This document shows positions 1 through 64,000 of a stretch of DNA of 64,000 nucleotides, one piece after another. This stretch comes from a virus. A program made the translations under genes and the position numbers. Location of the stretch: positions 64,088-128,087 of the IMG/VR virus record IMGVR_UViG_3300025872_000037, one strand, 5' to 3'. Within the stretch, counting starts at the first letter, position 1; each line of letters starts with the position of its first letter. The notes under the pieces are model-generated. The model was not told the origin of the DNA, did no database searches, and saw nothing but the letters and a program-made list of their open reading frames with translations.

Positions 1-72
1 AATTACTTGGTTGAAAAACGTTGCTCCCAGCTCATCGAGTGTGCGGAGGAATTTAACACCGTCTCGCTATGA
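1..72 (+). CDS. rnh: C-terminal end of probable T4-like RNase H (partial)
   Basis: Frame 1 reads NYLVEKRCSQLIECAEEFNTVSL*, resembling the T4 RNase H C-terminus. Overlaps the next ATG (ATGA). Confidence 0.5.
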   Translation, partial: NYLVEKRCSQLIECAEEFNTVSL

Positions 73-512
73 ATAAGTTTAAACCGACAGAGGTGTTCGA
101 GATTTTCGATCTTGTGCAGAAAGCCGAGACGAAAGAAGAACGCGTTGCCATCCTGAAGGAGAACAACTGTCTCGCAATCCGAGATGTTCTCCGTGCAGCC
201 TTTGACGACACAATCGTCTTCACCGTTCCCCCTGGCGCACCTCCGTTCAAGGAGACGCTGTCCACGGAAGGAAGGTCTCCGACCACTCTGATGAGATCCA
301 CGAAGGATTTCACGTACTTCGTGAAGCGTGGCAAAGGAGATGCTCTCAAGCAGACCAAGCGAGAGACTTTGTTTCTTCGTATGCTCGAGGGAATTCATCC
401 GCGTGACGCAGCGATTGTCATCGCGATGAAGGACAAGAAGCTGCAGGAACAATACCCTGCTATCAGCAAGGAACTCGTGAAGGCCGTCTGGCCTGACCTG
501 ATTTTATCTTGA
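69..512 (+). CDS. Conserved T4-like phage hypothetical protein
   Basis: 147 aa; KRETLFLRMLEGIHP-type motif recurrent in T4-like myophages next to RNase H. Confidence 0.7.
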   Translation: MNKFKPTEVFEIFDLVQKAETKEERVAILKENNCLAIRDVLRAAFDDTIVFTVPPGAPPFKETLSTEGRSPTTLMRSTKDFTYFVKRGKGDALKQTKRETLFLRMLEGIHPRDAAIVIAMKDKKLQEQYPAISKELVKAVWPDLILS

Positions 513-566
513 CGGCACAGTGTGCCCACTACATCATGGTTCACGCAAAACACAACAGCGAGATAC

Positions 567-749
567 ATGATCACAAACCAACTGGAAAGACTCAAGCAAG
601 ATTCAGTGGAACTCGATTACTTCATTCAGCGCCTCCAGAAGGAGGGCAATGAGAAGCGAGTGAAGGCCATACAGAACAAACAGAAATACCTTGAGGAATA
701 CATCCAGACAATGCAACAAGTGAATACCATGGCGGAGGTCGCCGCCTGA
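567..749 (+). CDS. Small coiled-coil hypothetical protein
   Basis: ORF 522-749; ATG at 567 (MITNQLERLKQ) is the more likely start. Confidence 0.55.
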   Translation: MITNQLERLKQDSVELDYFIQRLQKEGNEKRVKAIQNKQKYLEEYIQTMQQVNTMAEVAA

Positions 750-802
750 TCTTTGTGATTTACAGACCTGCACCGGCAGGTTAGATTGATTGTCCTTTCG
801 TT

Positions 803-1375
803 ATGAACATCTTTGTCTTAGATTCTTCACCCGTGCTTGCTGCACAACAGCAGTGTGACAAGCACGTGGTGAAGATGATCGTGGAATCAGCCCAGATGCT
901 GAGTACCGCTCACCGCCTGCTTGATGGTAAGATGCGATCCGTTGTCAGATCCAATATCGATACCGGCAAGACCCGTAAAGCCAAGATCTGGGAACTCACC
1001 GATAAAACTCTTGACTCCACACTGTACGGTGCGGTGCACATGGGTCATCCTTGCACCATCTGGACCATGGAATCCATGGCCAATTACCTGTGGCACTATG
1101 AGCACTTCTGTGCGCTGTGTGACGAGTACACCTACCGTTACGGCAAGAAGCACGGCACCGACGAGAAGCTCCGTTTCGTGCTAGACCAGGCTCCCTCTAA
1201 CATACCTGACATTCCTCAGACACCATTCCGCCTGGCGATGAAGTCAAATCCCGAGTGCATGAATGAGAACGATCCCGTGACTTCCTATCGTAAATTCTAC
1301 CAGACAAAGCAGGGTCGCTTCAAGATGGTCTGGACGAAGCGTAACCGCCCTGACTGGTTCACAGTTTCTGCCTAA
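803..1375 (+). CDS. Pyrimidine-dimer DNA glycosylase / endonuclease V-like protein
   Basis: MNIF-LD...CDKHVVKMIVESAQMLSTAH, HPCTIW, EYTYRYGK-H and YRKFY motifs. Confidence 0.8.
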   Translation: MNIFVLDSSPVLAAQQQCDKHVVKMIVESAQMLSTAHRLLDGKMRSVVRSNIDTGKTRKAKIWELTDKTLDSTLYGAVHMGHPCTIWTMESMANYLWHYEHFCALCDEYTYRYGKKHGTDEKLRFVLDQAPSNIPDIPQTPFRLAMKSNPECMNENDPVTSYRKFYQTKQGRFKMVWTKRNRPDWFTVSA

Positions 1376-1376
1376 T

Positions 1377-1628
1377 ATGCCTAACTATGATTTCACCTGC
1401 CAATCTTGTGGTCACGAATTCGAACAGATCGTTCCATTCGAGGATCGAGATTCACCACTGAAGTGCCCGAGCTGTGGCAAGAAGAAGGTATCTCGTGGGG
1501 TCTCCGCAGTCAAGATGTCTTATTCCAGCCTCAAGTCTAACGTCAGCCGAGCTGGGAGCGGTTGGAATGACGTCCTTAGAAAGGTGAAGAAAGGTTCAGG
1601 CAGATCCAATACTATCCGAACTCGCTAA
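1377..1628 (+). CDS. FmdB-family zinc-ribbon protein
   Basis: MPNYDFTCQSCGHEFE...CPSCG. Confidence 0.85.
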   Translation: MPNYDFTCQSCGHEFEQIVPFEDRDSPLKCPSCGKKKVSRGVSAVKMSYSSLKSNVSRAGSGWNDVLRKVKKGSGRSNTIRTR

Positions 1629-2371
1629 TGGCAAAATCAAAGAAACAGAAACAAGCTCAGCCACCAGTCTCTCTTCCGAAGTTTGACTCCCTCAAGGTCA
1701 TCGAACCTTTGACGAAGTCTCAGGAGAAAGTCTTCAAGGCATTCGAGAAGAACAATCACCTTTGCCTATCTGGTTGTGCCGGTACTGGAAAAACGTTTTT
1801 GGCCATGTACCTGGCGTTCCAGGAGATCATGAGTGGCAAGTCAAAGGCCGACAAGATCATCATCGTTCGTTCGATTGTTCCTACTCGTGACATTGGTTTC
1901 TTGCCGGGAGATCGTGCCGAGAAGGAGTCCACGTACTTGTATCCGTACATTGCGATCTGCGCCGAGCTATTCGGAGATCCGATGGCCTGGAACAAACTGG
2001 TCGCCAAGAAGCAGGTGGAGTTCCTGACCACATCCTTCGTGCGTGGTATCACTCTGAGGGATTCTATCGTCATCATCGATGAGATGCAGAACCTCACTTT
2101 CCATGAACTCGATTCCATCATCACCCGTCTGGGTGACGGTTGCCGCCTCATCATGTGCGGTGATTACTACCAGACAGATCTGGAGAAGAAGAACGACAAG
2201 AGTGGAATCCTGGAGTTCATGGAGATCATCGAGCAGATGAAGTATTTTTATTGCATCGAATTCGGCTGGCAGGACATCGTCCGTTCAGGCCTGGTTCGAG
2301 ATTACATCATGACGAAGGAGATCGTGCAGAAACAGAAATCAAAGCAACCACAAGGAAATGAAAAGAGGTAA
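1628..2371 (+). CDS. phoH: PhoH-family ATPase
   Basis: GCAGTGKT Walker A, IGFLPG, RGITL, IIDEMQN, GDYYQTDL, DIVRSGLV. Confidence 0.95.
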   Translation: MAKSKKQKQAQPPVSLPKFDSLKVIEPLTKSQEKVFKAFEKNNHLCLSGCAGTGKTFLAMYLAFQEIMSGKSKADKIIIVRSIVPTRDIGFLPGDRAEKESTYLYPYIAICAELFGDPMAWNKLVAKKQVEFLTTSFVRGITLRDSIVIIDEMQNLTFHELDSIITRLGDGCRLIMCGDYYQTDLEKKNDKSGILEFMEIIEQMKYFYCIEFGWQDIVRSGLVRDYIMTKEIVQKQKSKQPQGNEKR

Positions 2372-2552
2372 AGCCCGGGATAAGTACGCAGAGATGGATG
2401 AGTTCGAGCGTAAGGCTCGCAAGAACAAGAAGAGCCGTCGTTCTGACGAATCTGATCAATATGAATCTTCACATGGCAGAATTAATCCACATGACTTCCT
2501 CGATGAGGAAGAAGAGTTCTACAGCGAACTCGAGAGGTTAGATCGTAACTGA
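2358..2552 (+). CDS. Small charged hypothetical protein
   Basis: 64 aa, overlaps both neighbours in the operon. Confidence 0.55.
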   Translation: MKRGKARDKYAEMDEFERKARKNKKSRRSDESDQYESSHGRINPHDFLDEEEEFYSELERLDRN

Positions 2553-3223
2553 TGCCATTCATACACCAGAGAGTTGACATCGGATACGCCGATCTCCCCT
2601 GCGAAACGGGGGAGAAGGGGCGTAACTATGTCACTCCCCAGGGAAAGAAGTACCCATCGATCACCACGGTCTTGTCGATCCTTTCAAGGCAAAAGATTCT
2701 GGAGTGGAGAAAACGAGTGGGTGAAGAGGAGGCCAATGCCATATCCCGTGCTGCGGCCGGGCGTGGGACAAGCGTCCATACTCTGGTCGAGAAATATCTC
2801 AACAATGAGGTGATGGACGAATCTGCTATGCCAAATGCCAAGGCGGCCTTTCGGTCTCTGCAACCGATCCTCGACGCTCATGTCGGCAAGATCTTCATAC
2901 AGGAAGCACCTCTGTACTCAGATCACCTGCAGGTTGCCGGCAGATGTGACCTCGTCGCTGAGTTTGATGGCAAGATCTCCATCGTGGACATCAAGACCTC
3001 AAAGCGAGTCAAGGATGCCAGTGAGATCTCATCTTACTTCATGCAGGAGGCCGCCTATGCCATCATGTTCGAGGAACGAACCGGGATCCCAGTGACCAAC
3101 CTCGTAACCGTCATGTCGGTCGATTTCGCAGATCCGATCATCTTCAGAGAGAAGAGAGACAACTGGACAAAATCACTTAGAGAAACCATCGCAAAATATC
3201 AGTCAGAACAGATACATACTTGA
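2552..3223 (+). CDS. PD-(D/E)XK exonuclease, T4-like myophage type
   Basis: YPSITTVL, RGTSVH, AGRCD, IVDIKTS, YFMQEAAYA. Confidence 0.85.
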   Translation: MPFIHQRVDIGYADLPCETGEKGRNYVTPQGKKYPSITTVLSILSRQKILEWRKRVGEEEANAISRAAAGRGTSVHTLVEKYLNNEVMDESAMPNAKAAFRSLQPILDAHVGKIFIQEAPLYSDHLQVAGRCDLVAEFDGKISIVDIKTSKRVKDASEISSYFMQEAAYAIMFEERTGIPVTNLVTVMSVDFADPIIFREKRDNWTKSLRETIAKYQSEQIHT

Positions 3224-3847
3224 ATGAACCACAAACCTTTGTTATCAAGCCCGATCGCCGAGATGCTGGGTGTCGACAAGAAGAATCAGGCCGCCTTTAC
3301 CGATAAGGCACTCGCCCATCTTCACGAGTACTACATCACTGGCACCATCGAGGAGGCCAACAAGTACACCGAATGGTTCAACCAGATCCGGCACGCCCCG
3401 CCGACTGACATCATCAAGCTTTACATCAACTCAGAGGGTGGTAGCCTCTGGACGGCGATTCAGTTCATGCGAGTCATCCGAGAGTGCAAGGCTCCGGTAG
3501 TTGCTTCGGTTGAAGGCGCTTGCATGAGTGCGGCCACGATCATCTTCCTGATGTCTGATACCTACGAGATCTCTCCACACTCGATGTTCATGTTCCACAA
3601 CTATTCAGGTGGCACCATCGGAAAGGGTGGCGAGATGATCGACCAGATCAAGCACGAGCGAGTCTGGTCCGAGAAGCTTCTCTTCGAGATCTACCAGAAC
3701 TTTTTGACGGATGCCGAGATACGAGCGATCCTGGAGAACAAGGACATCTGGATGACCGCGGAGGAAGTTGTTTCACGATTGAACAAGAAGGCCAAGATTC
3801 TGGCCAAGAAGAAGATCAAGAGTACCAAGGGGTTGGATACCAACTAG
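3224..3847 (+). CDS. clpP: ClpP-like serine protease subunit
   Basis: LYINSEGG, ACMSAA (catalytic Ser), FMFHN (His), DIWMTAEE. Confidence 0.85.
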   Translation: MNHKPLLSSPIAEMLGVDKKNQAAFTDKALAHLHEYYITGTIEEANKYTEWFNQIRHAPPTDIIKLYINSEGGSLWTAIQFMRVIRECKAPVVASVEGACMSAATIIFLMSDTYEISPHSMFMFHNYSGGTIGKGGEMIDQIKHERVWSEKLLFEIYQNFLTDAEIRAILENKDIWMTAEEVVSRLNKKAKILAKKKIKSTKGLDTN

Positions 3848-3890
3848 TTAGGTCACCGTTGGGTATCAACGGCTTAGGTAATTCTTAGTT

Positions 3891-3919
3891 GTTTACGTTT
3901 GCGCAGCATGTGCTAGTAT
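3891..3919 (+). promoter_or_regulatory. T4-early-type promoter giving a leaderless transcript
   Basis: GTTTAC-N17-TAGTAT with TGn extension; ATG 6 nt after the -10; dyad motifs at 3826-3876. Confidence 0.75.
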
Positions 3920-3925
3920 GCTGCC

Positions 3926-4165
3926 ATGATGAATAACAACACGACTACTGTTCTTGATGCGGTCTTCGATCTCGAGCGCGATGCTCGCAAGGCCGCTGAC
4001 CACTACGCTTTCCGGGTAGGTTACCTCGAGGCTCAGCTGAAGTACACGATTTCTTCCGGTGAGGCCAAAGGCATCAAGATCACCAATCTCGAGGCTTACG
4101 TCAAGTGGGCCAATGAGCTGATCGCTCAATCCCTCAAGGATGCCAACCGGTTGGCTCCTCGTTGA
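3926..4165 (+). CDS. Small early hypothetical protein
   Basis: Leaderless ORF directly behind the promoter. Confidence 0.7.
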   Translation: MMNNNTTTVLDAVFDLERDARKAADHYAFRVGYLEAQLKYTISSGEAKGIKITNLEAYVKWANELIAQSLKDANRLAPR

Positions 4166-4191
4166 ATCAACGGCTTAGGTAGTTCTTCGTT

Positions 4192-4220
4192 GTTTACTCT
4201 CTGAACGTTTTTGCTAGTAT
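4192..4220 (+). promoter_or_regulatory. T4-early-type promoter giving a leaderless transcript
   Basis: GTTTAC-N17-TAGTAT; ATG at 4227; CAACGGCTTA at 4168-4177. Confidence 0.75.
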
Positions 4221-4226
4221 TTCCTC

Positions 4227-4424
4227 ATGAAACAAGAATTCGTCTCTGTTCACCTCACCGAATCCGCTGGCGACATGGCTCGTCTGGATGACGTGTACCG
4301 TACCATCACGGCGGTCAACCGTCTCCTCGGTACCAACCTCTCGGTTCGTATCGAGTTCACCGACGGCATCAATGTTGTCTCCCCCGATTCGGCCAAGTAT
4401 GCTGAGGCCCTTGTGACCAACTAA
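4227..4424 (+). CDS. Small early hypothetical protein
   Basis: 65-aa leaderless ORF. Confidence 0.65.
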   Translation: MKQEFVSVHLTESAGDMARLDDVYRTITAVNRLLGTNLSVRIEFTDGINVVSPDSAKYAEALVTN

Positions 4425-4428
4425 TCCT

Positions 4429-4629
4429 ATGGAAAATACTCCCCACTTCAGTTCTCCGAGCCATATCGTGTCAGAAAAGTATCACGAGGGCATCAACCTC
4501 CTGATCGCCGATCTCCTTGAGACGGCCGACGAGTTTGGCATCGATCGCAAGAACATCCCGACCGACTTCGTCCAGAATTACCTGGACTCAGTTGCCGAGG
4601 ACATCTTCGACACCATCGACCACAGCTAA
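4429..4629 (+). CDS. Small acidic hypothetical protein
   Basis: 66 aa, operonic spacing. Confidence 0.6.
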   Translation: MENTPHFSSPSHIVSEKYHEGINLLIADLLETADEFGIDRKNIPTDFVQNYLDSVAEDIFDTIDHS

Positions 4630-4630
4630 C

Positions 4631-4858
4631 GTGTATACCCACAACGCCACCACCGCCCGACTCATTGCGGCAGGCATCTTGCCTGATCCCAACTTCGTTC
4701 CTCGCGAGACCAAGGTCAACCGGTTTGGCGTGATGATCTGGGACCACAAGACCGCCGGGCATTGTCAGGTCCTCTCCGGCGAGAGCTGGAAGCAGGCCCG
4801 CAAGTACAACGTCCCCCGCAAGGGTTTCAGCTCGGTCGTCAAGTCGATCACCGGTTAA
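4631..4858 (+). CDS. Hypothetical protein
   Basis: GTG start 2 nt after the previous stop, in frame with ORF 4517-4858. Confidence 0.55.
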   Translation: MYTHNATTARLIAAGILPDPNFVPRETKVNRFGVMIWDHKTAGHCQVLSGESWKQARKYNVPRKGFSSVVKSITG

Positions 4859-4864
4859 TCCGTT

Positions 4865-4940
4865 GGTCGCGTAGCCCAACGGCAGAGGCAGGAGACTTAA
4901 AATCTCTTCAGTGTGGGTTCGAATCCCACCGCGACTACCA
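4865..4940 (+). tRNA. tRNA-Leu(UAA), short variable loop
   Basis: GGTCGCG/CGCGACT acceptor, GGAGA-CTTAAAA-TCTCT, TTCGAAT T-loop, encoded CCA. Confidence 0.85.
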
Positions 4941-4945
4941 TCACC

Positions 4946-5596
4946 ATGGTACCTGTAGATCCATCAGAGAAGACAACTCTCGTACTCAACCGAAACTACC
5001 AGTCAAGCGGTAGGTTCTTCACCGCGCGCGCCGCCATTCGTCACATGATGAATGGCCGAGTCAAGGGGCTTGATGCCGTGGGTAACTGCGCATCCTGGAA
5101 CGGTGACGAGGTGACAGAGGTCGAGGGCTACTCGAATAGCCTGAGCTGGGCGGATCTGACGGTTGAACTGTACCATGACCAGCCTTGCCTTCGGTCAGCA
5201 CCTAACGTCGTGACCGGAGAGGAGACTCAGTGGCCGGTGCCGACCATCGTGGTCTGTACCCATCATTTCGGTTATCATGCCAGGTTAGGCCAGAACGTGT
5301 CCCTGAAGACCATCTATGGCCTTTACAAGGGAGTCTGCCAGTACTGTCTTCAGAAAGTTCCTTTCTCAGCATCCACCAAGGACCATGTCTATCCAAAGTC
5401 CATGGGTGGTACAAATGACCAGCAGAACATTGTGCTGGCATGCCGGTCCTGCAATTCGGCCAAGGACAACTCGTACCCTTACCTAAACGTCAATGGTGAA
5501 GAGGTCAGACCGAGGTCAGCCCACCATTTCCTCAGTATGATCCCTGATGGGATGCAGATGCGAGAGGAATGGAAACAATTTTTGTTCGTTCACTAA
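4946..5596 (+). CDS. HNH endonuclease (McrA-like)
   Basis: TLVLNRNY N-terminus, CQYC, TKDHVYPKSMGG, NIVLACRSCNSAK. ATG at 4946 just after the tRNA CCA. Confidence 0.85.
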   Translation: MVPVDPSEKTTLVLNRNYQSSGRFFTARAAIRHMMNGRVKGLDAVGNCASWNGDEVTEVEGYSNSLSWADLTVELYHDQPCLRSAPNVVTGEETQWPVPTIVVCTHHFGYHARLGQNVSLKTIYGLYKGVCQYCLQKVPFSASTKDHVYPKSMGGTNDQQNIVLACRSCNSAKDNSYPYLNVNGEEVRPRSAHHFLSMIPDGMQMREEWKQFLFVH

Positions 5597-5633
5597 TCTT
5601 TTTTGTTTACAACGGTCAGAAAACATGATTGAG

Positions 5634-5641
5634 TATAAATA
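5634..5641 (+). promoter_or_regulatory. T4 late promoter heading the RNA island
   Basis: TATAAATA. Confidence 0.65.
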
Positions 5642-5649
5642 ATCAAATC

Positions 5650-5757
5650 TTGAAAAGCTTCAAACAAACCACAGACTCAAATACGTCAATCCGACCAACA
5701 ATCGGATGGGCACCTGTCTGTGGCCGCAATGAAGCCGCATTCGGGGGTTCGAAATAG
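5650..5757 (+). CDS. Putative attenuator leader peptide (35 aa)
   Basis: TTG start, MKSFKQTTDSNTSIRPTIGWAPVCGRNEAAFGGSK*; the stop lies within the 5' arm of an antiterminator hairpin. Confidence 0.55.
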   Translation: MKSFKQTTDSNTSIRPTIGWAPVCGRNEAAFGGSK

Positions 5758-5783
5758 AGATCACAATTTAGATCTCTTCTTCG

Positions 5784-5818
5784 AACCTCTGAACCAAAAG
5801 TTCAGAGGTTTTTAGTTT
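5784..5818 (+). terminator. Intrinsic terminator, mutually exclusive with antiterminator 5744-5789
   Basis: AACCTCTGAAC-CAAAA-GTTCAGAGGTT followed by TTTAGTTT. Confidence 0.85.
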
Positions 5819-5929
5819 CACCGCCAGACTCCGGCTTCAAGGAGTCCAAACGACCGACATAGGGGGATCCAATCCGCGCCCTGAAAGCGCGATAGGGACC
5901 GAAGCAATTCGTTCTTTTTAGATAAAACC

Positions 5930-5967
5930 GAGCGGCCCCGGACGCTCATTAAAATAATTCGCCGGGC
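5930..5967 (+). ncRNA. Small H-type pseudoknot RNA, unknown family
   Basis: GAGCG/CGCTC stem; loop CCCGG pairs with CCGGG after an A-rich linker. Confidence 0.45.
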
Positions 5968-5972
5968 TTCTT

Positions 5973-6035
5973 TCCTGCCTGCACTGAAGTACGGGTTCAT
6001 TCCGAGAAGCAGAAATGCTCTAGGTGCAGGTGGGA
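5973..6035 (+). ncRNA. Small multi-stem RNA, unknown family
   Basis: Closing stem TCCTGCCTGCAC/GTGCAGGTGGGA with an internal GCA-GAAA-TGC hairpin. Confidence 0.45.
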
Positions 6036-6042
6036 CTATTTT

Positions 6043-6107
6043 GCGGCCAGTTTCGACTGGCAGGTGCAACCGCAGTAACGGGTTCTGCGCAAACAAAAAC
6101 CCGGCCA
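6043..6107 (+). ncRNA. UUCG hairpin plus pseudoknot RNA, unknown family
   Basis: GCCAGT-TTCG-ACTGGC; CGCAG/CTGCG stem whose loop CGGGTT pairs with AACCCG. Confidence 0.45.
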
Positions 6108-6109
6108 AT

Positions 6110-6267
6110 TTCCCGAAGCACGATTCGGACTCACAGATAGGTTGAAGATGGCAATGTAGCTTTGCCACCGATCTCACTGTCATCCTCATAACCCACACCG
6201 CGGGGCTACACGGTGTGGTGTCTTACTGAGGTGACTGAGCTCGGCCTCGTAAAGCTGTGAGCGGGAA
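6110..6267 (+). ncRNA. Multibranch RNA with kissing loops, unknown family
   Basis: TTCCCG/CGGGAA and CTCACAG/CTGTGAG closing stems; loops TGTAGC (6155) and GCTACA (6205) are complementary. Confidence 0.5.
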
Positions 6268-6275
6268 TTCATTTT

Positions 6276-6350
6276 GCCCTTGTAGCTCAGTGGTAGAGCG
6301 CCAGTTTTGTAAACTGGATGTCGTCGGTTCAAGCCCGACCGGGGGCTCCA
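6276..6350 (+). tRNA. tRNA-Thr(UGU)
   Basis: CCAGT-TTTGTAA-ACTGG anticodon arm, cloverleaf, CCA. Confidence 0.95.
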
Positions 6351-6436
6351 TTTTCGTCCGCTTGTCTAGCGGGTTCGACGCGGTCGGTGCGATACGGTCC
6401 GCGATACCAAAAGCCTTAACCGTGTCGCCAATTTAT

Positions 6437-6564
6437 CTCCGAGAGAGGGTGAGTGAACACCTCCGTTAGCGGTAGAACTTCAATGATGCTAACGGGTATG
6501 AGCCACACGAAGTAGAGAATTGAAGCTCGAACGTGTTATAGCAGCTTAATCAGCTGCCTCGGAG
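6437..6564 (+). ncRNA. Five-way junction RNA with kissing loops, unknown family
   Basis: CTCCGAG/CTCGGAG closes four hairpins; loops CTTCAAT (6478) and ATTGAAG (6519) are complementary. Confidence 0.55.
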
Positions 6565-6571
6565 TCCCTTT

Positions 6572-6646
6572 GAGTGTGTAGTGTAACGGTCAGCACCGGC
6601 TAGCCTGCGGGCCCTGTGAGTGCGGGTTCGACTCCCGTCACACTCA
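6572..6646 (+). tRNA. tRNA-like element with non-canonical anticodon arm (pseudo-tRNA)
   Basis: Intact acceptor GAGTGTG/CACACTC, D-arm and GGTTCGACTCC T-arm; no 7-nt anticodon loop with U33; no CCA. Confidence 0.6.
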
Positions 6647-6658
6647 ATTCATTTCTGC

Positions 6659-6735
6659 GCGCCAGTGTCGTTGAACGGTTAAACAGCTGTCTGCAAAGCA
6701 GCAAAATGCAGGTTCGATTCCTGTCTGGCGCTCCA
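6659..6735 (+). tRNA. tRNA-Cys(GCA)
   Basis: GCTGT-CTGCAAA-GCAGC, U73 discriminator, CCA; D-arm irregular. Confidence 0.85.
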
Positions 6736-6741
6736 ATTTAC

Positions 6742-6833
6742 GGAAGAGTGGCTGAGTGGGTTAAGGCAACGGTCTTGAAAACCGTCGTGGCGTATAGTCG
6801 TCACCGTGAGTTCGAATCTCACCTCTTCCGCCA
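6742..6833 (+). tRNA. tRNA-Ser(UGA)
   Basis: ACGGT-CTTGAAA-ACCGT, long variable arm, GCCA end. Confidence 0.95.
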
Positions 6834-6982
6834 TTTTATAGAGAGTTAAGGGCACTGCTACCGGACGATCGCGGTAGGTTCACGTAGCTTAATAAGCACA
6901 CATAGCTAAACACTCTCTTCTTTTTAGCCTCCACTTGAGGGTGAACCACAGAGCTGGGGTAGATGAATCCAGCAGGCTATTT

Positions 6983-7066
6983 GCACTAGTGATGGAACGG
7001 CAGACATGAAAGTCTTAGAAGCTTTTGCCGCGAGGCGTACAGGTTCAAGTCCTGTCTAGTGCACCA
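6983..7066 (+). tRNA. tRNA-Leu(UAG)
   Basis: AAAGT-CTTAGAA-GCTTT, long variable arm, ACCA end. Confidence 0.95.
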
Positions 7067-7075
7067 ACAATTTTA

Positions 7076-7151
7076 GGGCCATTAGCTCATTTGGCAGAGC
7101 GCCTGATTTGCATTCAGGAGGTGAGCGGTTCGACCCCGCTATGGTCCACCA
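7076..7151 (+). tRNA. tRNA-Ala(UGC)
   Basis: CCTGA-TTTGCAT-TCAGG; G3:U70 pair. Confidence 0.95.
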
Positions 7152-7154
7152 CTT

Positions 7155-7264
7155 TGGTGTAGGGTTAAGACGGTTCGAATCCGTCGTCGCCTTTGGATCG
7201 GCGCTAGTAAACCGTTTTGGACAAGGCGAGCGCTCGCTGATAAGGTTCGAACCCTTACACACCA
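7155..7264 (+). ncRNA. tRNA-like RNA with two T-arms
   Basis: GACGG-TTCGAAT-CCGTC and TAAGG-TTCGAAC-CCTTA within a TGGTGT/ACACCA closing stem. Confidence 0.55.
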
Positions 7265-7349
7265 ATCTATTCCTGCTGGGGCTCTGATCAGAGCGCGCAT
7301 AACGAGGAGCATCACCTCGAGAGTCCACGAACAGCAGGATTCAATTTAT

Positions 7350-7420
7350 GCCGGCACGGTCAATCGCGAGACTGGTTAAAATCAGACGAGAGTGTACTGA
7401 TACCGAAAATGCCGGCACCA
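7350..7420 (+). ncRNA. Acceptor-stem/CCA minihelix-like RNA
   Basis: GCCGGCA/TGCCGGC 7-bp stem plus ACCA; no D or T arms. Confidence 0.5.
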
Positions 7421-7428
7421 ATTTCTAC

Positions 7429-7503
7429 ACGGACGTGGTACATTAGTAGTGCAGCAGTCTCCAAAACTGCCTTATGGGGGTGCGATTCCCTCCGTCCGTG
7501 CCA
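7429..7503 (+). tRNA. tRNA-Trp(CCA)
   Basis: GCAGT-CTCCAAA-ACTGC, G73, CCA; T-loop TGCGATT is atypical. Confidence 0.85.
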
Positions 7504-7509
7504 TTTTAC

Positions 7510-7586
7510 GGGGTGGTAGCTCAGCTGGTTAGAGCGTCTGCCTGTCACGCAGAAGGTCGCGGGATCGAGGCCCGTCCATCCCGCCA
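7510..7586 (+). tRNA. tRNA-Asp(GUC)
   Basis: TCTGC-CTGTCAC-GCAGA, GCCA end. Confidence 0.9.
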
Positions 7587-7591
7587 TTTTT

Positions 7592-7666
7592 GCCGCCATC
7601 GTCTAACGGTCAGGACAGCGGGTTTTCATCTCGCTAATCGGGGTTCGATTCCCCGTGGTGGTACCA
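7592..7666 (+). tRNA. tRNA-Glu(UUC)
   Basis: GCGGG-TTTTCAT-CTCGC, CCA. Confidence 0.9.
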
Positions 7667-7699
7667 TTTTTACGTATGTTATAAATAGGTCATAAGTTT

Positions 7700-8140
7700 A
7701 TGACCAAAAACGAAAAAATTAGTCAAGCATTAAAGAAGCGTTTTAGCAAACAGCCGCATCACAAAAAAGGTAAAGCTGGTAAAAAGCACGATAAAATCGC
7801 AAAGCAAAAAATACGCGAAGCTTTAATAAAACATTATGATTCTGCAGGAAGAATGTCCGATGCGCAGAAAAAAGCACGCAATAAAGCTAATGTTTATGCT
7901 TACAGAGCTAGAAAACGAAATGCGATACCAGAAAATGCAAATTTAGCTCTAATAAAACTAATTTATGAAAAATGTCCAGAAGGTTATCACGTAGATCATA
8001 TAATTGCATTGGCATCTGGAGGTCTACACCATCAAGATAATCTTCAATATTTACCTATTGCGGAAAATTGCCGCAAAGGTAAAAGCAATAATTACAATTC
8101 TTCTTTAGCCAAAGATTGGCGAGATTTTATTGGCATGTAG
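7700..8140 (+). CDS. HNH homing endonuclease inserted in the tRNA cluster
   Basis: YHVDHIIALASGGLHHQDNLQYL..ENCRK; basic N-terminus; AT-rich; own TATAAATA at 7680-7687. Confidence 0.85.
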   Translation: MTKNEKISQALKKRFSKQPHHKKGKAGKKHDKIAKQKIREALIKHYDSAGRMSDAQKKARNKANVYAYRARKRNAIPENANLALIKLIYEKCPEGYHVDHIIALASGGLHHQDNLQYLPIAENCRKGKSNNYNSSLAKDWRDFIGM

Positions 8141-8205
8141 TTCAATGGTAGAACCCGCGACTGTTAATCGCGCAATTGGTTGTTCGACTCAACCCATGCC
8201 AGCCA
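8131..8205 (+). tRNA. tRNA-Asn(GUU)
   Basis: CGCGA-CTGTTAA-TCGCG, GCCA end. Confidence 0.9.
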
Positions 8206-8215
8206 GTTTATTTTT

Positions 8216-8292
8216 CGGCGCGTAGCACAGCCTGGTAGTGCACTTGCTTTGGGAGCAAGCCGTCGGGGGTTCGAATCCCTCCGCGCCGACCA
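8216..8292 (+). tRNA. tRNA-Pro(UGG)
   Basis: CTTGC-TTTGGGA-GCAAG, C1-G72, ACCA end. Confidence 0.95.
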
Positions 8293-8299
8293 TTTTCGA

Positions 8300-8374
8300 T
8301 GGCCCATTGTGTAATGGTTAGCACAGCTGACTTTGACTCAGCTAGTTGGGGTTCGAGTCCCTGTGGGCCAGCCA
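8300..8374 (+). tRNA. tRNA-Gln(UUG)
   Basis: GCTGA-CTTTGAC-TCAGC, U1-A72, GCCA end. Confidence 0.95.
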
Positions 8375-8484
8375 ATTTGAGCAGAGTCCTAGCTGTTCGT
8401 AAAACAGGAGCCGGTGTGATCGGTATTGCCGTTGTTCAGCGGGTAACCGTGCGCGGGAGAATCGGGTGCTGCTCTTTTTACTTT

Positions 8485-8580
8485 ATGAAAAAACCTGAAA
8501 ACTTATCACAGATCCTTCTAGTTATCCTGGCGGTCATCGCCGATATTTTCTTAATCGTAAACGTCATCCATCACTGGTGA
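8485..8580 (+). CDS. Small single-TM protein (31 aa)
   Basis: MKKPENLSQILLVILAVIADIFLIVNVIHHW. Confidence 0.5.
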   Translation: MKKPENLSQILLVILAVIADIFLIVNVIHHW

Positions 8581-8581
8581 C

Positions 8582-8722
8582 ATGATCACTCGTCTCGTTC
8601 AATTAGTGTTTCTTTCCGTTCTCATTCCGGCTGCGATCTCAGCATTTTTGATCGTGGCCGTTACGTTAACTGCAAGCATCGTGGTAGGATTTCTGGTCCT
8701 ATTCCACAGATTGCTCTCGTAG
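8582..8722 (+). CDS. Small hydrophobic membrane protein (46 aa)
   Basis: MITRLVQLVFLSVLIPAAISAFLIVAVTLTASIVVGFLVLFHRLLS; starts 1 nt after the previous stop. Confidence 0.5.
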   Translation: MITRLVQLVFLSVLIPAAISAFLIVAVTLTASIVVGFLVLFHRLLS

Positions 8723-8728
8723 CTTCTT

Positions 8729-8804
8729 GGTCCTGTAGCTCAATGGTCAGAGCAGAGGACTCATAATCCTTTGGTTGTGGGTTCAAGTCCCACCGGGACC
8801 ACCA
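8729..8804 (+). tRNA. tRNA(CAU), probably Ile2 (lysidine type) or elongator Met
   Basis: GAGGA-CTCATAA-TCCTT; C4-G69 and C5-G68 as in TilS substrates. Confidence 0.85.
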
Positions 8805-8819
8805 TATATACTTTTGTAC

Positions 8820-8895
8820 GCGGTAGTAGCTCAGTTGGTAGAGCGCCATCCTTCCAAGCTGGTTGTCGCAGGTTCGAATCCTGTCTGCCGCTCCA
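8820..8895 (+). tRNA. tRNA-Gly(UCC)
   Basis: CTTCCAA loop, GCG acceptor start, U73, CCA. Confidence 0.95.
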
Positions 8896-8904
8896 ATTTA
8901 CTTG

Positions 8905-8981
8905 GTCCTCGTAGCTCAACCGGAAAGAGCACCGTTTTTCTAAATCGGTGGTTGTGGGTTCGAGTCCCGCCGTGGACGCCA
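8905..8981 (+). tRNA. tRNA-Arg(UCU)
   Basis: CCGTT-TTTCTAA-ATCGG, GCCA end; two stem mismatches. Confidence 0.85.
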
Positions 8982-9077
8982 TTTTGACTTTGCGAGGAAT
9001 CGCAAATGGTGGAGGGGTAATCCCAACACCCCCTGGAAGTGGGAAGCGCATACTTAAATCACGCTTAACTAATTTTT

Positions 9078-9454
9078 GGGCCTGTTCTGGATTCTATTCA
9101 GTGACAGACTTATTGTAAGCAAGCATGGTTGCTGGACCATTCAACATCAGCAAAAACACAAACGGCATCTCAAATGTCATCGAGGCGATCTTCGGTACTC
9201 GTACCGAGGAGCTTCAGCTCGCAGCCTAAGAAACTGTGACCGACACGTCGTCCGATTCTCGCTGAGTCGACGGTCGTCATCAAGCGAGACTGATCTTCGA
9301 GAATTGTGGCTCGGTAGAAGAATCAGTACACTCTAGCCATTACGCCAGGAGAGTTGATAGCGACAGCTCCTGGCATGATCACAGCTATCTAAGCTTGTAG
9401 AAAACGATCGGAAAAGCACTGAACACACGGGTTCGACTCCCGTCAGGTCCACCA
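9078..9454 (+). ncRNA. ssrA: tmRNA
   Basis: GGGCCTG/CAGGTCC-ACCA with G3:U70, T-arm GGGTTCGACTCCC; tag reading frame 9164-9229 GISNVIEAIFGTRTEELQLAA*. Confidence 0.92.
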
Positions 9455-9661
9455 CTATTCCTTCGGTAACTTACGAAGGCAGACTAATCCCTCGACGAAG
9501 ACTACCTCAAACCTGTCGCCGTCCTCAACTCTGAGCATGGCGGGTGTGAGTTCTTCATCAAAGAAAAGTGAGCCATCAGTGGTAAGTCTGAGGTCGTATC
9601 CGTGGAATCTCATGGGTGTTCCTTTCTATTTATGAAATGCTTAGAATTCGTTCACTTTTTT

Positions 9662-9690
9662 GTTTACAGGGTCATGCGGCAGTGTATGAT
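9662..9690 (+). promoter_or_regulatory. Early-type promoter followed by a boxA-like element
   Basis: GTTTAC-N17-TATGAT; TGTTCTTTTTCAA at 9708-9720; only non-coding sequence follows. Confidence 0.7.
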
Positions 9691-9725
9691 CTGATCATAG
9701 TCAATTTTGTTCTTTTTCAACTTTT

Positions 9726-9970
9726 GTGACGGAATAAGCCTTTTCCTTAGGGCTAACGTATAACCACGGTGAAGAACCGCGGTTAGTTCCGGGACTTGTA
9801 AGTAAGTAAGGTACTACGCTGAGGCCTAGGTTGGCCAACCGAAGCTACCAGAGGTACGGGTTGTAAGCATGAAATATCATGATATGGCGACTCGTTACGG
9901 TGCGACGGCACCATCTGACTGAATAACTGAAGGCAAGTTCCCCGGATGGAGGTAATCATTAGTCCTCCCA
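9726..9970 (+). ncRNA. About 245-nt structured RNA, unknown family
   Basis: Long-range CCGGGACTTG/CAAGTTCCCGG, several hairpins, terminal GGAGG...CCTCC-CA hairpin; no credible ORF. Confidence 0.55.
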
Positions 9971-10001
9971 ATTTTTACTTTCGAGGCTTGATCTCCTCGA
10001 A

Positions 10002-10124
10002 ACCCTCTCCCTTAGCAGCATTCACTAATCTATTGTCTGCACGGATGTTCGGTAGGGAACAAATGCTGGTAATGATGAAATAGACATCGGCTGGCACTAC
10101 ACGACAACGCTACTGTGAGAGGGT
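10002..10124 (+). ncRNA. Structured RNA, unknown family
   Basis: ACCCTCTC/GAGAGGGT closing stem with internal CAGCATT/AATGCTG. Confidence 0.45.
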
Positions 10125-10219
10125 ACTCTTTCATCATACTCGACTAGGCGAGTCTAAATAGAAGAATAGGCCTAGTGCGGCAGATGCATCAGTGCGTAGC
10201 GCAAAGTGCATCTGCGACT

Positions 10220-10360
10220 TGCCACGCCACAGCTCCGGTGAGCTCAGGATTAAAGCTAAAAGCGCTGTGTGAATAAACACGAGGACAAAAATTGGCTAAT
10301 GTATATCTCATATGGCCGATAAATAAATCTCGTTGCGATAAGATATTCGCCAGCGTGGCA
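10220..10360 (+). ncRNA. Multibranch RNA with kissing loops, unknown family
   Basis: TGCCACGC/GCGTGGCA; loops ATATCT (10303) and AGATAT (10341) are complementary. Confidence 0.5.
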
Positions 10361-10386
10361 CCTCTTTCAAGTTCTTTTCAATTTAT

Positions 10387-10461
10387 TGCAGTGTGGAGCA
10401 GTGGCAGCTCGCTTGGCTCATAACCAAGAGGTCAGGGGTTCGATTCCCTTCTCTGCACCCA
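10387..10461 (+). tRNA. tRNA-Met(CAU), initiator-like
   Basis: GGAGCAG..GCTCG D-arm (A11-U24), CTTGG-CTCATAA-CCAAG; only two of the three G-C anticodon-stem pairs. Confidence 0.85.
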
Positions 10462-10464
10462 ATT

Positions 10465-10688
10465 TTCTTAGATCGCAATTCAATAGGCAAATGCGCCGTT
10501 AGTGGTCGTATTCATCGAAGCTAGCAACGTCAGAACAGCAGGACAGCTATGACGCCGAGTGGCTAATTGCGACGGATGGTATGTCGAAGCCCGGATGTTA
10601 AGACCCGCTGTTATCTAGAACGGTCTCATCCGGTGGCAGTAATGCCTAGCAGAGCCCAGGACAACATCGATGAGCAGCGATCTAAGAA
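10465..10688 (+). ncRNA. About 225-nt structured RNA with kissing loops, unknown family
   Basis: 12-bp closing stem TTCTTAGATCGC/GCGATCTAAGAA; loops AACAGC (10534) and GCTGTT (10607). Confidence 0.55.
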
Positions 10689-10849
10689 AAAGCAGATACT
10701 GCACCTATAGTTAACTATAGGAAGCTTTCTGGTGGTCTGAACCTCGCGCCAGCGGACGCCTTCCGCTGGCGGTGTAAGCAACCGGTTGCTAGATACGAGG
10801 CTCTGAAAGTTCACAAAGACCTTACTTTACGATAATAAATAGTTTTCCT

Positions 10850-12361
10850 ATGCGTAATAACACACATAATAATCCAAACCTGAAGAACGGATTGCTTATC
10901 AGCATTCTTTTCTTCTTTTTTGCAGCTTCAGCAGCAGCGCTCCCAAGCACTGGTGCTTCTAACCTCCAGACAACTCCTGGAGTAACGTTCACGCAGTCGG
11001 GTTCGACGCTGGCGTTTAATGCCCCGGATCGGGCGATTCTGAACTGGAACAACTTTGGTTCCGGTACAGATCATATCGCGGTTGCTGACACTATCAGGTA
11101 TAATCTTCCTGGTGCTGCAGCATCGGTCCTTAACATCGTTTCCGGTGGTGCACAGACCACGATCAACGGAACGATTGAATCAAACGGAAAAGTTTACGTG
11201 CTAAATCCAAACGGCATCGTGATCGGTGGCACCTCACGCATCGATACCAATGCATTTGTTGCTAGCGCAGTGGACAATCCATTTGCTGCACAGTTCAAGT
11301 ACATGGCTGATGGAGTTATTCCTTCAGAGGTGGGTGGACAGCGTACTGCAAATGGTAACGTTGTTGCTCAAACTGGTGCAATCTTTGCAACTCCTAATGT
11401 GGTCATTCTTGGCAAGGATATCACCATCGGTGGTGTCTTGACTGCCGGAAATATGCTGCTTGGTGGAGATGGCGCAGTGGTCGTTGGTGGTGCAGCATCA
11501 ACCACGTGGGTTTCTGGTGATTTGACAATCACTAATCCTACTGGCACAACTACGATTGGAGTTCCTACCGCTAACGTCGGCACCAATAATGCTATTTCCG
11601 TCATTTCGACATCTGGCGATATTACTAATGCTATTGGTTCTCGTGTTCTAGGAAAGAATCTGATCGCTAACACTGTTAGTGGTAATGTCACACTTGCCGC
11701 TGTTGCTACAAGCGCAGTCACTGCAAATGGCAAGAACGTCACAGTTGCATTTGACGCCGGATCACTCACACCAAGCTTCTCGGGATCTGCAGTCACTGGC
11801 CTAACAGTCACTGCTCCTGCTTATCTGCTCTTAGCTGATGTCAAGGGCGACGCTGCCAATAACAGCTTCACAGCTGGTGGCACACTGACTCTTGGCAAGG
11901 TTCATCTGGGCGGTAGCGCATCCTTCACGGGATCTCGTGTAGTTGACTCGGTTGACAGCGTATTCGTCTATGACCGTACGTCATTCTCCGCCACCGCTGG
12001 AGATGTTGCAGTTACCAAGGCTGGTCACAGCTTCGGCCCTCTGTCGATCTCTGCCACTGGCAATGGTACTGTCTATGAGAATGCTACGATCAATCTCAAT
12101 GCTGTGAACGTCAAGGAGCTTGTCCTGAAGACAAAGGAAGCATTCTTCCAGACTCCTAACACCTTCGCTCTGACAGCCACGAAGTTCTCGCTCGATACTC
12201 TCGGCGCAGTCACCTTCACCGGCGGTACGATCTCGAACGGTCTGACGATCAATGCAGGATCAGGTAACGTTGACCTGAGCAAGCTAAGCCTCGTCACCAA
12301 TCTGAATAGCGTTGCTCCAGTTGTCACCACAACCGGTACGGTTGCTAACCCAGCTCAATAA
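10850..12361 (+). CDS. Secreted beta-helix protein with filamentous-haemagglutinin N-terminal (TPS) domain
   Basis: Signal peptide; ILNWNNF, VLNIVSG, INGTIESNGKVYVLNPNGIVIG (NPNG motif); Gly/Thr/Ala-rich beta repeats. Confidence 0.85.
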   Translation: MRNNTHNNPNLKNGLLISILFFFFAASAAALPSTGASNLQTTPGVTFTQSGSTLAFNAPDRAILNWNNFGSGTDHIAVADTIRYNLPGAAASVLNIVSGGAQTTINGTIESNGKVYVLNPNGIVIGGTSRIDTNAFVASAVDNPFAAQFKYMADGVIPSEVGGQRTANGNVVAQTGAIFATPNVVILGKDITIGGVLTAGNMLLGGDGAVVVGGAASTTWVSGDLTITNPTGTTTIGVPTANVGTNNAISVISTSGDITNAIGSRVLGKNLIANTVSGNVTLAAVATSAVTANGKNVTVAFDAGSLTPSFSGSAVTGLTVTAPAYLLLADVKGDAANNSFTAGGTLTLGKVHLGGSASFTGSRVVDSVDSVFVYDRTSFSATAGDVAVTKAGHSFGPLSISATGNGTVYENATINLNAVNVKELVLKTKEAFFQTPNTFALTATKFSLDTLGAVTFTGGTISNGLTINAGSGNVDLSKLSLVTNLNSVAPVVTTTGTVANPAQ

Positions 12362-13035
12362 TGAATAAGCTCATCGCGCTGTTCCTCGCCACTGCAGCCA
12401 TTTCACAGGCTGCTTTGGCTCCTGCTAATTATGGTACTCTGACAGTCGGTTACCGCGAGAAGGATATCACCTTCGGTCGTGTTTCTAGCCGTCAGGGAGC
12501 TTATGTCGCCGATGCTGCTTTCAAGTGGGAAAGTTTCCGGATGAATGCAGTAATGCAGAACAACGTTTCTCTCAAGGATTCCGGTCTTTATCAGGCCGAT
12601 CTTATCGGAGGTTACTCGTTCTTTTCTACGCTTGCTAATGTCGAGCTCGGTACAAAGTACGTCACGAAGTTCAAGGCTGATCCAAAAGATCGGATGAATC
12701 ACTGGCGTCCATTTGTTACAGTCGGTAACTCCTGGTTGGCAGTCACTGCGACAGCTGATCTTGAGGCTCAAACCACGAACATCGAAGGCAAGGTCTCAAA
12801 GACACTTCCTCTGTTCTTAGGCCTTAGCAGCACCACTGCTCTATCAGCCGGTTATACCGATGTCAATGATGCCCTTCCTCGTACTCTGAAGGAAGTCAAG
12901 TACACCAATGCGTACTACGGCGGATCCTTCGATATCACCTGGAAGATTGCTACTGCAGGTATCTACGTCCTGCACGATGGTATCAAGAAGGAATGGTCAG
13001 CTGGCTGGAGAGCCGGAACTACAATCCGCTTCTAA
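12361..13035 (+). CDS. Putative outer-membrane beta-barrel protein
   Basis: Signal peptide, alternating amphipathic strands, C-terminal Phe (GTTIRF). Confidence 0.7.
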   Translation: MNKLIALFLATAAISQAALAPANYGTLTVGYREKDITFGRVSSRQGAYVADAAFKWESFRMNAVMQNNVSLKDSGLYQADLIGGYSFFSTLANVELGTKYVTKFKADPKDRMNHWRPFVTVGNSWLAVTATADLEAQTTNIEGKVSKTLPLFLGLSSTTALSAGYTDVNDALPRTLKEVKYTNAYYGGSFDITWKIATAGIYVLHDGIKKEWSAGWRAGTTIRF

Positions 13036-13056
13036 GCTAATACTTCCTCAATGCCT

Positions 13057-13086
13057 ATGGCTGCATCGAAAGGTGCAGCCATTTTT
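13057..13086 (+). terminator. Intrinsic terminator
   Basis: ATGGCTGCATC-GAAA-GGTGCAGCCAT-TTTT. Confidence 0.9.
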
Positions 13087-13124
13087 GTGTTTACACGCAG
13101 CGATTCAGAGTATAGTATTCTACT

Positions 13125-13697
13125 ATGATAACTAAGTACATCTTTGTAGATCTTGACGAGACGCTGTTTCACTCGCGCTTCTTAGGAGTTGAGCCAACAA
13201 AAGCGATGAAGGCTATTATGAACGACAACGAGAAGTTAGTTAAACTCGTCAATTACCAAGACGGAGAAATTTCAGACTATGAGTTTTATGGTTCTTGCTT
13301 ACGCCCAGGCGCGCACGATCTGTTGGCAGCATTGCGGGCTATTCCGAACAGTAAAGTAATGGTTTTGACGTCCTCTGTCGAAGACTATGCTCAAGCTAAT
13401 AATCGAGCTCATGGCTTGGGATTCGACAATACCGACATCTATGCCCGAGCAAAATTGGAGCAAGGTATCGTGCCAGATTTGGGCATTACTGATCCAACAA
13501 GCGCTAAGTTCTATCTGATCGACAATCTGCCCCGCCATGAGAATCGCATCAAGGTTCGCTGGATAGATCAGCTGGCGGATCATCCGCTTAGGTATATCAA
13601 GGTGCCAGAATTCTTTAGCGCTGAGCAGGATCGTCACCTTGACTCAGATTTGATTGCTGATATCCTGCTGAAGATCAACAACTTAGATAATTCATAA
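13125..13697 (+). CDS. HAD-superfamily (NIF/FCP1-like) phosphatase
   Basis: IFVDLDETL (DxDxT), LRPGA, VLTSS, LIDN; leaderless behind GTTTAC..TAGTAT. Confidence 0.75.
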   Translation: MITKYIFVDLDETLFHSRFLGVEPTKAMKAIMNDNEKLVKLVNYQDGEISDYEFYGSCLRPGAHDLLAALRAIPNSKVMVLTSSVEDYAQANNRAHGLGFDNTDIYARAKLEQGIVPDLGITDPTSAKFYLIDNLPRHENRIKVRWIDQLADHPLRYIKVPEFFSAEQDRHLDSDLIADILLKINNLDNS

Positions 13698-13718
13698 CTC
13701 GTTGCTAATCAATATCTT

Positions 13719-13988
13719 ATGGGATCATCATCCTCTTACGGCTACGACAAACACTACGCCCAGCAACGTGCAATCGCCGCGGATCGTTTATGGACGGGCG
13801 TAAACTCGATCTCTGACGACCATGCCTATGTAGCAGCGCTCGCATTGGATCAGATGAAATGGAAACTGAACAAACTACATCTGACTCGCGAGGAGTACGA
13901 CGAGTGGCGTGGATTCATTGATGCGCTCAGTAGAGTTCTGCCGGAATCACGCGCAGTCATCAATCTTCAGCAACGTTCTCGTAAGTAA
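13719..13988 (+). CDS. Hypothetical protein
   Basis: 89-aa ORF flanked by dyad motifs. Confidence 0.55.
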   Translation: MGSSSSYGYDKHYAQQRAIAADRLWTGVNSISDDHAYVAALALDQMKWKLNKLHLTREEYDEWRGFIDALSRVLPESRAVINLQQRSRK

Positions 13989-14095
13989 TTGCTAGTCAGT
14001 GGCTTAGCCCGTTTTGTAAGTCGTTGGTGCTCAGCAAGATAAAGGCTATCAAAAACCTATACAGATTGCTGGAAATAGTGTAGAATATCTGCAGA

Positions 14096-14251
14096 ATGAA
14101 ACTTGAATACCACAACTACTGGTTCTTGATTCGCGGCGGAGATCGTCCGATTTCGCTCGACTTCAAGGCGATCAGTCTAGACGCTGCTCGTGCTGATATC
14201 TATGCCGCCTACGGTGAGGATGTCGAGATCATTACCTGCGGGCGCTACTGA
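14096..14251 (+). CDS. Small early protein (51 aa, not in ORF track)
   Basis: MKLEYHNYWFLIRGGDRPISLDFKAISLDAARADIYAAYGEDVEIITCGRY*, behind a TAGAAT -10. Confidence 0.55.
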   Translation: MKLEYHNYWFLIRGGDRPISLDFKAISLDAARADIYAAYGEDVEIITCGRY

Positions 14252-14314
14252 GCACCAACGGGTTACGTGATTTTCTCTCCTATCTTTTTATCTAAAACCT
14301 GTTAAGATTTCTAA

Positions 14315-14767
14315 ATGATGAATGCTACTGCTACCAAGGTCTGGAACGAACTGCAAGCTCAGTTTCCGAATCACTTCGAGTTCAAGCGTAAGACGCTGCA
14401 CGATGTTGCCGCCAAGCTCGGTTACGGCACGCCTCAGTACAAGGATCTGATCGCTGACGAGTTCAAGGTCCGCAAGGGTCTCTACAACTATGCGTCTCTG
14501 CGCCCTGATCTCACCGGCAAGGTGACTGAGAAGCCTGCGACGCTGTCGCTCGCCAAGAAGATCGAAAAGGAAGTCAAGAAGACTAAGAAAGTCAAGTCGG
14601 ACAAGACTTGGCAAGGCAAGAAGATCATTGACGCAGACGGTGACTTTCTGGTTGTCGAAACCAAGTCCGAGCCGAATACCGGCACTGTCTATGCCGAGCG
14701 CGATGGCGTCGGTTACTGCTACCGCAACGGCGAGGTGGTTCACACCTTCAACCGCAGCGCGAAGTAA
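14315..14767 (+). CDS. Basic early hypothetical protein
   Basis: 150 aa, leaderless (TAAGAT at 14303, ATG 6 nt later). Confidence 0.7.
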   Translation: MMNATATKVWNELQAQFPNHFEFKRKTLHDVAAKLGYGTPQYKDLIADEFKVRKGLYNYASLRPDLTGKVTEKPATLSLAKKIEKEVKKTKKVKSDKTWQGKKIIDADGDFLVVETKSEPNTGTVYAERDGVGYCYRNGEVVHTFNRSAK

Positions 14768-14772
14768 TCGCC

Positions 14773-15006
14773 ATGGCTACCAAGCGAACGTTCTCCATTC
14801 CAGTCATCTGGACGATGACTGGTTATGTTCGAGTGCAAGCAGAGAATCTCGAGGATGCGATTGATGCGACAATGGAAGCACCTTTACCTCTTGATGGTGA
14901 CTATCTCGAGGACTCTTTTGAGATTGACTACAGCGAGATTTCTCATTTTAATACTCTCACACCTGATGAAAAGGCGCAGGTAACTAAGGAAATGTATGGA
15001 AGATAA
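14773..15006 (+). CDS. Hypothetical protein
   Basis: VRVQAENLEDAI motif common in small phage proteins. Confidence 0.65.
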   Translation: MATKRTFSIPVIWTMTGYVRVQAENLEDAIDATMEAPLPLDGDYLEDSFEIDYSEISHFNTLTPDEKAQVTKEMYGR

Positions 15007-15226
15007 GATACCTACAGGTTCGATCTTTGAGAAGATCGGTATTATTCTCACTGCACTTGCAGCGGTTTTCTTCGTAAGTTTAGTTCTTGCGTTACCCGTA
15101 ATGCTGCTGTGGAATAGTACTATGCCCGATCTGTTCAAGATCTCGCCTATTGACTGGTGGACAGCATGGAAACTGATGATGCTTTCTACTTTCCTTTGCA
15201 ATCGTTTTACATTTTCTTCTAAGTAA
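14996..15226 (+). CDS. Small membrane protein
   Basis: TM segment followed by MLLWNSTMPDLF..IDWWTAW. Confidence 0.7.
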   Translation: MEDKIPTGSIFEKIGIILTALAAVFFVSLVLALPVMLLWNSTMPDLFKISPIDWWTAWKLMMLSTFLCNRFTFSSK

Positions 15227-16326
15227 TGAAACTACCCACTTTGTATTCTCGCACCTCAACTGGTGCGGTGCAGGAATGGACCATTGAGATCAATGGTGAC
15301 AAGTACCGCACGACTTATGGCCAAACTGATGGCAAGAAGCAGACGACAGAGTGGACAATAGCTAAGCCCACTAACGTCGGGCGTTCTAACGAGCGTGATG
15401 GCGCTGCGCAAGCAGAGTTCGAAGCTCGTGCTGTCTGGAAGAAGCGTACTGAGCGCGGTTACTACGAGGATGTCGCTGACATTGACAAGCCGCCTTTCAT
15501 TGAGCCGATGCTAGCTCAGAAGTATGAGGATCGCAAGGACGAGATCGTCTTCCCTGTCTGGAGTCAGCCGAAGCTCGATGGCATTCGGTGTATCTGTACT
15601 CGTCAGGGTATGTTCAGCCGTAATGGCAAGAAGATCGTTTCTGCTCCACATATTCACGCATCGCTGCAGTCATTCTTTGACAAGCATCCGGATGTTATTC
15701 TGGACGGTGAGCTGTATGCTGACAAGCTTGCTAATGACTTCAACAAGATCTGCTCGCTCGTCAAGAAGCAAAAGCCTACCGAAGCTGACCTCAAGGAATC
15801 AGCACGAGCAATCGAATACCACATCTACGATATAGTAGATACTGGAATGACGTTCTCAGAACGCTACCGCTGGCTTGAAGCAAATCTGCCTTTCGGTGAT
15901 CGGAATAAGCAAATTCGGCTGGTTATGACTGTAGAGGTGGTGCACGAGAAAGAGCTCGATCATATCTACGGCAGTTACATTGAGGATGGTTATGAAGGCC
16001 AGATGGTTCGCGTAGATGCTCCGTACGAGCAGAAGCGCTCGAAGAATCTGCTCAAGCGCAAGGAGTTTCAGGACGCAGAGTATCAGATCAATGAGATCGG
16101 CGAAGGCGAAGGCAACCGTACCGGTATGGCTGGATTTGCGATACTTGAGAACAAAGACGGTAGTCTGTTTCGCTCGAACATCAAGGGTAGCCATGAGTTC
16201 CTTGCTGAACTGTGGAATGACCGCGAGCGCGTCATCGGTCAGAAAGCTACCGTGCAATTCTTTAATCTGACACCTGATGGTGTTCCGCGTTTTCCCTATG
16301 TCATCGCAATCCGCAACTATGAATAA
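15226..16326 (+). CDS. lig: ATP-dependent DNA ligase
   Basis: PMLA, QPKLDGIRC (active Lys), LDGELY, YEGQMVR, LLKRK, PRFP. Confidence 0.95.
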   Translation: MKLPTLYSRTSTGAVQEWTIEINGDKYRTTYGQTDGKKQTTEWTIAKPTNVGRSNERDGAAQAEFEARAVWKKRTERGYYEDVADIDKPPFIEPMLAQKYEDRKDEIVFPVWSQPKLDGIRCICTRQGMFSRNGKKIVSAPHIHASLQSFFDKHPDVILDGELYADKLANDFNKICSLVKKQKPTEADLKESARAIEYHIYDIVDTGMTFSERYRWLEANLPFGDRNKQIRLVMTVEVVHEKELDHIYGSYIEDGYEGQMVRVDAPYEQKRSKNLLKRKEFQDAEYQINEIGEGEGNRTGMAGFAILENKDGSLFRSNIKGSHEFLAELWNDRERVIGQKATVQFFNLTPDGVPRFPYVIAIRNYE

Positions 16327-16546
16327 GACACCATCAGTTACCGATCAGCCTATTTTCAAGCCTAAGATGGTCGGGCGTGAAGTCATCATGGAGGACATCA
16401 TTGCTGCCCATATTGCTTTCTATGAAACGTTAGAAAAACGTGGAATTAAGTTTGCATCGAGAGAGGAAGATGATAGATTCTATGATAGCATGAGGCTCTT
16501 CCTAGAGGAGAGTTTTAATTGGCCCGATTATGGCAACTACAACTAA
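16319..16546 (+). CDS. Hypothetical protein
   Basis: ATG overlaps the ligase stop region. Confidence 0.55.
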   Translation: MNKTPSVTDQPIFKPKMVGREVIMEDIIAAHIAFYETLEKRGIKFASREEDDRFYDSMRLFLEESFNWPDYGNYN

Positions 16547-16754
16547 CAAATACCAACTCACACTTGACGACGAAGCTGCAGATCGCATCGTAATCTGTTC
16601 TTTGCGCGAGTCAATTGACACACTCGAGCGCAGCATTAATAAGATTACAAGCCGCAAGAAGCTGACTGCATACGACAGAATGGCGCTCGTGGAAGAAATG
16701 GATGATCTATCTGCGCTGCAGAAGGTGTATAATTACTACGGAGGCAATCTATGA
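16530..16754 (+). CDS. Hypothetical protein
   Basis: 74 aa, overlapping operon. Confidence 0.6.
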   Translation: MATTTNKYQLTLDDEAADRIVICSLRESIDTLERSINKITSRKKLTAYDRMALVEEMDDLSALQKVYNYYGGNL

Positions 16755-17335
16755 GCCCAGAACTAGACAAGAAACTCTGCGAGAAATATCCTAAGATTTT
16801 TATCAATCGCAGCAAGTCACCACAGGAGTCTTGTATGTCCTGGGGCTTTGAGGTCGGCGATGGTTGGTACGATCTGCTAGATACTCTTTGCGAGGCATTG
16901 ACATACACCTACAATACCTCTGTTGAGGTTGATGAAGAAGATGGCAAGCTATTTGGTATTACTCCGTACAACCATCTTATGGGTAAGCAGAGTTACTATT
17001 ATCGAGTTGAAGCACCTCAGGTTGTTGCAGATCAAGTTAAAGAAAAGTTTGGTAGCTTGCGCTTTTACTATCATCTAGAATTTGATAAAGAAAATGCTCG
17101 TCTAGAAGAAAAGTATCCTGATCTTAAAGAGGTCAACAAGCGGTATAGAGATTATATAGATGGTGTAGTTCACTTTGCAGAGATTGCATCTGCGAGAACT
17201 TGTGAAGTTACTGGTGCTCCCGGCCAGCTTCATGTCCGCAATGGCTGGTTTAAGGCATTGAATACCGAGGTTGCAAAGACAGAAGCATATGCTGACTACA
17301 AGCCATACATTCCAAGTAAATATGAAGAAGCTTAA
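16751..17335 (+). CDS. Conserved phage hypothetical protein
   Basis: GFEVGDGWYDL, QVKEKFGSLRFY and S.RTCEVTG motifs. Confidence 0.75.
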   Translation: MSPELDKKLCEKYPKIFINRSKSPQESCMSWGFEVGDGWYDLLDTLCEALTYTYNTSVEVDEEDGKLFGITPYNHLMGKQSYYYRVEAPQVVADQVKEKFGSLRFYYHLEFDKENARLEEKYPDLKEVNKRYRDYIDGVVHFAEIASARTCEVTGAPGQLHVRNGWFKALNTEVAKTEAYADYKPYIPSKYEEA

Positions 17336-17531
17336 GATCGAAAAGAAACACTTGGCGGACATCGAGTTTGTCCGCGCAATGATTGACCACCACAATAAGT
17401 ATACCGATATTCTGGTAGATCGTATCGCGCAGCGCATAGGTATTACCAGCGAGCAAGAAAAAGAAATTCTTTCGGATCATGTCTATAACGGATCAGATTG
17501 GACAGTCGAGATCATCGAGGATCAGAAATGA
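17322..17531 (+). CDS. Hypothetical protein
   Basis: ATG at 17322 within ORF 17271-17531. Confidence 0.55.
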   Translation: MKKLKIEKKHLADIEFVRAMIDHHNKYTDILVDRIAQRIGITSEQEKEILSDHVYNGSDWTVEIIEDQK

Positions 17532-17692
17532 GTAACGGCAAAGGATCTAAACCGCGGCCATTTAGCGTTTCGCAAGATGCCTTTGCTGCTAATTGGGATT
17601 CAATTTTTGGGGTGAAGGATAAGTCTGTACCTTCTACCCAACACACAGACACACAGACACAACCCAAAAAGAAAAGGAAAAACAATGGCTAA
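17528..17692 (+). CDS. Small conserved phage protein
   Basis: MSNGKGSKPRP...NWDSIFG motif. Confidence 0.65.
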   Translation: MSNGKGSKPRPFSVSQDAFAANWDSIFGVKDKSVPSTQHTDTQTQPKKKRKNNG

Positions 17693-17915
17693 TACTGGTA
17701 AAAATGCTTACGAGATTCGTCTCGAGGTTCTTCAGCTCGCTGTCGCACAGGCTGACAGCGCGTACTTCACTCAACTTGATCTTGCCCGTCACCTCGCTGG
17801 TGATGGCAAGGGATACGAGATCCCAGAGGACAAGCGCGTCCGTGAGGCTCTCAAGATCGCCAAGAAGCTCTACGCTTTCGTAGAGGGTGAAGGTGAAGGC
17901 GAAGATACCGAATAA
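17685..17915 (+). CDS. Conserved T4-like hypothetical protein
   Basis: KNAYEIRLEVLQLA...AKKLYAFV. Confidence 0.7.
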   Translation: MANTGKNAYEIRLEVLQLAVAQADSAYFTQLDLARHLAGDGKGYEIPEDKRVREALKIAKKLYAFVEGEGEGEDTE

Positions 17916-17926
17916 TACTTTGCGCC

Positions 17927-18928
17927 CTACTGTAAGGTAGGCGCAGATGGTGGAGGTGAAGGCGGAGGTACCGTTGTTGGTGCTTCCGCCTTTTTCTTTG
18001 CAAAGTGTGGTTTGCCCTTCGGATCTAATAGCACCATTGCAAGCACGCCCAATCCCATCACTGTCGCAACAACCCAGAACGGAATTGTGGCAGCGACATA
18101 TGACAGGCCAAGCATTGCAATACCAGAGACAATAAACGTCGGTGATTTCATCAGGAATCCGATCAGCAGCAGTAGAATACCCACGCCCAGCAGTGCCTTA
18201 ACAATCCATCCGACCATCTCAAGACGCTGCTTTTCTTTTGCAATCTCGACAGCATCTTTAGCTTCTTTAAGCATTCGTTCACGTTCTGCAGCTTGTTCTT
18301 CCTGAATCTTTTTTAGCGCAGTCGCTTGATCCATACGAAGCTTTACCTTTTCTGCTTCCTTCTTCTTGACAAGCGCATCGGCTTCCTCATAGCGTTTAGC
18401 AGCAGCTTGCGCCTCTTTGGTTTTTGCTTCGTACTTCTTTGTAATATCGACGAGTTCCTTCTTAACATCTTCCAGTATTTCTGCATCGATTGCTTTCTTC
18501 TTAGGATCAGGCACTGGCATTAGCATTTCCGCGTTTTCCTTGGCCTTGAGATTTGCAATCAGTACTCGCTTGTCGAGACCTACTACCTCTTCTGTAGCAG
18601 AAATGATGCCGTAGTTGATCTCTGAAATCTTGTCGAAATTCTCGTTGTCTACCTTTTCGCGTGCTGCATAAGCCGCTGCTAACTCCTGGCGAAACTTTTC
18701 GTATTGTGCCTCGAGTGCTCTGCGCGCTTCAGCTTCGCGCCGAGCAATTTCTGTCATACGATCCACTGCGCCTGCTGTTGCCGTTGCGCCTGCGACAGTA
18801 CCCGAGGTGTCGCCATTATTCTTATTGAGTCGATCACCTAGCGACCCTATCTTACTTCCTAAACCCATCAGCATTTGGCAACCAGTGAGCAAAAATAGTA
18901 AAGGTAATACTGCAAGTAATCGCATCAT
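17927..18928 (-). CDS. Lipoprotein with long coiled coil and C-terminal TM helices (spanin-like topology)
   Basis: LLFLLTG-C lipobox, about 200-aa charged helical region, 3-4 hydrophobic segments, Pro-rich tail. Confidence 0.75.
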   Translation of the reverse strand: MMRLLAVLPLLFLLTGCQMLMGLGSKIGSLGDRLNKNNGDTSGTVAGATATAGAVDRMTEIARREAEARRALEAQYEKFRQELAAAYAAREKVDNENFDKISEINYGIISATEEVVGLDKRVLIANLKAKENAEMLMPVPDPKKKAIDAEILEDVKKELVDITKKYEAKTKEAQAAAKRYEEADALVKKKEAEKVKLRMDQATALKKIQEEQAAERERMLKEAKDAVEIAKEKQRLEMVGWIVKALLGVGILLLLIGFLMKSPTFIVSGIAMLGLSYVAATIPFWVVATVMGLGVLAMVLLDPKGKPHFAKKKAEAPTTVPPPSPPPSAPTLQ

Positions 18929-18935
18929 TCCGAGC

Positions 18936-18947
18936 TATTTATAAATA
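18936..18947. promoter_or_regulatory. Overlapping divergent T4 late promoters
   Basis: Palindrome TATTTATAAATA gives TATAAATA on both strands, 7 nt from each divergent ATG. Confidence 0.8.
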
Positions 18948-18954
18948 GACCCAC

Positions 18955-19530
18955 ATGGAGAATATTGCTAAAAGTGAATGCGGCAGAGTCCATGGGCCTA
19001 ATTGGCTCAAATGGATAGGACATCTTAAGGGTAAGCCCAACATTGTTGGCATGGAACTTGGCACTTTTCAGGGTGATTCTGCTCAATGGTTTCTTGACAA
19101 CATCTTTACTGACCCTACTAGCAAGTATATCTGTGTTGATCCATTCACAGGATCAGTCGAGCATTCTATCGCAAGAATTGACTGCACGAAGAACGAGTCA
19201 ATCACCCGCGAAAAGCTCAAGCAATATTCTAATGTCGTCATTCATACAGAGTATTCAAATCAGCTGCTCTGGGGTAGCAATCTCCAGCTTGATTTTGTTT
19301 ACATCGATGCTGCGCACGATGCAATGAACGTGCTACGCGATGCAGTACTTTCATTTGAAATACTAAGGCCGGGTGGCGTGATAGTATTTGATGACTACAG
19401 CTGGCGCGTAATGCCGCGAGACATTGATTGCCCAGGAGTAGCAATTGATGCATTTGCCACGTGCTATGCGGATCACATCGAATTTCTAGGAAAAGGATCG
19501 CAATACGCGATTCGCAAACTCAATAAATAA
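18955..19530 (+). CDS. Class I SAM-dependent methyltransferase (Methyltransf_24-like)
   Basis: ELGTFQGDS, CVDPF, DFVYIDAAH, LRPGGVIVFDDY. Confidence 0.85.
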   Translation: MENIAKSECGRVHGPNWLKWIGHLKGKPNIVGMELGTFQGDSAQWFLDNIFTDPTSKYICVDPFTGSVEHSIARIDCTKNESITREKLKQYSNVVIHTEYSNQLLWGSNLQLDFVYIDAAHDAMNVLRDAVLSFEILRPGGVIVFDDYSWRVMPRDIDCPGVAIDAFATCYADHIEFLGKGSQYAIRKLNK

Positions 19531-19536
19531 ATCACT

Positions 19537-19791
19537 ATGGTCGCTACAATTCTTAAAGTACTTGCCGCAGAAACTTCTGTTGGAACCGCTGGATCCACGC
19601 TAAATGGTCATCAGCTTATTCGCGTTTACAATAGCACTGCGAGCGATGTTTTGGTCACAATTAAAAATGCATCGGATGTTACTACTGGTAGCTTTACGCT
19701 AAAGACTTACACCGAAGCATTTGTTCGCAAAATGCCTGCCGAAAGCATTTCTGCTTCTGCCACAATTAAAATGGCTCCGGTTTCTTTCTAA
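19537..19791 (+). CDS. Small beta-rich hypothetical protein, probably virion-associated
   Basis: 84 aa in a late operon. Confidence 0.6.
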   Translation: MVATILKVLAAETSVGTAGSTLNGHQLIRVYNSTASDVLVTIKNASDVTTGSFTLKTYTEAFVRKMPAESISASATIKMAPVSF

Positions 19792-19792
19792 T

Positions 19793-20383
19793 ATGGCAGC
19801 CGACAAAAATTACGAGTCGCACGCTGGAGAAAACGGCACTGTGATTGAGAACCGCGTCTTTCCAGATACTGGAATCAACGCACTTGATTACTCAGATATT
19901 CTGAAGTTCTCGAATAGCACAAACTGTGTTGTCGAGGGCTGCACAATTCATGGCGGCAAGGAAGATTGTATCGATGTGGTGCGTGGCTCAAACTACAAGA
20001 TCTTCAACACCACTCTGATTCCGTTTCATAATGGAATCACGCTGAAGGGATCAATTGATGGTGTGCTGCTCGACAACGTGCTATTTGATGGTCATGGAAA
20101 AGACTGCGATATCGACATTGGTCAGTTTGACAATTACTGGTGGATCGGTCGTGCACCTACTCGCAACGTCACACTCAATAATCTTAAGTCCACGGATGGC
20201 AAGCCAGTGATCGTTCGTCTTTGGGATGCAGCTGTTCCAACTATCACGAATTCAAACGTGAAGATCATTAAGGTGCCGAAGCTGCTTTGGTGGCCATACT
20301 TTGTCTTCCGTGCTGCTCAGACGCGCGGATATAAGAACGTTGCAAAGCCAGTAGATTCAACTACCTTCATCAAGACCAAGTGA
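19793..20383 (+). CDS. Parallel beta-helix (pectin-lyase-like) protein
   Basis: CVVEGCTIHGGKEDCIDVVRGSN, GITLKG repeats; ATG at 19793. Confidence 0.65.
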   Translation: MAADKNYESHAGENGTVIENRVFPDTGINALDYSDILKFSNSTNCVVEGCTIHGGKEDCIDVVRGSNYKIFNTTLIPFHNGITLKGSIDGVLLDNVLFDGHGKDCDIDIGQFDNYWWIGRAPTRNVTLNNLKSTDGKPVIVRLWDAAVPTITNSNVKIIKVPKLLWWPYFVFRAAQTRGYKNVAKPVDSTTFIKTK

Positions 20384-21129
20384 ACATTCAGGTTCTGATC
20401 CTCGCCTTTAACGAGGAAACTATATTACCCTACACGCTGCGGCACTACCGCACGTTTGCAGACAAGATACTAGTTTACGATGCATTCTCGACAGACAATA
20501 GCCGTAACATCTGTCGAGAATACGGAGCAATAGTGCAGGATTGGAAGACTGATGGTCTAAATGATGCGGTAGCAAAGCATATCAAGAATACCGGCTGGAT
20601 CAATAACCACAAGTCAGACTGGGTAATTTGTGTAGATGCAGATGAGCTGATCTACTTTCCAAAGGGTGTTCAGTATACGCTCGAGCAGTACGATTCGCAA
20701 AAGCTAGGTGTGATCAAGCCATATGGATTTGAGATGTTCAGCGAAACAATGCCCACTACATCTGGTCAGATTTACGATGAGATCAAGATGGGTGGTCGCG
20801 ATGATAAGTGGTATGGAAAGCCAGTACTGTTCTCGCCCAGACGACTACGCAGCATAGATTTTTCTGCAGGTGCTCATACCTGCACTTGGATCGACATTGA
20901 TGGAAATGATCGGCAGTGTCCATCACCAGAGGTTGAACCACCAACATACTTATTGCATTATCACCACATCGGGCCAATCGAAAGAATTGCAGCGCGTTAT
21001 GACGCCACTCGTGCTCGTCTATCTAAAACAAATGTGGACAATAAGTGGGGAAATTTTGACCCTGGAATAAAACACGCGCAAGATAAGCGTAAAGCAATAA
21101 GCAAAACGCTCCATCAGGTAATAGCCTAG
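20380..21129 (+). CDS. Glycosyltransferase family 2
   Basis: AFNEE, VYDAFSTDNS, WVICVDADE (DxD), LLHYH. Confidence 0.85.
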   Translation: MNIQVLILAFNEETILPYTLRHYRTFADKILVYDAFSTDNSRNICREYGAIVQDWKTDGLNDAVAKHIKNTGWINNHKSDWVICVDADELIYFPKGVQYTLEQYDSQKLGVIKPYGFEMFSETMPTTSGQIYDEIKMGGRDDKWYGKPVLFSPRRLRSIDFSAGAHTCTWIDIDGNDRQCPSPEVEPPTYLLHYHHIGPIERIAARYDATRARLSKTNVDNKWGNFDPGIKHAQDKRKAISKTLHQVIA

Positions 21130-21146
21130 GTAATAGCTCAAGAATC

Positions 21147-21154
21147 TATAAATA
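21147..21154 (+). promoter_or_regulatory. T4 late promoter heading the curli/cyclase operon
   Basis: TATAAATA. Confidence 0.7.
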
Positions 21155-21183
21155 TGGATGACGCCTCACCCAGCGTCACCTTT

Positions 21184-21342
21184 ATGGATTCAAAATCTCC
21201 AGCTGAAGAAAGAGCAAAGAAAATAGCAATTCAGTCGATTGCCTATCAAGGCGACCGAGTGTTAGATGCTATCTATGCTCTTGTGATTGGCGCAGCAATG
21301 GGATTTACTTTGGGTTTTATGGTTTCAGCATTACTTACCTAA
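21184..21342 (+). CDS. Small protein with C-terminal TM segment
   Basis: ORF 21154-21342; the first ATG overlaps the promoter, so 21184 is preferred. Confidence 0.5.
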   Translation: MDSKSPAEERAKKIAIQSIAYQGDRVLDAIYALVIGAAMGFTLGFMVSALLT

Positions 21343-21343
21343 T

Positions 21344-21604
21344 ATGAGCGCAAACGAAGATCCTATTTTTGATTTTGGATTTACAGCAGTTGACGAGAAC
21401 GAACTGGAGGTCACAAAGCAAGTTGATGTGGCGTACCAGCGCGTTGCCGAGCACGAGGACAAGCTTAATCGGCTTTATAATGCAATACTTCCTCTCCTAC
21501 AGAATCTAAAGAAGAACCCAGAAAAGGAATACATTAAGTGGCCTAATCGCGTCAAGAAGGTAGAGGAGTTTGAGACATTCATCGCCAAGATCATCACTGA
21601 ATGA
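21344..21604 (+). CDS. Conserved T4-like hypothetical protein
   Basis: FDFGFTAVDE...ILPLLQNLKKNPEKEYIKWPNR. Confidence 0.75.
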   Translation: MSANEDPIFDFGFTAVDENELEVTKQVDVAYQRVAEHEDKLNRLYNAILPLLQNLKKNPEKEYIKWPNRVKKVEEFETFIAKIITE

Positions 21605-21885
21605 ACTTCGAGACCTTCAAGTCAATAATGGATTTGGGCTTCTCGGTAGCCGCAGTGGCTGTCGGCGGAGTCTTCATAGTGATCTTACTGAAGTACATCC
21701 TGGCCGGAGTTGTTTCAGATGTGGAATCGCTCAACGGTCTGGCTACGATGTTGAACAATCGTATTCGTACCATGAATAACGATCTGATTAGGATTGACGC
21801 TCTTGTATCCTCGCGCTTTGGTCTGAGAGTCGATCTAGAAAGATTGGCGCGTACTGACGGAAAGACCGATGCAAGAAGAGATTAA
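21601..21885 (+). CDS. Membrane-anchored coiled-coil protein
   Basis: N-terminal TM; RIRTMNNDLIRID. Confidence 0.75.
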   Translation: MNFETFKSIMDLGFSVAAVAVGGVFIVILLKYILAGVVSDVESLNGLATMLNNRIRTMNNDLIRIDALVSSRFGLRVDLERLARTDGKTDARRD

Positions 21886-22225
21886 TACTTTTAAAAATGC
21901 AGTAAACCAATACGGCCTGCCCATCATGGCTGCGGGCGGCATGGGATACTTCATTTACTTCGTCTGGAAATTTGTGACTGAAAATATCAACTCGAAGCTA
22001 TCAGAAGCAAAGAAAACGATGATTGCTCTGATCGATAGAATCCGTATGCTCGATAACGATCTGATTCGTCTTGAGCAAAAGATCAATACTGCTATCGAGG
22101 TACAACGCGGCGAAAATCCAATAAGCCGCACAAACCCTCCAATACCAAAACCGGATGAAACAAAACCGCAACCAGTCATCAGACACGTGGATGCTTCTAA
22201 CTCTAGCAATAATCCTGTTTCTTAG
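21869..22225 (+). CDS. Membrane-anchored coiled-coil protein, paralog of the previous gene
   Basis: N-terminal TM; RIRMLDNDLIRLE. Confidence 0.75.
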   Translation: MQEEINTFKNAVNQYGLPIMAAGGMGYFIYFVWKFVTENINSKLSEAKKTMIALIDRIRMLDNDLIRLEQKINTAIEVQRGENPISRTNPPIPKPDETKPQPVIRHVDASNSSNNPVS

Positions 22226-22655
22226 CATAATGCCATCTTGTGTCCGTGGATCGGACATGGTGCATTCGTTTAAGTCTCCAGCATTCAACGGTATCGGGTA
22301 TTCATCTCATGTTTTTACTCAGGAGAATTTAGCACGTACTCGAAAGCAGACAATTAAGGACGTTGCGAAGGCAGAGGCAGAAAATCTTAAGCTTGCAGGG
22401 CAGAATACTCCGCTGAATAACTTCATCGTTAATCTTCAGGCAAGAATCTACTCGCAGCTTGCATCTCAGGTTACCGACGAGATCTTCAATGCATCGGGTG
22501 CTACTTTTGGCGTTATCAATTTGCAAGGTGGAGCAACAGTAACATGGAATAGAGCAGGGGATTTTGTCACTCTGTACATCGTCGATCCTTCTACAGGAAA
22601 TACGACTTCAATTCAGGTGCCAGTAGGATCGCTAGGCACTCCTCCAAACGGATGA
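22155..22655 (+). CDS. csgF: Curli assembly protein CsgF-like
   Basis: Signal peptide then MVHSFKSPAFNG (CsgF F-x-NP-x-FGG-like), F..NLQARIYSQL, TTSIQVP; start may be 22191. Confidence 0.8.
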   Translation: MKQNRNQSSDTWMLLTLAIILFLSIMPSCVRGSDMVHSFKSPAFNGIGYSSHVFTQENLARTRKQTIKDVAKAEAENLKLAGQNTPLNNFIVNLQARIYSQLASQVTDEIFNASGATFGVINLQGGATVTWNRAGDFVTLYIVDPSTGNTTSIQVPVGSLGTPPNG

Positions 22656-23467
22656 TACGAGCGCTGATAGCAATTACGCTGGGGCTGTCTTTAGTTGGCT
22701 GTGGCTCGCTGCCGAGATCGCCGCGCATTATCGAAGCGCCGTTGGCTCAACAGTCACCATTGCAGAAGCAACTCAATTCTCTGCCAACAATGGATGGCAG
22801 CCGAATCACGATTGCTGTCTATACATTTGCTGACAAGACTGGACAGAGAAAAACAGTTGATCAGTATGCATCCTTTTCTTCGGCCGTTACTCAAGGTGCA
22901 GAATCATGGTTGATCGATGCACTCAGAATTGCAGGACAGGGCAAGTGGTTTCAGGTTCTAGAACGCGCATCTCTGGACAATCTTATCAAGGAACGGCAGT
23001 TGATCGCGCAGACACGAGAATCCTTCTTCGGTAAAGAGGCCGAAAAACTATCACCACTACTTTTTGCGGGAATCATCGCAGAAGGCGGGATTATCGGATA
23101 CGACACTAACGTACTGACAGGAGGAGCCGGTGCCAGCTTACTTGGAATCTCTGGTAGCACTCAGTACCGCAAAGATGTAGTTACTGTTTCGCTTCGATTC
23201 ATTTCAGTTCAAACTGGCGAGGTCCTACTGTCTGTGGCTGTCACAAAGACAATCACAAGTGTCGCGACCTCCGGAAACCTTTTTAAGTTTTATGAGCATG
23301 GAGTAACTCCCGCAGAATCGGAAATTGGCCTGACTGCAAACGAACCCAACACAATTGCGGTTCGCAGTGCTATTGACCAGGCTGTGATTGAAATCATATA
23401 TCAGGGAGCCAAAACTGGATTATGGAAATTCGTCACAGCTAACAACCAACCCACAACCGACAAATGA
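22652..23467 (+). CDS. csgG: Curli secretion channel CsgG
   Basis: LVGC lipobox, IAVYTFADKTGQRK, FSSAVTQGA, WFQVLER..LDNLIKERQLI, EGGIIGYDTN. Confidence 0.92.
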   Translation: MIRALIAITLGLSLVGCGSLPRSPRIIEAPLAQQSPLQKQLNSLPTMDGSRITIAVYTFADKTGQRKTVDQYASFSSAVTQGAESWLIDALRIAGQGKWFQVLERASLDNLIKERQLIAQTRESFFGKEAEKLSPLLFAGIIAEGGIIGYDTNVLTGGAGASLLGISGSTQYRKDVVTVSLRFISVQTGEVLLSVAVTKTITSVATSGNLFKFYEHGVTPAESEIGLTANEPNTIAVRSAIDQAVIEIIYQGAKTGLWKFVTANNQPTTDK

Positions 23468-24270
23468 AGACCTCAGTCGTAGCACTCACACTGCTTCTGC
23501 TCTCAGCTGCGACAGCACTGGCTCAGAATCAGATATACATAAATCAAATAACAACTGGTGGAAACACCACGCTCGTTCAGGTTGGAAGCCTGAACAAAAT
23601 CGGCACTTCGGCTGCAGCCCAAAGTGACATCACTGGAGATAACATCGTGTTCGAGATGCGCCAAATCGGCAATAGTAATGACACGAAGTTCTCCATTGCT
23701 AGCGCCAATAATCTGAAATTACTGACAGTTGCTACTGGCAACAGCAACACTCAACAGTATTACTTCAGCGGCGCCAGCAACAATGCAAACATACTGCTGA
23801 ATGGAAACTCAAACAAGTTCTTACTCAATGGAGATACCTCGGTGGATCACACATCGAATAGTGATACCACTAAGGCTACCTTCACCAATTCGGACCTTAT
23901 CTTCAACGTTCAAGGTAATTCCAACGACCTGCGCTTTGGAATTAGTTCAGGTAAATACAACTACCTGGACTACTCGATCACTGGTGACTCCAATAACATC
24001 AAGTCCACCCAAATCGGAAACCCAGGAGGCGCTGCTGCAAAAACTGGTCACGAGCAGACCGTTGTGCTTACAGGCTCAAGCAACAACCTGACAATCTATC
24101 AGGCCGGACTTGAAAAGCAGACTCTGAACTACACGATGACTGGATCGACAAATAACGTGCAGATTGTTCAGACAACTGCCGGTTATGCTCCGATTATGAC
24201 TACAAATGGAACGAATGGACCTACTGGGCCATCACAGACTACAAATTCAATTACTCCTCCAGGAAATTGA
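23464..24270 (+). CDS. Curlin-like (CsgA/CsgB-type) repeat protein
   Basis: Signal peptide; repeated x-Q-x-G-x-x-N units (NQIYINQ, VQVGSLN, RQIGNSN, VQGNSN, TGDSNN, TGSSNN). Confidence 0.7.
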   Translation: MKTSVVALTLLLLSAATALAQNQIYINQITTGGNTTLVQVGSLNKIGTSAAAQSDITGDNIVFEMRQIGNSNDTKFSIASANNLKLLTVATGNSNTQQYYFSGASNNANILLNGNSNKFLLNGDTSVDHTSNSDTTKATFTNSDLIFNVQGNSNDLRFGISSGKYNYLDYSITGDSNNIKSTQIGNPGGAAAKTGHEQTVVLTGSSNNLTIYQAGLEKQTLNYTMTGSTNNVQIVQTTAGYAPIMTTNGTNGPTGPSQTTNSITPPGN

Positions 24271-24285
24271 TTTAGTCTTTAGATT

Positions 24286-25431
24286 ATGAAGTTTGGCCAG
24301 ACAGCCGCTATTGCTTTAGCTTTAGCGGCTGCTTCGTCTGCAAAGGCTTATATCGGAAAGATGATGGAGGTCACTGGCCCTACGCAGATCGTGCGAGGCA
24401 AAGACAAGATTGAAGGTAAAGTAGAGGTTGGAGTTGAGATGAATGACTCAGTCGAGACTTTAAAATCTCGTGTGTCCATCACGTTCGAGGATAATACTAA
24501 GATGCAAGTCACAGAGTTCTCGAAGCTCAAGATCGATGAGTTCGTTTATGATCCAAAGAGTGGTAAAGGATCACTGTCTGTCAAGGCTGCATTCGGCACT
24601 GTGAGGTACGCATCCGGAGCCATTGCCAAGAACAGTCGAGAAAACGTCAAGGTTCAGACTCCGACAGCCAAGGTTTCGGTGCGTGGTACTGACTTCTCTA
24701 TGACGGTATCGGAGGACGGCAAGAGTCTGATCGTCCTTTTACCATCAAAGCCACTGGCGGCCGGAGGACCTCCGTTGGTTGGAGAGATCTCAGTGTCGAA
24801 TCTCTCCGGAACTGTGATGCTCAATCAGGCGTATCAGGCCACATTCGTTGCGTCATCCACGATTGCACCGACAGTACCAGTGATACTAGACTTTCAGGAT
24901 GAGTCAAAGATCAACAATATGCTCATCGTGGAGACTCCGCGCCAGGTGTCTCAGGCTGTTAAAGAGCAAAAGAAAGAAAAGCAGAATCAATCTAGCAATG
25001 AAGAAGATAATAAACCGAAAAGGGGAGCCAGCACAAAGTCTGAAAACAATAAGACTGCGGTTTCTCAGGTCGATACGCCACCAACTGCTGAAGCAGTGGC
25101 TCAGACAGAAGAGCCAGCTCCTGTCGAAACTAAGTTAGAATTGGCAGCAATCCAGCCTGCAGTATTGCAGGCGGCCGCTCAGGCAATCGAGAAGGTAGTG
25201 GCTCCAGCTGCGCCAGTTACTCCTGTTCTGGTAAGTATGACAACAAATCCTGGATGGTCTACAGATGGAGTGAATGCTATACTCTCGCTTGATAACAGCG
25301 GACAGATCCTGTACTACACCACAAAAGCAAATGCCAGTCTGACAGTGGAGGTCACGACAGCAGCAGGTACTAAAACATACCCGCTAAACTTTGGCGATAA
25401 ATCATCTGTGAAAGTAATACAAAAGAAATGA
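24286..25431 (+). CDS. Periplasmic FecR-domain protein
   Basis: Signal peptide; ITFEDNTKMQVTEFSKLKIDEFVYDP, VQTPTAKVSVRGTDF. Confidence 0.85.
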   Translation: MKFGQTAAIALALAAASSAKAYIGKMMEVTGPTQIVRGKDKIEGKVEVGVEMNDSVETLKSRVSITFEDNTKMQVTEFSKLKIDEFVYDPKSGKGSLSVKAAFGTVRYASGAIAKNSRENVKVQTPTAKVSVRGTDFSMTVSEDGKSLIVLLPSKPLAAGGPPLVGEISVSNLSGTVMLNQAYQATFVASSTIAPTVPVILDFQDESKINNMLIVETPRQVSQAVKEQKKEKQNQSSNEEDNKPKRGASTKSENNKTAVSQVDTPPTAEAVAQTEEPAPVETKLELAAIQPAVLQAAAQAIEKVVAPAAPVTPVLVSMTTNPGWSTDGVNAILSLDNSGQILYYTTKANASLTVEVTTAAGTKTYPLNFGDKSSVKVIQKK

Positions 25432-27470
25432 AGAAACATACTCTCAAAACACTTGCAGTTGGCTTTAGTGTGCTCGTCGTAGCAATCTTGCTACGTATCT
25501 GGGATCCATATCCGATTGAGGTGTTACGCCTAAAAGGTTTAGATTACTACCAGCGACTACAAGAAAAGCGTGTGGCAGAAAACATCGCGGTGATCGAGAT
25601 CGATGAAGACGCGCTAGAAACAAATGGCCAATGGCCCTGGAAGCGCGATGTTCTTGCCGCGGGTATTCAGCGGGCATTTGACGAAGGCGCGTCAGCTGTT
25701 GTGCTTCCAATCATTTTTGCAGAACCAGATCGTCTAGGCGGCGATGCTGCATTTGTCGAGCAACTCGGCAAGGCGCCAGTCATCATCGCTCAATCGGCTG
25801 CACAAAAGGGCAAAGGTGAGCCAGTACCGCGCGGTCTTGCAACAATCGGCGGAGGTGCTGAAGATTGGCTATTCGATTATCCAGCGGCAATAGGACCAGT
25901 TGGTGACATTGGTAAATCAGCTGCAGGTGTAGGCATGCTACTAACAGCACCCGAACTTGATGGCGTGGTACGTCGCTTACCACTGATTGTTCAGGTCAAA
26001 GGCGAGAAATATCCTACTCTACCACTTGAAGTGCTGCGCGTCTTTGGCGGCGAGGCAAGCAATCAAGCTAAAGTATCTGAGGCGGGTATTTCAGCAATTC
26101 GAGTTGCTGGTATTCCGCCAATCAAAACCGATGCGAATGCGCGAGTCTGGCTCAATTTCAAGTATACCTTTCCATCGGTAGCATACACCGCAAAAGATTG
26201 GTCAGCGATAAAAGGAAAGATTGTTGTTATCGCGCCGACAGCAGAAGGTCTTGCAAATACTGTTGCTACTCCACTCGGAACAAGTTATGGATATGAAGTT
26301 AATCTGCAGGCATTGCAAATGCTGATCGATGAAGCACGTCTCGAACGTCCCGCAGAATTTGATCTGTATGAGCTAGGCGCTGGTCTGCTAGTTGCAGCAA
26401 TTGCAGTGGTAACGATCTGCTACCTAGGATATGGCATCGCTGGCCTGATCTTTGCTGTACTTGCTGCTCTGCCGATCGGCGCAGGATTCTATCTGTTTAA
26501 TCTGGGTATGCTTGCCGACTATACCTGGATCGTGGGCGCGTTGATTGCAAGCTGGGGATCTGCGCTGTTTATGCGCTTCGTGATGGAATTCAAGCTCAAG
26601 CAGCAAATCAAGAAGCAGTTCGAGACATACCTCTCACCGGATCAGGTCGCACAGCTGCAGAAGAATCCCGATGCACTCAAGCTGGGTGGCGAGGAACGCG
26701 AGCTCTCGATTATGTTCACTGATGTCCGCGGATTCACCGCGATCTCTGAGCACTACGGAAAGAACGTGCAGGGACTGACGCAGATTATGAACCGCTATAT
26801 GACTGCAATGACGCGCTCGATCATTGAAAAGAAAGGCACACTTGACAAGTACATCGGTGATGCTCAGATGGCATTTTGGAATGCGCCGCTTGATGATAGT
26901 TCTCATGCCATCCATGCCGTCGAGACAGGACTTGAAATGATGGGTAGCCTCAAAGCGTTCAATGAAGAGATCGCAAGGGAAGGTGTGCCGGCATTCGGTA
27001 TGGGATTGGGAATTAACACTGGTACTGTAGTCGTAGGCAATATGGGATCTGAGCAGCGGTTCGACTACACCTGTCTAGGCGACCACGTCAATCTTGCTTC
27101 TCGCCTTGAGGGTCAGTCAAAACCGTACGGCGTCAAAATTGTGCTTGGACCAGTGACACGAGAGAAGGTCAAGGATGTCTATCCTACGCTCGAGCTCGAC
27201 TGCATTGCAGTGAAAGGCAAGAAAGAAGGCGTGAAGATCTACACTGTTTTCGATAAGGGTACTAGTACCTATTCTAGCAGCCATGACCATTTCTTGGAAT
27301 ACTACCGCGCACGCCAGTGGGACAAAGCGATTGCACTGGCAAAAGACCTTGCTACTCGGATGGATTTCATGGCTGGATACTATGAGATGATGATCGAACG
27401 AATCGAGTATCTGCGCGACAATGACCCGGGCGAACAGTGGGATGGCGTCTACAGAGCGACATCTAAGTAG
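25428..27470 (+). CDS. CHASE2-domain class III adenylate cyclase
   Basis: GQWPWKR, FAEPDR, DGVVRR (CHASE2); 3 TM; MFTDVRGFT, DKYIGDA, RFDYTCLGDHVNLASRLE (Lys/Asp specify ATP). Confidence 0.93.
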   Translation: MKKHTLKTLAVGFSVLVVAILLRIWDPYPIEVLRLKGLDYYQRLQEKRVAENIAVIEIDEDALETNGQWPWKRDVLAAGIQRAFDEGASAVVLPIIFAEPDRLGGDAAFVEQLGKAPVIIAQSAAQKGKGEPVPRGLATIGGGAEDWLFDYPAAIGPVGDIGKSAAGVGMLLTAPELDGVVRRLPLIVQVKGEKYPTLPLEVLRVFGGEASNQAKVSEAGISAIRVAGIPPIKTDANARVWLNFKYTFPSVAYTAKDWSAIKGKIVVIAPTAEGLANTVATPLGTSYGYEVNLQALQMLIDEARLERPAEFDLYELGAGLLVAAIAVVTICYLGYGIAGLIFAVLAALPIGAGFYLFNLGMLADYTWIVGALIASWGSALFMRFVMEFKLKQQIKKQFETYLSPDQVAQLQKNPDALKLGGEERELSIMFTDVRGFTAISEHYGKNVQGLTQIMNRYMTAMTRSIIEKKGTLDKYIGDAQMAFWNAPLDDSSHAIHAVETGLEMMGSLKAFNEEIAREGVPAFGMGLGINTGTVVVGNMGSEQRFDYTCLGDHVNLASRLEGQSKPYGVKIVLGPVTREKVKDVYPTLELDCIAVKGKKEGVKIYTVFDKGTSTYSSSHDHFLEYYRARQWDKAIALAKDLATRMDFMAGYYEMMIERIEYLRDNDPGEQWDGVYRATSK

Positions 27471-27532
27471 ATCAACGACTTACGTAACTTTCTTTCCTGT
27501 ACTTTTAGCTCAAGGTATGTAGTGTAGTGATA

Positions 27533-27787
27533 ATGAAACTGCACTACTTTACCTCGGATCAATTCAAGTGGAAGGGTACTCACGGTACTGCTAAGATTAG
27601 TGATATACTGAGCAACCGTCACGAGAACATCAGCCGGTTTGCCATTACTTCTATTCGTACTGGACAAACTCGTTTCTACGAGATCGATACCAATGCGCCT
27701 GGGTATGAAGACGGATGGGACGGCGAATTCAAGTGCTATACCGACAATCTTTTCGATGGTACTCGGATTACTATAGTGAACGACTGA
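27533..27787 (+). CDS. Small early hypothetical protein
   Basis: Leaderless behind CTGTAC-N17-TAGTGT. Confidence 0.65.
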   Translation: MKLHYFTSDQFKWKGTHGTAKISDILSNRHENISRFAITSIRTGQTRFYEIDTNAPGYEDGWDGEFKCYTDNLFDGTRITIVND

Positions 27788-27791
27788 TAGT

Positions 27792-28174
27792 CAGTTACTT
27801 ACGTAACTTTCTTTCCTGTACTTTTTGAGCCATTTGTGTAGGATATTGCCATGATGAATGCTAAGCAACTTGCCGCTCGTACTAATGTCGTGACATCCTT
27901 TGTCTCTAAATCTTGGATGACTGACGGTACGCGAACTGTAGTTCAGTTTTTGCCGCGCGAAAAGCAAGTTATTGGACAGACACAAACTCGCGAGCGCGAG
28001 ATCATCGCTAGCTCGGTCTTGCCCGTCAAAGAAGACGACTGGGCGTTGCTCTACAAAGTTTTTGCAACTAACACGAGTTTTGAGCGTTGGGAGATGTCCT
28101 ACTGAGCATCAACGGGTTACGAACTTTTCTGTCCTGTACTTTTTGAGCCATTTGTGTAGGATATTGCTATGATG
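27792..28174 (+). repeat. Near-identical duplicated early-promoter cassettes (27792-27856 and 28110-28174; related copy at 27473-27525)
   Basis: Shared TCCTGTACTTTTTGAGCCATTTGTGTAGGATATTGC(C/T)ATGATGAA. Confidence 0.85.
27851..28105 (+). CDS. Small early hypothetical protein
   Basis: Leaderless; TAGGAT + 6 nt + ATG. Confidence 0.7.
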   Translation: MMNAKQLAARTNVVTSFVSKSWMTDGTRTVVQFLPREKQVIGQTQTREREIIASSVLPVKEDDWALLYKVFATNTSFERWEMSY

Positions 28175-28459
28175 AAAAACGAACTGAAGACTGTCAAGTA
28201 CAATGGTGTCCGCTATCGCATCACGCGAAACAATGGCGTGGAGCTCGTACTTGTGCCGCGTCGTGCGAAGAATGACGACAAGAAAGTCACTGTAAAAATC
28301 TCCGATCTCTCCAAGCGTCTTCGCGACCGCCTCAAGGCTGGCAAGAACGCAACTGATTACCACTACGTGCGTAGCGCGATGAACGGTGCTCTCGTCAAGG
28401 AAGACATTGCTACGCCGTACGGCTGCTCTGTGGGCGATGAGGCCTACTGGTGTAACTAA
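28169..28459 (+). CDS. Small early hypothetical protein
   Basis: Leaderless; C-terminal TPYGCSVGDEAYWC motif. Confidence 0.7.
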   Translation: MMKNELKTVKYNGVRYRITRNNGVELVLVPRRAKNDDKKVTVKISDLSKRLRDRLKAGKNATDYHYVRSAMNGALVKEDIATPYGCSVGDEAYWCN

Positions 28460-28563
28460 TTGGTAGTCAACGGGTTAGAAAAACTTAGCGTGCCTGTTGG
28501 CTATCAACGGGTTACGCAACTTAAATAGCTTTACTTTTTGCTCAGAGTGTGTAGCATAGTCTT

Positions 28564-28992
28564 ATGAAAATGATACTTGCGCTTCTTGCTCTGACGACCG
28601 CTGCGGCTGCTGCCGACCAGTCGCGTCTGATTGATGCGTTGATCCGCGTCGAGTCAAATGGCAACGCCGCTGCGGTGGGCGACTCCGGCAAAGCTCTCGG
28701 CATTCTTCAGATCCATGCGATTACTGTCGCCGAGGCTAACCGCCTGTCTGGCAAGCACTTTACGCATCGTGAGATGCTCGACCCTACTAAGGCGCGCGCT
28801 GTTGCCGAGATTGTGCTAAGCCATTACTCTAAACACATTAGCAAAACGACCGGCCGTGATGCGACCAACAAGGAATTGGCGTTCATCTGGAACGGTGGTG
28901 CGGGCGCATGGAAGCGAGTCGCCAATCCGGTGGCCGACGCCAAGCAGAAGAACCTCGAGAACTACTGGAACAAAGTTTCGCGGTCGCTGTAA
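28564..28992 (+). CDS. Secreted lysozyme-like / lytic transglycosylase-fold protein
   Basis: Signal peptide; LIRVES (catalytic Glu), AVGDSGKALGILQI, WNGG, YWNKV. Confidence 0.8.
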   Translation: MKMILALLALTTAAAAADQSRLIDALIRVESNGNAAAVGDSGKALGILQIHAITVAEANRLSGKHFTHREMLDPTKARAVAEIVLSHYSKHISKTTGRDATNKELAFIWNGGAGAWKRVANPVADAKQKNLENYWNKVSRSL

Positions 28993-29000
28993 ATCAAACA

Positions 29001-29195
29001 ATGAACGACTCACATCTTCAACCTCCCCAATCAGACATTGACTCTGCACTTAGAATTGAAAAGAGTGTGAAGCAAAATGAGCGAGCACACTATCTGGAAT
29101 TCATGAACGATGTTCCGATGTCTGCTCGTAAGACACCAAGAGAATTGCGTGATGGTTGCATCTTGAGCCATCTTTTCGATCGGTCGAGGCAATAA
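29001..29195 (+). CDS. Hypothetical protein
   Basis: ATG at 29001 within ORF 28908-29195. Confidence 0.45.
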   Translation: MNDSHLQPPQSDIDSALRIEKSVKQNERAHYLEFMNDVPMSARKTPRELRDGCILSHLFDRSRQ

Positions 29196-29204
29196 TTGTT
29201 TACC

Positions 29205-29417
29205 GTGAAAGCAAAAACTAAAGTCGAGTACCGCCTTGAGTGGCGCGCAGTATGGCCTGAGCCAAGTTGGGAGCCAGCTGGCCGATTCGTCAATCCTGTC
29301 TCTATGAGAGAAGCAGTCAAGAAAATGATGAAAGATGGCAATAAAGTTCGCGTCACTAAGATAGTTTCTGAACGCACAATCCACACGCCCAAAGGTTGGA
29401 AAAACTCGCTAGAATAA
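29205..29417 (+). CDS. Hypothetical protein
   Basis: GTG at 29205 within ORF 29196-29417. Confidence 0.45.
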   Translation: MKAKTKVEYRLEWRAVWPEPSWEPAGRFVNPVSMREAVKKMMKDGNKVRVTKIVSERTIHTPKGWKNSLE

Positions 29418-29425
29418 ATACCTTT

Positions 29426-29562
29426 GTTCTGTGAAATGAGCCTACTTCTAGTAAGTAGATCAAGATATACGTTTCGGCCTTCGTTCACAAGATGACACTG
29501 TTGGCCTAGTTAACATAAAAAGATACTTCAACTCAGATTGAGGTAGGCTCATTTGACAGAAC
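29426..29562 (+). ncRNA. Rod-shaped RNA (about 137 nt), unknown family
   Basis: 23-nt terminal arms GTTCTGTGAAATGAGCCTACTTC / GAGGTAGGCTCATTTGACAGAAC; AATAAATA 5 nt upstream; T-run downstream. Confidence 0.55.
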
Positions 29563-29605
29563 TTTTTGATTTACATTCCGTGCCGTTTATGGCAGGATCT
29601 ACACT

Positions 29606-29896
29606 ATGACTAAGACTAAATACACTCGCGAGCAGTTGCTCAAAGTTCTTCGCGCCGGAGATCCGGTTGTTGTGACATTCACCAAGGTTGATGGAACTAA
29701 GCGAGATATGCGCTGCACGCTCAACGACATTCTCGTACCAGAGGATAAGCATCCGAAGGGCACAAAGCAGATCAAAGAGAATCTGGATGTCATTCGCGCT
29801 TACGATCTTGATTCAGATGGCTGGCGCTCGTTCCGTGTCGATTCTGTCACTGGTTACACGCCCGCGCCACTTGAAGTAAATCTGAACCTGATCTAA
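29606..29896 (+). CDS. SH3/WYL-like small protein, conserved in T4-like phages
   Basis: VTFTKVDGTKRDMRCTL...YDLDSDGWRSFRVDSV. Confidence 0.8.
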   Translation: MTKTKYTREQLLKVLRAGDPVVVTFTKVDGTKRDMRCTLNDILVPEDKHPKGTKQIKENLDVIRAYDLDSDGWRSFRVDSVTGYTPAPLEVNLNLI

Positions 29897-29897
29897 T

Positions 29898-31088
29898 ATG
29901 GCGCGCAAAGCAAAAGTTCCGAACACAAGCTACAAGATCCGCGCCATCGACACTCGGTATACAGGTGACGAGCCTGTCTGGGATGGCTGGGAGCGTTGGG
30001 ATCTGGAGAAGTTCAAGAAAGAACGTTCTCGCGCATTCAATTTTTACAACTACTACTTGGATGCGGTGCAGACGAAAGGCGCTGTCTTTGAGTGGATGGA
30101 GCGCAACAGTTATTCTAAGGATGACATTGCTGCAGTAAAAGCTGCGCCCGACTATCTTCCGGGTATTACTGCTGGCACGTTGTGCATCTGTATGAACCGC
30201 GGTATGCCGGCGCTGCATCCTGAACTTGAAAACGAGCAACCTTCTGACGCAGCATTTGTCTCTGATGCACTGATCAAAGCGATTGCAGAAGGCCGGCGTG
30301 CTAAGCAGCCAGATACTGTGGCAGTAGATACTGCGCCAGCTATTTCGCCGATGCTTCTTCTGAAGGCCAAGGCGCAGCGCACAGTCATCATGGATCTTGA
30401 TGTTCTGCTTGATGACTGGATGCGAACCAAGGGGCAGAAGGTGCGCCGCATCGATCTGTATGAGACGATGAACGGACACGATCTATCCGCCCTAGCTTGC
30501 CCGCTCGTTGAACGCTGGCTGACGCGGCAGCGCGATGAAATGGTTGCTGCGCGTGACAAGACTGACCCCGATCTGGTTGAAGGCTATCGCTATCTGACAG
30601 GGCCTGAGCTGCGTGACCGCATCGATGCGACAGAACAGATGCTCGCTGATCTGAGCCGTTACTGCCATGCTGCAAAAGCAACTCGTGCACCGCGCAAGAA
30701 GCGTGCTAAGTCTGCAGACAAGCAGATCACCAAGCTCAAATACCGCAAAGAAGACACCGAGTATAAGATTGCATCGATCAATCCGACACGAGTTGTTGGT
30801 GCATATCGTTTGCTAGCATTCAATACCAAGAAGCGTATGCTGCTTGACTATGTTGCTCAGTCAGCGGAAGGTTTCTCGATCAAGGGAACCTCGCTCAAGA
30901 ACGTCGATGAAACTAATAGTCGTTGCACTCGTCTGCGAAAGCCTAACGAATTCCTGGAGGTTGTGCTGAATAATACCGCCAAGCAGATTGAAAAGGCCTG
31001 GGAAAAGCTGACTACGAAGGAAGGTAAACCCAAGGTACGAATCAATGAGGATGTAGTACTGCTACGAGTCTTCGATAAGAAAGATTAA
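29898..31088 (+). CDS. Conserved T4-like myophage hypothetical protein
   Basis: 396 aa; RAFNFYNY, L.EGY, SINP..VVGA, FSIKGTSL, LRKP, RINEDVVLL. Confidence 0.75.
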   Translation: MARKAKVPNTSYKIRAIDTRYTGDEPVWDGWERWDLEKFKKERSRAFNFYNYYLDAVQTKGAVFEWMERNSYSKDDIAAVKAAPDYLPGITAGTLCICMNRGMPALHPELENEQPSDAAFVSDALIKAIAEGRRAKQPDTVAVDTAPAISPMLLLKAKAQRTVIMDLDVLLDDWMRTKGQKVRRIDLYETMNGHDLSALACPLVERWLTRQRDEMVAARDKTDPDLVEGYRYLTGPELRDRIDATEQMLADLSRYCHAAKATRAPRKKRAKSADKQITKLKYRKEDTEYKIASINPTRVVGAYRLLAFNTKKRMLLDYVAQSAEGFSIKGTSLKNVDETNSRCTRLRKPNEFLEVVLNNTAKQIEKAWEKLTTKEGKPKVRINEDVVLLRVFDKKD

Positions 31089-31156
31089 TAGCTAATAGCT
31101 TTATCCTTTACAAGATTTAATCAAGGCTGTATTATATCATCTTGGAATCACAACTA

Positions 31157-31387
31157 ATGTTAGATAACATCTTAACTAAAACTACATTAACTCAACGAGT
31201 AGAAGAACTTGTTAAAGTTGAGAAGATGACTTACATCGAGGCAGTGCTACATATCTGCAATGAGCATCAGATCGATCCTGCCGATATTGGCAAGCTGATC
31301 GTGCCGTCGATTAAAGCTAAGATTGAAGCTGAAGGTATGGCATCTAATCTTCTTCCTAAGTCTAACTCGCTGAATAACTTTTTATGA
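31157..31387 (+). CDS. 33: Late transcription co-activator gp33
   Basis: VEELVKVEKMTYIEAVLHICNEHQID..IGKLIVPSIKAKIEAEG; located upstream of gp59/gp32. Confidence 0.85.
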   Translation: MLDNILTKTTLTQRVEELVKVEKMTYIEAVLHICNEHQIDPADIGKLIVPSIKAKIEAEGMASNLLPKSNSLNNFL

Positions 31388-31578
31388 GCACAGAACAAAC
31401 CGTAAACATTACCGCTAATCCCGATGGTTCGCTGGCCGCTACGCCCGCTAAGATTCCACTGAAGTTTCGTCCTCGCCGCGGCCGCCATCCTGATGTTACG
31501 CCTGGCGCGTTTGGCAATGGCCGCAAGCACAATGGCATCAAGTACCGTCGTAGCTCCCTGATCCGTCGTTTTCAATGA
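31384..31578 (+). CDS. Small basic hypothetical protein
   Basis: 64 aa, overlapping start/stop codons. Confidence 0.5.
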   Translation: MSTEQTVNITANPDGSLAATPAKIPLKFRPRRGRHPDVTPGAFGNGRKHNGIKYRRSSLIRRFQ

Positions 31579-31826
31579 TGAAGGTCTACACACTCGATCA
31601 GAACGATCTGCAGAGGACCGGTCAAGCGGCCACCACTGCATTTCTGAATACGGCTCTGGCTGATAAAGTCATCACTCAGGAGCAATACAATGAACTCTCG
31701 AAGTACAGTATGATCTGCCATACCCCGAACGGATTCATTGAACGGCTGAAAACCGCCATTGGATTCAACAAGGAAGAGAATGGGTATGAGAAGATCTACT
31801 GGACTTCGCATCAACTGACAAGGTAA
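31575..31826 (+). CDS. Hypothetical protein
   Basis: 83 aa, overlapping start/stop codons. Confidence 0.55.
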   Translation: MMKVYTLDQNDLQRTGQAATTAFLNTALADKVITQEQYNELSKYSMICHTPNGFIERLKTAIGFNKEENGYEKIYWTSHQLTR

Positions 31827-32446
31827 TGCAGCCTTGGGAGGCATATCAGATATATACTGCGCTGAAGCTGCACTTTGAGTCCGAATCTTACGACGCCTTA
31901 AAGTACAACTTTAGAACTTCTGCTAGCCAGAAGTCGTTCCTTCAAAGACGGGATCGCTTTCACTTCGCCAAGCTGGCTAAGAAGTATCCCGAACAAAAAA
32001 CTTTGGTTGACTTCCTAGTTGCTAACTTCTCTAAATGGGGACGCAGCACCTGGGCAGGCAACCTGCTCGATAACACGGGTGAAGAAGTATACCGAGACTG
32101 GCTCAAAAAGCGAGACTCGTTCACGTACTTCTTTACAAGTGAGGTCGACAAACTCGCTGACTATTGTGAGAAGAACTCGCTGACATTCGATCAATTATTT
32201 GCTCGCGATGGCACGAATCATCCTAAAATAGTCAAGCTTTTCGGTGAAAACGAAATCTCAAAAGAGACAATAACTGTCTTTGATGAGCTACTCAATTTTA
32301 TGAAGCATCAGAACGTAACAGAGACGATCTTCTGGCCAGAATTTGAGAAGTCAATCCGAAAATACCGGCCCTTTCTCCGTCAAAACGTAGACATTAGTAA
32401 GTGCAAGTCTATTGTGCTGAAAAGGTTTGCAAACGGAGGACGCTAA
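31826..32446 (+). CDS. 59: Helicase loader gp59
   Basis: YQIYTALKLHF..YDALKYN, F.QRRDRFHFAKLA, ISKETI, KYRPFL. Confidence 0.9.
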   Translation: MQPWEAYQIYTALKLHFESESYDALKYNFRTSASQKSFLQRRDRFHFAKLAKKYPEQKTLVDFLVANFSKWGRSTWAGNLLDNTGEEVYRDWLKKRDSFTYFFTSEVDKLADYCEKNSLTFDQLFARDGTNHPKIVKLFGENEISKETITVFDELLNFMKHQNVTETIFWPEFEKSIRKYRPFLRQNVDISKCKSIVLKRFANGGR

Positions 32447-32482
32447 CATACAATACCATACGCAATCATACACTAAAATACT

Positions 32483-33412
32483 ATGTCATTCGCTGACCTA
32501 AAAAAGAATCGCTCCGCAAACCAAATCGCGCACCTGCAATCGCAGGCTGCTAAAGCCGCTGGCAATGGCGGCGGTGAAAAGTCCTATAAGGACGACACGC
32601 TCTGGAGCCCGACTGTTGACAAGGCTGGTAACGGTTATGCCGTGATCCGCTTTCTTCCTGCGCCGAAGGGCGAGGAACTTCCCTGGGTCCGTTATTGGAA
32701 CCATGGCTTCAAGGGTCCCACGGGCAAGTGGTATATTGAGAACTCTCTGACATCTATCGGTCAGAAGGATCCGGTTGCTGAGCTCAATTCGAAGCTTTGG
32801 AATTCCGGACTTGATTCCGATAAGGAACTCGTCCGTGAGCGCAAGCGTCGTCTGCATTATGTCGCCAACATCTTGGTGATCTCCGACCCGTCTAATCCGA
32901 ATAACGACGGCAAGGTATTTCGCTTCAAGTTTGGCAAGAAGATCTTTGATAAGATCCTCGACTTGATGCAGCCGCAGTTCCAAGACGAGAAACCCGTCAA
33001 TCCGTTTGACTTCTGGGAGGGTGCTGACTTCAAGCTCAAGATCCGCAACGTTGAGGGATACCGCAACTACGACAAGTCTGAGTTTGCTGCTCCTACTCCA
33101 TTGTTCGGAGGTGATGAAGGTAAGCTGGAAACAGTCTACAATCAGCTGCACTCGCTTGCTGAGTTCATCGATCCGAAGAACTACAAGTCATATGACGAGC
33201 TGTCACGCAAGCTGATGGATGTTCTGGGTGAATCGGGCCAAGTGCTCACCACTGCGGAACGTACTCAGCTCGATGAGACAGCGCCTGCTCCGCGTCGTGC
33301 CTCTGCTGAGGCTGCTCCGATGCCTGCCCGCAAGGCAGCTGTTGAGGCTGATGAGGAAGCTGGTGACGAGGATACACTGAGTTACTTCGCGAAGCTCGCG
33401 AAGGAAGACTAA
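32483..33412 (+). CDS. 32: Single-stranded DNA-binding protein gp32
   Basis: DKAGNGYAVIRFLP, WYIENSLT, FKFGKKIFDKI, PFDFWEGADFKLKI, acidic tail ending SYFAKLA. Confidence 0.97.
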   Translation: MSFADLKKNRSANQIAHLQSQAAKAAGNGGGEKSYKDDTLWSPTVDKAGNGYAVIRFLPAPKGEELPWVRYWNHGFKGPTGKWYIENSLTSIGQKDPVAELNSKLWNSGLDSDKELVRERKRRLHYVANILVISDPSNPNNDGKVFRFKFGKKIFDKILDLMQPQFQDEKPVNPFDFWEGADFKLKIRNVEGYRNYDKSEFAAPTPLFGGDEGKLETVYNQLHSLAEFIDPKNYKSYDELSRKLMDVLGESGQVLTTAERTQLDETAPAPRRASAEAAPMPARKAAVEADEEAGDEDTLSYFAKLAKED

Positions 33413-33440
33413 TAGTTTTCTCAGTCTAGCGTCTCAAACG

Positions 33441-33467
33441 AAGAGCGGTCGAAAGGCCGCTTTTTTT
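33441..33467 (+). terminator. Intrinsic terminator between convergent blocks
   Basis: AGCGGTC-GAAA-GGCCGCT-TTTTTT. Confidence 0.9.
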
Positions 33468-33469
33468 AG

Positions 33470-33901
33470 TTACAAGTCTTTCGGCAATTCGCCGCGCTCG
33501 ATTAGCTTTTTCTTGTTTGCCTGATGACCTTCCTGAACGAGTTCTTTATTCTCGCCTTGATAAGGAACCGCATAGTTATTCTCGATTAGCCATTTATTGA
33601 CATTAGTGCCGTCATCTAAAATAAACTCGCCGAGAATACGGCCAAACTTATCGTCGTTGCCATCATCCCGTTGCGTATTAATCTTGACCCAAGATCCAAT
33701 AGGTAGCTTTTCGCCTAATTTCTTTTTAGAAAGTGTGCCGCGTACTTTTTCTTCCTTATCGGCTGTGCGCGATTCAGGAGTATCCACTCCCAGCATACGA
33801 ACTCGCTGATTTGCGAGCACAATATTGAAGCCTAAATCCAGATCGATATCGACTGTGTCACCATCGAGGACCTTATTGATTCTGCATTTGTATTGGTACA
33901 T
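33470..33901 (-). CDS. Thermonuclease (SNase-like) endonuclease
   Basis: KVLDGDTVD, RVRMLGVDTPESRT, DKFGRILG. Confidence 0.9.
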   Translation of the reverse strand: MYQYKCRINKVLDGDTVDIDLDLGFNIVLANQRVRMLGVDTPESRTADKEEKVRGTLSKKKLGEKLPIGSWVKINTQRDDGNDDKFGRILGEFILDDGTNVNKWLIENNYAVPYQGENKELVQEGHQANKKKLIERGELPKDL

Positions 33902-33904
33902 AGA

Positions 33905-36172
33905 TTATATTCCGTAAGGTGATGCTTTGAAGATCATTCCAGTTCTATCAGGAATTGACAGACCACCGCCGTAAGTAACAGACTGATTGTTGTTCGTTAC
34001 GTTGGTGCGGCTACTTGCATCTACAACTGATGTATTATTTGCGACACTTGCAGCATCCTTCATCGCCTGAGTTGATTGAGACGTTTCATTTAAAGAAGCA
34101 CCAGTTACATTAGCCATCGGTGTAATGCTTTCCATTGCCAAGCGCTTATCAAGTGCAGTTGTTGGCTTAAGAGTGCTCGCATATGCATCGATACGATCTA
34201 GTGCTGGTGACCCGGATTCTGAAGGGGGAGTAGAAGATGTGGGCGTGGCAGCAGCACTACCGCCGCCAGTAGCAGATGCCTCGCCGCCCAGGCCAAGCAT
34301 ATCCAATGCTTTCTTCGTGATATCAAATCCTACAAGTTTGCCAAGCGAATTGACTGGTGCAAGTAATACCTTTATCAATCCAGCGACAATACTCTTGAAG
34401 AAGTCTACGAAATCAATCTTACCAAGTAGCATATCCTTTAATCCCACGAATATGCCCTTGAAGCCTTCCCATATTTCTTTAAAGTAACCAGAGATTACAT
34501 CGGTTATTTTACCGACTAATTCTGGCAACGTGTTCATAAAGAAATTGAATATACCTTCAAACATTTCTTGTCCGACGTTTATGAACTCTCTAATGAAGTC
34601 CTTAAAGTTGAACATATCAAGTTCTTTTTCAATTTCTTTAAATCCAAGTTTGCCTGCAATCCAGCTGATGATGCTTTTTGGTATATCGACCATCCATCCG
34701 ATTAGGCCGTTGACTAATCCAACCATACCTTCTTTAAACTTGTCAGCGATGCTGCCTTCCTTTTCGCTGAATCCTTTAAAGAAGTCCCAGATTCCCATAA
34801 TGATTGTTAGCGGCAAGAATAACTTGGCTGCAAGCTTGCCTAGGAATCCGAACACCTTTCCTGCAAGCGATCCGAGTGCTTCACCAAGCTGAAAGAATAC
34901 CTTAAACGGCTTTGTGATCGCGCCCCAGATTCCTTTTAGAGTATTGAGCGCCTTGCCGATGATACCAATCGAATCACCAGCAGCATCAGCACCTTTTACC
35001 AGATTCTTGACAGCATCAAACTTCGATACGACATTTGCGAATGCTTCCTTAACTGGCTTAAATGCATCCGCCACGAACACGAAGAAATTCTTGACGCCAT
35101 TGACTGCTGCAGTAATCTTATTTCCTACAGCGCTTAACAGTGTTCCAACTTTAGCAACTGTCTTTTCGACAGCTCTAAAGATAGGATTGTCAGATATCAG
35201 ACGAATATATGCTCTAAACTTAGAGATCATTCTTTCGCCTATCTTCATAAAGTTTTCAAACGCAGTAGCTATATTCTGCCCTAAGCGCGAAAACATCTCA
35301 GGCAATTTAGATGCAATCAGTCTAGGAAGCGCTTTGATTCTGCTCCATGCACGTTCAAACGCTTTCCCCAGATTATCGATGAATCTACCAATTGCTTGTC
35401 CGAGCTTTGACTCCTTCACCATCTTGATGATGTTTTTGAAGATAGCGCCTAGTTCCTTTGCAAGCCCAACGATGAAACCACTTGCTGCGCCTAGCAATCC
35501 AGCAACCCAACCCATCAGACCTAATTTACCATCCTCGTCTTTGTCCTTATCTTTCTTTTCTTTTTCTGGTGGACGCTTTGTTATTTTTTCAAGCAGCGCC
35601 ATGAATTCGCGCCGATTTTCTTCTTCTTGCTGGCGACGAGCATCTGCTAATTCTAGATCCTGCGCCATCATATTGGTAATGTGGCCGATGTCATTAGCGA
35701 TTGCTATAATTGGTCGATAAAGATCAATTACTATCGAAGATGTAGCAAATGATGTACCTTTGATTTCTATCAGGCAGTTCAATATTTCATTGAACATTCC
35801 AACGTCAAGTTTAGATTCTTCTTTTTCTTCGGCTGCTGGGGCTGCAACTGCTGCTGCAGCGATAGGAATAGTCGCTGGCCCAGTCTTTGCCAAGAAATCA
35901 GAAATGTCTGTCGCTATCATTTCAGTCCATGTTGAGACATCATTCATCTCAATACGGAGCTTTTCCATCTTTTCTGTTAACTTCTTTAACCCATCGCTTG
36001 ATGACTTAGCTGCCTTGCTTGATGTTGCTGATCCGCGTTTCTTTGCAGCAGGCGCTTTCTTGGTTGATGCTGATCTTGTTTCTGCTACGGGCGCAGCGGT
36101 GGGCGTGATGGACGAGGCTGTAACATCGGGCGATGATACTATTGGATCTGTTGTCTTTTTTGTCTCGTCCAT
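33905..36172 (-). CDS. Probable tail tape-measure / gp29-like protein
   Basis: 755 aa, long amphipathic helical repeats, directly downstream of gp26/gp51. Confidence 0.65.
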   Translation of the reverse strand: MDETKKTTDPIVSSPDVTASSITPTAAPVAETRSASTKKAPAAKKRGSATSSKAAKSSSDGLKKLTEKMEKLRIEMNDVSTWTEMIATDISDFLAKTGPATIPIAAAAVAAPAAEEKEESKLDVGMFNEILNCLIEIKGTSFATSSIVIDLYRPIIAIANDIGHITNMMAQDLELADARRQQEEENRREFMALLEKITKRPPEKEKKDKDKDEDGKLGLMGWVAGLLGAASGFIVGLAKELGAIFKNIIKMVKESKLGQAIGRFIDNLGKAFERAWSRIKALPRLIASKLPEMFSRLGQNIATAFENFMKIGERMISKFRAYIRLISDNPIFRAVEKTVAKVGTLLSAVGNKITAAVNGVKNFFVFVADAFKPVKEAFANVVSKFDAVKNLVKGADAAGDSIGIIGKALNTLKGIWGAITKPFKVFFQLGEALGSLAGKVFGFLGKLAAKLFLPLTIIMGIWDFFKGFSEKEGSIADKFKEGMVGLVNGLIGWMVDIPKSIISWIAGKLGFKEIEKELDMFNFKDFIREFINVGQEMFEGIFNFFMNTLPELVGKITDVISGYFKEIWEGFKGIFVGLKDMLLGKIDFVDFFKSIVAGLIKVLLAPVNSLGKLVGFDITKKALDMLGLGGEASATGGGSAAATPTSSTPPSESGSPALDRIDAYASTLKPTTALDKRLAMESITPMANVTGASLNETSQSTQAMKDAASVANNTSVVDASSRTNVTNNNQSVTYGGGLSIPDRTGMIFKASPYGI

Positions 36173-36178
36173 CGTAGT

Positions 36179-36370
36179 TTACTTTTTAGAATTGAGCTTT
36201 TGAATTCTTTCGTTTTCCTGCTTAACGTGTTCCGATAGCAGGTGAACGTAGATTTCCCTCTCCCATGGCAGCATATCCTCAAGCTCAGTTAAACTGTAGT
36301 GGTGATGCTGCATCATTGCAAAATTAGTCTGATAGTAGTTCAGAAGATTGTCGTGAGAGAGGGCTAGTTG
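36179..36370 (-). CDS. 51: gp51-like baseplate hub assembly protein (not in ORF track; lacks its own upstream start)
   Basis: QLALSHDNLLNYYQTNFAMMQHHHYSLTELEDMLPWEREIYVHLLSEHVKQENERIQKLNSKK*; first ATG only at 36316. Confidence 0.8.
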   Translation of the reverse strand, partial: QLALSHDNLLNYYQTNFAMMQHHHYSLTELEDMLPWEREIYVHLLSEHVKQENERIQKLNSKK

Positions 36371-37065
36371 AAAAAATTCTGCAAACCTGAGATCTCAAAT
36401 TCGTTTTCCTTCTTGCACTTTTCGCATTTGAACTTGATGTCCATTTGTAGCTTAGGCATGCTGGAAATGAATTCCTGAATCTTCAGAAATTGTGCCTGAT
36501 TCAGCGAGTCTACGAATTCAGCAAGTTCTTCACGCTTATGCTCTGCTGCGTGATATACTCCGTCCTTATCGTAGATCGTATCGATACAAGCAATAATGAC
36601 ACTAGTGATTGTTTCTGGTGTAAGCTTTCCATCTTGGTCAGAAAGGAAATCAGCCTTTGGATAGTTCAGCGTGATACCGACTTCGTCATTTAGCTGAATC
36701 TTCTTTTCGACCTTTTCAGGAAACAGCACTTGTACCTCATCGAGATTGATCTCAATCTTATTGACGGCCTCACAGTGTTTGCACTTGATGCCCACACGAG
36801 AAACTTCACCAACGGACTTAGAACGCAACTTGAGGAACAGGTATTCCAGATCAAACGTGCAAAGCTTGTCAGGATCAATTTTATTGAAAGTGCAAGAAGA
36901 AACAATGTCCTTCATTGCAGTCATGATCTGCGAGTTATTCTTTGACTCGAGCGCGATCATAAGTATCTTCTCTTCCTTGACCAGATAAGGACGGTACATA
37001 ACCGTCTTTCCGGTTGACGGAATCTTCACTTCATACTTTGGTATATCGATTTTTGGTAATGCCAT
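36364..37065 (-). CDS. 26: gp26-like baseplate hub assembly protein
   Basis: MALPKI..PKY, YRPYLVKEEKIL, FDLEYLFLKLRSKSVGE, two CxxC, ends GLQNFF. Confidence 0.9.
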   Translation of the reverse strand: MALPKIDIPKYEVKIPSTGKTVMYRPYLVKEEKILMIALESKNNSQIMTAMKDIVSSCTFNKIDPDKLCTFDLEYLFLKLRSKSVGEVSRVGIKCKHCEAVNKIEINLDEVQVLFPEKVEKKIQLNDEVGITLNYPKADFLSDQDGKLTPETITSVIIACIDTIYDKDGVYHAAEHKREELAEFVDSLNQAQFLKIQEFISSMPKLQMDIKFKCEKCKKENEFEISGLQNFFN

Positions 37066-37083
37066 AATAATTACGGGTTAAAT

Positions 37084-37605
37084 TCAATTCACTTCATAAT
37101 CAGTAAATGCCATGGTAACTGTCATTTTCTGCACTGAATTCTCTGCAGCATTATCGAAGCCGATTGAGCTTACAGTAATTGGAAATGCTTCTTTTAGCTT
37201 TACTTCGTAAACAATAGAATTTTCTTTGTCGAGTTGCTGAATGATGATATCTGTTGCATAATCATTCTTATATGCTACTCTATACCGATTCATGTCTAAT
37301 ACAGTATCAAGCCATGATTCAAATATTCTTTTCATCGAATATTGATTTGTTAGCAAGAACGTAAATACCACTTCCTCGTTCATATAACCAGTTGGCATTT
37401 TTTCTGTTTGCCGCAATAATCCGTAATCAGCAGTCAGTATTTGCTTTCCTGGGAAACTTGCATTTTCACAAAGGATAGTAAATTCTTGGGCAATCGAATT
37501 GATATTCCTCGGCGGAGTCATTATGACGTTAAACCGATTCGTGACAGCAAGACCGTTTCCTCGCGAAATAGCTGCCTTTAAATCTTCTATTGAATTCAGC
37601 GCCAT
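37084..37605 (-). CDS. Tail-tube-like protein (gp19/gp54 family)
   Basis: GLAVTNRFNV, CENASFPG, FESW, IIIQQLD, LKEAFP, TVTMAF. Confidence 0.8.
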   Translation of the reverse strand: MALNSIEDLKAAISRGNGLAVTNRFNVIMTPPRNINSIAQEFTILCENASFPGKQILTADYGLLRQTEKMPTGYMNEEVVFTFLLTNQYSMKRIFESWLDTVLDMNRYRVAYKNDYATDIIIQQLDKENSIVYEVKLKEAFPITVSSIGFDNAAENSVQKMTVTMAFTDYEVN

Positions 37606-37607
37606 GA

Positions 37608-38204
37608 TTATGCCTTTTGGTAAATTGACTTAGAGTCTCTCCAGACAACAGTCTTTTGAGCACCCTTGAAATGTTCTGTTGGCAGAAAGATTGCGGTTTC
37701 CCAGTCCGGAGCCATGATCTGTGCTGGGCGCGATTTCATCTGCTCAAACAGATAATGCTTTAAACATGGAGCAAAATAGCGCATCTTTCTTGCTCTATTA
37801 AGCAATTCATATCGAACTCTTAACCGAGTTCGCTCTGTCAGCGTATCATCAGAAATTGTTTCAAGCAGACGATCTAGAAATATTGCACGGATGCGCGGAT
37901 GTAAGTAATGCAGATTCATCCCCAGAAATCCACCAGGTGCTGGCGCAAGCATAATCACAAGCGGAAACCTGTCAAAGTATGGCAGCGTTTCTTTGTGCTT
38001 CGCATCATAGAGGAACATATACATAAATCCCCATTTTGGGAGATTCTGTTGTTTCACCTCTGTGTCTCTAAGTAACTTGTTGCGGTTGATGCGCCCGTTT
38101 AGTTCTTTGACTCTTTCTACGAACCAGTCTCTCGCCTCCTTTGAGCGAGCAGCATAACCAGTGCCCTGAAGCTCCTGGCGAAGCGATGAGAATAGCGATG
38201 GCAT
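37608..38204 (-). CDS. 2: DNA end protector gp2
   Basis: MYMFLYDAKHKETLPYFDRFPLV, GMNLHYL, CLKHYL; late promoter on the minus strand at 38214-38221. Confidence 0.92.
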   Translation of the reverse strand: MPSLFSSLRQELQGTGYAARSKEARDWFVERVKELNGRINRNKLLRDTEVKQQNLPKWGFMYMFLYDAKHKETLPYFDRFPLVIMLAPAPGGFLGMNLHYLHPRIRAIFLDRLLETISDDTLTERTRLRVRYELLNRARKMRYFAPCLKHYLFEQMKSRPAQIMAPDWETAIFLPTEHFKGAQKTVVWRDSKSIYQKA

Positions 38205-38229
38205 CGTGGCATCTATTTATAGCCCATCC

Positions 38230-38670
38230 TCAAAGTATTTTGATCCCCAGTCCCTTCAGTGTTTCCTCAGTCCATACCTCAAACTTCCATCCTCTGTCAA
38301 GCGCATAAGCATTTGCGGCTTCCCACTTACTGATGTTCTTAGCATATGTCATTACCTCGGTAATATACTTGCGCGTTTTCTTACCTGGGTTCTTAGGTGG
38401 TTGAGATTCTTTCTTGGGTTTGATTTCAACAAGTAAAATTCGACCATCAGTAAACTCAATCTTTGCATCGACAAAGTAACGGTGAACGCGGCCATCTGTC
38501 TTACAGCGGTATGGCACGATTACTTCCTCTGATGACCATGTCTTTACAAAATCTGCTGAATCTAGCCAGCGAAACAGCTGTCTTTCCCACAAAGATCGGT
38601 ATACGATATTACCAATATCGCCTCGATACTTTGATGGATTCTGCGGTGAGAATTTACCCTTGTAAGACAT
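38230..38670 (-). CDS. 4: Head completion nuclease gp4
   Basis: YKGKF.P.NPSKY.GD, YRSLWE, WSSEE, HRYFVD, EIKP, N..KWEAA. Confidence 0.93.
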   Translation of the reverse strand: MSYKGKFSPQNPSKYRGDIGNIVYRSLWERQLFRWLDSADFVKTWSSEEVIVPYRCKTDGRVHRYFVDAKIEFTDGRILLVEIKPKKESQPPKNPGKKTRKYITEVMTYAKNISKWEAANAYALDRGWKFEVWTEETLKGLGIKIL

Positions 38671-38708
38671 ATAAATAGTTTGATTCCTCGAGTCTTCTAA
38701 CTATTTAT
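38670..38708. promoter_or_regulatory. Divergent late promoters for gp48 (+) and gp4 (-)
   Basis: TATAAATA at 38670-38677 (+); CATAAATA on the minus strand at 38702-38709. Confidence 0.6.
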
Positions 38709-39558
38709 GCCCTCCAATTCCGAATCTAGTTTGCGAAATATTGCGGCTGCAGCCACAAATATGTTGGAGACATCGGGCGCGCGAGTAACTGCTGAGGCAC
38801 GTGCTGTCAGAAATATCGAACGATATACTACAGCAGGATCAGGCGGCCTGCTTGTTTTTCCATCACATATGAGAAACAATTCTGCGGGTTATCCTCATAT
38901 GGCATTCAGAACTGGATCTACGTATATTTACTTTCCAATTCCTGCAGGTCTTACGTTTTCGGATCAGGCAGAATACTCGTCAGTTGATCTTGGCTTGTTG
39001 GGAATTGAACCAGACAAAGGCATGGGCCCCACAGCAAGTCAGGGATTAGGAAAAAGCGTGGGTATTGCAGCCGGTATTGGCGCATCAATTCTCGCAAAAG
39101 CAAAAGGATATCAAAAGACTGCCGACGCGCTCACACTTGGTACTGGGAGACTAATGTCTCCTAATAAAAGAACGTCGTTTCAAGGAATGTCGATTCGTTC
39201 ATTTGAGTTTGCATTTAAGATGATGGCTAAGAACGAAAGAGATGCTGCACTTATACGCGATATCAACACAATCTTTCGCCTGAACATTTATCCAAGCACC
39301 GAGTTGGGCGGCGCAATTCTTAACTTTCCTCCTACGTGGTCAATTAAATTCTATAATATAGATGGTTTAGAAAATACTCATATTCCTAGAATTTACGATG
39401 AATGCTTTTTGACAGCAGTAAATTCGACTTATAATGCAGGATCAAATCTATTCCATGCCGATGGTTCGCCAGTTGAAGTAGATATTACTGTACGATTTGA
39501 AGAGGCAAAGGCTCTTACTCGTGATGACCTTTACAAGCTTGCAGACTATTCATCTTAA
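38707..39558 (+). CDS. 48: Baseplate tail-tube cap gp48-like
   Basis: FQGMSIRSFEFAFKM..KNERDA, PPTWSI, CFLTAV, ITVRFEE. Confidence 0.8.
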   Translation: MPSNSESSLRNIAAAATNMLETSGARVTAEARAVRNIERYTTAGSGGLLVFPSHMRNNSAGYPHMAFRTGSTYIYFPIPAGLTFSDQAEYSSVDLGLLGIEPDKGMGPTASQGLGKSVGIAAGIGASILAKAKGYQKTADALTLGTGRLMSPNKRTSFQGMSIRSFEFAFKMMAKNERDAALIRDINTIFRLNIYPSTELGGAILNFPPTWSIKFYNIDGLENTHIPRIYDECFLTAVNSTYNAGSNLFHADGSPVEVDITVRFEEAKALTRDDLYKLADYSS

Positions 39559-39563
39559 AGCAT

Positions 39564-40409
39564 ATGTCATTCTTCAGACAGTTTCCTAAAACTCAGTACG
39601 ACTTCTTTAATCGAGGAGTCAACTACGAGATTACCGACTTCTTCAGATACGTCACCGGAGATATTAAATTGTTAGATGACGTTTCAGTGTATTCGTATTA
39701 TAGAGTTCAAAATGGTGAACGGCCTGATGTAGTATCAATGAAGCTGTATGGAACGCCGGAATATTATTGGACATTCTTTGTCATCAACGACCATTTAAAG
39801 TGTGGAATAGCAACTTGGCCATTGTCTCCAGAAGCATTTGAAGATTATATGAAAGAAGAATATGATGGCTATGCTATTAGTTCTAAGGTGAATGTTAGAG
39901 TAAATGAAGACGGCGAGCGCCTTGAGACTACAACACTTGCAGATGAATTCCCCATTGGCACGCCAGTGATTGCAACTCACGTACCTGAAGGAACTAATAC
40001 AAGCATCACAACTTCAACTGGTGGAGTAGTGTATGCTAGAAATCCTCAATTATATCAGCTTATAATTAAAGGAGATATAGTAAAAACTTCGGGATCGCAT
40101 CTAACGCCATTTGTAGCAACCGGCAAGATTAAGAGTGATAAAAACGAAATGTCAATTGAGCAATGGACCGAATTTAGAAATGCGGTTCATCATTACGAAG
40201 ATTCAGAAGGTAATTTGACATACGATCCATATTATTTTGACCCAGACGAAACGGAAGGAAAAGTAGAAAACTTAGGGCCTCTTACTGCTATTTCTAACTA
40301 TGAATATGAGAGTAATCTGAATGATGCGCGTGCTGACATTAGAATTATTAAGCCATCGCTCATCAATCAGTTTGCGCACCAATATCGCACTCTGATCAAT
40401 GCTAACTAA
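39564..40409 (+). CDS. 53: Baseplate wedge gp53
   Basis: FFRQFP, GERPDVVS.KLYG..EYYWTFFVIN, WPLS, HHYE, NYEYE..LND. Confidence 0.9.
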   Translation: MSFFRQFPKTQYDFFNRGVNYEITDFFRYVTGDIKLLDDVSVYSYYRVQNGERPDVVSMKLYGTPEYYWTFFVINDHLKCGIATWPLSPEAFEDYMKEEYDGYAISSKVNVRVNEDGERLETTTLADEFPIGTPVIATHVPEGTNTSITTSTGGVVYARNPQLYQLIIKGDIVKTSGSHLTPFVATGKIKSDKNEMSIEQWTEFRNAVHHYEDSEGNLTYDPYYFDPDETEGKVENLGPLTAISNYEYESNLNDARADIRIIKPSLINQFAHQYRTLINAN

Positions 40410-41805
40410 TGTCAATCTTTCTCCTGGTAGGTCAGCAGGTGTTAATCCTGCAGCTTATCGGATCAATAAGATTATACTAACTAATCACGGCGGAAGAGAA
40501 GTAGATATTGCTGGTTTAGTTACAGATTTTTTCATCACCGAAAGCATATATTCTCCATTTCTGACACTTGAAATGAATGTCAGAGATGATGTTAACTTCA
40601 TTGAGGAATATCAGATATCTGGGCAAGAAAAGATTCTAGTATCATTCTCGAAGAACGAATATCAGGAAGATATTTTTCCTGAACTTAGCACATTAGATGA
40701 AGTTACAATTGAGCACACCTTTGTAGCAACTGAGTATCCAGTATATGCAAAGGCATCTAATAACCGTTCTCAGGCATTTGTAATTCGTGGTGTATCTGTC
40801 CATGCATATCTAGCCAAGTTCAAAAAGATATCTCGTGCATATAATGATACTGCAGTTAATATTATTAAAAACATTCTAATAGACGATCTGGGCTATGATG
40901 AGAGCAAGATAATTGTATCGAGTGCAGCATCTCCGCAGATGCGTGTCATTATTCCATATCTTGATCCACTGAGCGCAATTGCATGGATATTGCGTCGTAG
41001 CTTTGATGAGAATTCTGCGCCAATTTTTTGCTACGAAACACTATCAGATAAGCTAATGATACAGTCATACTCTGACTTTGTATCTTCAGCAAATAGTCCA
41101 CATCGTGAGTATCGAGAGGGTAAGTTCTTCACGAATGAACTTATCGATGACTATACTCAGTCTTATCTGCAGATGTCCTCGCGCATTCTAAATATATCAT
41201 CAAATATACAGCTTTCGAAGTTTGTGCCAGGATCTCAGGGCGCATACTCCTCAAAGACGCGCTATACTGACATTGCAAAGAAAACATACCGAGATGATAT
41301 CTTCGATTACGTCGGCGAGTTTGACTCGATGGTTTGGATTGATAGGGGCAAATCAATTTCCACGCAATTTAAGCTAAGCGAAAACGAGCGATCATTGAAT
41401 GAGTATGAAGAAGCTAAGGTAAACTTTGTTTCGCTGAATACTCTTGCGTTTGACGAAGAAAGCGGTGAATACAATTATCATCAGCCAACTGTCGGTAATG
41501 TGTTAAACAAAGCCGGATCTTATATCGAGAATCTTGATTCTATCATACACGAGCTGCAGTTATATGGTGACGCACTAATGCGCTCGGGCAAGTGTGTAAA
41601 TCTTCAGCTAGTAAAAGCACAGGATCCAGATGTAGAAATGCGCGAGGATAAAGCTCGTGGGAGTCAATCAAAGGATGAGTTTCTATCTGGGCGTTACATT
41701 GTTAGCGGAATCAAACATTCGTTTGGCAATGAGTACTATATGCAGATTAGAGTAAAGAAGGATACCTTCTCTTATATTTTTGAAGAATACGATGAATACG
41801 ATTGA
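40399..41805 (+). CDS. Baseplate hub protein (gp27-like position)
   Basis: Between gp53 and gp5; ESIYSPFL, FCYET, LSGRYIVSGIKH. Confidence 0.65.
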   Translation: MLTNVNLSPGRSAGVNPAAYRINKIILTNHGGREVDIAGLVTDFFITESIYSPFLTLEMNVRDDVNFIEEYQISGQEKILVSFSKNEYQEDIFPELSTLDEVTIEHTFVATEYPVYAKASNNRSQAFVIRGVSVHAYLAKFKKISRAYNDTAVNIIKNILIDDLGYDESKIIVSSAASPQMRVIIPYLDPLSAIAWILRRSFDENSAPIFCYETLSDKLMIQSYSDFVSSANSPHREYREGKFFTNELIDDYTQSYLQMSSRILNISSNIQLSKFVPGSQGAYSSKTRYTDIAKKTYRDDIFDYVGEFDSMVWIDRGKSISTQFKLSENERSLNEYEEAKVNFVSLNTLAFDEESGEYNYHQPTVGNVLNKAGSYIENLDSIIHELQLYGDALMRSGKCVNLQLVKAQDPDVEMREDKARGSQSKDEFLSGRYIVSGIKHSFGNEYYMQIRVKKDTFSYIFEEYDEYD

Positions 41806-43264
41806 CCATTTTGTAGGCGGGCAGTTTTCTTGGTTTACTGGAGTAGTCGAAGATATCCTTGATCCAAAAGAAATGGGTCGAGTACGAGTTCGTTGCTTTG
41901 GATATCATTCCGAAAGCAAAGATGAAATTGCTACAGAAGATCTTCCATGGGCGGTCGTGATGACACCGATTCAGTCAGCCTCCATGTCTGGAATTGGTTA
42001 CTCCGCAACCGGTATTCTACAGGGATCGTGGGTTGTTGGATTCTTTCGCGACGGACCTTCTGCGCAAGATCCAATCGTGCTAGGTACTATTCCTTCTATT
42101 TCTAGCGAGGCAGATACCACGAAAGGATTTGCTGATCCGGATGGTAAGTATCCGTTGCCCGCGCTAATTGGCGAGCCAGATATGCCACAGGAAGCGCGTT
42201 CAGTATATAAAGATGCTCCTGCATATGTTATCAGAAACGATTTACGTCAGGAGGATATTGAAACCGCTATTCCGCCTAAGGTTGAGTCAGTTGTTCCTGC
42301 TGGAGCAGATAGCTATTATGAAAGAAAGACCTGGAGTGTATGGGATGTAGATCAGGTAGCAAATCCTGTCTATCCAATGAACCATGTCTATCATTCTGAA
42401 TCTGGGCATGTTCGAGAGATCGATGATACTCCATACTATGGCCGCATTATGGAGATGCATCGTTCTGGTACATATACAGAGATCAATAATGCAGGCGATA
42501 AGACCACAACTATCGTGGGCGACAATTATGTAGTTGTGCTGGGGAACGATAATATCTACATTAAAGGCTCAGCAAATATTACTGTCGATGGTGACCTAAG
42601 ACAACTGATCAAGGGTAATTACCACATTGAGGTGGAAGGCAACAAGACAGAATATATTAAGGGTACACGCCAATCAAAGATCGGTCAATCTGAGCATATC
42701 GAAATTGGTCAGGATTATGCATCAAACGTCATCAATGACAGAATTTCGCGCATCGGTGGAAATACTACTATCATTCGAGACGGAAATAAAGACGAAACGA
42801 TTGCAGGAAACTCAGATGTTCTTGTCAACGGAAATGATGGCCATATCGTAATTGGAGAACGGCAGGAGTATACTGGCTCACACTTTGAATGTACTACAAC
42901 AGGTCACTTAATTGTAGTATCAAATGAGTTTATGTCGTTGAGCTCAGCGTCAACGTTAGAAATGGATATTACTGGGAACGTCACGCAGACATTTGGCGCA
43001 GCGCAAACAGTAAATGTTACTGGTGCAGTATCCGAAACAATTGGCGGTAATCAATCCACGAATGTCAGCGGCACTCAAACGATGTCAATTAGCGGTACAC
43101 AAAGTATTACTGCTTCTGTCACGAATATTGGTAATAACGTCAACGTTACTGGCGTGCTTGCAGCAACATCAAATGTCACCGCTGGCCCAACATCAATTTC
43201 ACTGACAACTCACAAGCACGTTGGTGTTCAGACTGGATTAGGATTAACTGGCCTGCCGCAATAA
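41792..43264 (+). CDS. 5: Baseplate central spike gp5 (no lysozyme domain)
   Basis: WFTGVVED..DP..GRVRVRCFG OB-fold, ESGH..EIDDTP, beta-helix repeats, C-terminal THKH. Confidence 0.9.
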   Translation: MNTIDHFVGGQFSWFTGVVEDILDPKEMGRVRVRCFGYHSESKDEIATEDLPWAVVMTPIQSASMSGIGYSATGILQGSWVVGFFRDGPSAQDPIVLGTIPSISSEADTTKGFADPDGKYPLPALIGEPDMPQEARSVYKDAPAYVIRNDLRQEDIETAIPPKVESVVPAGADSYYERKTWSVWDVDQVANPVYPMNHVYHSESGHVREIDDTPYYGRIMEMHRSGTYTEINNAGDKTTTIVGDNYVVVLGNDNIYIKGSANITVDGDLRQLIKGNYHIEVEGNKTEYIKGTRQSKIGQSEHIEIGQDYASNVINDRISRIGGNTTIIRDGNKDETIAGNSDVLVNGNDGHIVIGERQEYTGSHFECTTTGHLIVVSNEFMSLSSASTLEMDITGNVTQTFGAAQTVNVTGAVSETIGGNQSTNVSGTQTMSISGTQSITASVTNIGNNVNVTGVLAATSNVTAGPTSISLTTHKHVGVQTGLGLTGLPQ

Positions 43265-43265
43265 T

Positions 43266-44126
43266 ATGCCAATTAAAATTCCAGATATACCATCGACTCC
43301 GATTCAGGTTCCACAGATTCCTGCGCCGCCCAAGCTCCTCTGCGATGCCAATGCAGCGCTGACGCAGGTTACTCAAGCAAAGAAGCAAATTAAGGAATTG
43401 CTGAAGAACAAGAAAGCAGCAACCGCGACACTTCTGGGCTTAATACCTGAAGTAAATAGCGTGATGAACGACGTTAAGGCAATACAAGAAACAGTATCAT
43501 CGTTTCAATCAGAACTTAAAGCAATATCTACATCTAAGAATCCAGTACAAATTGCCCAGTTTATTGAAAAGTGGTCTGGATCGGTAAAAGGCCTTACTTC
43601 ATTAGTTTCTCAGGCACAAGCAATTTCAAATGATCCGAAAGCAATATTCAATTATTGCACCGATGCTCCAAACTTTAATCTTAATCCGCTAACGGGCAAA
43701 GTAAAGCTAGGATCGCTATCTGCTATCATTCCTAATACAAACCCAACAGAAGCAGAATCGTTGGTAAATAGTATAGTCGATAATACAAAGAAAACGACAA
43801 CAGGAGCATCCGGCACGTCCTTTTCAGAAGTAAGAAAGTATACTACTAATGTTTCATCTAAGATACACGATATCGCAAAAACGATTACTGATCCTCGCGA
43901 GCGTAACAAAGTATTGACATATGCAGACCGCAAAACTGCTGCAGTTGGCGGTGTATTACCCGAGGAAAACTTAAACACATATAGAGAAAATATCGTTGCT
44001 GATTCTGAGTATCCAGAAGATTCAGCACTTGCTGGTAAACTTGATGAAATCGACGCGATACTAGAAGGACAAGAGACTACAGTTGCTCCTTATGCTCGGT
44101 ATATGCAAAACGATTCAATAGATTAA
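43266..44126 (+). CDS. Hypothetical protein (baseplate block)
   Basis: 286-aa ORF between gp5 and gp25. Confidence 0.65.
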   Translation: MPIKIPDIPSTPIQVPQIPAPPKLLCDANAALTQVTQAKKQIKELLKNKKAATATLLGLIPEVNSVMNDVKAIQETVSSFQSELKAISTSKNPVQIAQFIEKWSGSVKGLTSLVSQAQAISNDPKAIFNYCTDAPNFNLNPLTGKVKLGSLSAIIPNTNPTEAESLVNSIVDNTKKTTTGASGTSFSEVRKYTTNVSSKIHDIAKTITDPRERNKVLTYADRKTAAVGGVLPEENLNTYRENIVADSEYPEDSALAGKLDEIDAILEGQETTVAPYARYMQNDSID

Positions 44127-44156
44127 TTCTCAAAAATTTTGATAAATAGCTGAAGC

Positions 44157-44609
44157 ATGAGCTCCGCAATTTCAGACTATAACGTAAACGAGCTTTACGT
44201 CAGCCGTCGATCATCAGTCGTATCGAAGAAACGGTTGTATTCTGACCTAGATCTCTCACTTGCTCTAAATCTGAATTTCCGCGATATCGTGCCACTGGTT
44301 GACATTGATGCGGTTAAGAACTCAATCAAGAATCTTATCTTAAGCAATTTCTATGATCGGCCTTTTCAGCCTGCGCTAGGGTCAAATGTATCTGCGCTAC
44401 TATTTGAGCCTGCTGACAATTTTACTATGTCGGCAATGCGCGAGGAAATCAAGCGCGTAATTAAAAAGTTTGAGCCGCGTGCTGACAGCGTGGTTGTAGA
44501 GATTTTGGATAATTCTGACAGAAACGCATACAATATCAATATCGGCTTTCGCGTCATCGCAATCGATCAAAGAGTGGATATAACTCTTTACCTTAAGAGA
44601 ATCCGCTAA
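44157..44609 (+). CDS. 25: Baseplate wedge gp25
   Basis: YSDLDL, AVKNSIKNLI, RPFQP.LGS, LLFEP, FEPR. Confidence 0.93.
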   Translation: MSSAISDYNVNELYVSRRSSVVSKKRLYSDLDLSLALNLNFRDIVPLVDIDAVKNSIKNLILSNFYDRPFQPALGSNVSALLFEPADNFTMSAMREEIKRVIKKFEPRADSVVVEILDNSDRNAYNINIGFRVIAIDQRVDITLYLKRIR

Positions 44610-44621
44610 TACTTTCTACCT

Positions 44622-46514
44622 ATGGCACAGATCAATGTCTCAGAACTCGACTTCACGACACTTAAAGAGTCGATCAAGTCACACTTCAAGAATCAAAGCA
44701 AGTATAACGACTGGGACTTTGATGGATCTGGCCTGTCAATTTTACTCGACGTTCTAGCGTATAATACGCACTACAATGCCGTCACGGCACATCTAGCGCT
44801 GAACGAAGCATTCTTGGATTCTGCACAATTGCGCGGTAACGTTGTTTCTCACGCTAAACTTCTGGGATATGTTCCACGTTCCACCATTGCATCTACTGCA
44901 GTCGTGAATGTAGTAGTAACAGCGCCAACATCTAATCCTCCGCCATTTTTAACGCTTGATAGAGGACACAAGTTCAGCACAGTTGTTGACTCATCTAAGT
45001 ATACATTTGTAGTATTGGAACCAAAACCAGCTGTTCCTTTAAACACAACGACGAATACTTACACATTTACTAACGTAGTTCTTAAGCAGGGTACGTTAAA
45101 GAAAATGCTTTATCGTGTAGATGAATTGATTGAGAATCAGAAATATGAAATTCCTGATACTACTGTAGATTCTACTACAATGAGAGTTCGCGTCAACGAC
45201 GGCGAGGAATTTTCAATTTATACGCAGTTTAGTACTCTGATTGGTCTAAATAACACCTCAAAGGTTTATTTCCTTCAGGAAAATGCCGATGGCCGATATG
45301 AAGTATATTTTGGCGATAATAATTTAGGTATTAAGCCTGGATCAAATAATATTGTTGAGATCGAGTACGTTTATACAAATGGCAGGATTGCAAACGGTGC
45401 TGCCAATTTTCAATCCGCGCAAGCATTTACATACGGAATACCTGGATCAACGACCGGTGCAACAGCAACGATTCCAGTAAATAGCGCTGTAGTAACTACT
45501 CTAACAAATTCGTATGGTGGTGCAGAAAAGGAAAGCACGGAATCGATTCGTTATAATTCTCCACTGGCATTTATCACGCAAAATCGTGCTGTGACTGCTG
45601 AAGATTATCGCGCAATTATTCTGCGCGAGTTTGGAGGAATTGATGCTATTTCTGTTTGGGGCGGTGAATCAGATCCTGAACCAAATTACGGTAAAGTGTA
45701 TATTGCAATCAAGCCATCTGGCAAAGATTTTCTTAACACTGCAGAAAAGCTGCAAATCACAGATAGTATCTTAAAGGGTAAGAACGTTGTATCAATTGAA
45801 CCAGTAATCATTGATCCAGAATTTACTTATCTTGAAATTGAAACATTTATCAAGTATAATTCAAATTTGACTGATAAAACAACTGCTGCATTGGAATCTT
45901 ATGTTCGTGATATCATCCGTAACTACAATGACCAGAACTTGCAGAAGTTTGACGGTGTATTTCGTTTCTCTCAGTTTCTAGGATCGATTGATAGTTCTGA
46001 ACCATCAATTCTAAATTCGGTAGCTCGGCCATATATGTTTAAGTGGATCACACCAAAAGCAAATGGTCTGATGAATTCATTTACACTTGATTTTCCAGTG
46101 CCAACATACACGACAACATCGACAAGCGCTGTTCTTTCTTCATCAGGCTTTATGATGGGTGGTCTGGAACACTTTTTCGGTGATGAGCCAATTGTCGGTA
46201 CAACTGACAGAAATGTCTATATTTACAGAGTAATAGAAGGTAACCGCAAGAAAATAGCAAATGCTGGCAGAATATATTCTACTATTGGTAGAGTAGTGTT
46301 AAATCGTTTTACAGTAGACTACACAACTGTAAACGTGAATCCTCCAGATATTAGAATTATTGCTTTACCAAACTCGTTTGACATTGCTCCCAAAAGAAAT
46401 CAGCTACTAGAAATCAATCAGGCGTATGTTACTGTAAAAGCTGAAATCGATGCAATCGCTGTTTCAGGCGCAGCAGGAACAAGTTCATATACCACGACAC
46501 CTCGACATCGCTAA
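44622..46514 (+). CDS. 6: Baseplate wedge gp6
   Basis: [47 protein letters not shown]. Confidence 0.95.
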
Positions 46515-46516
46515 TT

Positions 46517-48841
46517 ATGTCCTACGTTGAGTCGACAGTTAGTGCTAAAAAGAAAACAAAAGAAGCAATAAGAGTTGAGACTCTTATACCTGATGCACTG
46601 CGCGAAAAATCAGCAGTGCTAGTACAATTTCTAAAGGACTATTATGACCTTGTAAATCGAGATGGTAAAACTTCGTTTTTTATTACAGTTCAGGCTGGAA
46701 TAGGCCAATATACTATTGGCGAAGAAGTAGAAATGAATACTTCTGTTGGTGGTATTATTACTGCAACTGTTGCTAAGTTTGAGAATAATATTCTATTGGT
46801 GCATAACGCCGATGGAGAGTTTGTTCGTGGAGAAGCTTTAGTTGGCACAGAATCAAATTGTACTAGAAATATTTCTACTATTCAAAACATTTACGATAAT
46901 CCAAGTTTTGAGATTAATCGTATTATGGAAGAACGAGATATCGATAGAGCAACAAATCGATATCTCGAGGTGCTGCAACGCGAAACAGCAATTAATGTTC
47001 CAGGTAAATTTACTGCAGATACTATCAATCTGTATAAAAATTTATTAAAGTATTATTCAATGAGAGGCTCAGAAAACTCAATCGAGCTTTTCTTTAGAAT
47101 TATATTTCAACAAAGCGCCGAAGTATATTATCCTTTTAACGATACTTTTAAGCCATCATCTGGTAATTGGACTTCAGTTAATAGTAATTTTACCGGATCT
47201 ATTGCAGGCACTACACTTACTGTATCATCTGTCGAATCTGGATCGTTGGATGAGGATGTATTGATTACCGGAGCTGGAATTGCTCCTGGAACAATCATTA
47301 ATGGTTTAGGAACTGGCACAGGATATACTGGAACATATTCAGTTGGCGTAAGCCAAAACATCGGCAAGACGCCAATGAATAGTTCTGGTGCTTATTTTAC
47401 CGGATCTATTTCGGGAAATACTTTGACTGTTACTGCAGTACAATCTGGCACAATAGCAATAGGAATGGTTCTGTCCGGCTCAGGAATTACATCAAACGTA
47501 AAAATTTCTCAATTAGGCACTGGTACCGGTGGTGTAGGAACTTATACTTTGGTATGGATACCTAGCACTTTTACAGGATCGATTTCTGGAACAACGCTAA
47601 CAGTTACTTCGATGGGCGTTGGTTCTTCGGATATTGAAATAGGTACGCAGATTACTGGCACAGGGGTTACTGCCGGTACAACTATCGTAAAACCACCTGC
47701 AGTCGTTACGGCTATCAGCAATTATATTGCAAACGGAACAACCACCGTAACTGCAACAGTCGCTTCGACGAGTGGATATACTAATGGAGATGTTATTACA
47801 ATTTCTGGAGCTACAGGTGTAGAACAATTAAAACTAAATGGCACGTGGACTATTGCATCTATTCCAAATAGTACTACTTTTACATTTGTAGTTTTTAATT
47901 CTATTACTGCAGCAACGTATACTGCCAATCTGGGTACTGCAACAATAACCAAAACTACAACTGGCGCTGGAGGAATTGGAACGTATATCGTCAATTCTAG
48001 CCAAACCGTAAGTTCAACTACTTTAACTCAGATTATTAATTCTACAACTATTTCTGCGTCTGGGGCAGAATTTACTGGTAGTATATCCGGAGCAATACTG
48101 ACTGTTAGCGGCATAAAATCCGGCGCTGTCACAATTGGATCGAAGATTTATGGTGGTAGAGTTTTACCGGGAACAACAATCAAACAATTTGGACCATCGA
48201 CTACGGGTGGAGTGGGTACTTATATAGTAGGTGTCGATCAAACAGTATCTTCTACATCAATCAGCGGAGTTTCGCTATCAGCTTCTCAATACTCTGATGC
48301 AAATGGATTTACGTCTAACATTAAGAAACTACACGATTCGTATTATTATCAAAGATATTCATATGTAGTAAAGACGGGTTTGAATGTTGATGCATGGAAA
48401 GATCCTTTTAATCGTCTAGTACATCCTTCTGGATTTATATTTTTCGGCCAAATTTTCCTTGTACTCGAAGCAATTCAGAAACTAACAGAAAAGCTGAATA
48501 GCAGAATGCCACTTAACCAGCCCGGATTGATTTCTGCTGCCGACCTTGTCTATCTGCTTGAACTTGCTTATGCAGATTATATCACTGTTAATCCTGATGG
48601 CGATTCTATTCTAAACTATCAGAATATGAAAGCATTGGCAGAGTATGCTGTCAAGCTTATACTTCAGTTTGAAGGACAAAATCCTGGGTTGCAGTTTGTT
48701 ACTCTGCGAAGATTAGAATCCACGAAGTTTATCAACGAAAACCCGATAGATCGTTTCATTCAATACACTATCCAGGACTCTATAAATAACGTCATTCCTT
48801 ACTACAATACCGGAGCGGTAATTCTAAAACGCAATTTCTAA
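46517..48841 (+). CDS. 7: Baseplate wedge gp7-like protein with inserted repeat domains
   Basis: [39 protein letters not shown]; four FTGSI(S/A)G repeats. Confidence 0.75.
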
Positions 48842-48847
48842 GTCACT

Positions 48848-50542
48848 ATGTCAGCCATTATCACATCAGACTTTCGCAATCTAAACGCGAAGAACTTCAA
48901 GAACAACATCACGTCCGACTCCGAGAACGTATATCTTTTCATCGGAAAGTCTGACAAGTGGTCAACATCGCTTACAGGCACAACTGATGTTGCGCCAAAC
49001 AGTGGTAATCCAGTCGACTCACTTCTGACAACCCAGGATGCTGATCGTAATATGATTGCTTTGAAGAGCATCACAGGCACTGATGTTATCAACCTGATTC
49101 CTCGTTATAATTGGGTTTCAGGAACACGGTATTCCGCGTGGGACGATAATGATCCTACTATCTTTGACCGCGGAAACGACAATCCTTTTTACGTACTAAC
49201 TGATTCATTTACAGTATACAAGTGTCTTTACGCTCCGTATGGCCCTACTGGAGCTTTAATTACTTCTACAGTAAAGCCAACTCATAATCCAACTACTCCA
49301 GGAGGAGTGCTTACCGGAGACCCCGTCGAATACGCAGATGGTTATATCTGGAAGTATATGTATAAAGTTAGTGCTACAGAAGCAGCAAAGTTCTTGACAA
49401 ACAATTATATTCCAATTAAAACAATTGTTGGAGGAAGTACGATTGTTTTAACTGGTAGCGGAACAGTTCCATCTGTAAACGATACTATTGTTGGTGCAAC
49501 ATCTGGTGCTACTGCAAAAGTATTTTCTGTCAATTCAAATACGCTAATAGTATATAACGTAAGAGGTACTTTCACAGTCACTGAAGCAATTGTTGGAGCT
49601 GGCGGAAAAACAATTTCAAGCATTACACTCAATAATGCTACGACGGTGGGCGAATTTGGAACAATCGATACCGATGATACTGCACGTCTTGAGTTTCAAA
49701 ATGCTGCAACCTCGACGATCAAGGGTAAGATCTATAGCATTGCAATTGATCCTGATGATCCAACCGCAACGACACTTTCTTATGGTGGTAGCGGATATAC
49801 TTCCGCTCCAACAGTAACAATTCTTGGTGATGGCTCCGGAGCACAAGCAACTGCAACTGTTTCCGGTGGAAAGGTAGTAAGAATTGTTGTCACGAATCCA
49901 GGATCAAACTATAACGTTGCATATGTTACACTTAGCGGTGGTAATGGTGCCGGATGTGTTGCTCGCGCAGTATTATCGCCAAAAAATGGTCATGGCTCAG
50001 ATCCTGCTGCTGAACTTGGTGGTTATTATATTGGTATTGCAGCAACGCTAACAGGCGAAGAAGGCGCGGGTGACTTTGCAGTTGATACACAATTCCGACA
50101 GGTAGGACTAATTAGAAAGCCAAAGGAACTTTCCGGCGGAAATTCTATTCCTGCAGTCGCGAGTACTTTATCAGCATTGACATATCTGACACTTAACAGC
50201 GGTTCAACTGGAACATTTAATGTTGGAGATTACATTACCAATGGTGCGCAAACGCCAGCAATTGGATTCATTGATTCTGTAACTACTTTATCAGGCGGTA
50301 TAAAGAAATTAGGAATTCATCAAAATGATAAAACTGGTTATACAGCGTTTTTGACTGGTAATACTATTAATGCATATACTGGCGCCGCTCAAACTTCATC
50401 TGCTAGTGGAGTAATAAACACAATTACTGCATCGGAATATGTGCACTTTTCTGGAGACATTGTATTTCTGGAAAATCGTACATCTGCAATTCAACGTACT
50501 GAATCTCAGATTGAAGACATTCGTATCATCGTTGAGTTCTAA
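48848..50542 (+). CDS. 8: Baseplate wedge gp8
   Basis: MSAIITSDFR, PRYNW.SG, VYKCL, DGYIWKYMY, GHGSDP..ELG, ENR..IQR..Q.EDIRIIVEF; TATAAATA at 48781. Confidence 0.9.
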   Translation: MSAIITSDFRNLNAKNFKNNITSDSENVYLFIGKSDKWSTSLTGTTDVAPNSGNPVDSLLTTQDADRNMIALKSITGTDVINLIPRYNWVSGTRYSAWDDNDPTIFDRGNDNPFYVLTDSFTVYKCLYAPYGPTGALITSTVKPTHNPTTPGGVLTGDPVEYADGYIWKYMYKVSATEAAKFLTNNYIPIKTIVGGSTIVLTGSGTVPSVNDTIVGATSGATAKVFSVNSNTLIVYNVRGTFTVTEAIVGAGGKTISSITLNNATTVGEFGTIDTDDTARLEFQNAATSTIKGKIYSIAIDPDDPTATTLSYGGSGYTSAPTVTILGDGSGAQATATVSGGKVVRIVVTNPGSNYNVAYVTLSGGNGAGCVARAVLSPKNGHGSDPAAELGGYYIGIAATLTGEEGAGDFAVDTQFRQVGLIRKPKELSGGNSIPAVASTLSALTYLTLNSGSTGTFNVGDYITNGAQTPAIGFIDSVTTLSGGIKKLGIHQNDKTGYTAFLTGNTINAYTGAAQTSSASGVINTITASEYVHFSGDIVFLENRTSAIQRTESQIEDIRIIVEF

Positions 50543-50562
50543 GATATCTTATACTTTCTAAC

Positions 50563-53500
50563 ATGGCGATCACCTATTTCAACGAATCACCCTACTGGGA
50601 CGACTTTAATAAAGATAAGAACTATCTGAGAGTTCTTTTCCGTCCTGGTTATTCGGTCCAGGCGCGTGAACTTACTCAGCTGCAAACCTCAATTCAGGCA
50701 CAAATTGAGCGTTTCGGTAATCACTTCTTTAAGGACGGAACGAAGGTAATGGGTGGCTTAGCCACGATCAATAATAAGATTGCTTACGTTAAAGTAGAAT
50801 CTTCAAGCCAATCTACCTCGTATGACAGCAATACTTATTCCGGAAACGAGAGCTTATATCTGGAAAAAGATGCAAATGGAAGCTATGTTTTAATTGGTGC
50901 AACTCTATTTGGAGTTACAAATGGACTTCATGCCAAGATTATCGATATTGTGCCTCCTGAAGGTGCAGAACCGCTAACACTTTACGTCGAGTATCTTAAT
51001 TCTGGTGGAGCAAATACTACAAATGCCGGTCTAGTAAAGGCATTTGCTGCCCAAGAATATATTTTGCTGCAAAAATATAATCCAGATACTGGAGCAGTAA
51101 CACAGCGAATTGCATTTCGTGCAAAGCCACAAGAAAATGGAAATGTCAATCCTACGGGGTTTGGCACCCGTGTGTCAGTTGAAGAAGGCGTTTACTACCT
51201 CAACGGATGTTTTGTTCATACTCCAGCATCAAGTATCATCGCGTCTCGCTATCGTCAAAATCCATGGTGCAGAATTGTTTACCGTGTTGAGGAAAGAAAA
51301 GTCACTCCAGTTGATGATACCACACTGAATGATAATGCGCTAGGAACTCCAAACACTGGTGCGCCTGGTGCGCACCGTTATCAGATTCTGATGAATCTGG
51401 ATGTAGAAAATTGGAATCCAGCTCAGTACGATGATACGCTCGATAATTTCATCCTAGTGATGACTATCGAGGATGGAAAAGTAAAGAAACTAAATCGCAC
51501 AGAATACACTGAGATCATGAAGACCATGGCTCAGCGTACCTATGAGGAATCTGGTAATTACGTCGTAAATCCATTTAAGATTGATGTCCGCGAGTATCTG
51601 AATACTTACACCAATGGCGGCTTATATACTGCGAATCAGATTCAGAATGCCGTCGCTGGTATCAATACCGCTAATCAGGCAGCAACTTATGCATCAAATA
51701 AGCTTGCCGCGGGGCTAGAACCTTCTGTTGCATACATCAATGGATTCCGCGTAGAATTGCAATCTACTGCTTATGCAATCCTGAAGAAATCGCGCAGCTT
51801 TAAGAGTCTTACTAATGCAGTAATCGATGCTGGTTATGGTAATTACCTTACTGTTTATAACGTAACTGGTCTTCCAGATATTACCAATTTTAGTTATGTT
51901 AATTTGAAGGATGCTATTACGGGTGGCGGCAATATCATTGGTACTGCGCGTGTTCGCTCAATGGAGCGTATTTCTGGTAGTAACTTTAAGTTGTATATTT
52001 TTGACGTTACTCTGAATTCTGGTAAGTCAATGGCACAAGTTAGAAGTGTCACAAGTGCTACTGTAACATTTACTGCAGATACGTATGTTATCGGAACAGG
52101 CGGATCACAAGTTGCTGGAGCTGAGGTGCAAGATGCATCATCTGTTTCGCTGCTTTATAAGCTACCATATGATGTTATCAAGTCGACAGCAGATCTGACT
52201 TATACAGTTCGTCAATCATTCTCTGGCACCATCACTGATGGCGGCGGAGGAAATGATACAATTGTTTTAAATCCTACTGTTGATAATCAGTACTTTATTT
52301 CGGAAGCTGCTTCAGATTATATTGTAGCAAAGAGTGATGGAACTATTATTGTTCCAACATCTGTCGATGTCGAAAGCGTAAGTGGGCAAAACTATAATAA
52401 AGTAACGCTTTATTTTTCTTCTGCTACTGTTGCGTCAAATACATCTGTGACAGTAATTGCGTCAACGCAGCGCTCGCTTTCGCCAAAGACGAAGACACTG
52501 GCGATCAATCAAACACTACCAATTACAAGTCCAAATACTGTTGCTAGCGCTAGCACATATGATAGCTTAAATACTGTTGATGTTATTCGCATCAAGGCAA
52601 TTCATATGTCTGCTGATTTTAGTACAGCTGCTACTACATCCGATCCTGATATTTCCGATCGTTATGTTCTTGATACTGGTCAGCGCGACACATACTACGA
52701 TTACAGCACTCTGCAACTTAAGGCAGGCGTAAATCCACCTACTGGTAGATTACTTGTCGTATTTGACAAGTATACGCATGGAAATGGTGATTACTTTGCA
52801 GTTTCTTCATACACAAATTATGAGGATATTCCAACATTTACTTCATCGCGCGGCACAGTAGCTTTAAGAGATTGCCTAGATTTTCGTCCTGCAGTAACAG
52901 CGTTTTCATCAACGAAAATGTCTGCGCCTCGTCCAAATATTACTACCGATATGGAGTATTATCTTGGACGAGTGGACAAGCTGTGCCTAGATCAGTACGG
53001 AAATGTTAAGATCAAAGAAGGTGTACCATCATTAAATCCAGTTGCTCCTCCTGATATTCAGGATGCGCTGACGATGTATATCCTAACGATTGCTCCATAC
53101 ACCTTTAGCACGCAAGACGTAAAGGCAAAGAGTTTAGATCATCGGCGCTATACGATGCGCGATATTGGTCGTATTGAAAAGCGCGTGCAGAAGCTTGAGT
53201 ATTATACTGCACTTTCACTACTAGAAAAAGAAACAGCAAATAAGCAAATCCTGGATGCTGATGGCGTAGATCGTTACAAGAACGGATTCGTTGTTGACAG
53301 TTTTACCTCGCACGGAATTGGCGCCGTAGCACATCCAGATTACAGCGTGGCCGTTGATAAAGTCAACGGATTGATTCGTCCTCTATTTTACGAGGAGTCT
53401 GTCAATCTACGTCTGAATACTGCTCTTTCGCAAAATTACCGTCAAAGCGGTCCATTAGTTACTTTAGATTATTATTCTGCTCCTGTCATTACTCAGCCAT

Positions 53501-55308
53501 TTGCCTCTTATGAGCAGGACGTAAATCCATTTGCGGTAAATACTTGGACTGGTAAAATTAAGCTATATCCTGGTACAGACGAATGGAATGAAAATCACAT
53601 CGCTCCAGACGTCAAGATCGATGCCGCCAATGGCGCATACGATTCACTCAAGTTCTTCAGCACTCCAGAACTTGCTACGGGTACGCTATGGAATTACTGG
53701 GAAACCAATTGGTACGGTACTGACCGCAACAACGGAACAGATACAGAAAATCTATCAGTTGGGCCATCAGGAATTGATCCGGCATACAAAAATACTACTG
53801 CACAACTGACCTCCGGCACTAGCGTTGGTCTTGCTCCAGGAACAACTGAATCATACAACGCAGATCGTGCTGTAGAAATTAACGTTGTTCCATACATTCG
53901 CTCACGCAAGATTTACTTCAAAGCTACAAACTTACGCCCAAATACTAAGTTTTATGCATTCTTCGATGGCGCAAATGTCGGTAAGTATGTTCGCCAGGAG
54001 CACGTATTTCCAGCATATTTGCTAGCATACACGGGTACGAGTGATGCAATTGATCCATCTTATATCAATCGTAATGATCCGACATTCTTCCAGGATTATA
54101 TTAATTATACTCAGCATCCTATGGGATATACTGAGTTATTCTCGAATGAATATGGAGAAATTGCTGGATCATTTGTTATTCCGAATAACAGCCAGATTAA
54201 ATTCCGCGCCGGCCGCCGCTTATTTACTTTAGTAGATATCGGAAATGGTGACAAGCGTTTAGCATCATCTTATGCCGATGTTGCATATGATGCGCGTGGT
54301 CAATTCACTCCAACACTTCGTCCAGTCGAGCCTTCATATGAAGATGCTCCAGTTGATATTCGTCAGGATGACCAGCCTATTGTTGCTCCACCTCCTGCTC
54401 CTCCGCAGCCTATTGGAAAACTGGTCGAAATTGATACAGATACAAATACGATAACACCAGTTGCTCCGCCTCCAACTGCTGTAGAAGTAATTGATGTTAT
54501 TCCAACTACATTGGTAAATCCTACTACAGTACCGCCAAATGAAGTAATTATTTGCCCTCCTTCGAAATGGAATGACACAATTGAAACTAAGGGATCAACT
54601 ATTACTCCGCCGAACGGCCCAACAACGACACCTGAACCGCCATGGCAGCCAACGAACATCACGGTTACTGTTCCGCCTGAAGAAGCAAGAAAAGGATGGT
54701 ATCCTATCGAGGCATATCCTCCTTATACAAATAGATCGCCATATCTCGTATGGGATTATCCTCCACAACCAAGGCCTGTTGAAGAAGTGCACGAAGAGGC
54801 AGTAAAGAAAGGCTGGTATCCATCAGAAGCTTATGGTCAAGCACCTGGAGGTTTAGTATACGGATATCCTCCTTCACCAAATCAATTCTTCACAGGTATT
54901 GATACTACAAACAATACTCCTACAAACGTCGATAATCCAAATCTAACTACTACAACCGATGCCACGGAAGAATGCAGCACTGCAATTGAAATCGTCGGTG
55001 GTGTGATTTCTGATCCAGATGCAGCAAATCCAATCATCGGATGTCTTCCTCCAGAAGAATTCATAATTCCAGAAATCAATCCTGAGCAAATCAATTACGA
55101 ATGCTGGCCAGGACCGACAATCGACGAAACTACTACAGATATCTTCTACGAAGAAACTGATATCGAACAAGTAACTACAGAAACGCCTGAGGCAGATTAC
55201 TTCATGGAGTATGATGGAGAAACTATCTACATCAACAATGATGCACAGGTTGATTTCGTAGACTTCCAGGCCGAATATGATGAGGCAGTAAATATTAGTA
55301 ATGAATAG
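50563..55308 (+). CDS. Large virion structural protein (VrlC/DUF4815-like), N-terminal part
   Basis: PYWDDF..KNYLRVLFRPG..VQARELTQLQ, RTYEESGNY, RRYTMRDIG, KNGFVVDSF; Pro/acidic tail. Confidence 0.85.
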   Translation: MAITYFNESPYWDDFNKDKNYLRVLFRPGYSVQARELTQLQTSIQAQIERFGNHFFKDGTKVMGGLATINNKIAYVKVESSSQSTSYDSNTYSGNESLYLEKDANGSYVLIGATLFGVTNGLHAKIIDIVPPEGAEPLTLYVEYLNSGGANTTNAGLVKAFAAQEYILLQKYNPDTGAVTQRIAFRAKPQENGNVNPTGFGTRVSVEEGVYYLNGCFVHTPASSIIASRYRQNPWCRIVYRVEERKVTPVDDTTLNDNALGTPNTGAPGAHRYQILMNLDVENWNPAQYDDTLDNFILVMTIEDGKVKKLNRTEYTEIMKTMAQRTYEESGNYVVNPFKIDVREYLNTYTNGGLYTANQIQNAVAGINTANQAATYASNKLAAGLEPSVAYINGFRVELQSTAYAILKKSRSFKSLTNAVIDAGYGNYLTVYNVTGLPDITNFSYVNLKDAITGGGNIIGTARVRSMERISGSNFKLYIFDVTLNSGKSMAQVRSVTSATVTFTADTYVIGTGGSQVAGAEVQDASSVSLLYKLPYDVIKSTADLTYTVRQSFSGTITDGGGGNDTIVLNPTVDNQYFISEAASDYIVAKSDGTIIVPTSVDVESVSGQNYNKVTLYFSSATVASNTSVTVIASTQRSLSPKTKTLAINQTLPITSPNTVASASTYDSLNTVDVIRIKAIHMSADFSTAATTSDPDISDRYVLDTGQRDTYYDYSTLQLKAGVNPPTGRLLVVFDKYTHGNGDYFAVSSYTNYEDIPTFTSSRGTVALRDCLDFRPAVTAFSSTKMSAPRPNITTDMEYYLGRVDKLCLDQYGNVKIKEGVPSLNPVAPPDIQDALTMYILTIAPYTFSTQDVKAKSLDHRRYTMRDIGRIEKRVQKLEYYTALSLLEKETANKQILDADGVDRYKNGFVVDSFTSHGIGAVAHPDYSVAVDKVNGLIRPLFYEESVNLRLNTALSQNYRQSGPLVTLDYYSAPVITQPFASYEQDVNPFAVNTWTGKIKLYPGTDEWNENHIAPDVKIDAANGAYDSLKFFSTPELATGTLWNYWETNWYGTDRNNGTDTENLSVGPSGIDPAYKNTTAQLTSGTSVGLAPGTTESYNADRAVEINVVPYIRSRKIYFKATNLRPNTKFYAFFDGANVGKYVRQEHVFPAYLLAYTGTSDAIDPSYINRNDPTFFQDYINYTQHPMGYTELFSNEYGEIAGSFVIPNNSQIKFRAGRRLFTLVDIGNGDKRLASSYADVAYDARGQFTPTLRPVEPSYEDAPVDIRQDDQPIVAPPPAPPQPIGKLVEIDTDTNTITPVAPPPTAVEVIDVIPTTLVNPTTVPPNEVIICPPSKWNDTIETKGSTITPPNGPTTTPEPPWQPTNITVTVPPEEARKGWYPIEAYPPYTNRSPYLVWDYPPQPRPVEEVHEEAVKKGWYPSEAYGQAPGGLVYGYPPSPNQFFTGIDTTNNTPTNVDNPNLTTTTDATEECSTAIEIVGGVISDPDAANPIIGCLPPEEFIIPEINPEQINYECWPGPTIDETTTDIFYEETDIEQVTTETPEADYFMEYDGETIYINNDAQVDFVDFQAEYDEAVNISNE

Positions 55309-55331
55309 TTAATATCTGAAAGAATTTACAC

Positions 55332-57209
55332 ATGGCTATACTACAACCTCTCGCGCAATCATTCACGGTAGACACGCCCAATGGCATTTTTGCTACTGGG
55401 CTTGACCTTTTCTTTTCAAAAGTAGATTATCGATTCCCAGTAAATGTTGAGCTTCGCACGATGAAAGACGGAATGCCAACTGATAAGGTAATTCCGTTTT
55501 CATTCGCTAGCCTTCGCGCAATTTCTCAGGATTTGACAATTCCGTTTATTGGTATTTCTTCTGATGCTACTGTTCCTACGCGCTTCAACTTCGAAGCGCC
55601 TGTATTTCTCGCTGGAGGAACGGAATATTGCTTCGTGATATACTCAAATTCTGATCGCTACAAAGTTTGGGCATCAGAAAAATTTGCGTATGACATTACC
55701 GGTATTGGCTTGTCTGGAGCTGGTAGAAAGGTCATCGATAATCCATATACCGGAGTAATGTTCCGCTCTACAAATGCTTCATCCTGGACTGCAGATCAAC
55801 TACGCGATATTAAGTTCACTCTACATCGTGCTGTATTTGATACTGCAAATTCTGCTACCATCATTCTAAACGAAGACGATAATATTCAGAAGCGTTTAGA
55901 TGCTGATCCAGTAGAAACATATAAGAATTCAAATATCGTTAGAATTCACCATGTAAATCATGGATTCTTCTCGATGGTCGGCAGTACAGCAAAATCTGCT
56001 GTCAAGCTGACATTGCTTACTGGCACAGGCAGCCCTGCTCTCATCAATGGAATTCCTATTACTGAATTAAATGCTACACACAACGTAATTGATATTGAGC
56101 CGGATTCCTATACAATTAGAGTATCCACGCTCGCAACAGCATCTGGCTTAGGCGGCGGTGATGCTGCAGTTTCAACCGACTACATTCCATTTGATGTTCT
56201 TCGTCCATCTATCGATATGATGGGCGTGCCAAATACTTCGTCGGTCTGGAAGATGAAGAAGACATCGGGCCAATCTTTGGGTGGAACCGAAACACCAAAT
56301 CAGCTGGATACAGACTACGCACGAGTCGATATCAATAAGAATATCACTGTAGATGCTCCCGCAGTTGTATTGCCATCGGTGGGTCGCACATTTATGAATG
56401 TGGCTAATTCAAAGTCATTATTCCTAAAAGGTTTACTAACGTCCAAGGCGAATAATCTTTCACCAGTTATCGACCTTGAGCGTAGTTCTGCTGTAGCAGT
56501 CAATAACCGAATCAATAATCCTGCCGCTGCAATCACTCAGTATACTAATGGCAGCACAACTACAGCAAGTGGCGTGACGACGGTTGTAATGGCGAGTGCA
56601 AGCGGAATCGTAGTCGGTTACAAGGTGCGTGGGCCATATATCGCAAATGACGCTTTAGTAACTAATGTCAGCTCAAACACTATTACTATTTCTTCTCCCA
56701 CGACGGGTATAATTCCAGTAAGCACACCGATATTCTTCCTGCCAAATAACAATAATGCCAACTACGTAGTAAATTATGCAGATGAAACTGCACCACTCGG
56801 TGGTGCAGCGCTATCGAAGTATATTACGCGTAAGGTTGAGCTGAATGATCCAGCGTCTGCGATCAAGGTTTGGGTTTCTGTCAATCGTCCTACTGGATCT
56901 AATATTAGCATATATTACAAGATTCAGCGTACAGACGACACCGATGGTAACTTTGATACGGACTACGGATGGAATCTAGCAACTAATGATTCTGCAGACG
57001 GAATTCCTTATTCGGATAATCCTGATAAGTACTCCGAAGTATCATATACTATCGATATCGATGACTTTAAGGCAGCAAATTTCGCGGCCTCCGGTGCAGT
57101 AGATGGCGATGTTCAATTTACCGCATTTGCTATCAAAATTGTGTTTACTTCCAATAATTCTTCTCGAGTACCTTCCTGCAAGGAATTTAGAGCGGTTGCG
57201 GTAAGTTAA
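55332..57209 (+). CDS. Large virion structural protein (VrlC-like), C-terminal part
   Basis: PLAQSF, F.TGLDLFF, T.FNFEAPVFL, F.STNASSWT, DIKFTL, SKYITR, FAIKIV. Confidence 0.8.
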   Translation: MAILQPLAQSFTVDTPNGIFATGLDLFFSKVDYRFPVNVELRTMKDGMPTDKVIPFSFASLRAISQDLTIPFIGISSDATVPTRFNFEAPVFLAGGTEYCFVIYSNSDRYKVWASEKFAYDITGIGLSGAGRKVIDNPYTGVMFRSTNASSWTADQLRDIKFTLHRAVFDTANSATIILNEDDNIQKRLDADPVETYKNSNIVRIHHVNHGFFSMVGSTAKSAVKLTLLTGTGSPALINGIPITELNATHNVIDIEPDSYTIRVSTLATASGLGGGDAAVSTDYIPFDVLRPSIDMMGVPNTSSVWKMKKTSGQSLGGTETPNQLDTDYARVDINKNITVDAPAVVLPSVGRTFMNVANSKSLFLKGLLTSKANNLSPVIDLERSSAVAVNNRINNPAAAITQYTNGSTTTASGVTTVVMASASGIVVGYKVRGPYIANDALVTNVSSNTITISSPTTGIIPVSTPIFFLPNNNNANYVVNYADETAPLGGAALSKYITRKVELNDPASAIKVWVSVNRPTGSNISIYYKIQRTDDTDGNFDTDYGWNLATNDSADGIPYSDNPDKYSEVSYTIDIDDFKAANFAASGAVDGDVQFTAFAIKIVFTSNNSSRVPSCKEFRAVAVS

Positions 57210-57220
57210 TAAATAGACCG

Positions 57221-57445
57221 ATGCTTGAAACAAGAGAAAAAGCACTGGTCGAAGATAATCCTTCCTTGGAACGCGATATGTATTCCAAGGCAATCGTGTC
57301 TAAAGACCGAAGCGCTTATCACCGCCGCGTTGCAATCAAGAATTCTAAGAAGCAAAAGCAGGCAGAGATCGAAAGCTTAAAGTGCGAAATCACTGAACTC
57401 AAGCAACTCGTCAAAACTTTGATCTCTTCTCAGCAGAAGCAATAA
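57221..57445 (+). CDS. Small conserved coiled-coil protein
   Basis: LERDMYSKAIV...EIESLKCEITELKQLV. Confidence 0.7.
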   Translation: MLETREKALVEDNPSLERDMYSKAIVSKDRSAYHRRVAIKNSKKQKQAEIESLKCEITELKQLVKTLISSQQKQ

Positions 57446-57460
57446 GCTTACTACCTATCC

Positions 57461-60400
57461 ATGTCCACACAAGTTCTACGTACTGACACATTTGAAGCAT
57501 GGCGTCAAAAGGCCAACACCGTCGCCAAAAACCTGGGTGAGGTAGCATCAATTGACTCACGCATCAGTTACCGCACACTGACGCATAAGGGTACTGCCGC
57601 ATATTCAGTAGGCAATACGCTGACAGGATCAGTGACGGGCGCAACCGCTACTGTTACAGCAGTAAGCGATGTCAATCTGGTTGTTACTCCAGTAAGCGGA
57701 ACATTTGTTGGCGCAGACATTATCAAGAGCAGAATTTATTTTGATGGAGCCGGAACTCTTACTGCTGGTTCTACAATTACTAGTACGCAGTCTGGTGCTA
57801 CTGCAAAGGTATTCTCGTTCGATTCGGGTGATAATTCTGCTGTAGTATACGATATTACTGGTGCATTTTCTGTAGGTAATACACTGGTTACGGGCGGAAA
57901 GACTATCACTAACATCTCGCTTGATACAGTATCAGATCTTGGAGAAAACATCACAAATGGCACCACAGTACGTGAACTGAATACTTACTCTGTAAGTGCA
58001 GTTGCTGGTATTAATGAACTACAGGCAGAGTTAGGCACGATTGCGTCGTTGACCGGATTCAGCGCAACAAATCTCGTTGCGGCTGCAAATGAGATCAAGA
58101 ATAGTGCTATCACATTTAATGGTGCGAAGACATTTTCAGAAAGCGTAAATCTTGCTGTAACTAAAGAATTAACAATTGCAGGAACTTCAGTACTAAGTTC
58201 TACAACTCTCGGATCTGGAGTTGTCAATTCTTCATTAACGAGTGTTGGTACGATTGGTACAGGTACATGGCAAGGCAGCATTGTTTCATCGATATATGGT
58301 GGAACTGGTATCAATAATGCTGGGCGTACTCTGACAATTGCCACCGGAAATCTGACGCTAACGACAGCAGTAGGAGGATCATCGCTTACTCTTCCATCGA
58401 CAGGCACAGTTGCTACACTTGCTGGCGTAGAAACACTCACGAATAAGACTGTCAATCTTACAAGCAATACACTAATAGGAACACTTGCTCAGTTTAATAC
58501 CGCGCTTAGCGATGACGATTTTGCTGCGCTTGCTGCAACGCAGACACTGACTAACAAATCGATTGCACTGGGATCTAACACGATCACTGGTACGTTGGCT
58601 CAGTTTAATACAGCTCTCACAGATGATGACTTTGCAGCACTTGCTGCAACGCAGACACTGACGAATAAGACACTTTCTACAGGATCGGTTTGGCAAGGTG
58701 GCATTATTTCTTCAACGTACGGCGGAACTGGTGTAAATAACGGTGGCCGTACACTGACGATCAATACCGGAAATGTTGCTGTCACTGCACCAGTCGGTGG
58801 ATCAACATTGACGCTACCGAGCACAGGCACAGTTGCTACGCTCGCCGGTGTAGAAACATTAACGAACAAGTCTATCAGTCTGACAACAAATACTGTTACT
58901 GGTACACTTGCTGAATTTAATACTGCGCTTACAAACGATGACTTTGCTGGCTTAGCGGCAATCCAGACATTGACGAATAAGTCAATTGCTCTAGGATCAA
59001 ATACAATTACTGGTACATTAGCACAATTTAATGCAGCACTAACTGATGATGATTTTGCCGCACTCGCTGCGGTACAAACATTAAGCAATAAGAGTATCGC
59101 TCTTGGATCAAATACTGTTACCGGCACGCTTGCTCAGTTCAATGCCGCACTCACAGACGACGACTTTGCGGCACTCGCTGCAGCGCAAACACTAACCAAC
59201 AAAACAATCGCGCTTGGATCAAATAGTGTAAGCGGTACATTATCTCAATTTAATACTGCGCTAACAGACGACGATTTTGCTGCTGTTGCAGCAGCGCAGA
59301 CATTGACAAATAAGAGTCTGCAAGATTCAACGACATTCATCGTTGATAATTTAGACGCAACAAAAAGAGCACAATTTCAGGTATCAGGACTTACTACAGC
59401 AACAACCAGAACTCTTTCTGTTCAAGATTCTGATGGGACGATTGCACTACTTGGAAATCATTTGGGGCAATTTGCTGCTACTACATCTGCACAACTTGCC
59501 GGCGTAATTTCTGATGAAACCGGATCTGGCGCGTTAGTATTTGCAACTTCTCCATCTCTTGTTACTCCTTCTCTAGGCGCTGCAACCGCGGCATCGATTA
59601 ACGGATTGACGATTAGCGCTAGCACAGGAGGTTTGACAATTGCAAATGGCAAGACGCTTACTGCTAGCAATACACTCACATTTAGTGGTACAGATGGATC
59701 ATCGGTTGCATTTGGTGCCGGCGGAACTGTAGTTTATACCTCGAATAACATCACCGCACTTTCCACATTTACTTCTGCTGATCTTGCTGGAAGATTGACA
59801 GACGAAACGGGTACAGGCGCTGTAGTATTCAATAGCAGCCCATCACTCACTACTCCAACGATTGGCGGAGGTGGCGCTAATTTCTCTGGTAGCACATCGG
59901 GTACAACTAATTTTAAGGCTGCAGCTGCAGCAGGTACCACGACTATCACAATGCCAGCAGCAACTGGCACGATGGCGTTGACGTCTGATATCGGTAACGG
60001 TACGCTATCGCTATCGACTGGCGCTGGTATTGTTTCTTCTTCAGCATCATTCTCTGCAAATCAATCTGGTGCAGCATCTTACTCGATTGCACACGCTGTT
60101 CCATCTGGCGCAACTGCTGCAACACTTGGAACAAATGGTATTTCGTCGATCACGACTGACCAGTTTGGACACATTACTGCAGTTACTACTGCGACATATC
60201 TGACAGCAGCAAGTGGTGTGAGTTCAATTACCGGAACTGCAAATCAGGTTATTGCATCTGCGAGCGTTGGCGCTGTAACACTTTCACTGCCGCAGAACAT
60301 CCATGCTGCAGCTGAACCAACATTCGGCGGCGCAACGCTGGGCAATATCACAGTTGGCGTATCAACAGACAACACGATTACTACATCATCTGGTAATCTG

Positions 60401-63400
60401 ATTCTCACTGCTAACGGCACCTCTACAGTAAATCTTTCTCGCCCACTCGTAGCAAACACGAATCTGACACACGCAAATAGAGCAACACTATTCTCTGTCA
60501 GCAATAGCACTGCCGCTGCAGGCGCAGATTTCCCATACAATCCAACTCAATCGACGCGCTTTAGCATCGATTCAACTGGTAACGTAACGATCAATGGCGA
60601 CCTGACTGTTGCTGGTACAACATATCTGCCAACAATCAGTGGTACTGTCGCATGGAACACACAAGTTACTGGAAAAACTTATTTCGGATCGATTACCGAT
60701 GGCACTACAGCTGCTGCACCTGGTGATGGTACCGCATTTAAGATCCGTACGAAGGACGGCCTGACAGCAGTCGTCACAAATGATGACGCAACTCACGGCG
60801 ACAATGTTCTGTTTGGGCATGGTAACTCTATAACAATTTACGGATCAACCAGCGGATCTGTTGTCCTGCAACCTGTTGCTATCGCAGGCACAACCACGAT
60901 TACTCTTCCTGCAATTACTGGTACTGCTGTTGTTACCGGAAGTGTGGATACGGTAACAACGGGCATGATTGTAAATTCTGCCGTCACAAATGCAAAATTA
61001 GCAAATAGCTCGCTTACTGTAACTGCAGGAACAGGATTAAGCGGTGGCGGATCTGTTGCGCTGGGTGGATCTGTTACTCTGAACAATGCAGGCGTGCTCA
61101 GCGTCAATTCGCAAACCGGCGCAGTAACAATTGCTGGTGGTACTGCAATTTCTGTAACACAAGCATCCGGCACAGTAACTATCACAAATACGGGTGTTAC
61201 TTCTGCGGCATCCGGCACTGGTATTACTGTCACTGGCACAGGCGTCGGCCCATATACAGGAGCAATTACGATCACAAATTCAGATCCAGGATCCGCACAG
61301 GCTATCTTTAAGAATATTGCTGTCAGTGGTCAACCAACAGTTAGTGCTACATCAAATACTGCTACACTAAATCTGGTTGGTAGTAACATTACAATTACTA
61401 CAGACAATAATACAAAGACGGTTACTCTGACGGGTAATGCTGCTGCGAATAACGGAACAATTACTGTATCTGCCGGTACTGGAATGTCTGGCGGCGGATC
61501 ATTTACTGTAAATCAAAGCGGTAATTCTACAGTAACGCTCGCAAATTCAGATCCTGGATCTGGACAATTTATCTTTAAGAATGTTGCTGTTCCTGGCCAG
61601 ACTACAATTGTCGCAGATAACAACGATGATACTTTAACAGTACAAGCTGGTCAGGTTGATTCTACAACAGGTATCGTAATTACAACAGATGCTACAACTG
61701 ACACTCTGACTATTGCTCATGCTAATACGTCCGGGCAAGCATCGGTTGATAACGCAAATGGAACAGTAATTCAGGATATCACACTTGATACTTACGGTCA
61801 TATTACTGCAATTGCTAGCGTAGATCTAGATGCACGTTATGATGCTCGCTATACGCTCGACAAGGTCACAACAGCTGGCGCGACAACTGCGAATGCAATT
61901 ACCGTCGGTGGTTTAACTGTCAACGGTAACGTTACTGTCAATGGTACCACAACTTCCGTTAATACTACAACCGCAAACCTAAAAGATCCAATCGTCACTC
62001 TGGGCGGCGCCGATAATGGCGGTAATGCTACAAGCGATGATGCAAAGGATCGCGGTATTGAATTCCGCTGGCACAACGGCACCAGCGCAAAGACTGGATT
62101 CTTTGGATGGGATCGCAGTATAAGTTCATTCACCTTTATCGCAGATGCTACAAATACAAGTGAAGTATTCGCACCTGCTTCTGGGGCTGGTTTAGGAGCA
62201 ATTCGTGCAGGAAGCTTTTCTACTGGTGGAACATCAGCTCAATTCCTAAAGGCTGACGGATCACTTGATAGCAACACATATCTGACAGCGTCAACTGGTG
62301 TTTCGTCGATCAATCTTGGAAATATTATCGGTGGTAATTCATTCCAGTCTGTTGGAAGTCTAAATGGCAGCGTCAACGTTTCCGTTCTTAATCCTCTAAC
62401 AGCAAGCCTAACGGGCCCAAATGTCCTTCTTATCGAGATGATGACGCAGTCTGGTTTAACTGCCGGACAATATAATAACGTTACTATAACTAATAAGGGT
62501 ATCGTTACTGCTGCATCGAATGTTGCTTACCTGACATCTAATCCAAATCTACAGACTGTCTGCACTGTCGGAAATACAACAACGACTAGTATCACTGCTA
62601 ACTCTTTCGTTAAGTCCGGCGCGTTCTCGACTGATATCCTGAAGGGCGATGGATCGACAGAAGCTGATAGCAATTACGTCAAGACCTCGGGCAATCAGAC
62701 AATCGGTGGAACAAAGGTATTTAGCCTTAAAATGGGCATTGGCACTAATACTAGTACTACTGCCGGCCTTAACTTTGACTTAGGATTTGATTCGTTATCT
62801 GCCACACAGCCAACACGAGGAATTTGGTTGCGTCCGACATTCCGCCCAAACAGCATTGGCGGAGGTGTGATGGAAGGCATTGGAATTGTTCCAATCATTG
62901 ACTCGAGCTTCTGGAGTGAATCTACACCAGCGATGACGTACAGTGCCATTCGAATCGGCGCTGTTACTCGTACTGGTACCACAACAGTCACCGAAACGCG
63001 CGGTCTCTATATTGACAACTGTTCTCTCGGCACCACTAACTACGCCATTTATAGTGCTCATACTGGAGCATCTGTTTTCTCCGGATCGCTTACAGCAACA
63101 TCACTTGTTAAGTCCGGTGGAACATCAAGCCAATTCCTGAAGGCTGATGGGTCTGTTGATTCCAACACATATCTGACATCTGCAGTCACGTCTATTAGCG
63201 GAACAACAAATCAGATCACTGCATCTGCTTCAACCGGATCTGTCACTCTATCGCTTCCTCAAAGCATCAATACGACTGCAAACGTCGCATTCGGCGCACT
63301 TGATATCGGCAGCCCAAATCCTGCATTCGGAACACCGACATCTGGTGAAATTCGCGCTGCTGGTAACATTACAGCCTACGCCACATCTGACGAGCGCCTC

Positions 63401-63694
63401 AAGACAAATATCGTTAAGATCGATAATGCTCTGGAAAAGGTCTCTCAGATCGATGGTATCATCTATGACTGGAATGACGATTACAAGAAGGATCATGGCG
63501 GAGTGGATGGTTACTTCCTGCGTGACCAGAACTCCGGTGTCATTGCTCAGCAGGTCGAAAAGGTCTTCCCGAATGTCGTGGGTGAACGCTCCGATGGTAT
63601 GAAAGCTGTTCGTTACGAGCTGCTCGTTCCTCTGCTGATTGAGGCAATCAAGGATCTGAAAGCCGAGATCGAGTCACTCAAGGCAAATAAGTAA
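57461..63694 (+). CDS. Long tail fibre with C-terminal intramolecular chaperone (peptidase S74)
   Basis: TDTFEAWRQK N-terminus, QTLTNK repeats, DQFGHIT/DTYGHIT motifs, SDERLKTNI, GVIAQQVE, LLIEAIKDL. Confidence 0.9.
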   Translation: MSTQVLRTDTFEAWRQKANTVAKNLGEVASIDSRISYRTLTHKGTAAYSVGNTLTGSVTGATATVTAVSDVNLVVTPVSGTFVGADIIKSRIYFDGAGTLTAGSTITSTQSGATAKVFSFDSGDNSAVVYDITGAFSVGNTLVTGGKTITNISLDTVSDLGENITNGTTVRELNTYSVSAVAGINELQAELGTIASLTGFSATNLVAAANEIKNSAITFNGAKTFSESVNLAVTKELTIAGTSVLSSTTLGSGVVNSSLTSVGTIGTGTWQGSIVSSIYGGTGINNAGRTLTIATGNLTLTTAVGGSSLTLPSTGTVATLAGVETLTNKTVNLTSNTLIGTLAQFNTALSDDDFAALAATQTLTNKSIALGSNTITGTLAQFNTALTDDDFAALAATQTLTNKTLSTGSVWQGGIISSTYGGTGVNNGGRTLTINTGNVAVTAPVGGSTLTLPSTGTVATLAGVETLTNKSISLTTNTVTGTLAEFNTALTNDDFAGLAAIQTLTNKSIALGSNTITGTLAQFNAALTDDDFAALAAVQTLSNKSIALGSNTVTGTLAQFNAALTDDDFAALAAAQTLTNKTIALGSNSVSGTLSQFNTALTDDDFAAVAAAQTLTNKSLQDSTTFIVDNLDATKRAQFQVSGLTTATTRTLSVQDSDGTIALLGNHLGQFAATTSAQLAGVISDETGSGALVFATSPSLVTPSLGAATAASINGLTISASTGGLTIANGKTLTASNTLTFSGTDGSSVAFGAGGTVVYTSNNITALSTFTSADLAGRLTDETGTGAVVFNSSPSLTTPTIGGGGANFSGSTSGTTNFKAAAAAGTTTITMPAATGTMALTSDIGNGTLSLSTGAGIVSSSASFSANQSGAASYSIAHAVPSGATAATLGTNGISSITTDQFGHITAVTTATYLTAASGVSSITGTANQVIASASVGAVTLSLPQNIHAAAEPTFGGATLGNITVGVSTDNTITTSSGNLILTANGTSTVNLSRPLVANTNLTHANRATLFSVSNSTAAAGADFPYNPTQSTRFSIDSTGNVTINGDLTVAGTTYLPTISGTVAWNTQVTGKTYFGSITDGTTAAAPGDGTAFKIRTKDGLTAVVTNDDATHGDNVLFGHGNSITIYGSTSGSVVLQPVAIAGTTTITLPAITGTAVVTGSVDTVTTGMIVNSAVTNAKLANSSLTVTAGTGLSGGGSVALGGSVTLNNAGVLSVNSQTGAVTIAGGTAISVTQASGTVTITNTGVTSAASGTGITVTGTGVGPYTGAITITNSDPGSAQAIFKNIAVSGQPTVSATSNTATLNLVGSNITITTDNNTKTVTLTGNAAANNGTITVSAGTGMSGGGSFTVNQSGNSTVTLANSDPGSGQFIFKNVAVPGQTTIVADNNDDTLTVQAGQVDSTTGIVITTDATTDTLTIAHANTSGQASVDNANGTVIQDITLDTYGHITAIASVDLDARYDARYTLDKVTTAGATTANAITVGGLTVNGNVTVNGTTTSVNTTTANLKDPIVTLGGADNGGNATSDDAKDRGIEFRWHNGTSAKTGFFGWDRSISSFTFIADATNTSEVFAPASGAGLGAIRAGSFSTGGTSAQFLKADGSLDSNTYLTASTGVSSINLGNIIGGNSFQSVGSLNGSVNVSVLNPLTASLTGPNVLLIEMMTQSGLTAGQYNNVTITNKGIVTAASNVAYLTSNPNLQTVCTVGNTTTTSITANSFVKSGAFSTDILKGDGSTEADSNYVKTSGNQTIGGTKVFSLKMGIGTNTSTTAGLNFDLGFDSLSATQPTRGIWLRPTFRPNSIGGGVMEGIGIVPIIDSSFWSESTPAMTYSAIRIGAVTRTGTTTVTETRGLYIDNCSLGTTNYAIYSAHTGASVFSGSLTATSLVKSGGTSSQFLKADGSVDSNTYLTSAVTSISGTTNQITASASTGSVTLSLPQSINTTANVAFGALDIGSPNPAFGTPTSGEIRAAGNITAYATSDERLKTNIVKIDNALEKVSQIDGIIYDWNDDYKKDHGGVDGYFLRDQNSGVIAQQVEKVFPNVVGERSDGMKAVRYELLVPLLIEAIKDLKAEIESLKANK
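58440..59320 (+). repeat. Six 37-aa (111-nt) repeats within the tail fibre
   Basis: GTLAQFNTALTDDDFAALAA.QTLTNKSIALGSNT units. Confidence 0.9.
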
Positions 63695-63713
63695 GTTATA
63701 AATACACTGACTT

Positions 63714-64000
63714 ATGGCTGTCTACGCGAACATCTCGATTGACCAGGGATCAGATTTTACCTCAACTGTGACTGTAGAGGGTTCTGATGGTATCGCATTT
63801 AACCTGACAGGATATACTGCCCGCGGCCAGATTCGCAAGTCATATACCTCTACTACTGCTGTTAATTTCTCGACAGCAATCAATTCACCTACGCAAGGCA
63901 CAATTCAGCTCACACTGACAGCAGTACAAACTGGCGCGATGAAAGCCGGCCGTTATTTGTATGACATTGAGGTGGTACAGACCTCTACAAGTAAAGTTAC
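63714..64000 (+). CDS. Conserved virion protein (partial)
   Basis: MAVYANISIDQGSDF...NLTGYTARGQIRKSY...GRYLYDIEV; TATAAATA at 63697-63704. Confidence 0.75.
   Translation, partial: MAVYANISIDQGSDFTSTVTVEGSDGIAFNLTGYTARGQIRKSYTSTTAVNFSTAINSPTQGTIQLTLTAVQTGAMKAGRYLYDIEVVQTSTSKV

Follow-up and report, generated by a model that had tools for sequence, protein, structure and literature searches.

A candidate leader-peptide attenuator ahead of a tRNA and tmRNA gene island in a freshwater T4-like phage

The leader-peptide attenuators of enterobacterial amino-acid operons include trpL, hisL, pheL, leuL and thrL. In these systems (PMC1183508, PMC3082878), a short leader frame rich in codons linked to the operon's product precedes an antiterminator that excludes an intrinsic terminator, and the position of the ribosome picks the hairpin that forms. 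The phage element described here resembles them in layout, with a putative leader frame, a proposed part for the ribosome and a codon bias that may relate to the product. It differs in what it would control (phage RNA genes, namely tRNAs, a tmRNA and others, rather than biosynthetic enzymes), in its codons (a scattered ACA/TCA/CCA/GCA bias in place of tandem regulatory codons) and in its stop codon, which lies inside the 5' arm of the antiterminator.

In mycobacteria, stalling on the whiB7 uORF is thought to cause antitermination, and this switch is described as responding when many different amino acids, tRNAs or tRNA synthetases are depleted (PMC10274678). The whiB7 uORF varies in sequence between species and keeps a compositional bias, as the phage leaders do (alanine there; A-ending Thr, Ser, Pro and Ala codons here), but it controls a transcription-factor gene of a bacterium and is experimentally supported (PMC10274678), whereas the phage element precedes RNA genes and is known from sequence. 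The two have no sequence relation. In vmlR of Bacillus subtilis, a leader frame and a terminator/antiterminator likewise turn slowed translation into read-through (PMC9226507); switches of this type respond to drug-stalled ribosomes and control resistance proteins, whereas the phage leaders have no recognisable arrest motif. A precedent for a cis-acting RNA proposed to regulate a phage tmRNA comes from Melnitz, a T4-like phage of aquatic bacteria in which a glutamine riboswitch adjoins the tmRNA gene (PMC9004378). The Melnitz sensor is a ligand-binding aptamer (the glnA motif), whereas the present element has no Rfam riboswitch match and an unconserved sensor sequence.

A literature search, conducted mostly outside subscription journals, turned up no paper that describes this kind of control for tRNA genes. 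The usual view of phage tRNA genes is that they are constitutively expressed accessories and adjust the supply of codons; a newer one is that they replace host tRNAs cut by defence nucleases (PMC10264068, PMC11555353).

The element was found in a 64,000-nucleotide stretch of DNA (the whole of which is called the window below) from a freshwater T4-like phage, in which T4-like baseplate genes are present. From 5' to 3', the order is promoter box, short frame, antiterminator hairpin, terminator and RNA genes:

5606-5611, plus strand: TTTACA, possible -35 hexamer of an early sigma-70-like promoter (low confidence)
5634-5641, plus strand: putative T4-type late-promoter box TATAAATA, named from motif enrichment and its same place in relatives
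5650-5757, plus strand: predicted leader reading frame of 35 sense codons, with a TTG start and the stop TAG at 5755-5757
5657-5735, plus strand: hairpin 1, a branched-free label for the stem-loop nested within the leader frame (-28.9 kcal/mol)
5740-5793, plus strand: antiterminator hairpin, with 5' arm 5740-5762 (which holds the stop), loop 5763-5770 and 3' arm 5771-5793 (-32.3 kcal/mol)
5783-5813, plus strand: predicted intrinsic terminator, with stem 5783-5794/5800-5811, loop 5795-5799 and T-run 5809-5813 (-17.3 kcal/mol)
5820-5973, plus strand: conserved structured RNA of about 150 nt, the first gene behind the terminator, conserved in 27 of 27 distinct relatives
6276-10461, plus strand: RNA island with 16 tRNA genes, a one-piece tmRNA, structured spacers and one HNH gene
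9078-9454, plus strand: the one-piece tmRNA within the island

The late promoter claimed by the initial annotation is borne out at the level of motif: TATAAATA is present at the position given above and is enriched in the window (9 copies against 2.17 expected; at least 9 in 0 of 100 shuffles). Either TATAAATA or GATAAATA occupies the same place in 19 of the 21 element-bearing relatives; L085 and L105 have a sigma-70-like promoter instead. The T4 late promoter is described as an 8-bp TATA box about one helical turn 5' of the start site (PMC2988020), and the box at 5634-5641 is a candidate for a promoter of this type. Relatives also carry TTTAC(A/T) or TGTA(C/T)A, a spacing of 16-17 nt and TAnnAT directly 5' of a (T/G)ATAAATA box. 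In the window the -10 partner of TTTACA is degenerate and a consensus scan of the 5606 region detected no sigma-70-type site; an early promoter there is proposed with low confidence.

Downstream, the conserved RNA starts about 7 nt past the T-run of the terminator, and 9 of its 27 predicted pairs are changed on both sides among relatives. In the window no promoter was found between the terminator and the RNA genes behind it, and 5634-6275 gave no Rfam match at E <= 1, riboswitches and T-box included. A riboswitch, T-box or known small RNA was rejected on this result; a riboswitch or T-box core also disagrees with the failure of the lineages to align upstream of 5779 by blastn and with the different loops of hairpin 1. 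The island is presumed to be a regulated unit at least in part; internal promoters are likely, and its HNH gene has its own TATAAATA at 7680.

The comparison set comprised 27 distinct relatives, each with the conserved RNA that follows the element. The leader and overlapping hairpins, whose conservation in relatives the initial annotation had named as a check, recur before the RNA island: promoter, frame, antiterminator and terminator occur together in 21 of the 27, which span 8 lineages. The arrangement named there as contrary evidence, a terminator retained after loss of the frame or antiterminator, was not found among the 27; where the element is missing, in 6 relatives, terminator, frame and antiterminator are all absent, and a promoter directly adjoins the conserved downstream RNA. 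Between lineages, blastn aligns only 5779-5830, the rest having diverged with its layout kept. L002 and L003, which are closest to the window (89-94% identity upstream), do not have the element, so it is dispensable. A contig from an RNA library corresponds to a relative without the element, skipping from 5598 to 5814 with 46 other letters between; contigs from four RNA runs were compared with 5400-6700, and none spans 5620-5795.

Covariance model R1, run over 1,086,468 bases, gave 23 sense matches, all at known places and with no second copy; its other 21 matches are the opposite strand of the same hairpins, and it missed L085 and L105. A distant blastn search with 4800-6400 against phage records matched 160 records through tRNA genes only (about 5% of the query), none of them over the element. 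A degenerate pattern made from the window's hairpin had 0 matches in viral contigs, because relatives change the stem sequence. Sixty more distant loci hold 6 tRNA arrays and 89 other terminator-like hairpins, 2 of which (of 89) show the combined arrangement: that at L053, upstream of a tRNA array, is a candidate, and that at L029 is likely a false match.

The RNA between promoter and downstream gene is predicted to be strongly folded. Over 5644-5818 the predicted energy is -63.7 kcal/mol, compared with -35.65 +/- 3.59 in 200 shuffled versions, none of which is as stable (z -7.8). The perfect 11-bp terminator stem of the initial annotation was found at 5784-5794/5800-5810 and becomes 12 bp with G5783-U5811. 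Its mutually exclusive hairpins were likewise confirmed, with an overlap larger than first stated: the two exclude each other because both use 5783-5793, so that the antiterminator covers 11 of the 12 nt of the terminator 5' arm in the window. In 21 of 21 copies, a hairpin that can form before the terminator 3' arm pairs 8-11 of the 9-12 nt of the terminator 5' arm. Across these copies the antiterminator (-17.1 to -40.0 kcal/mol) is stabler than the terminator (-12.1 to -18.7 kcal/mol), and folds of the whole leader adopt the antiterminator form in 6 of 9 representatives and the terminator form in 3. Termination may be rare, the antiterminator being much the stabler of the two in these folding models.

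Compensatory change was counted in alignment A3, which holds 9 of the 21 element-bearing sequences. L085, L105, L113 and L114 were left out because MAFFT alignments A1 and A2 misplaced their 5' arm, and L007, L014, L022, L101, L112, L099, L102 and L027 because they are identical or nearly so to a kept row over this region; lineages left out were judged by their own folds. The antiterminator helix has 23 pairs, with 87.4% of 207 cells paired and 11 pairs changed on both sides; no shuffle of 500 reached the observed values, and pairing drops to 34-49% when the 3' partners are slid by 1-3 columns. The terminator helix has 11 pairs, 2 of them changed on both sides, with 100% of 99 cells paired. 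The partner of position 5790 is 5743 in the first fold and 5804 in the second, and in L120 all three are changed compatibly; L085 and L105 have a different triple, GGGUUU/AAACCC/GGGUUU. From this comparative evidence, the predicted terminator/antiterminator switch is the best-supported part of the element.

A hairpin of different sequence stands at the place of hairpin 1 in 9 of 9 representatives, with loops that differ in every lineage. The window's hairpin 1 has a z of -4.6, with 0 of 300 shuffles equally stable; in 5 of the 9 representatives, equal stability is reached by no more than 3 of 300 shuffles, and stability is not significant in L007, L023 and L113. Hairpin 1 may be a pause or timing structure. 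It closes on itself and in none of the 9 representatives shares bases with 5740-5793; no anti-antiterminator (1:2) pairing was seen.

The initial annotation had described a 35-codon leader at 5650-5757. Its length and stop are right; its start codon is TTG and not ATG. The frame reads TTG AAA AGC ... GGT TCG AAA TAG, and the window leader contains no in-frame ATG or GTG and no Shine-Dalgarno sequence. The latter is uninformative, because only 18 of the 109 genes of this genome have a core Shine-Dalgarno. In all 20 copies other than the window's, a frame of 23-30 codons begins at the first ATG past the promoter box; this ATG lies 5-18 nt from the box, and 5-9 nt from it in most lineages. The non-window frames have 7 different lengths, with the stop at a fixed place in the antiterminator 5' arm. 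In 21 of 21 copies the stop is 11-20 nt inside that arm and 26-36 nt ahead of the terminator stem; in the 20 non-window copies it is 56-69 nt ahead of the end of the U-run.

When the intervening sequence is shuffled, the chance of such a frame and stop is 0.004-0.16 per representative, the lineages being not fully independent; probabilities combined over lineages are overstated by this shared ancestry. Openness alone is weak evidence, because stops are scarce in the region's other frames as well. Judged across the compared sequences, the leader frame is kept beyond chance. The peptides are unlike one another, and the same nucleotides are read in different frames across lineages: by this comparison the kept feature is "a frame", as in regulatory leaders, rather than a peptide sequence.

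With the ATG 5-9 nt past the box, the mRNA of most lineages would be leaderless or nearly so. At the 5' end of the leader, the first 7 nt or so are unpaired and are followed by a CA-rich tract. CA repeats are reported to boost leaderless or near-leaderless translation, and UUG to work poorly on leaderless mRNA in E. coli (PMC9031893). The window's TTG is about 3 nt from the predicted transcription start. Because TTG is the only start available and is poor on leaderless mRNA, the window copy may be weakly translated or degenerate.

The codon content of the leader was also re-examined. The leader has no run of one amino acid, as noted initially, and no tandem regulatory codons; as also stated there, it uses 16 amino acids and holds codons read by 11 of the island tRNAs. 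As a set, the codons of these 11 tRNAs fail to stand out, with 107 of 238 in the leader frame and 78 and 98 in the other frames, and their presence mostly reflects base composition. A narrower group behaves differently: ACA/TCA/CCA/GCA codons occur 54 times in the leader frame, compared with 14 and 18 times in the other frames, and all 9 representatives have their highest count in the leader frame. Of the 76 NCN codons of the leaders, 49 (64%) belong to this group, compared with 30.5% in the 109 phage genes (p = 1e-9). Every leader holds 5-7 of them, and at least 5 occur in only 4.8% of random 26-codon gene windows.

The island encodes tRNAs that match this bias, namely tRNA-Thr(UGU), Ser(UGA), Ala(UGC) and Pro(UGG), and codons cognate to ten island U34 tRNAs account for 70 of 212 leader codons versus 15.4% genome-wide. 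A single Trp codon is in frame in 8 of 9 leaders (TGG: 8 in frame, 1 and 6 in the other frames). The proposal of a general stalling sensor is therefore narrowed: the leader is not codon-neutral, its frame being enriched for A-ending Thr, Ser, Pro and Ala codons. Because these are read by island tRNAs, the leader looks more like a sensor of A-ending-codon decoding capacity than a fully general one, as far as codon composition can tell.

We consider it somewhat probable that the element is a ribosome-mediated (leader-peptide) transcription attenuator before an island of RNA genes, and transcription of the RNA block is probably tuned to the translation state of the ribosomes. Transcription would begin a few nt ahead of the short frame. 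On RNA free of ribosomes, hairpin 5740-5793 would form first and mask the terminator 5' arm, letting the polymerase read into the island. A ribosome keeping pace with the polymerase would reach the stop at 5755-5757 and, because the stop lies inside the antiterminator 5' arm, would occupy that arm; by geometry it would cover this arm but not the terminator. The freed 3' arm could then pair with 5800-5811, forming the terminator and ending transcription at about 5813. Slow or failed translation of the leader would thus leave the island on. Since the leader favours A-ending Thr, Ser, Pro and Ala codons, which U34 tRNAs of the island read, the loop would work as negative feedback on decoding capacity. 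Of the trp/his-type attenuation invoked initially, the architecture and its covariation are kept in 21 of 27 relatives, and the 1:2 hairpin of the narrow trp type is absent; with no such pairing, absent translation should give read-through and not super-attenuation. We infer leader translation, terminator function, the direction of the switch and its physiological trigger.

A more specific and more tentative version, which we regard as possible though doubtful, is that the leader acts as a homeostat of decoding capacity. Its A-ending codons would need the U34 tRNAs encoded just behind it: where these tRNAs are scarce or damaged, ribosomes would lag and the island would be transcribed, and where they are plentiful, transcription would stop at 5813. 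Scarcity or damage could come from early infection, starvation or cleavage by host anticodon nucleases, and the induced island would supply tRNAs together with tmRNA, the rescuer of stalled ribosomes.

The switch could be real and yet be set by something other than a ribosome, such as an RNA-binding protein of phage or host, another RNA, folding kinetics or temperature, with the frame incidental or secondary. Such a switch would agree with the terminator/antiterminator being the best-supported part, with a hairpin 1 whose structure is kept as its sequence changes (as in a protein-binding or pause site), with the missing ATG in the window leader and with a leader region generally poor in stops. 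We nevertheless think it unlikely: the first ATG is in phase with the fixed-place stop in 20 of 20 non-window copies over 7 frame lengths, and a frame-specific bias among synonymous codons is not expected of non-translated RNA. A presumed sensor region almost without conserved bases is also unlike a ligand- or tRNA-binding aptamer, in keeping with the lack of an Rfam family at E <= 1, riboswitches and T-box included. Quite improbable, in our judgement, is a self-contained small gene, for a mini-protein or a small RNA of some 165 nt, that has a promoter of its own and an ordinary terminator. Leaky read-through or other promoters would then supply the island, and the long hairpin would serve stability or processing, for example as an RNase III site. 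The unpaired CA-rich 5' end, hairpins and U-tailed terminator do resemble those typical of small RNAs in bacteria, relatives have the element as a module or not at all, and terminated attenuator RNAs can act in trans, as described for rnTrpL (PMC6614838). An ordinary terminator, however, should not be masked by a stronger covarying hairpin in every lineage, and the element-less copies have their promoter exactly where none lies here, between terminator and conserved RNA. The unconserved peptide sequences argue against a functional mini-protein, and the frame and its codon bias against a purely non-coding RNA.

That the arrangement arose by chance, or is a remnant of the neighbouring HNH homing endonuclease or a decayed tRNA with no regulatory role, we regard as highly implausible. 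Several of the 18 terminator-like hairpins of this genome show sizeable chance overlap with an upstream fold; the window's overlap is the top-ranked of the 18, and the case for more than chance rests on the relatives. The closest of these lack the element, and GGTTCGAA resembles a T-loop. Against this stands the retention of the whole element, with compensatory changes, in 8 lineages. A decayed tRNA was rejected in its own right: ARAGORN and Rfam find none, and relatives swap GGTTCGAA with the pairing kept.

If the leader-peptide attenuator is real, phages measure translation and dose their tRNAs and tmRNA accordingly, and attenuation, known for amino-acid and resistance genes, extends to RNA genes. 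If the leader is also a homeostat, its regulatory codons would report on tRNA supply itself, and the element could in addition be an inducible answer to tRNA-targeting defence. The leader switch, if true, would offer a testable handle on the timing of phage tRNA and tmRNA synthesis and the reasons for it.

The window is taken from an uncultured virus record of 128,087 bases (completeness estimate 76%), of which it forms the second half. It carries T4-like baseplate and tail genes and is contained in DNA runs labelled as freshwater metagenomes. The octamer TATAAATA, described as the T4-type late-promoter box (PMC2988020), occurs 9 times in the window (2.17 copies expected). The RNA island (+ strand, 4865-10461) comprises 17 tRNA-type genes and a one-piece tmRNA.

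Features of the element and of the RNA island in the window
4913-5596, HNH endonuclease gene (Pfam HNH match), embedded in the tRNA island
5634-5641, + strand, TATAAATA box, one of the 9 copies, just 3' of the HNH endonuclease gene ending at 5596
5650 to stop TAG at 5755-5757, + strand, leader frame, read from the sequence
5740-5762 (5' arm, stop codon inside) and 5771-5793 (3' arm), antiterminator hairpin, predicted fold
5783-5794 with 5800-5811, then a T-run, predicted terminator stem
5820-5973, conserved structured RNA of ~150 nt, directly 3' of the putative attenuator, in 27/27 distinct relatives
7700-8140, second HNH-like gene, embedded in the tRNA island, with its own TATAAATA at 7680
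9078-9454, one-piece tmRNA (91.8 bits), tag peptide GISNVIEAIFGTRTEELQLAA

A Pfam search of the 7700-8140 gene returned no match, and it is called HNH-like from a reading of its sequence alone. The tmRNAs of relatives have tags different from GISNVIEAIFGTRTEELQLAA. For the conserved RNA at 5820-5973, both-side changes are found in 9 of 27 predicted pairs, and an Rfam search yielded no family at E <= 1. The island also contains a Pistol ribozyme match (10138-10197; 36.9 bits against an Rfam gathering score of 34.5; E 0.00048) and a tRNA-like gene at 6571-6647 to which ARAGORN assigns a four-base anticodon (cctg); the latter, which has a counterpart at 12845-12921 in the relative L007, could be a frameshift-type or other unusual tRNA. 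Just 5' of the tRNA-Thr, the region 6119-6265 is matched by near-identical contigs of ~150 nt from RNA libraries of three studies, with adapter letters adjoining 6125 and 6261. These give a weak hint of a discrete stable RNA of ~140 nt, weak because it comes from contigs only. Just past the island, 10850-13035 encodes a TPS (two-partner secretion) domain protein (Pfam PF05860, E 9.7e-14), next to which, downstream, lies a 224-aa protein without a Pfam match.

The box, frame, long hairpin and terminator described in the initial annotation were all recovered by direct reading of the sequence. The hairpins had been proposed to be mutually exclusive, and indeed 11 bases of the terminator's 12-base 5' arm also belong to the long hairpin. 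This overlap is the best among 18 terminator-like hairpins in the genome, several others of which overlap upstream folds by chance. The fold of 5644-5818 is far better than that of shuffled sequences (z -7.8; 0/200 as stable). The claimed 35-codon leader requires amendment: the frame at 5650-5757 is open, but its start codon is TTG, no in-frame ATG is present within it, and most of it sits in a strong hairpin (hairpin 1, 5657-5735).

Relatives were collected using the ClpP-like neighbour gene as a query (80 viral loci) and the conserved motif of the downstream RNA (22 viral and 23 metagenome stretches), leaving 27 distinct sequences after removal of duplicates. Between lineages, only 5779-5830 and the downstream RNA align in blastn. 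By reading, the layout of promoter box, ATG, short frame, hairpin 1, long hairpin, terminator and conserved RNA was identified in 21 of the 27 sequences, representing 8 lineages. All parts of the element are absent from the remaining six loci (L002, L003, L008, L017, L034 and L095), where a promoter adjoins the conserved RNA directly. Among the 27, the terminator never occurs unaccompanied by the frame and antiterminator, a pattern that the initial annotation had named as counting against its model. The element is an optional module, as L002 and L003, the two relatives closest to the window, do without it. Relative to window positions 5598-5814, these two phages and one contig from an RNA library (X15) carry a clean deletion that joins the promoter almost directly to the conserved RNA, a natural 'attenuator-less' control.

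Before the terminator 3' arm has been transcribed, the fold that can form in each of the 21 copies pairs 8-11 bases of the terminator 5' arm, which is 9-12 bases long. The antiterminator is the more stable structure (-17.1 to -40.0 kcal/mol, versus -12.1 to -18.7 kcal/mol for the terminator), and minimum-energy folds of the whole leader adopt the antiterminator form in 6 of 9 representatives and the terminator form in 3. The antiterminator helix comprises 23 pairs in a nine-sequence alignment; 87.4% of its cells are paired, and 11 pairs have both-side changes. None of 500 shuffles comes up to these values, and slid controls are paired at only 34-49%. The terminator helix is 100% paired in this alignment, and 2 of its pairs have both-side changes. 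Base 5790 has alternative partners, 5743 in the antiterminator and 5804 in the terminator, and the relative L120 is compatibly changed at all three positions. The overlap is also kept with an unrelated triple in L085/L105 and with another terminator arm in L113/L114. At the level of sequence comparison, alternative pairing of the antiterminator and the predicted terminator is established.

In 20/20 non-window copies, a frame of 23-30 codons begins at the first ATG 3' of the promoter box. Its end lies 11-20 nt into the antiterminator 5' arm; from there it is 26-36 nt to the terminator stem and 56-69 nt to where the U-run ends. Shuffling the box-to-arm sequence gives the same outcome with a probability of 0.004-0.16 per representative; the product of these values over lineages is tiny but exaggerates the strength of the case, given the lineages' shared ancestry. 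Because stop codons are also scarce in the region's other phases, openness by itself is weak evidence. Frame lengths differ by lineage (23, 25, 26, 27, 29, 30 and 35 codons), the peptides are dissimilar, and homologous nucleotides are read in different phases. With phase, length and peptide all variable, the conserved trait is apparently a translated frame ending in the antiterminator 5' arm, as in regulatory leaders.

Codon usage also bears on translation. The combined count of ACA, TCA, CCA and GCA is 54 in the leader frame versus 14 and 18 in the other two phases, and it is highest in the leader frame in 9/9 representatives. Thr/Ser/Pro/Ala family codons end in A in 49 of 76 cases in leaders (64%), compared to 30.5% in 109 genes of the phage (p = 1e-9), the first 30 codons of which show no such bias (7.4% NCA). 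Each leader has 5-7 of these four codons; at least 5 are found in 4.8% of random 26-codon gene windows. The four matching tRNAs are encoded by the island, ten tRNAs of which have U at position 34, and 70 of 212 leader codons are cognate to these ten (15.4% genome-wide). If the leader were not translated, such a frame-specific synonymous bias would be hard to explain. The proposal that the leader samples amino acids broadly is thereby refined to a preference, in frame, for island-served A-ending Thr/Ser/Pro/Ala codons; the wider set of island-read codons invoked initially is not frame-specific.

The leader's missing Shine-Dalgarno sequence carries no weight, since only 18 of 109 genes of the phage have a core one. 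In most lineages the ATG lies 5-9 nt past the box and is followed by a CA-rich unpaired tract, and the leader mRNA would be leaderless or nearly so. A review reports that CA repeats enhance both leadered and leaderless translation and that in E. coli UUG performs poorly as the start codon of a leaderless message (PMC9031893); for the latter reason the window's TTG copy may be translated weakly, which under the proposed mechanism would favour read-through.

If a protein or RNA, and not the ribosome, read the switch, the structures would be accounted for but the frame and its codon bias would not; this reading appears unlikely. That the region is a stand-alone small RNA or mini-protein gene is quite unlikely: the layout would suit such a gene, which leaves unexplained both a masked terminator kept by covariation and an RNA 7 nt downstream without a promoter. 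A chance arrangement or remnant is excluded by the comparison with relatives and is extremely improbable. Attenuation by a translating ribosome is partly supported, namely by the layout, overlap and frame kept in 21/27 relatives; translation and termination remain predictions. Under ribosome-mediated attenuation, the antiterminator would form in naked RNA and polymerase would proceed. A ribosome keeping pace would cover the antiterminator 5' arm at the stop codon, and the freed 3' arm would pair downstream to form the terminator. Slow decoding, a shortage of relevant tRNAs or general translation failure would then induce transcription of the conserved RNA together with the tRNAs and perhaps the tmRNA. 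The geometry is compatible with this, as the distance from the stop to the terminator stem is large enough that a terminating ribosome would leave the stem unmasked; terminators a few bases past a gene are reported to be repressed and to recover with distance (PMC4824070).

The element functionally resembles enterobacterial amino-acid attenuators and, more closely, the whiB7 uORF switch, which is described as responding to many amino acids, tRNAs and synthetases through a variable, compositionally biased uORF (PMC10274678). In contrast to both, it would control phage RNA genes and has neither tandem regulatory codons nor a trp-type anti-antiterminator. In our literature search, no account of tRNA genes under leader-peptide attenuation came up; a riboswitch has been proposed beside the tmRNA gene of phage Melnitz (PMC9004378). 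The same design in unrelated sequence is seen at 6340-6500 of L053, a more distant phage, where an ATG-initiated frame of 32 codons has its stop in the 5' arm or loop of an antiterminator, which masks 9/9 bases of a terminator arm. Next come a structured stretch, a small protein gene and, 620 nt downstream, a tRNA array. This candidate analogue suggests that the attenuator design extends beyond the window's clade.

What the first reader, a model, noticed from the sequence alone, without database searches (positions are those of the whole stretch)
5820..10820. About 20 unannotated, individually folded RNAs arrayed among the tRNAs
Seen: apart from one HNH gene and two tiny ORFs, the gaps between tRNAs are filled with GC-rich units of 40-245 nt. 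Most have their own closing stem, and they are separated by the same short A/U-rich spacers (ATTTT) that separate the tRNAs. Units: 5827-5905, 5930-5967, 5973-6035, 6043-6107, 6110-6267, 6355-6430, 6437-6564, 6840-6918, 6925-6979, 7155-7264, 7271-7339, 7350-7420, 8379-8474, 8988-9066, 9458-9625, 9726-9970, 10002-10124, 10143-10216, 10220-10360, 10465-10688, 10700-10812. None resembles another in sequence or any family I recognise, and several end in or near CCA. Inference: a polycistronic precursor is cut by tRNA-processing enzymes into a set of stable RNAs, perhaps nuclease decoys, protein or ligand sponges, or anti-defence RNAs. This is my best candidate for an undescribed system.
Basis: partly seen in the sequence, partly recalled or inferred. 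Interest (0 to 1): 0.88.

Follow-up and report, generated by a model that had tools for sequence, protein, structure and literature searches.

The report
Structured RNA cassettes among phage tRNAs
The tRNA gene cluster of this uncultured freshwater T4-like phage also carries about eighteen other small folded RNA genes, one a known self-cutting ribozyme and most in no catalogue, whose folds evolution has preserved but whose jobs are unknown.

Summary
The observation largely holds. All 17 tRNA matches of the 128-kb phage record lie in this island. Of the 21 listed units, 18 recur in related phage contigs. Fourteen show base-pair changes on both sides in an automatic count, and all seven formally tested beat the shuffled and slid controls, one only moderately. 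Fold-energy z-scores average -2.37, against -0.73 for coding controls.

Corrections:
- 10138-10219 is a Pistol ribozyme.
- 9726-9970 is a distant manA-like RNA.
- 7155-7264 is a tRNA-derived RNA with two T-arms.
- 9458-9625 is not an RNA unit but a conserved 52-aa gene on the opposite strand.
- 6043-6267 has no homolog.

I read the island as two stable-RNA operons, each headed by a boxA-like motif. Their cassettes are shuffled one by one between relatives. They are probably cut out by host tRNA-processing nucleases and, at one joint, by Pistol.

Processing and function are inferred, not shown. The closest precedents are T4 rnaC/rnaD and the manA, wcaG and abiF RNAs inside a cyanophage tRNA array. 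This scan has reported the same layout on other lake-phage DNA (e1-6108888, e1-5881039, e1-5881051, e1-5885463). It is a greatly expanded variant of a known kind.

The parts
4865..10461 (+). tRNA/tmRNA island: 16 tRNAs, one odd tRNA-like gene (6571-6647) and a tmRNA (9078-9454)
   Evidence: ARAGORN and Rfam. All 17 tRNA matches of the 128-kb record lie here.
5783..5811 (+). Terminator-like hairpin ending the leader in front of the array
Evidence: 12-pair stem followed by a T run.
5827..5905 (+). U1: conserved 79-nt RNA, always the first element of the array
   Evidence: The covariance model finds one copy in each of 34 sources. With 18 distinct sequences, 99.3% of cells pair, 7 of 17 pairs change on both sides, and the covariation score is 0.438 against 0.180 shuffled, 0 of 500.
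5906..5919 (+). boxA-like motif (GTTCTTT) just after U1
   Evidence: Present within about 12 nt after U1 in 17 of 17 relatives examined. The resemblance to rrn boxA is recalled, not tested.
5930..5967 (+). U2: candidate H-type pseudoknot with an A-rich loop
   Evidence: The core is present in 15 of 15 relatives printed. The first stem varies while still pairing; the second helix (CCCGG/CCGGG) never varies. Fold z is 0.06 because a pseudoknot is not modelled. Weak support.
5973..6035 (+). U3: three-way-junction RNA
   Evidence: 12 distinct sequences. 92.2% of cells pair, 3 pairs change on both sides (157 of 500 shuffles reach this), 9 such cells (0 of 500), covariation score 0 of 500. z -3.89. 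Moderate support.
6043..6267 (+). U4 (6043-6107) and U5 (6110-6267): unsupported units
   Evidence: No nhmmer hit in 176 loci. z is 0.03 and -3.20. One contig of a relative joins 6009 to 6271.
6355..6430 (+). U6: structured RNA
   Evidence: 3 sequences; 3 of 16 pairs change on both sides; 1 of 48 cells unpaired.
6437..6564 (+). U7: multi-helix RNA
   Evidence: 2 sequences at 88% identity; 6 of 36 pairs change on both sides; 0 of 72 cells unpaired. z -3.97.
6840..6918 (+). U8: structured RNA
   Evidence: 4 sequences; 3 of 18 pairs change on both sides; 0 of 72 cells unpaired.
6925..6979 (+). U9: structured RNA
   Evidence: 2 distinct sequences; 6 of 16 pairs change on both sides; 0 of 32 cells unpaired.
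7155..7264 (+). U10: tRNA-derived RNA with two T-arm hairpins inside a closing stem
   Evidence: 11 of 33 pairs change on both sides, 0 of 500. The model finds a fourth member in L070 and weakly matches long-arm tRNAs, including T4 tRNA-Leu. Absent from relatives, with a 7-nt repeat at the joint.
7271..7339 (+). U11: stem-closed RNA
   Evidence: The closing stem changes on both sides at two pairs between the window and L007, by eye. The automatic count found none because the 3' end was misaligned. Weak support.
7350..7420 (+). U12: 7-bp acceptor-like stem plus free ACCA on a non-cloverleaf body
   Evidence: 3 sequences at 97% identity, so uninformative. z -2.86. No tRNA-model match at E up to 10.
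8379..8474 (+). U13: structured RNA
   Evidence: 3 distinct sequences; 2 pairs change on both sides and 7 on one side, of 26; 7 of 77 cells unpaired. It follows a different neighbour in relatives. Weak support.
8988..9066 (+). U14: conserved unit without informative variation
   Evidence: One homolog, in L099. A relative's RNA-library contig joins 8985 to 9077 without it.
9455..9613 (-).
   Evidence: The protein is conserved in L102, L003, L019 and L110. No Pfam family.
9663..9690 (+). Sigma-70-like promoter of the second RNA operon
   Evidence: TTTACA, 16 nt, TATGAT: 10 of 12 matches. Kept in 5 of 8 relatives.
9704..9717 (+). Second boxA-like motif
   Evidence: Present upstream of U16 in 4 of 8 relatives.
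9726..9970 (+). U16: manA-like 245-nt RNA (Rfam alignment spans 9699-9976)
   Evidence: 26 of 63 pairs change on both sides, 0 of 500. manA scores 23.7 bits against a threshold of 55.2; homologs score 30.5 and 26.1.
10002..10124 (+). U17: structured RNA
   Evidence: 13 of 39 pairs change on both sides, 0 of 500.
10138..10219 (+). U18: Pistol ribozyme with a long third helix; predicted cut between 10216 and 10217
   Evidence: 36.9 bits against a threshold of 34.5. Homologs at the same place score 46.3-59.9 bits. The third helix varies while still pairing.
10220..10360 (+). U19: RNA that always follows Pistol
   Evidence: 11 of 37 pairs change on both sides, 1 of 500. The joint between Pistol and this unit's closing stem is kept in 7 of 7 sequences.
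10465..10688 (+). U20: 224-nt multi-branched RNA
   Evidence: 15 of 57 pairs change on both sides, 0 of 500.
10700..10812 (+). U21: structured RNA at the end of the island
   Evidence: 3 sequences; 4 of 41 pairs change on both sides; 4 of 123 cells unpaired. z -3.38.

Best explanation
The stretch is the stable-RNA island of a freshwater T4-like myophage. Besides tRNAs and a tmRNA it encodes about 18 unrelated small structured RNAs on the same strand. They are arranged as exchangeable cassettes, each closed by its own stem and set off by the same short U-rich spacers as the tRNAs.

I read the island as two untranslated operons.
- The first starts behind a leader terminator at 5783-5811. It opens with a fixed head (U1, a boxA-like GUUCUUU motif, pseudoknot U2) and runs to the tmRNA.
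- The second starts at a promoter at 9663-9690, again followed by a boxA-like motif. It holds the manA-like RNA, U17, a Pistol ribozyme, U19, tRNA-Met, U20 and U21.

Inferred steps:
- Host Nus-type antitermination carries RNA polymerase through the many stems.
- Host RNase E, RNase P and 3' exonucleases separate the modules as they do tRNAs.
- Pistol cuts itself at 10216/10217 and so makes the 5' end of U19.
- The released RNAs act in trans, on targets that are unknown.
For: Shown:
- Same strand: G.U 221 against A.C 30 cells.
- Fold-energy excess over coding controls.
- 18 of 21 units recur as RNA in relatives.
- Both-sided pair changes occur in 14 units by the automatic count.
- Seven formal tests beat the shuffles and slid partners, U3 only moderately.
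- Unpaired nucleotides are invariant in U1.
- tRNAs and units share the same spacers.
- Cassettes change neighbours, and are present or absent at exact boundaries.
- Pistol is found at the same place in 7 of 7 sequences and always abuts U19's stem.
- A boxA-like motif follows U1 in 17 of 17 relatives, and the promoter is kept in 5 of 8.
- An RNA-library contig of mean depth 757 bridges the tmRNA, U16 and U17, while contigs on the phage's coding parts in the same run have depth 2-8.

Precedent:
- T4 rnaC/rnaD lie 1-6 nt from each other and from tRNA-Arg.
- manA lies flush between two tRNAs in S-CREM1.
Against: - No read-level 5' or 3' ends. All four runs are contigs, whose single depth figure cannot rank parts of a contig, and DNA may be present in RNA libraries.
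- The highly covered contig stops at 10121, not at the predicted Pistol cut.
- The Pistol variant has G-A, not the consensus G-U, at the scissile step, and only 3 pairs in its second helix. One relative has A-A there. Activity is therefore unproven.
- The coding 'unit' 9458-9625 also gave 5 of 43 both-sided pairs, so units with few such pairs (U13, U11, U2) are weak.
- U12 and U14 carry no informative variation, and U4 and U5 have no homolog.
- The boxA reading rests on a motif recalled from memory.
Confidence: 0.65

Rival explanations
1. The units are cis-acting punctuation only. They are structures that insulate neighbouring tRNAs so they fold correctly, guide or block nucleases, or stabilise the long precursor. 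They have no life of their own after processing.
For: - The head elements U1, the boxA-like motif and U2 hold a fixed position in every relative, which suits a cis role.
- Every unit is stem-closed and followed by a U-rich spacer.
Against: - Insulators need only a stem. These are multi-helix folds of 55-245 nt with invariant unpaired nucleotides.
- The 18 conserved units fall into as many unrelated families.
- Cassettes keep their sequence while changing neighbours.
- One is a ribozyme, and one resembles a family found in other phages and bacteria.
Confidence: 0.15
2. Some neighbouring units are domains of one large composite RNA, comparable to GOLLD or ROOL with an embedded tRNA. This applies chiefly to the second operon (9726-10812).
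For: - The order Pistol, U19, tRNA-Met, U20 is kept in several relatives.
- GOLLD can carry tRNAs in its linker and lies near tRNA islands (PMC12286853, passages read).
- One RNA-library contig bridges the tmRNA, U16 and U17.
Against: - No GOLLD or ROOL match at E up to 10.
- U16 moves independently: it lies before the tmRNA in L014 and L027.
- U-rich spacers and a self-cleaving ribozyme lie between the domains.
Confidence: 0.1
3. The units are decaying tRNA pseudogenes left behind by turnover in the array.
For: - The U10 model weakly matches long-arm tRNAs at 21-28 bits.
- U12 keeps an acceptor stem plus ACCA.
- T4 rnaC ends in a T-arm-like hairpin.
Against: - No unit matches the tRNA model at E up to 10.
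- The folds differ from a cloverleaf and are maintained by compensatory change, which pseudogenes would not show.
Confidence: 0.03

Closest known systems
Phage T4 tRNA cluster with the small stable RNAs rnaC (species 1) and rnaD (species 2) and the SegB homing endonuclease (NC_000866)
   Same: - Non-tRNA stable RNAs of 119-139 nt lie on the tRNA strand, 1-6 nt from each other and from a tRNA.
- A homing-endonuclease gene sits inside the cluster.
- The phage is a T4-like myovirus (baseplate genes).
- The function of the RNAs is unknown.
   Different: - Two RNAs in T4 against about 18 here.
- No sequence similarity (nhmmer found nothing).
- Here there are also a tmRNA, a ribozyme and an internal promoter.
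- That rnaC and rnaD are cut from the tRNA precursor is recalled, not seen in a call.
manA, wcaG and abiF RNAs in the tRNA array of cyanophage S-CREM1 (OP535465; PMC9964418; Weinberg 2010, PMC2864571)
   Same: - The annotated manA (10215-10429) lies flush between tRNA-Leu and tRNA-Asn.
- wcaG lies 47 nt before tRNA-Met, and abiF lies between tRNA-Asn and tRNA-Gly.
- This is the same cassette-in-array layout, in a T4-like phage.
- U16 shares manA's 5' GUGAC/GAAUAA/UAA module and its 3' hairpin.
   Different: - U16 and its relatives score 23.7-30.5 bits against a threshold of 55.2.
- They lack the proposed pseudoknot and carry a 137-nt insertion.
- A sequence profile of the U16 family does not find the S-CREM1 manA.
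- The papers treat manA and wcaG as cis-regulatory.
Pistol self-cleaving ribozyme (Rfam RF02679)
   Same: - Above the gathering score.
- First hairpin, AAAUA linker and loop pseudoknot are present.
- Relatives score 46-60 bits.
   Different: - G-A at the scissile step, a 3-pair second helix and a 36-nt third helix.
- It is placed so that the cut would make the 5' end of a particular neighbouring RNA.
Theta (HDV-like) ribozymes next to tRNAs of gut phages (PMC10879173, passages read)
   Same: A small self-cleaving ribozyme embedded among phage tRNA genes and proposed to process the neighbouring RNA.
   Different: - A different ribozyme class.
- Theta is proposed to trim tRNA 3' trailers. Here the neighbours of Pistol are non-tRNA RNAs.
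GOLLD and ROOL large RNAs near phage tRNA islands (PMC5737381, PMC12286853; passages read)
   Same: Phage-borne structured RNAs of unknown function near tRNAs, possibly co-transcribed with them.
   Different: Those are single RNAs of 580-800 nt. Here there are many small unrelated ones, and neither family matches.

Membership tests
Pistol ribozyme (RF02679) | Score at or above Rfam's gathering threshold (34.5 bits) | tested here: met
   The window scores 36.9 bits. Homologs at the same place score 59.9 (L099), 54.5 (L019), 52.1 (L010) and 46.3 (L110).
Pistol ribozyme (RF02679) | First hairpin whose loop pairs with a downstream segment (pseudoknot), plus the conserved AAAUA linker | tested here: met
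   Read. The loop ACUAGGC is complementary to GCCUAGU downstream, and the linker CUAAAUAG is present. Both are identical in 7 of 7 sequences, so there is no covariation.
Pistol ribozyme (RF02679) | Four-pair second helix and a G-U scissile dinucleotide (the G-U numbering is recalled) | tested here: not met
   the second helix is AAG/CUU (3 pairs) and the dinucleotide is G-A. L110 has A-A.
Pistol ribozyme (RF02679) | Self-cleavage | not testable with these tools
   Needs an in-vitro transcription and cleavage assay.
manA RNA (RF01745) | Score at or above the gathering threshold (55.2 bits) | tested here: not met
   23.7 bits in the window, 30.5 in L099, 26.1 in L102.
manA RNA (RF01745) | Conserved 5' module and 3' hairpin loop | tested here: met
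   The cmscan alignment matches both at high posterior probability. The 3' hairpin is invariant in 8 of 8 relatives (helix 12).
manA RNA (RF01745) | Pseudoknot joining the 5' and 3' ends | tested here: not met
   Both pseudoknot strands align to gaps or unrelated letters.
T4-type small stable RNAs of the tRNA cluster (rnaC, rnaD) | Non-tRNA RNA gene on the tRNA strand, a few nt from tRNAs, in a T4-like phage | tested here: met
T4-type small stable RNAs of the tRNA cluster (rnaC, rnaD) | Sequence homology to rnaC or rnaD | tested here: not met
   nhmmer found nothing at E up to 10 in window 4401-11000 and nothing at E up to 1 in 176 loci.
T4-type small stable RNAs of the tRNA cluster (rnaC, rnaD) | Accumulates as a discrete stable RNA cut from the tRNA precursor | not testable with these tools
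   Only contigs of RNA libraries were available.
tRNA (RF00005), for U6, U10 and U12 | Cloverleaf match to the tRNA model | tested here: not met
   No tRNA match on these units at E up to 10. The U10 model matches long-arm tRNAs only weakly, at 21-28 bits.
Y RNA-like YrlA with its Ro partner | YrlA match on the unit and a TROVE (Ro) gene in the genome | tested here: not met
   The weak YrlA matches lie on tRNAs, not on U10. There is no TROVE or RtcB match in the 128-kb record, which is 76% complete.
GOLLD / ROOL | Match to the Rfam model | tested here: not met
   No match at E up to 10 in 4500-11200.
rrn-type boxA antitermination signal | boxA sequence at the head of an untranslated operon, bound by NusB/NusE | tested here: inconclusive
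   GTTCTTT follows U1 in 17 of 17 relatives and follows the second promoter in 4 of 8. The 8-mer GTTCTTTT occurs 3 times in the 5-kb island, out of 6 on the + strand of the 64-kb window. The consensus is recalled and binding was not tested.

The most novel reading that the evidence does not exclude
The island is an RNA arsenal. A T4-like phage uses the host's tRNA-processing machinery, plus a built-in ribozyme, to release more than a dozen unrelated folded RNAs. These act in trans against the host: as decoys or inhibitors of tRNA-targeting and other defence nucleases, as antitoxin mimics, or as binders of ligands or proteins. Related phages swap them one by one in an arms race. Several would then be new functional RNA classes. 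The 'cis-regulatory' label of manA and wcaG would need revising. The solitary abiF RNA in the S-CREM1 tRNA array would be an example.
Probability: 0.15. Interest if true: 0.9.

Novelty: new variant of a known kind. Interest (0 to 1): 0.6.

Why it matters
Phage tRNA clusters are usually explained by codon usage or by escape from tRNA-cleaving defences. The two extra RNAs in T4's cluster have stayed unexplained for decades. Here the same slot holds about 18 different conserved folds, so the tRNA array looks like a general launch pad for small phage RNAs.

What this offers:
- A dozen or more candidate RNA families with covariation support, from abundant lake phages. They are ready for self-cleavage, ligand-binding and structural tests.
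- A natural case of a Pistol ribozyme placed to make the end of a specific neighbouring RNA.
- Evidence that manA-type RNAs sit between tRNAs rather than in front of genes. This bears on how that orphan family is interpreted.

Tried and rejected
- **Minus-strand ORF 5818-6198 (126 aa) as a gene over U1-U5.** The translation is arginine-rich and low in complexity. Only part of it (U1-U3) is conserved, and that part is conserved as RNA. Rejected.
- **Ro/YrlA, RNA-repair or CCA-adding partners.** No TROVE, RtcB or PolyA_pol match in the 128-kb record, which is 76% complete.
- **Homology to T4 rnaC or rnaD.** None.
- **Relatives among 50,697 deposited phage genomes.** blastn of 9699-10380 and of 5815-6270 found nothing. 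The whole region matched only through its tRNAs.
- **Tandem or type-III-antitoxin-like repeats.** None in the array.
- **Sequence profile of the U16 family against the S-CREM1 manA.** No hit.
- **Pfam on the 52-aa protein and on three small upstream ORFs.** Nothing significant.
- **Literature.** Searches found no paper describing libraries of small RNA cassettes in tRNA arrays.
- **RNA libraries.** Most units had no informative cover, or only low-depth contigs of relatives. The depth bins on tRNAs may come from other organisms. No starts or ends can be read from contigs. Parts without cover are not evidence either way.
- **Pfam** was used only to name neighbouring genes.

Full report
**What the window is.** The window is the second half of a 128-kb IMG/VR virus record, estimated 76% complete. 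It encodes T4-type baseplate hub and wedge proteins. The best DNA holders among public runs carry freshwater labels: shares of 0.59-0.87 in 5 runs of 4 studies.
- ARAGORN finds 16 tRNAs, one odd tRNA-like gene and a tmRNA between 4865 and 10461, all on the + strand.
- Rfam confirms these and adds one Pistol ribozyme.
- All 17 tRNA matches of the whole record lie in this island.

**The observation.**
- Reading the sequence and tabulating the junctions confirms the layout. T-rich spacers of 2-11 nt (TTTT, ATTTAT, TCTTTT and the like) separate most of them, and the same spacers follow the CCA ends of the tRNAs.
- No unit resembles another; the only direct-repeat families are tRNA parts.
- Minimum-free-energy z-scores against dinucleotide shuffles average -2.37, with 13 of 21 at or below -2. 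For 21 length-matched coding segments the mean is -0.73 with 2 of 21 at or below -2. For 15 tRNAs of the array the mean is -1.47 with 4 of 15. Mann-Whitney p is 2.6e-4.

**Conservation and covariation.**
- I fetched 176 related loci, using a ClpP-like and a TPS-domain neighbour gene as anchors and one DNA motif.
- nhmmer finds homologs for 19 of 21 units. There are none for 6043-6107 or 6110-6267.
- RNAalifold on each family shows pairs changed on both sides in 14 units, not counting the coding 'unit'.
- Formal counts with shuffled and slid-partner controls:

| Unit | Sequences | Pairs changed on both sides | Shuffles reaching this | Call |
|---|---|---|---|---|
| U1 | 18 | 7 of 17 (99.3% of cells paired) | covariation score 0 of 500 | 91 (also 47) |
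| U16 | 8 | 26 of 63 | 0 of 500 | 48 |
| U20 | 6 | 15 of 57 | 0 of 500 | 49 |
| U10 | 3 | 11 of 33 | 0 of 500 | 83 |
| U17 | 3 | 13 of 39 | 0 of 500 | 84 |
| U19 | 5 | 11 of 37 | 1 of 500 | 85 |
| U3 | 12 | 3 of 17 | 157 of 500 (cells and score 0 of 500) | 51 |

- On the + strand structures, G.U cells outnumber A.C cells 221 to 30 over 18 families. The RNAs are therefore read from the tRNA strand.
- An internal warning: the coding 'unit' 9458-9625 still gave 5 of 43 both-sided pairs, with 15 of 129 cells unpaired. I therefore grade the units as follows.
  - Strong: U1, U7, U9, U10, U16, U17, U19, U20.
  - Moderate: U3, U6, U8, U18, U21.
  - Weak: U2, U11, U13.
  - Conserved but uninformative: U12, U14.
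  - Unsupported: U4, U5.

**Known families.**
- *Pistol.* 10138-10197 passes Rfam's threshold (36.9 against 34.5 bits). The low score comes from a 36-nt third helix. Relatives with a short third helix score 46.3-59.9 bits at the same place, and their cores are almost identical to the window's. The L099 alignment places the scissile step at G-A, which is 10216/10217 in the window. The second helix has three pairs. The four bases after the cut run straight into U19's closing stem in 7 of 7 sequences.
- *manA-like.* 9699-9976 gives a weak manA match of 23.7 bits; relatives give 30.5 and 26.1, against a threshold of 55.2. It shares manA's 5' module and 3' hairpin, but not the pseudoknot, and it carries a 137-nt insertion.
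- *tRNA-derived U10.* It has two T-loop hairpins. Its model finds a fourth member in a more distant phage (L070). It weakly matches long-arm tRNAs such as T4 tRNA-Leu.
- No other unit matches any of 4227 Rfam families at E up to 10.

**What is not an RNA unit.** 9458-9625 covers a 52-aa minus-strand ORF (9455-9613). Its protein is conserved in four relatives, including distant ones. It matches no Pfam family.

**Transcription layout.**
- A terminator-like hairpin at 5783-5811 precedes U1.
- U1 is the first element in every relative mapped.
- U1 is followed within about 12 nt by GTTCTTT in 17 of 17 relatives.
- Next comes a U2-type pseudoknot core, present in 15 of 15 relatives.
- The best promoter-like site of the region lies behind the minus-strand gene, at 9663-9690 (10 of 12 matches). 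It is kept in 5 of 8 relatives and followed by the same motif in 4 of 8.
- The motif resembles the boxA of ribosomal RNA operons. That is my recollection, and an earlier scan note gave the lead. It would fit Nus-type antitermination on long untranslated transcripts full of stems followed by U runs.

**Cassette behaviour.**
- Element maps of 12 relatives show the units keeping their sequence while changing neighbours. U13 follows tRNA-Gln here, tRNA-Tyr in L014 and L027, and U8 in L102. U10 follows tRNA-Ala here and lies 65 nt after tRNA-Val in L099. U16 lies after the tmRNA here and before it in L014 and L027.
- Contigs of close relatives lack U10 exactly, with a 7-nt repeat at the joint, in two runs. 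They also lack U14 exactly.

**Expression.** Four RNA-library runs hold parts of the stretch, but only as contigs.
- In one run, a 2269-nt contig of mean depth 757 bridges three tRNAs, the tmRNA, U16 and U17. It comes from a close relative, with 12-14 differences per 400 nt.
- Contigs on the phage's coding parts in the same run have depth 2-8.
- This fits an abundant stable RNA precursor or set of products. A contig has a single depth figure and shows no ends, and DNA in the library cannot be excluded.
- That contig stops at 10121, before Pistol.

**Mechanism.**
- Shown: the genes, their strand, their folds under selection, their modular exchange, the Pistol homology, and the conserved head motifs and promoter.
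- Inferred: co-transcription in two operons; antitermination; release by RNase E at U-rich spacers, by RNase P at tRNA-like ends and by 3' trimming back to the closing stems; Pistol self-cleavage making U19's 5' end; action in trans. The E. coli tRNA pathway is described in passages of PMC10879173 and in the abstract of PMC5291269 (listing).
- Function remains open.

**Comparison with what is known.**
- T4's annotated cluster has rnaC (139 nt) and rnaD (119 nt), 1-6 nt from each other and from tRNA-Arg, with segB inside the cluster. They share no sequence with these units.
- In cyanophage S-CREM1, the annotated manA lies flush between tRNA-Leu and tRNA-Asn. wcaG lies before tRNA-Met, and abiF lies between tRNA-Asn and tRNA-Gly (Table 4 of PMC9964418, seen). 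That placement does not fit the cis-regulatory reading given in that paper or in PMC2864571 (passages read).
- Theta ribozymes beside phage tRNAs (PMC10879173) and GOLLD/ROOL near tRNA islands (PMC5737381, PMC12286853; passages read) are further precedents.
- No deposited phage genome matches these units by blastn.

**Verdict.**
- This scan has already reported the same layout on other lake-phage DNA: e1-6108888, e1-5881039, e1-5881051 and e1-5885463.
- The finding is a real, greatly expanded variant of the T4 rnaC/rnaD situation. It is not a categorically new system.
- The individual RNA families are mostly uncatalogued, and several are well enough supported to test.

Noticed in passing
window 6571-6647: A tRNA-like gene that ARAGORN reads with a four-base anticodon (cctg). 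Rfam's tRNA model gives it 42.7 bits. It is the only one in the array without an encoded CCA end. The same odd gene is called in relatives L102 and L110.
   Followed up: partly
window 9455-9613 (minus strand): A conserved 52-aa protein gene on the opposite strand, wedged between the tmRNA and the second RNA operon. It matches no Pfam family and its function is unknown.
   Followed up: partly
window 5911, 9709, 10371: The 8-mer GTTCTTTT occurs three times in the 5-kb island, out of 6 on the + strand of the whole 64-kb window. The first two follow the starts of the two RNA operons and resemble an rrn boxA.
   Followed up: partly
window 7700-8140: An AT-rich ORF of 146 aa between tRNA-Glu and tRNA-Asn whose stop codon lies inside the 5' end of tRNA-Asn. 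It has an HNH-like motif by eye but no Pfam hit. It looks like an inserted homing-endonuclease gene.
   Followed up: no
L179 (S-CREM1 OP535465) 9745-10643 of the record: The Rfam families manA, wcaG and abiF, two of them typed cis-regulatory, lie in inter-tRNA slots of an isolated cyanophage and are followed by tRNAs rather than by genes.
   Followed up: partly
window 7147-7259: U10 is present or absent among close relatives, with a 7-nt repeat at the joint. The same 113-nt skip was seen in contigs of two runs.
   Followed up: partly
window 8485-8580 and 8582-8722: Two tiny hydrophobic ORFs sit inside the array after U13, by my reading. I did not check whether they are conserved.
   Followed up: no
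window 10850-13035: A TPS-secretion-domain protein of 503 aa and an adjoining 224-aa protein lie directly after the island. Other notes of this scan cover them.
   Followed up: no
L070 19172-19298: A 127-nt RNA with the same two T-arm hairpins as U10, in a more distant phage contig whose ClpP-like protein is about 60% identical.
   Followed up: partly

Follow-up and report, generated by a model that had tools for sequence, protein, structure and literature searches.

Introduction

A cassette of curli, FecR and cyclase genes has already been published for marine pelagiphages, among them HTVC008M and Melnitz (Wittmers 2022, PMC9599517), and csgF and csgG are annotated in both of these phages, as a first-pass annotation of the locus described here had stated for Pelagibacter myophages. 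E. coli FecR self-cleaves at G181/T182 (PMC12036975), and Burkholderia has an operon of a LysM-FecR protein and a CHASE2 kinase (PMC5192318). In Sinorhizobium meliloti, the CHASE2 cyclases CyaD1, CyaD2 and CyaK are activated through NsrA, an outer-membrane beta-barrel that lies above them in the pathway (PMC13001267), which agrees with the first-pass statement on CyaK, and the FecR-domain gene smc02177, which judging by its locus tag would adjoin cyaD1, has been reported among the Clr targets (PMC5498481).

Results and discussion

Gene content and layout of the locus

The window, meaning the whole stretch of 64,000 nucleotides that we analysed from the viral record IMGVR_UViG_3300025872_000037, carries nine tightly packed + strand ORFs at 21154-27470, downstream of a TATAAATA box:

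21147..21154, + strand: TATAAATA, predicted T4-type late-promoter-like box (motif count)
21154-21342, + strand: w1, small ORF of 62 aa (52 aa from the probable start at 21184), C-terminal membrane helix (hydrophobic 35-62), lineage-specific
21344-21604, + strand: w2, small soluble ORF of 86 aa, lineage-specific
21601-21885, + strand: S1, bitopic membrane protein of 94 aa with a coiled-coil helix (phrog_18771, 2.2e-23)
21869-22225, + strand: S2, S1 paralogue of 118 aa with a low-complexity tail (phrog_18771, 1.4e-31)
22155-22655, + strand: CsgF-like protein with signal peptide (Pfam PF10614, 2.4e-15)
22652-23467, + strand: CsgG outer-membrane channel lipoprotein (Pfam PF03783, 1.2e-49)
23464-24270, + strand: curlin-like secreted beta-solenoid of 268 aa with signal peptide (repeats, AF2 model, Curlin_rpt matches in its family)
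24286-25431, + strand: exported FecR-fold protein (Pfam PF04773, 1.4e-9)
25428-27470, + strand: CHASE2 and class IIIb adenylate cyclase (Pfam CHASE2, 3.2e-41; Guanylate_cyc, 3.4e-20)
28564..28992, + strand: SLT-type lytic transglycosylase, ~1.1 kb downstream of the module (PF01464, 2.9e-9)

Between neighbouring ORFs of the nine there are gaps of 1 or 15 nt or overlaps of 4 to 71 nt, and the 4-nt overlaps, which occur at CsgF/CsgG, CsgG/curlin and FecR/cyclase, count for an operon. The G+C content here is about 0.46-0.48, and three freshwater DNA runs contain 94-96% of the sampled words, as befits a freshwater lineage.

Almost certainly, this is the published viral type VIII secretion (T8SS, curli) cassette as carried by a T4-like myophage from fresh water, a member with 40-48% identity. 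The module proteins are 36-55% identical to HTVC008M gp011-019 and Melnitz gp97-104, the gene families and their order (S1, S2, CsgF, CsgG, curlin, FecR, cyclase) agree with the pelagiphage T8SS region, and the cyclases of that region fall in the same clade as the freshwater copy. Unlike the marine pelagiphages, the freshwater lineage has two extra small 5' genes, and it has one curlin gene; in Melnitz and HTVC008M, another curlin gene lies between FecR and the cyclase. Since neither w1 nor w2 has a counterpart in Melnitz or HTVC008M, the conserved module consists of seven genes, 21601-27470; the nine-gene unit proposed in the first-pass annotation is real as a run of packed + strand ORFs, only seven of which belong to the conserved module. 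No Pfam or PHROG family matched w1 and no family matched w2; the pair recurs only in 94-95% identical relatives (L004, L050 and partly L005), w1 being present in L004 and L050 only and w2 in L004, L005, L050 and L085 only.

The TATAAATA motif has 9 copies in the window versus 2.17 expected, a number reached in 0/100 shuffles. The copy that had been placed at the head of the nine genes is present but overlaps the ATG at 21154, its final A being the A of that ATG, so that a transcript begun at the box cannot contain this start; the next in-frame ATG is at 21184. Of 72 distinct related loci, only 11 have such a box in the 100 nt that precede the first module gene detected. Relatives were also found in RNA libraries, where contigs that are 90-99% alike and may contain DNA (4 riverine metatranscriptome runs, 4 studies) cover S1/S2, CsgF, curlin and the cyclase in part and leave FecR uncovered at 24416-25297.

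Conservation of the module across phages

Where at least 9.5 kb of sequence follows a CsgG anchor (36 loci), CsgF, curlin, FecR and the cyclase were present in every case; where at least 4.5 kb precedes a cyclase anchor (47 loci), CsgG, curlin and FecR were likewise always there. In the informative related phage loci, the genes for csg, FecR and the cyclase keep their linear order, with four exceptions, so the co-occurrence check proposed earlier came out in favour of strong linkage: in the nearest relatives the csg and cyclase genes are not independently assorted. L072 has FecR and csg genes and no cyclase within 4.6 kb downstream, and Wittmers 2022 (PMC9599517) calls the cyclase merely 'frequent' and describes many podoviruses that carry FecR and csg without it. 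As FecR stays with csg where the cyclase is missing, it has a pore-linked role independent of cAMP. L121, L133 and L151 have a cyclase without adjacent FecR or csg, which makes the proposed FecR-CHASE2 sensor pair separable.

S1 and S2 are 55% and 54% identical to HTVC008M gp011 and gp012, respectively. S1 is the 'HK' of Wittmers 2022 (PMC9599517); the S1/S2 alignment contains no invariant His, and S1 matched neither a kinase family nor a kinase structure. A holin family is among the named families that S1/S2 most resemble, with scores below the tool's bar. This resemblance, together with the small size and bitopic topology of S1/S2, would suit a proposal (Buchholz 2022) that CsgG, with or without CsgF, times lysis by serving as a gated secretin or pinholin-like pore through which the envelope is depolarised or opened; the authors gave a structural argument for it in Melnitz (PMC9004378). 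An SLT homologue also recurs 3' of the cyclase in many related loci (e.g. L004, L028, L084-L096, L108, L112-L116); the enzyme is a frequent module neighbour, and its association with the module is unproven. We nonetheless regard a lysis pore as very unlikely: it leaves the conserved curlin, FecR and cyclase genes unexplained, and CsgG, an established outer-membrane protein, cannot depolarise the inner membrane.

The pore and the curlin-like subunit

Pfam matches confirmed the identities first given to CsgF, CsgG, FecR and the CHASE2 class III cyclase. CsgF, for which a later start at 22191 is possible, is 36-38% identical to phage CsgF proteins, and a PDB sequence search at E <= 1 returned no match. 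CsgG has the lipobox LVGC (Cys17) and aligns with E. coli CsgG (3x2r, 4q79, 6l7a; 1.8e-42), lipobox Cys included; the constriction loop, where aligned, conserves Phe and has Ser in place of Asn, positions that we take to be the constriction residues.

The 268-aa protein has no Pfam match of its own and lies below the Curlin_rpt threshold, which 18 of the 39 sequences aligned for its phage family (A2) pass, the best at 9e-10. It carries repeated Q-x-G-x-x-N, with Q39/G41/N44, Q67/G69/N72, G92/N95 and G114/N117 invariant. Its AF2 model (pLDDT 82) is a strand-turn-strand solenoid whose top fold match among 48,161 chains is CsgA (8c50_A; Z 17.8, rmsd 8.9, 207 aligned); SufD-type beta-helices tie with it (Z 17.5 and 17.0). 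On this model the protein is a divergent curlin-like beta-solenoid, and the earlier label 'curlin' stands in that sense, by family matches and fold, though not by a Pfam match of its own sequence. Compared with E. coli curli (csgBAC, csgDEFG), CsgG is a clear homologue, CsgF is shared by Pfam, and the subunit is likewise a solenoid with a Q-x-G-x-x-N repeat, yet below the Curlin_rpt threshold; the phage module adds FecR, the cyclase and S1/S2 and is without CsgE, which was absent from the searched record (76% complete).

These similarities bear on the proposal that infected cells bear curli-like amyloid fibres, either for aggregation ('sibling capture') or as a superinfection shield, and that FecR and the cyclase only regulate the fibres or the host (Zaragoza-Solas 2020; Wittmers 2022, PMC9599517). 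In its favour, the cassette has CsgG and CsgF along with Curlin_rpt-type subunits, the best fold match of the subunit is CsgA, and L072 keeps FecR and csg without a cyclase. Nor did we find support for the earlier statement that this is not a biofilm-fibre system, CsgF and Curlin_rpt-type subunits being what a fibre system requires. However, Melnitz-infected cells were unclumped in cytograms or TEM (Buchholz et al., PMC9004378), CsgE was not found in the record, the window's own subunit falls short of Curlin_rpt, and late in the lytic cycle gene regulation by cAMP would have little time. On balance, we consider fibres rather unlikely as the explanation.

The adenylate cyclase

The cyclase comprises a TM at 4-28, a periplasmic CHASE2 domain, TMs at 311-386, a cyclase domain at 420-610 and a C-terminal tail of ~70 aa. 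D432 and D478 correspond to the metal residues of class III cyclases, K474 and T548 to the substrate pair, and N555 and R559 to the catalytic residues. Both metal Asp residues, Lys474, N555 and R559 are there as first described, while the second substrate position holds Thr548 instead of the expected Asp, a class IIIb pattern as in CyaB (3r5g). Among 38 phage homologues, down to 35% identity, D432, K474, D478 and R559 are invariant (38/38), position 548 is T in 25, D in 12 and S in 1, and position 555 is N in 28 and S in 10; the Lys/Thr pair found here thus contrasts with Lys/Asp in 12/38 relatives. The sequence predicts an intact and active class IIIb enzyme. In a tree with 71 bacterial cyclases, all 43 from phages or phage-like sequences group in a single separate clade (FastTree support 1.0), which points to a single origin. 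No cNMP-binding or cAMP receptor domain was found in the searched record (76% complete).

The FecR-fold protein

The AF2 model of the FecR-fold protein consists of a signal peptide, a FecR domain (22-212), a disordered linker (about 213-320) and a small beta-sandwich (324-378), and matches the PupR CCSSD (6ovk_R; Z 15.0, rmsd 2.7, 135 aligned). Its R133-G134-T135 is invariant (42/42), and G134-T135 shares a Pfam profile position with G181-T182 of E. coli FecR. By analogy, the invariant Gly-Thr suggests that the protein may be cleaved into two pieces that stay associated, and their separation could be a switch, as in FecR. With the FecA-FecR-FecI and PupB-PupR systems the phage thus shares the FecR/PupR periplasmic fold and a Gly-Thr at the self-cleavage position, as well as a scheme in which an outer-membrane protein communicates with an output at the inner membrane. 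In contrast to true FecR or PupR, the phage protein has a signal peptide in place of the anti-sigma domain and membrane anchor and is without FecR_C/STN; the module has no ECF sigma factor or TonB-dependent transducer, and its output would be the cyclase in place of a sigma factor.

That no CsgE gate was found in the record would fit an option suggested by Wittmers 2022 (PMC9599517), in which an ungated CsgG pore admits cofactors or iron compounds to the periplasm and FecR serves as an iron-related sensor. With neither an anti-sigma domain nor a TonB-dependent transducer among the nine genes, and with bacterial FecR-CHASE2 pairs adjoining adhesin exporters and not iron genes, we find such an import channel hardly credible.

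FecR and CHASE2 in bacteria

In 121 alphaproteobacterial genomes, a FecR-domain match lay within 10 kb of, or gene-adjacent to, at least 29 of 120 CHASE2 places, a count matched by hand that is a lower bound because 56 FecR rows fall outside it; from genome sizes we estimate a chance expectation of ~2. The FecR neighbour is often an ORF of 210-310 aa, ~0.2 kb upstream of the CHASE2 gene on the same strand. Of 77 bacterial loci that carry the nearest homologues of the phage cyclase, 28 have a FecR domain within 10 kb. CsgG, CsgF or curlin was found within 10 kb in 0/77 of these loci using phage-derived HMMs; the union of csg and cyclase is therefore a phage speciality without a bacterial model, except for two Elusimicrobia CsgG-domain cases.

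Partners differ among the bacterial loci: L164, L181, L204 and L223 encode a T1SS (TolC-type, ABC, HlyD) and a giant FecR-headed cadherin/RTX protein, and L179 and L216 a CsgG-domain-TPR protein with FecR. In L187, which is sister to the phage clade, a FecR-TPR-TonB-barrel fusion lies immediately upstream of the cyclase. FecR is constant while the outer-membrane partner varies. The bacterial FecR-CHASE2 pairing is recurrent, independent of curli and often joined to an outer-membrane export device.

A candidate route from envelope structure to cAMP

Our working interpretation, held tentatively and judged to fall a little short of probable, is that of a phage-built envelope structure read out as cAMP through a FecR-CHASE2 sensor pair. 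The operon would be expressed with the late genes; the CsgG lipoprotein and CsgF would form a pore in the host outer membrane, through which the Sec-exported curlin-like solenoid would exit. The FecR-fold protein would remain periplasmic and partner the pore or its cargo in a phage without CsgE, and with the periplasmic CHASE2 domain it would make up the sensor pair that sets class IIIb cyclase activity. The state of the envelope structure would thereby be converted to cAMP inside the infected cell, and the signal could be an outside-in cue or secretion or assembly status.

The first-pass annotation had proposed a more specific chain, in which an outside cue (superinfecting phage, cell contact) enters at the CsgG/CsgF pore and reaches the CHASE2 cyclase by way of the curlin-like solenoid and then FecR, to set lysis timing or blunt cyclic-nucleotide immunity. 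Its signalling core draws on the same comparative evidence, the recurrence of FecR-CHASE2 pairs in bacteria without curli and beside outer-membrane export devices, on the NsrA precedent upstream of CHASE2 cyclases (PMC13001267) and on the late-promoter-like box. The relay from pore and curlin to FecR found no support, however, and both the cues (superinfection, cell contact) and the outputs (lysis timing, anti-CBASS) are speculation. Moreover, the cyclase is dispensable in some carriers and no lysis gene is adjacent; the nearest lysis-like matches are at 17927-18928 (Rz-like, weak) and at 28564-28992 (the SLT enzyme). The full chain therefore appears improbable to us.

Two bacterial arrangements can be compared with the phage cassette. 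The NsrA-CyaD1/CyaD2/CyaK-Clr pathway of S. meliloti shares CHASE2 adenylate cyclases and, apparently nearby, the FecR-domain gene smc02177, but serves bacterial symbiosis, unlike the phage cassette. Among the papers listed by a literature search for CHASE2 with FecR, none described the second, the alphaproteobacterial cassette of T1SS, FecR-headed giant adhesin and CHASE2 cyclase (L164, L181, L204, L223). Its cyclases, at about 35% identity, are the nearest that bacteria have to the phage enzyme. As in the phage, an outer-membrane export channel is encoded alongside, and the FecR domain lies at the periplasm-facing end of the exported surface protein; the channel is a T1SS versus the phage T8SS, and FecR is fused to the cargo whereas in the phage it is a separate protein.

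Gene layout and late-promoter-like box

The window belongs to a T4-like myophage and carries genes for the baseplate (wedge and hub), the tape measure and a ligase; the source viral record is 128 kb long and 76% complete. Nine + strand ORFs, abutting or overlapping, are packed within 21154–27470; in order, their junctions are a 1-nt gap, overlaps of 4, 17, at most 71 (S2/CsgF), 4 and 4 nt, a 15-nt gap and an overlap of 4 nt, with csgF and csgG being adjacent and sharing 4 nt. Pfam assigned neither the four small 5' ORFs, which include the small bitopic proteins S1 and S2, nor the 268-aa curlin-like protein to any family. The ORFs and layout of the nine-gene operon described in the first-pass annotation were thus confirmed, while three corrections to that description were required.

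Main features of the operon
21601–21885, + strand, S1
21869–22225, + strand, S2
22155–22655, + strand, CsgF (Pfam 2.4e-15)
22652–23467, + strand, CsgG (Pfam 1.2e-49)
23464–24270, + strand, curlin-like protein
24286–25431, + strand, FecR protein (Pfam 1.4e-9)
25428–27470, + strand, cyclase with CHASE2 and Guanylate_cyc domains (Pfam 3.2e-41 and 3.4e-20)

At the upstream end of the operon, the T4-type late-promoter-like box TATAAATA is present at 21147–21154. This motif is enriched in the window (9 copies against 2.17 expected; at least 9 in 0/100 shuffles), and the remaining copies lie 7 to 60 nt ahead of ORF starts. The box overlaps the first start codon: its final A is the A of ATG 21154, so that the first ORF, if real, more likely begins at 21184. 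An RNA-library contig of a relative (X20 record 10, 21077–21848) spans the box. In related loci, the earliest module gene detected had a box no more than 100 nt away in only 11 of 72 cases. A terminator scan returned 16 sites (9.9 ± 3.4 expected), and the interval from the cyclase stop codon to the following ORF contained none on the + strand. Elsewhere, two divergent overlapping TATAAATA boxes at 18936–18947, between a − strand ORF (17927–18928) and a + strand methyltransferase gene (18955–19530), look like a bidirectional late-promoter-like site. The G+C content drops from ~0.46–0.52 in 1–34000 (tRNAs, replication genes, csg module) to ~0.38–0.43 in 34000–56000 (tail, baseplate).

A freshwater member of a published pelagiphage cassette

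Relatives of the region were detected by protein-level searches only, as megablast against 50,697 phage records gave no match. At the protein level, the cyclase and CsgG occurred together only in the cultured pelagiphages Melnitz (4 records) and HTVC008M (2 records), while other matches were partial, namely the cyclase domain in 2 Acinetobacter phage records and CsgG in a 1.5-kb Salmonella phage fragment. The cassette genes are annotated in identical order in Melnitz and HTVC008M, and S1, S2, CsgF, CsgG, the curlin-like protein, FecR and the cyclase are 22–55% identical to their proteins, a value that for FecR covers the N-terminal 230 aa only. The first two ORFs have no counterpart in either phage. 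Hence, of the nine genes of the first-pass operon, the conserved module comprises the seven from S1 to the cyclase and not these two.

According to Wittmers 2022 (PMC9599517), podo- and myo-pelagiphages carry a region comprising 'HK', CsgF, CsgG, CsgA/B, FecR and adenylate cyclase, often with a second CsgA/B between the last two, for which an alphaproteobacterial origin, a metatranscriptome signal and a world-wide distribution were described. Buchholz 2022 (PMC9004378) deals with CsgG/CsgF only, for which a lysis pore is proposed, and the words 'cyclase' and 'FecR' are absent from its text. All features of the Wittmers cassette are present here: csgF with csgG, a curlin-type gene after csgG, FecR followed by the cyclase, small upstream genes and a phage-clade cyclase. 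The often encountered second curlin gene between FecR and cyclase is, in contrast, missing from the window copy. The cassette's identity is secure, and the window copy is a further, freshwater member of it.

With regard to habitat, three freshwater DNA runs contained 94–96% of the region's sampled words; runs with small shares (X4–X24) were set aside for this call, except for four used for contigs. These four riverine metatranscriptome libraries, from four studies, yielded contigs 90–99% alike over S1/S2, CsgF, the curlin-like gene, part of the cyclase and downstream genes, which may include DNA carry-over and show neither strand nor ends. No contig from the four runs covered 24416–25297 (FecR), and such contigs cannot show absence. 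In contigs of close relatives from two of the libraries (X20 and X22), position 27513 is joined to 27837 by ACTT; those strains consequently lack the 86-aa ORF at 27527–27787. Further downstream, 28564–28992 encodes an SLT-type lytic transglycosylase (PF01464, 2.9e-9), and many related phage loci likewise have a homologue of it on the downstream side of the cyclase. This enzyme might serve as the endolysin or might open peptidoglycan for the envelope structure.

Linkage of csg, FecR and cyclase genes among phages

The cassette is common in the viral collection, where we confirmed at least 590 CsgG and at least 577 cyclase relatives. Linkage was scored with family HMMs built from the sampled loci, in a sample that consisted of the best 80 loci per search (146 in total) and was therefore biased to near relatives. 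All 36 CsgG-anchored loci whose downstream sequence extended for 9.5 kb or more carried CsgF, curlin, FecR and cyclase, and all 47 cyclase-anchored loci whose upstream sequence extended for 4.5 kb or more carried CsgG, curlin and FecR; where 1.3 kb or more was available ahead of the cyclase, FecR was present there in 60 of 62 loci. The csg and cyclase genes thus did not assort independently in these near relatives, with four exceptions. In two of them the cyclase lies outside the csg/FecR cassette, between a GIY-YIG gene and a tryptophan halogenase gene (L121, 1559–5603) or between a subtilase and a tryptophan halogenase gene (L133, 184–5186). The third, L151, carries the cyclase after an amidoligase-like gene, and the fourth, L072, encodes S1, S2, CsgF, CsgG, curlin, FecR and a further curlin, with no cyclase within 4.6 kb downstream.

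A cyclase tree of 114 sequences, from which 6/77 bacterial ORFs (<600 aa) were left out and whose root was set arbitrarily on the Elusimicrobia locus L179, recovered the full set of 43 phage or phage-like sequences as a single clade (support 1.0). Both L121 and L133 were nested among complete cassettes, and the window sequence fell into a large clade separate from HTVC008M and Melnitz.

Secretion genes and small bitopic proteins

The curlin-like protein is homologous to Melnitz gp101/103 and HTVC008M gp016/018, and an alignment of 39 phage homologues revealed invariant Q-x-G-x-x-N repeats (Q39/G41/N44, Q67/G69/N72, G92/N95, G114/N117). Pfam Curlin_rpt was reached by 18 of these 39 family members (best 9e-10), while the window's own protein stayed below threshold, with 0 matches. 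Its AF2 model (pLDDT 82) consists of stacked strand-turn-strand units. In an exhaustive VIA search, solved CsgA came out on top (8c50_A, Z 17.8, rmsd 8.9, 207 aligned), tied with SufD-type beta-helices (Z 17.5 and 17.0), and Foldseek against the PDB gave 0 matches at E ≤ 0.001. We read the 268-aa protein as a probable divergent curlin-family solenoid, based on its repeats and predicted fold. In canonical curli, CsgA and CsgB carry Curlin_rpt repeats and form amyloid, whereas the phage subunit is sub-threshold, even though fold and Q-x-G-x-x-N pattern fit; no additional Curlin_rpt was found in the 128-kb record (76% complete). The CsgG lipoprotein channel of the canonical type VIII secretion system (T8SS) is present in the phage cassette. 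In contrast, CsgE (PF10627), the periplasmic gate/adaptor of that system, had no match at E ≤ 0.1 in the same, 76% complete, record. CsgF gave 0 matches against PDB sequences at E ≤ 1.

S1 and S2, homologous to HTVC008M gp011/012, are bitopic and paralogous to each other, and their alignment shows that an amphipathic helix is conserved. They correspond to the published 'HK' genes, and we reject the 'histidine kinase' label: the family alignment contains no invariant histidine, no kinase family was matched, and the family profile gave 43 weak rows against PDB sequences, mostly coiled-coil and none of them a kinase (best E 0.044). Protein Atlas placed S1 in viral clusters only, without family, and PilN-like and holin-like look-alikes stayed below the tool's bar. 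The position of S1/S2 varies among loci: some have them downstream on the opposite strand, others between FecR and a cyclase gene that is inverted. That they shift around the module and yet accompany it suggests that the association is functional and not a chance result of gene order.

A FecR fold in a predicted periplasmic protein

The phage FecR protein begins with a signal-peptide-like segment and lacks membrane helices, and its AF2 model comprises a beta domain (22–205, pLDDT ~95), a disordered linker (~210–320) and a small beta-sandwich (324–378). The beta domain matches the cell-surface signalling domain of PupR (6ovk_R, Z 15.0, rmsd 2.7, 135 aligned, model 51–212) and the anti-sigma protein 4m0n (Z 14.3), so that by sequence and model the protein is predicted to have the FecR fold, as does the periplasmic domain of FecR-type sigma regulators. 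The family profile gave 0 matches to PDB sequences at E ≤ 1. FecR-type sigma regulators further possess an N-terminal anti-sigma domain, a membrane anchor and FecR_C, all of which are absent from the phage protein. As Pfam detects in it neither the DUF4880 nor the FecR_C domain that are present in E. coli FecR, and as it lacks a membrane helix, the phage protein is not an anti-sigma regulator.

FecR of E. coli self-cleaves between G181 and T182 (PMC12036975), which in the K-12 protein sit in LGTEF. In the phage family, R133-G134-T135 is invariant in 42/42 homologues. When mapped via Pfam domain coordinates rather than residue by residue (residues 110–202 to profile 2–96 in one protein, 56–149 to profile 3–89 in the other), the two Gly-Thr pairs come to lie near profile position 74–75. 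This equivalence rests on the domain coordinates, since the phage FecR HMM aligned with E. coli FecR only spuriously (E 0.037). FecR chemistry is perhaps conserved as well.

For the C-terminal domain, Protein Atlas returned generic Ig-like sandwiches only. The 'cell surface anchoring domain' 5ix9 was ruled out as its match by span, as the aligned part (model 20–115, Z 6.9) covers the N-terminal half of the FecR domain.

The cyclase

The cyclase protein starts with a membrane helix (4–28), followed by a periplasmic CHASE2 domain (Pfam span 17–325, 3.2e-41) between membrane helices, hydrophobic segments at 311–386 and the cyclase domain, which aligns with CyaB (3r5g, 1.8e-31), 2w01/6fht and CyaC. 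In class III cyclases, the residues equivalent to D432 and D478 bind metal, those at K474 and T548 contact the substrate, and those at N555 and R559 act on the transition state. All six are in place in the alignments with CyaB and the others. The metal-binding Asp pair and the catalytic Asn/Arg noted in the first pass are therefore retained, and of the ATP-specifying Lys/Asp pair the Lys is K474, while Thr (T548) replaces the Asp. CyaB likewise has Thr at this second substrate position, and the residue pattern predicts a class IIIb adenylate cyclase. Six residues (D432, R434, K474, D478, R559 and E561) never vary among 38 phage homologues with identities as low as 35%; at position 548, 25 of these have T, 12 have D and 1 has S, and at position 555, 28 have N and 10 have S. 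No cNMP-binding domain was found in the 128-kb record (76% complete).

Recurrent FecR–CHASE2 gene neighbourhoods in bacteria

We scanned one bacterial genome per species for the cyclase and obtained 80 loci. Three 'Bacteroidetes' MAG contigs among them (L150–L152; 49–63% identity) are nested in the phage cyclase clade. L150 shows the phage gene order from CsgG to cyclase, L152 is complete and L151 has the cyclase alone. Given the phage gene order in two and the position of all three inside the phage clade, we reject them as a bacterial csg–cyclase cassette; in all likelihood, phage contigs were binned with the MAGs in these cases. The other 77 loci, ~35% identical, belong mostly to Alphaproteobacteria and Elusimicrobia. 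Using phage-derived HMMs, CsgG, CsgF or curlin was found within 10 kb in 0/77 of them, and a FecR domain in 28/77.

Pfam, run on 44 chosen neighbour genes, pointed to three recurring settings. In the first, a type I secretion system (T1SS) set (TolC-type OEP, ABC transporter, HlyD) accompanies a giant protein in which a FecR domain close to the N-terminus precedes cadherin, Ig or RTX repeats; differing parts of it were verified in five loci (L164, L181, L186, L204, L223), and the gene-size pattern alone matches in at least 8 additional ones. In the second, from Elusimicrobia (L179/L216), a CsgG-domain-plus-TPR protein (52.9 and 36.3 bits, cut-off 20.8) and a FecR protein of 435–470 aa lie next to the cyclase. 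The third is seen in L187, the sister of the phage cyclase clade, where a 1294-aa FecR-TPR-TonB-barrel protein ends 6 nt before the cyclase gene.

Among 121 alphaproteobacterial genomes, CHASE2 was present in 52 (120 places listed) and FecR in 57 (150 places among the matches listed, 56 beyond). Matching the lists by hand, we found a FecR-domain match within 10 kb or gene-adjacent at no fewer than 29 of the 120 CHASE2 places, compared to ~2 chance cases, an estimate from 1–10 FecR genes per 2–6 Mb genome rather than a computed null. At least 7 places display the phage-like form, in which a co-oriented FecR ORF of 210–310 aa precedes CHASE2 by ~0.2 kb (G119:C87, G031:C13, G089:C36, G034:C1, G076:C193, G066:C1, G103:C49). 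At G058:C1:514783–528253, three tandem ~970-aa FecR-domain ORFs, each by a short CHASE2 fragment, stand beside a full CHASE2 protein.

The literature contains a Burkholderia operon of LysM-FecR and a CHASE2 kinase (PMC5192318) and, in S. meliloti, the FecR-domain gene smc02177, a Clr target reported to be dispensable for plant signal perception (PMC5498481). The outer-membrane barrel NsrA acts upstream of CyaD1, CyaD2 and CyaK (PMC13001267). A ligand or partner is known for none of the CHASE2 domains (PMC5192318).

A putative envelope sensor

We favor a picture of two parts, in which a T8SS would export the curlin-like subunit and a FecR/CHASE2 sensor pair would convert the state of the envelope structure into cAMP. 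The pairing is suggested by the proximity of the two genes, both in phages and, with no connection to curli, in bacteria. The link between FecR and the pore is suggested solely by FecR always staying with the csg genes, from which the cyclase is at times separated. A complex prediction with CHASE2 29–312 and FecR 22–235 scored 0.00 against a mark of 0.32 and is uninformative either way. The fibre reading of Wittmers 2022 is fully possible and compatible with both the T8SS and the sensor pair. What merits further attention is the comparative support for FecR–CHASE2 as a sensing pair. If FecR-fold proteins are the CHASE2 partner, the phage operon would offer a compact system for CHASE2 switching, and the answer would bear on the rhizobial CyaD1/CyaD2/CyaK pathway and on alphaproteobacterial adhesin-linked cyclases. 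The cassette also supplies hosts with an envelope structure and a second-messenger enzyme, both lacking in the hosts of the cultured cases.

A bolder extension of the sensor-pair picture, which we regard as rather doubtful, is that the FecR-fold domain is a general periplasmic coupler that informs CHASE2 sensors about an export channel in the outer membrane, or about the surface-exposed cargo of that channel, in several interchangeable versions. The phage cassette would then be one version of a single undescribed envelope-spanning sensing system, with a T8SS pore and free FecR in phages, a T1SS and a FecR-headed giant adhesin in Alphaproteobacteria, and CsgG-domain-TPR proteins or TonB-barrel fusions elsewhere. 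In such a system, FecR self-cleaved at Gly-Thr would replace the missing CsgE at the CsgG vestibule and would switch the cyclase upon fibre engagement or stalled secretion. If true, the phage would gain, in the form of cAMP, a signal that reports contacts with the infected cell.

RNA genes upstream of the operon

An array of 17 tRNA genes occupies 4865–10461. One of the ARAGORN calls (6571–6647; Rfam tRNA 42.7 bits) has the four-base anticodon 'cctg' and is possibly a frameshift-type tRNA or a caller artefact. A one-piece tmRNA lies at 9078–9454 (RF00023, 91.8 bits), with a tag peptide ending in LQLAA. An Rfam search of the window detected no riboswitch at gathering score; the Melnitz tmRNA is reported to be a two-piece form behind a glutamine riboswitch (PMC9004378). 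Between the tmRNA and a tRNA-Met, 10138–10197 matches the Pistol ribozyme (36.9 bits, gathering score 34.5, E 0.0039).
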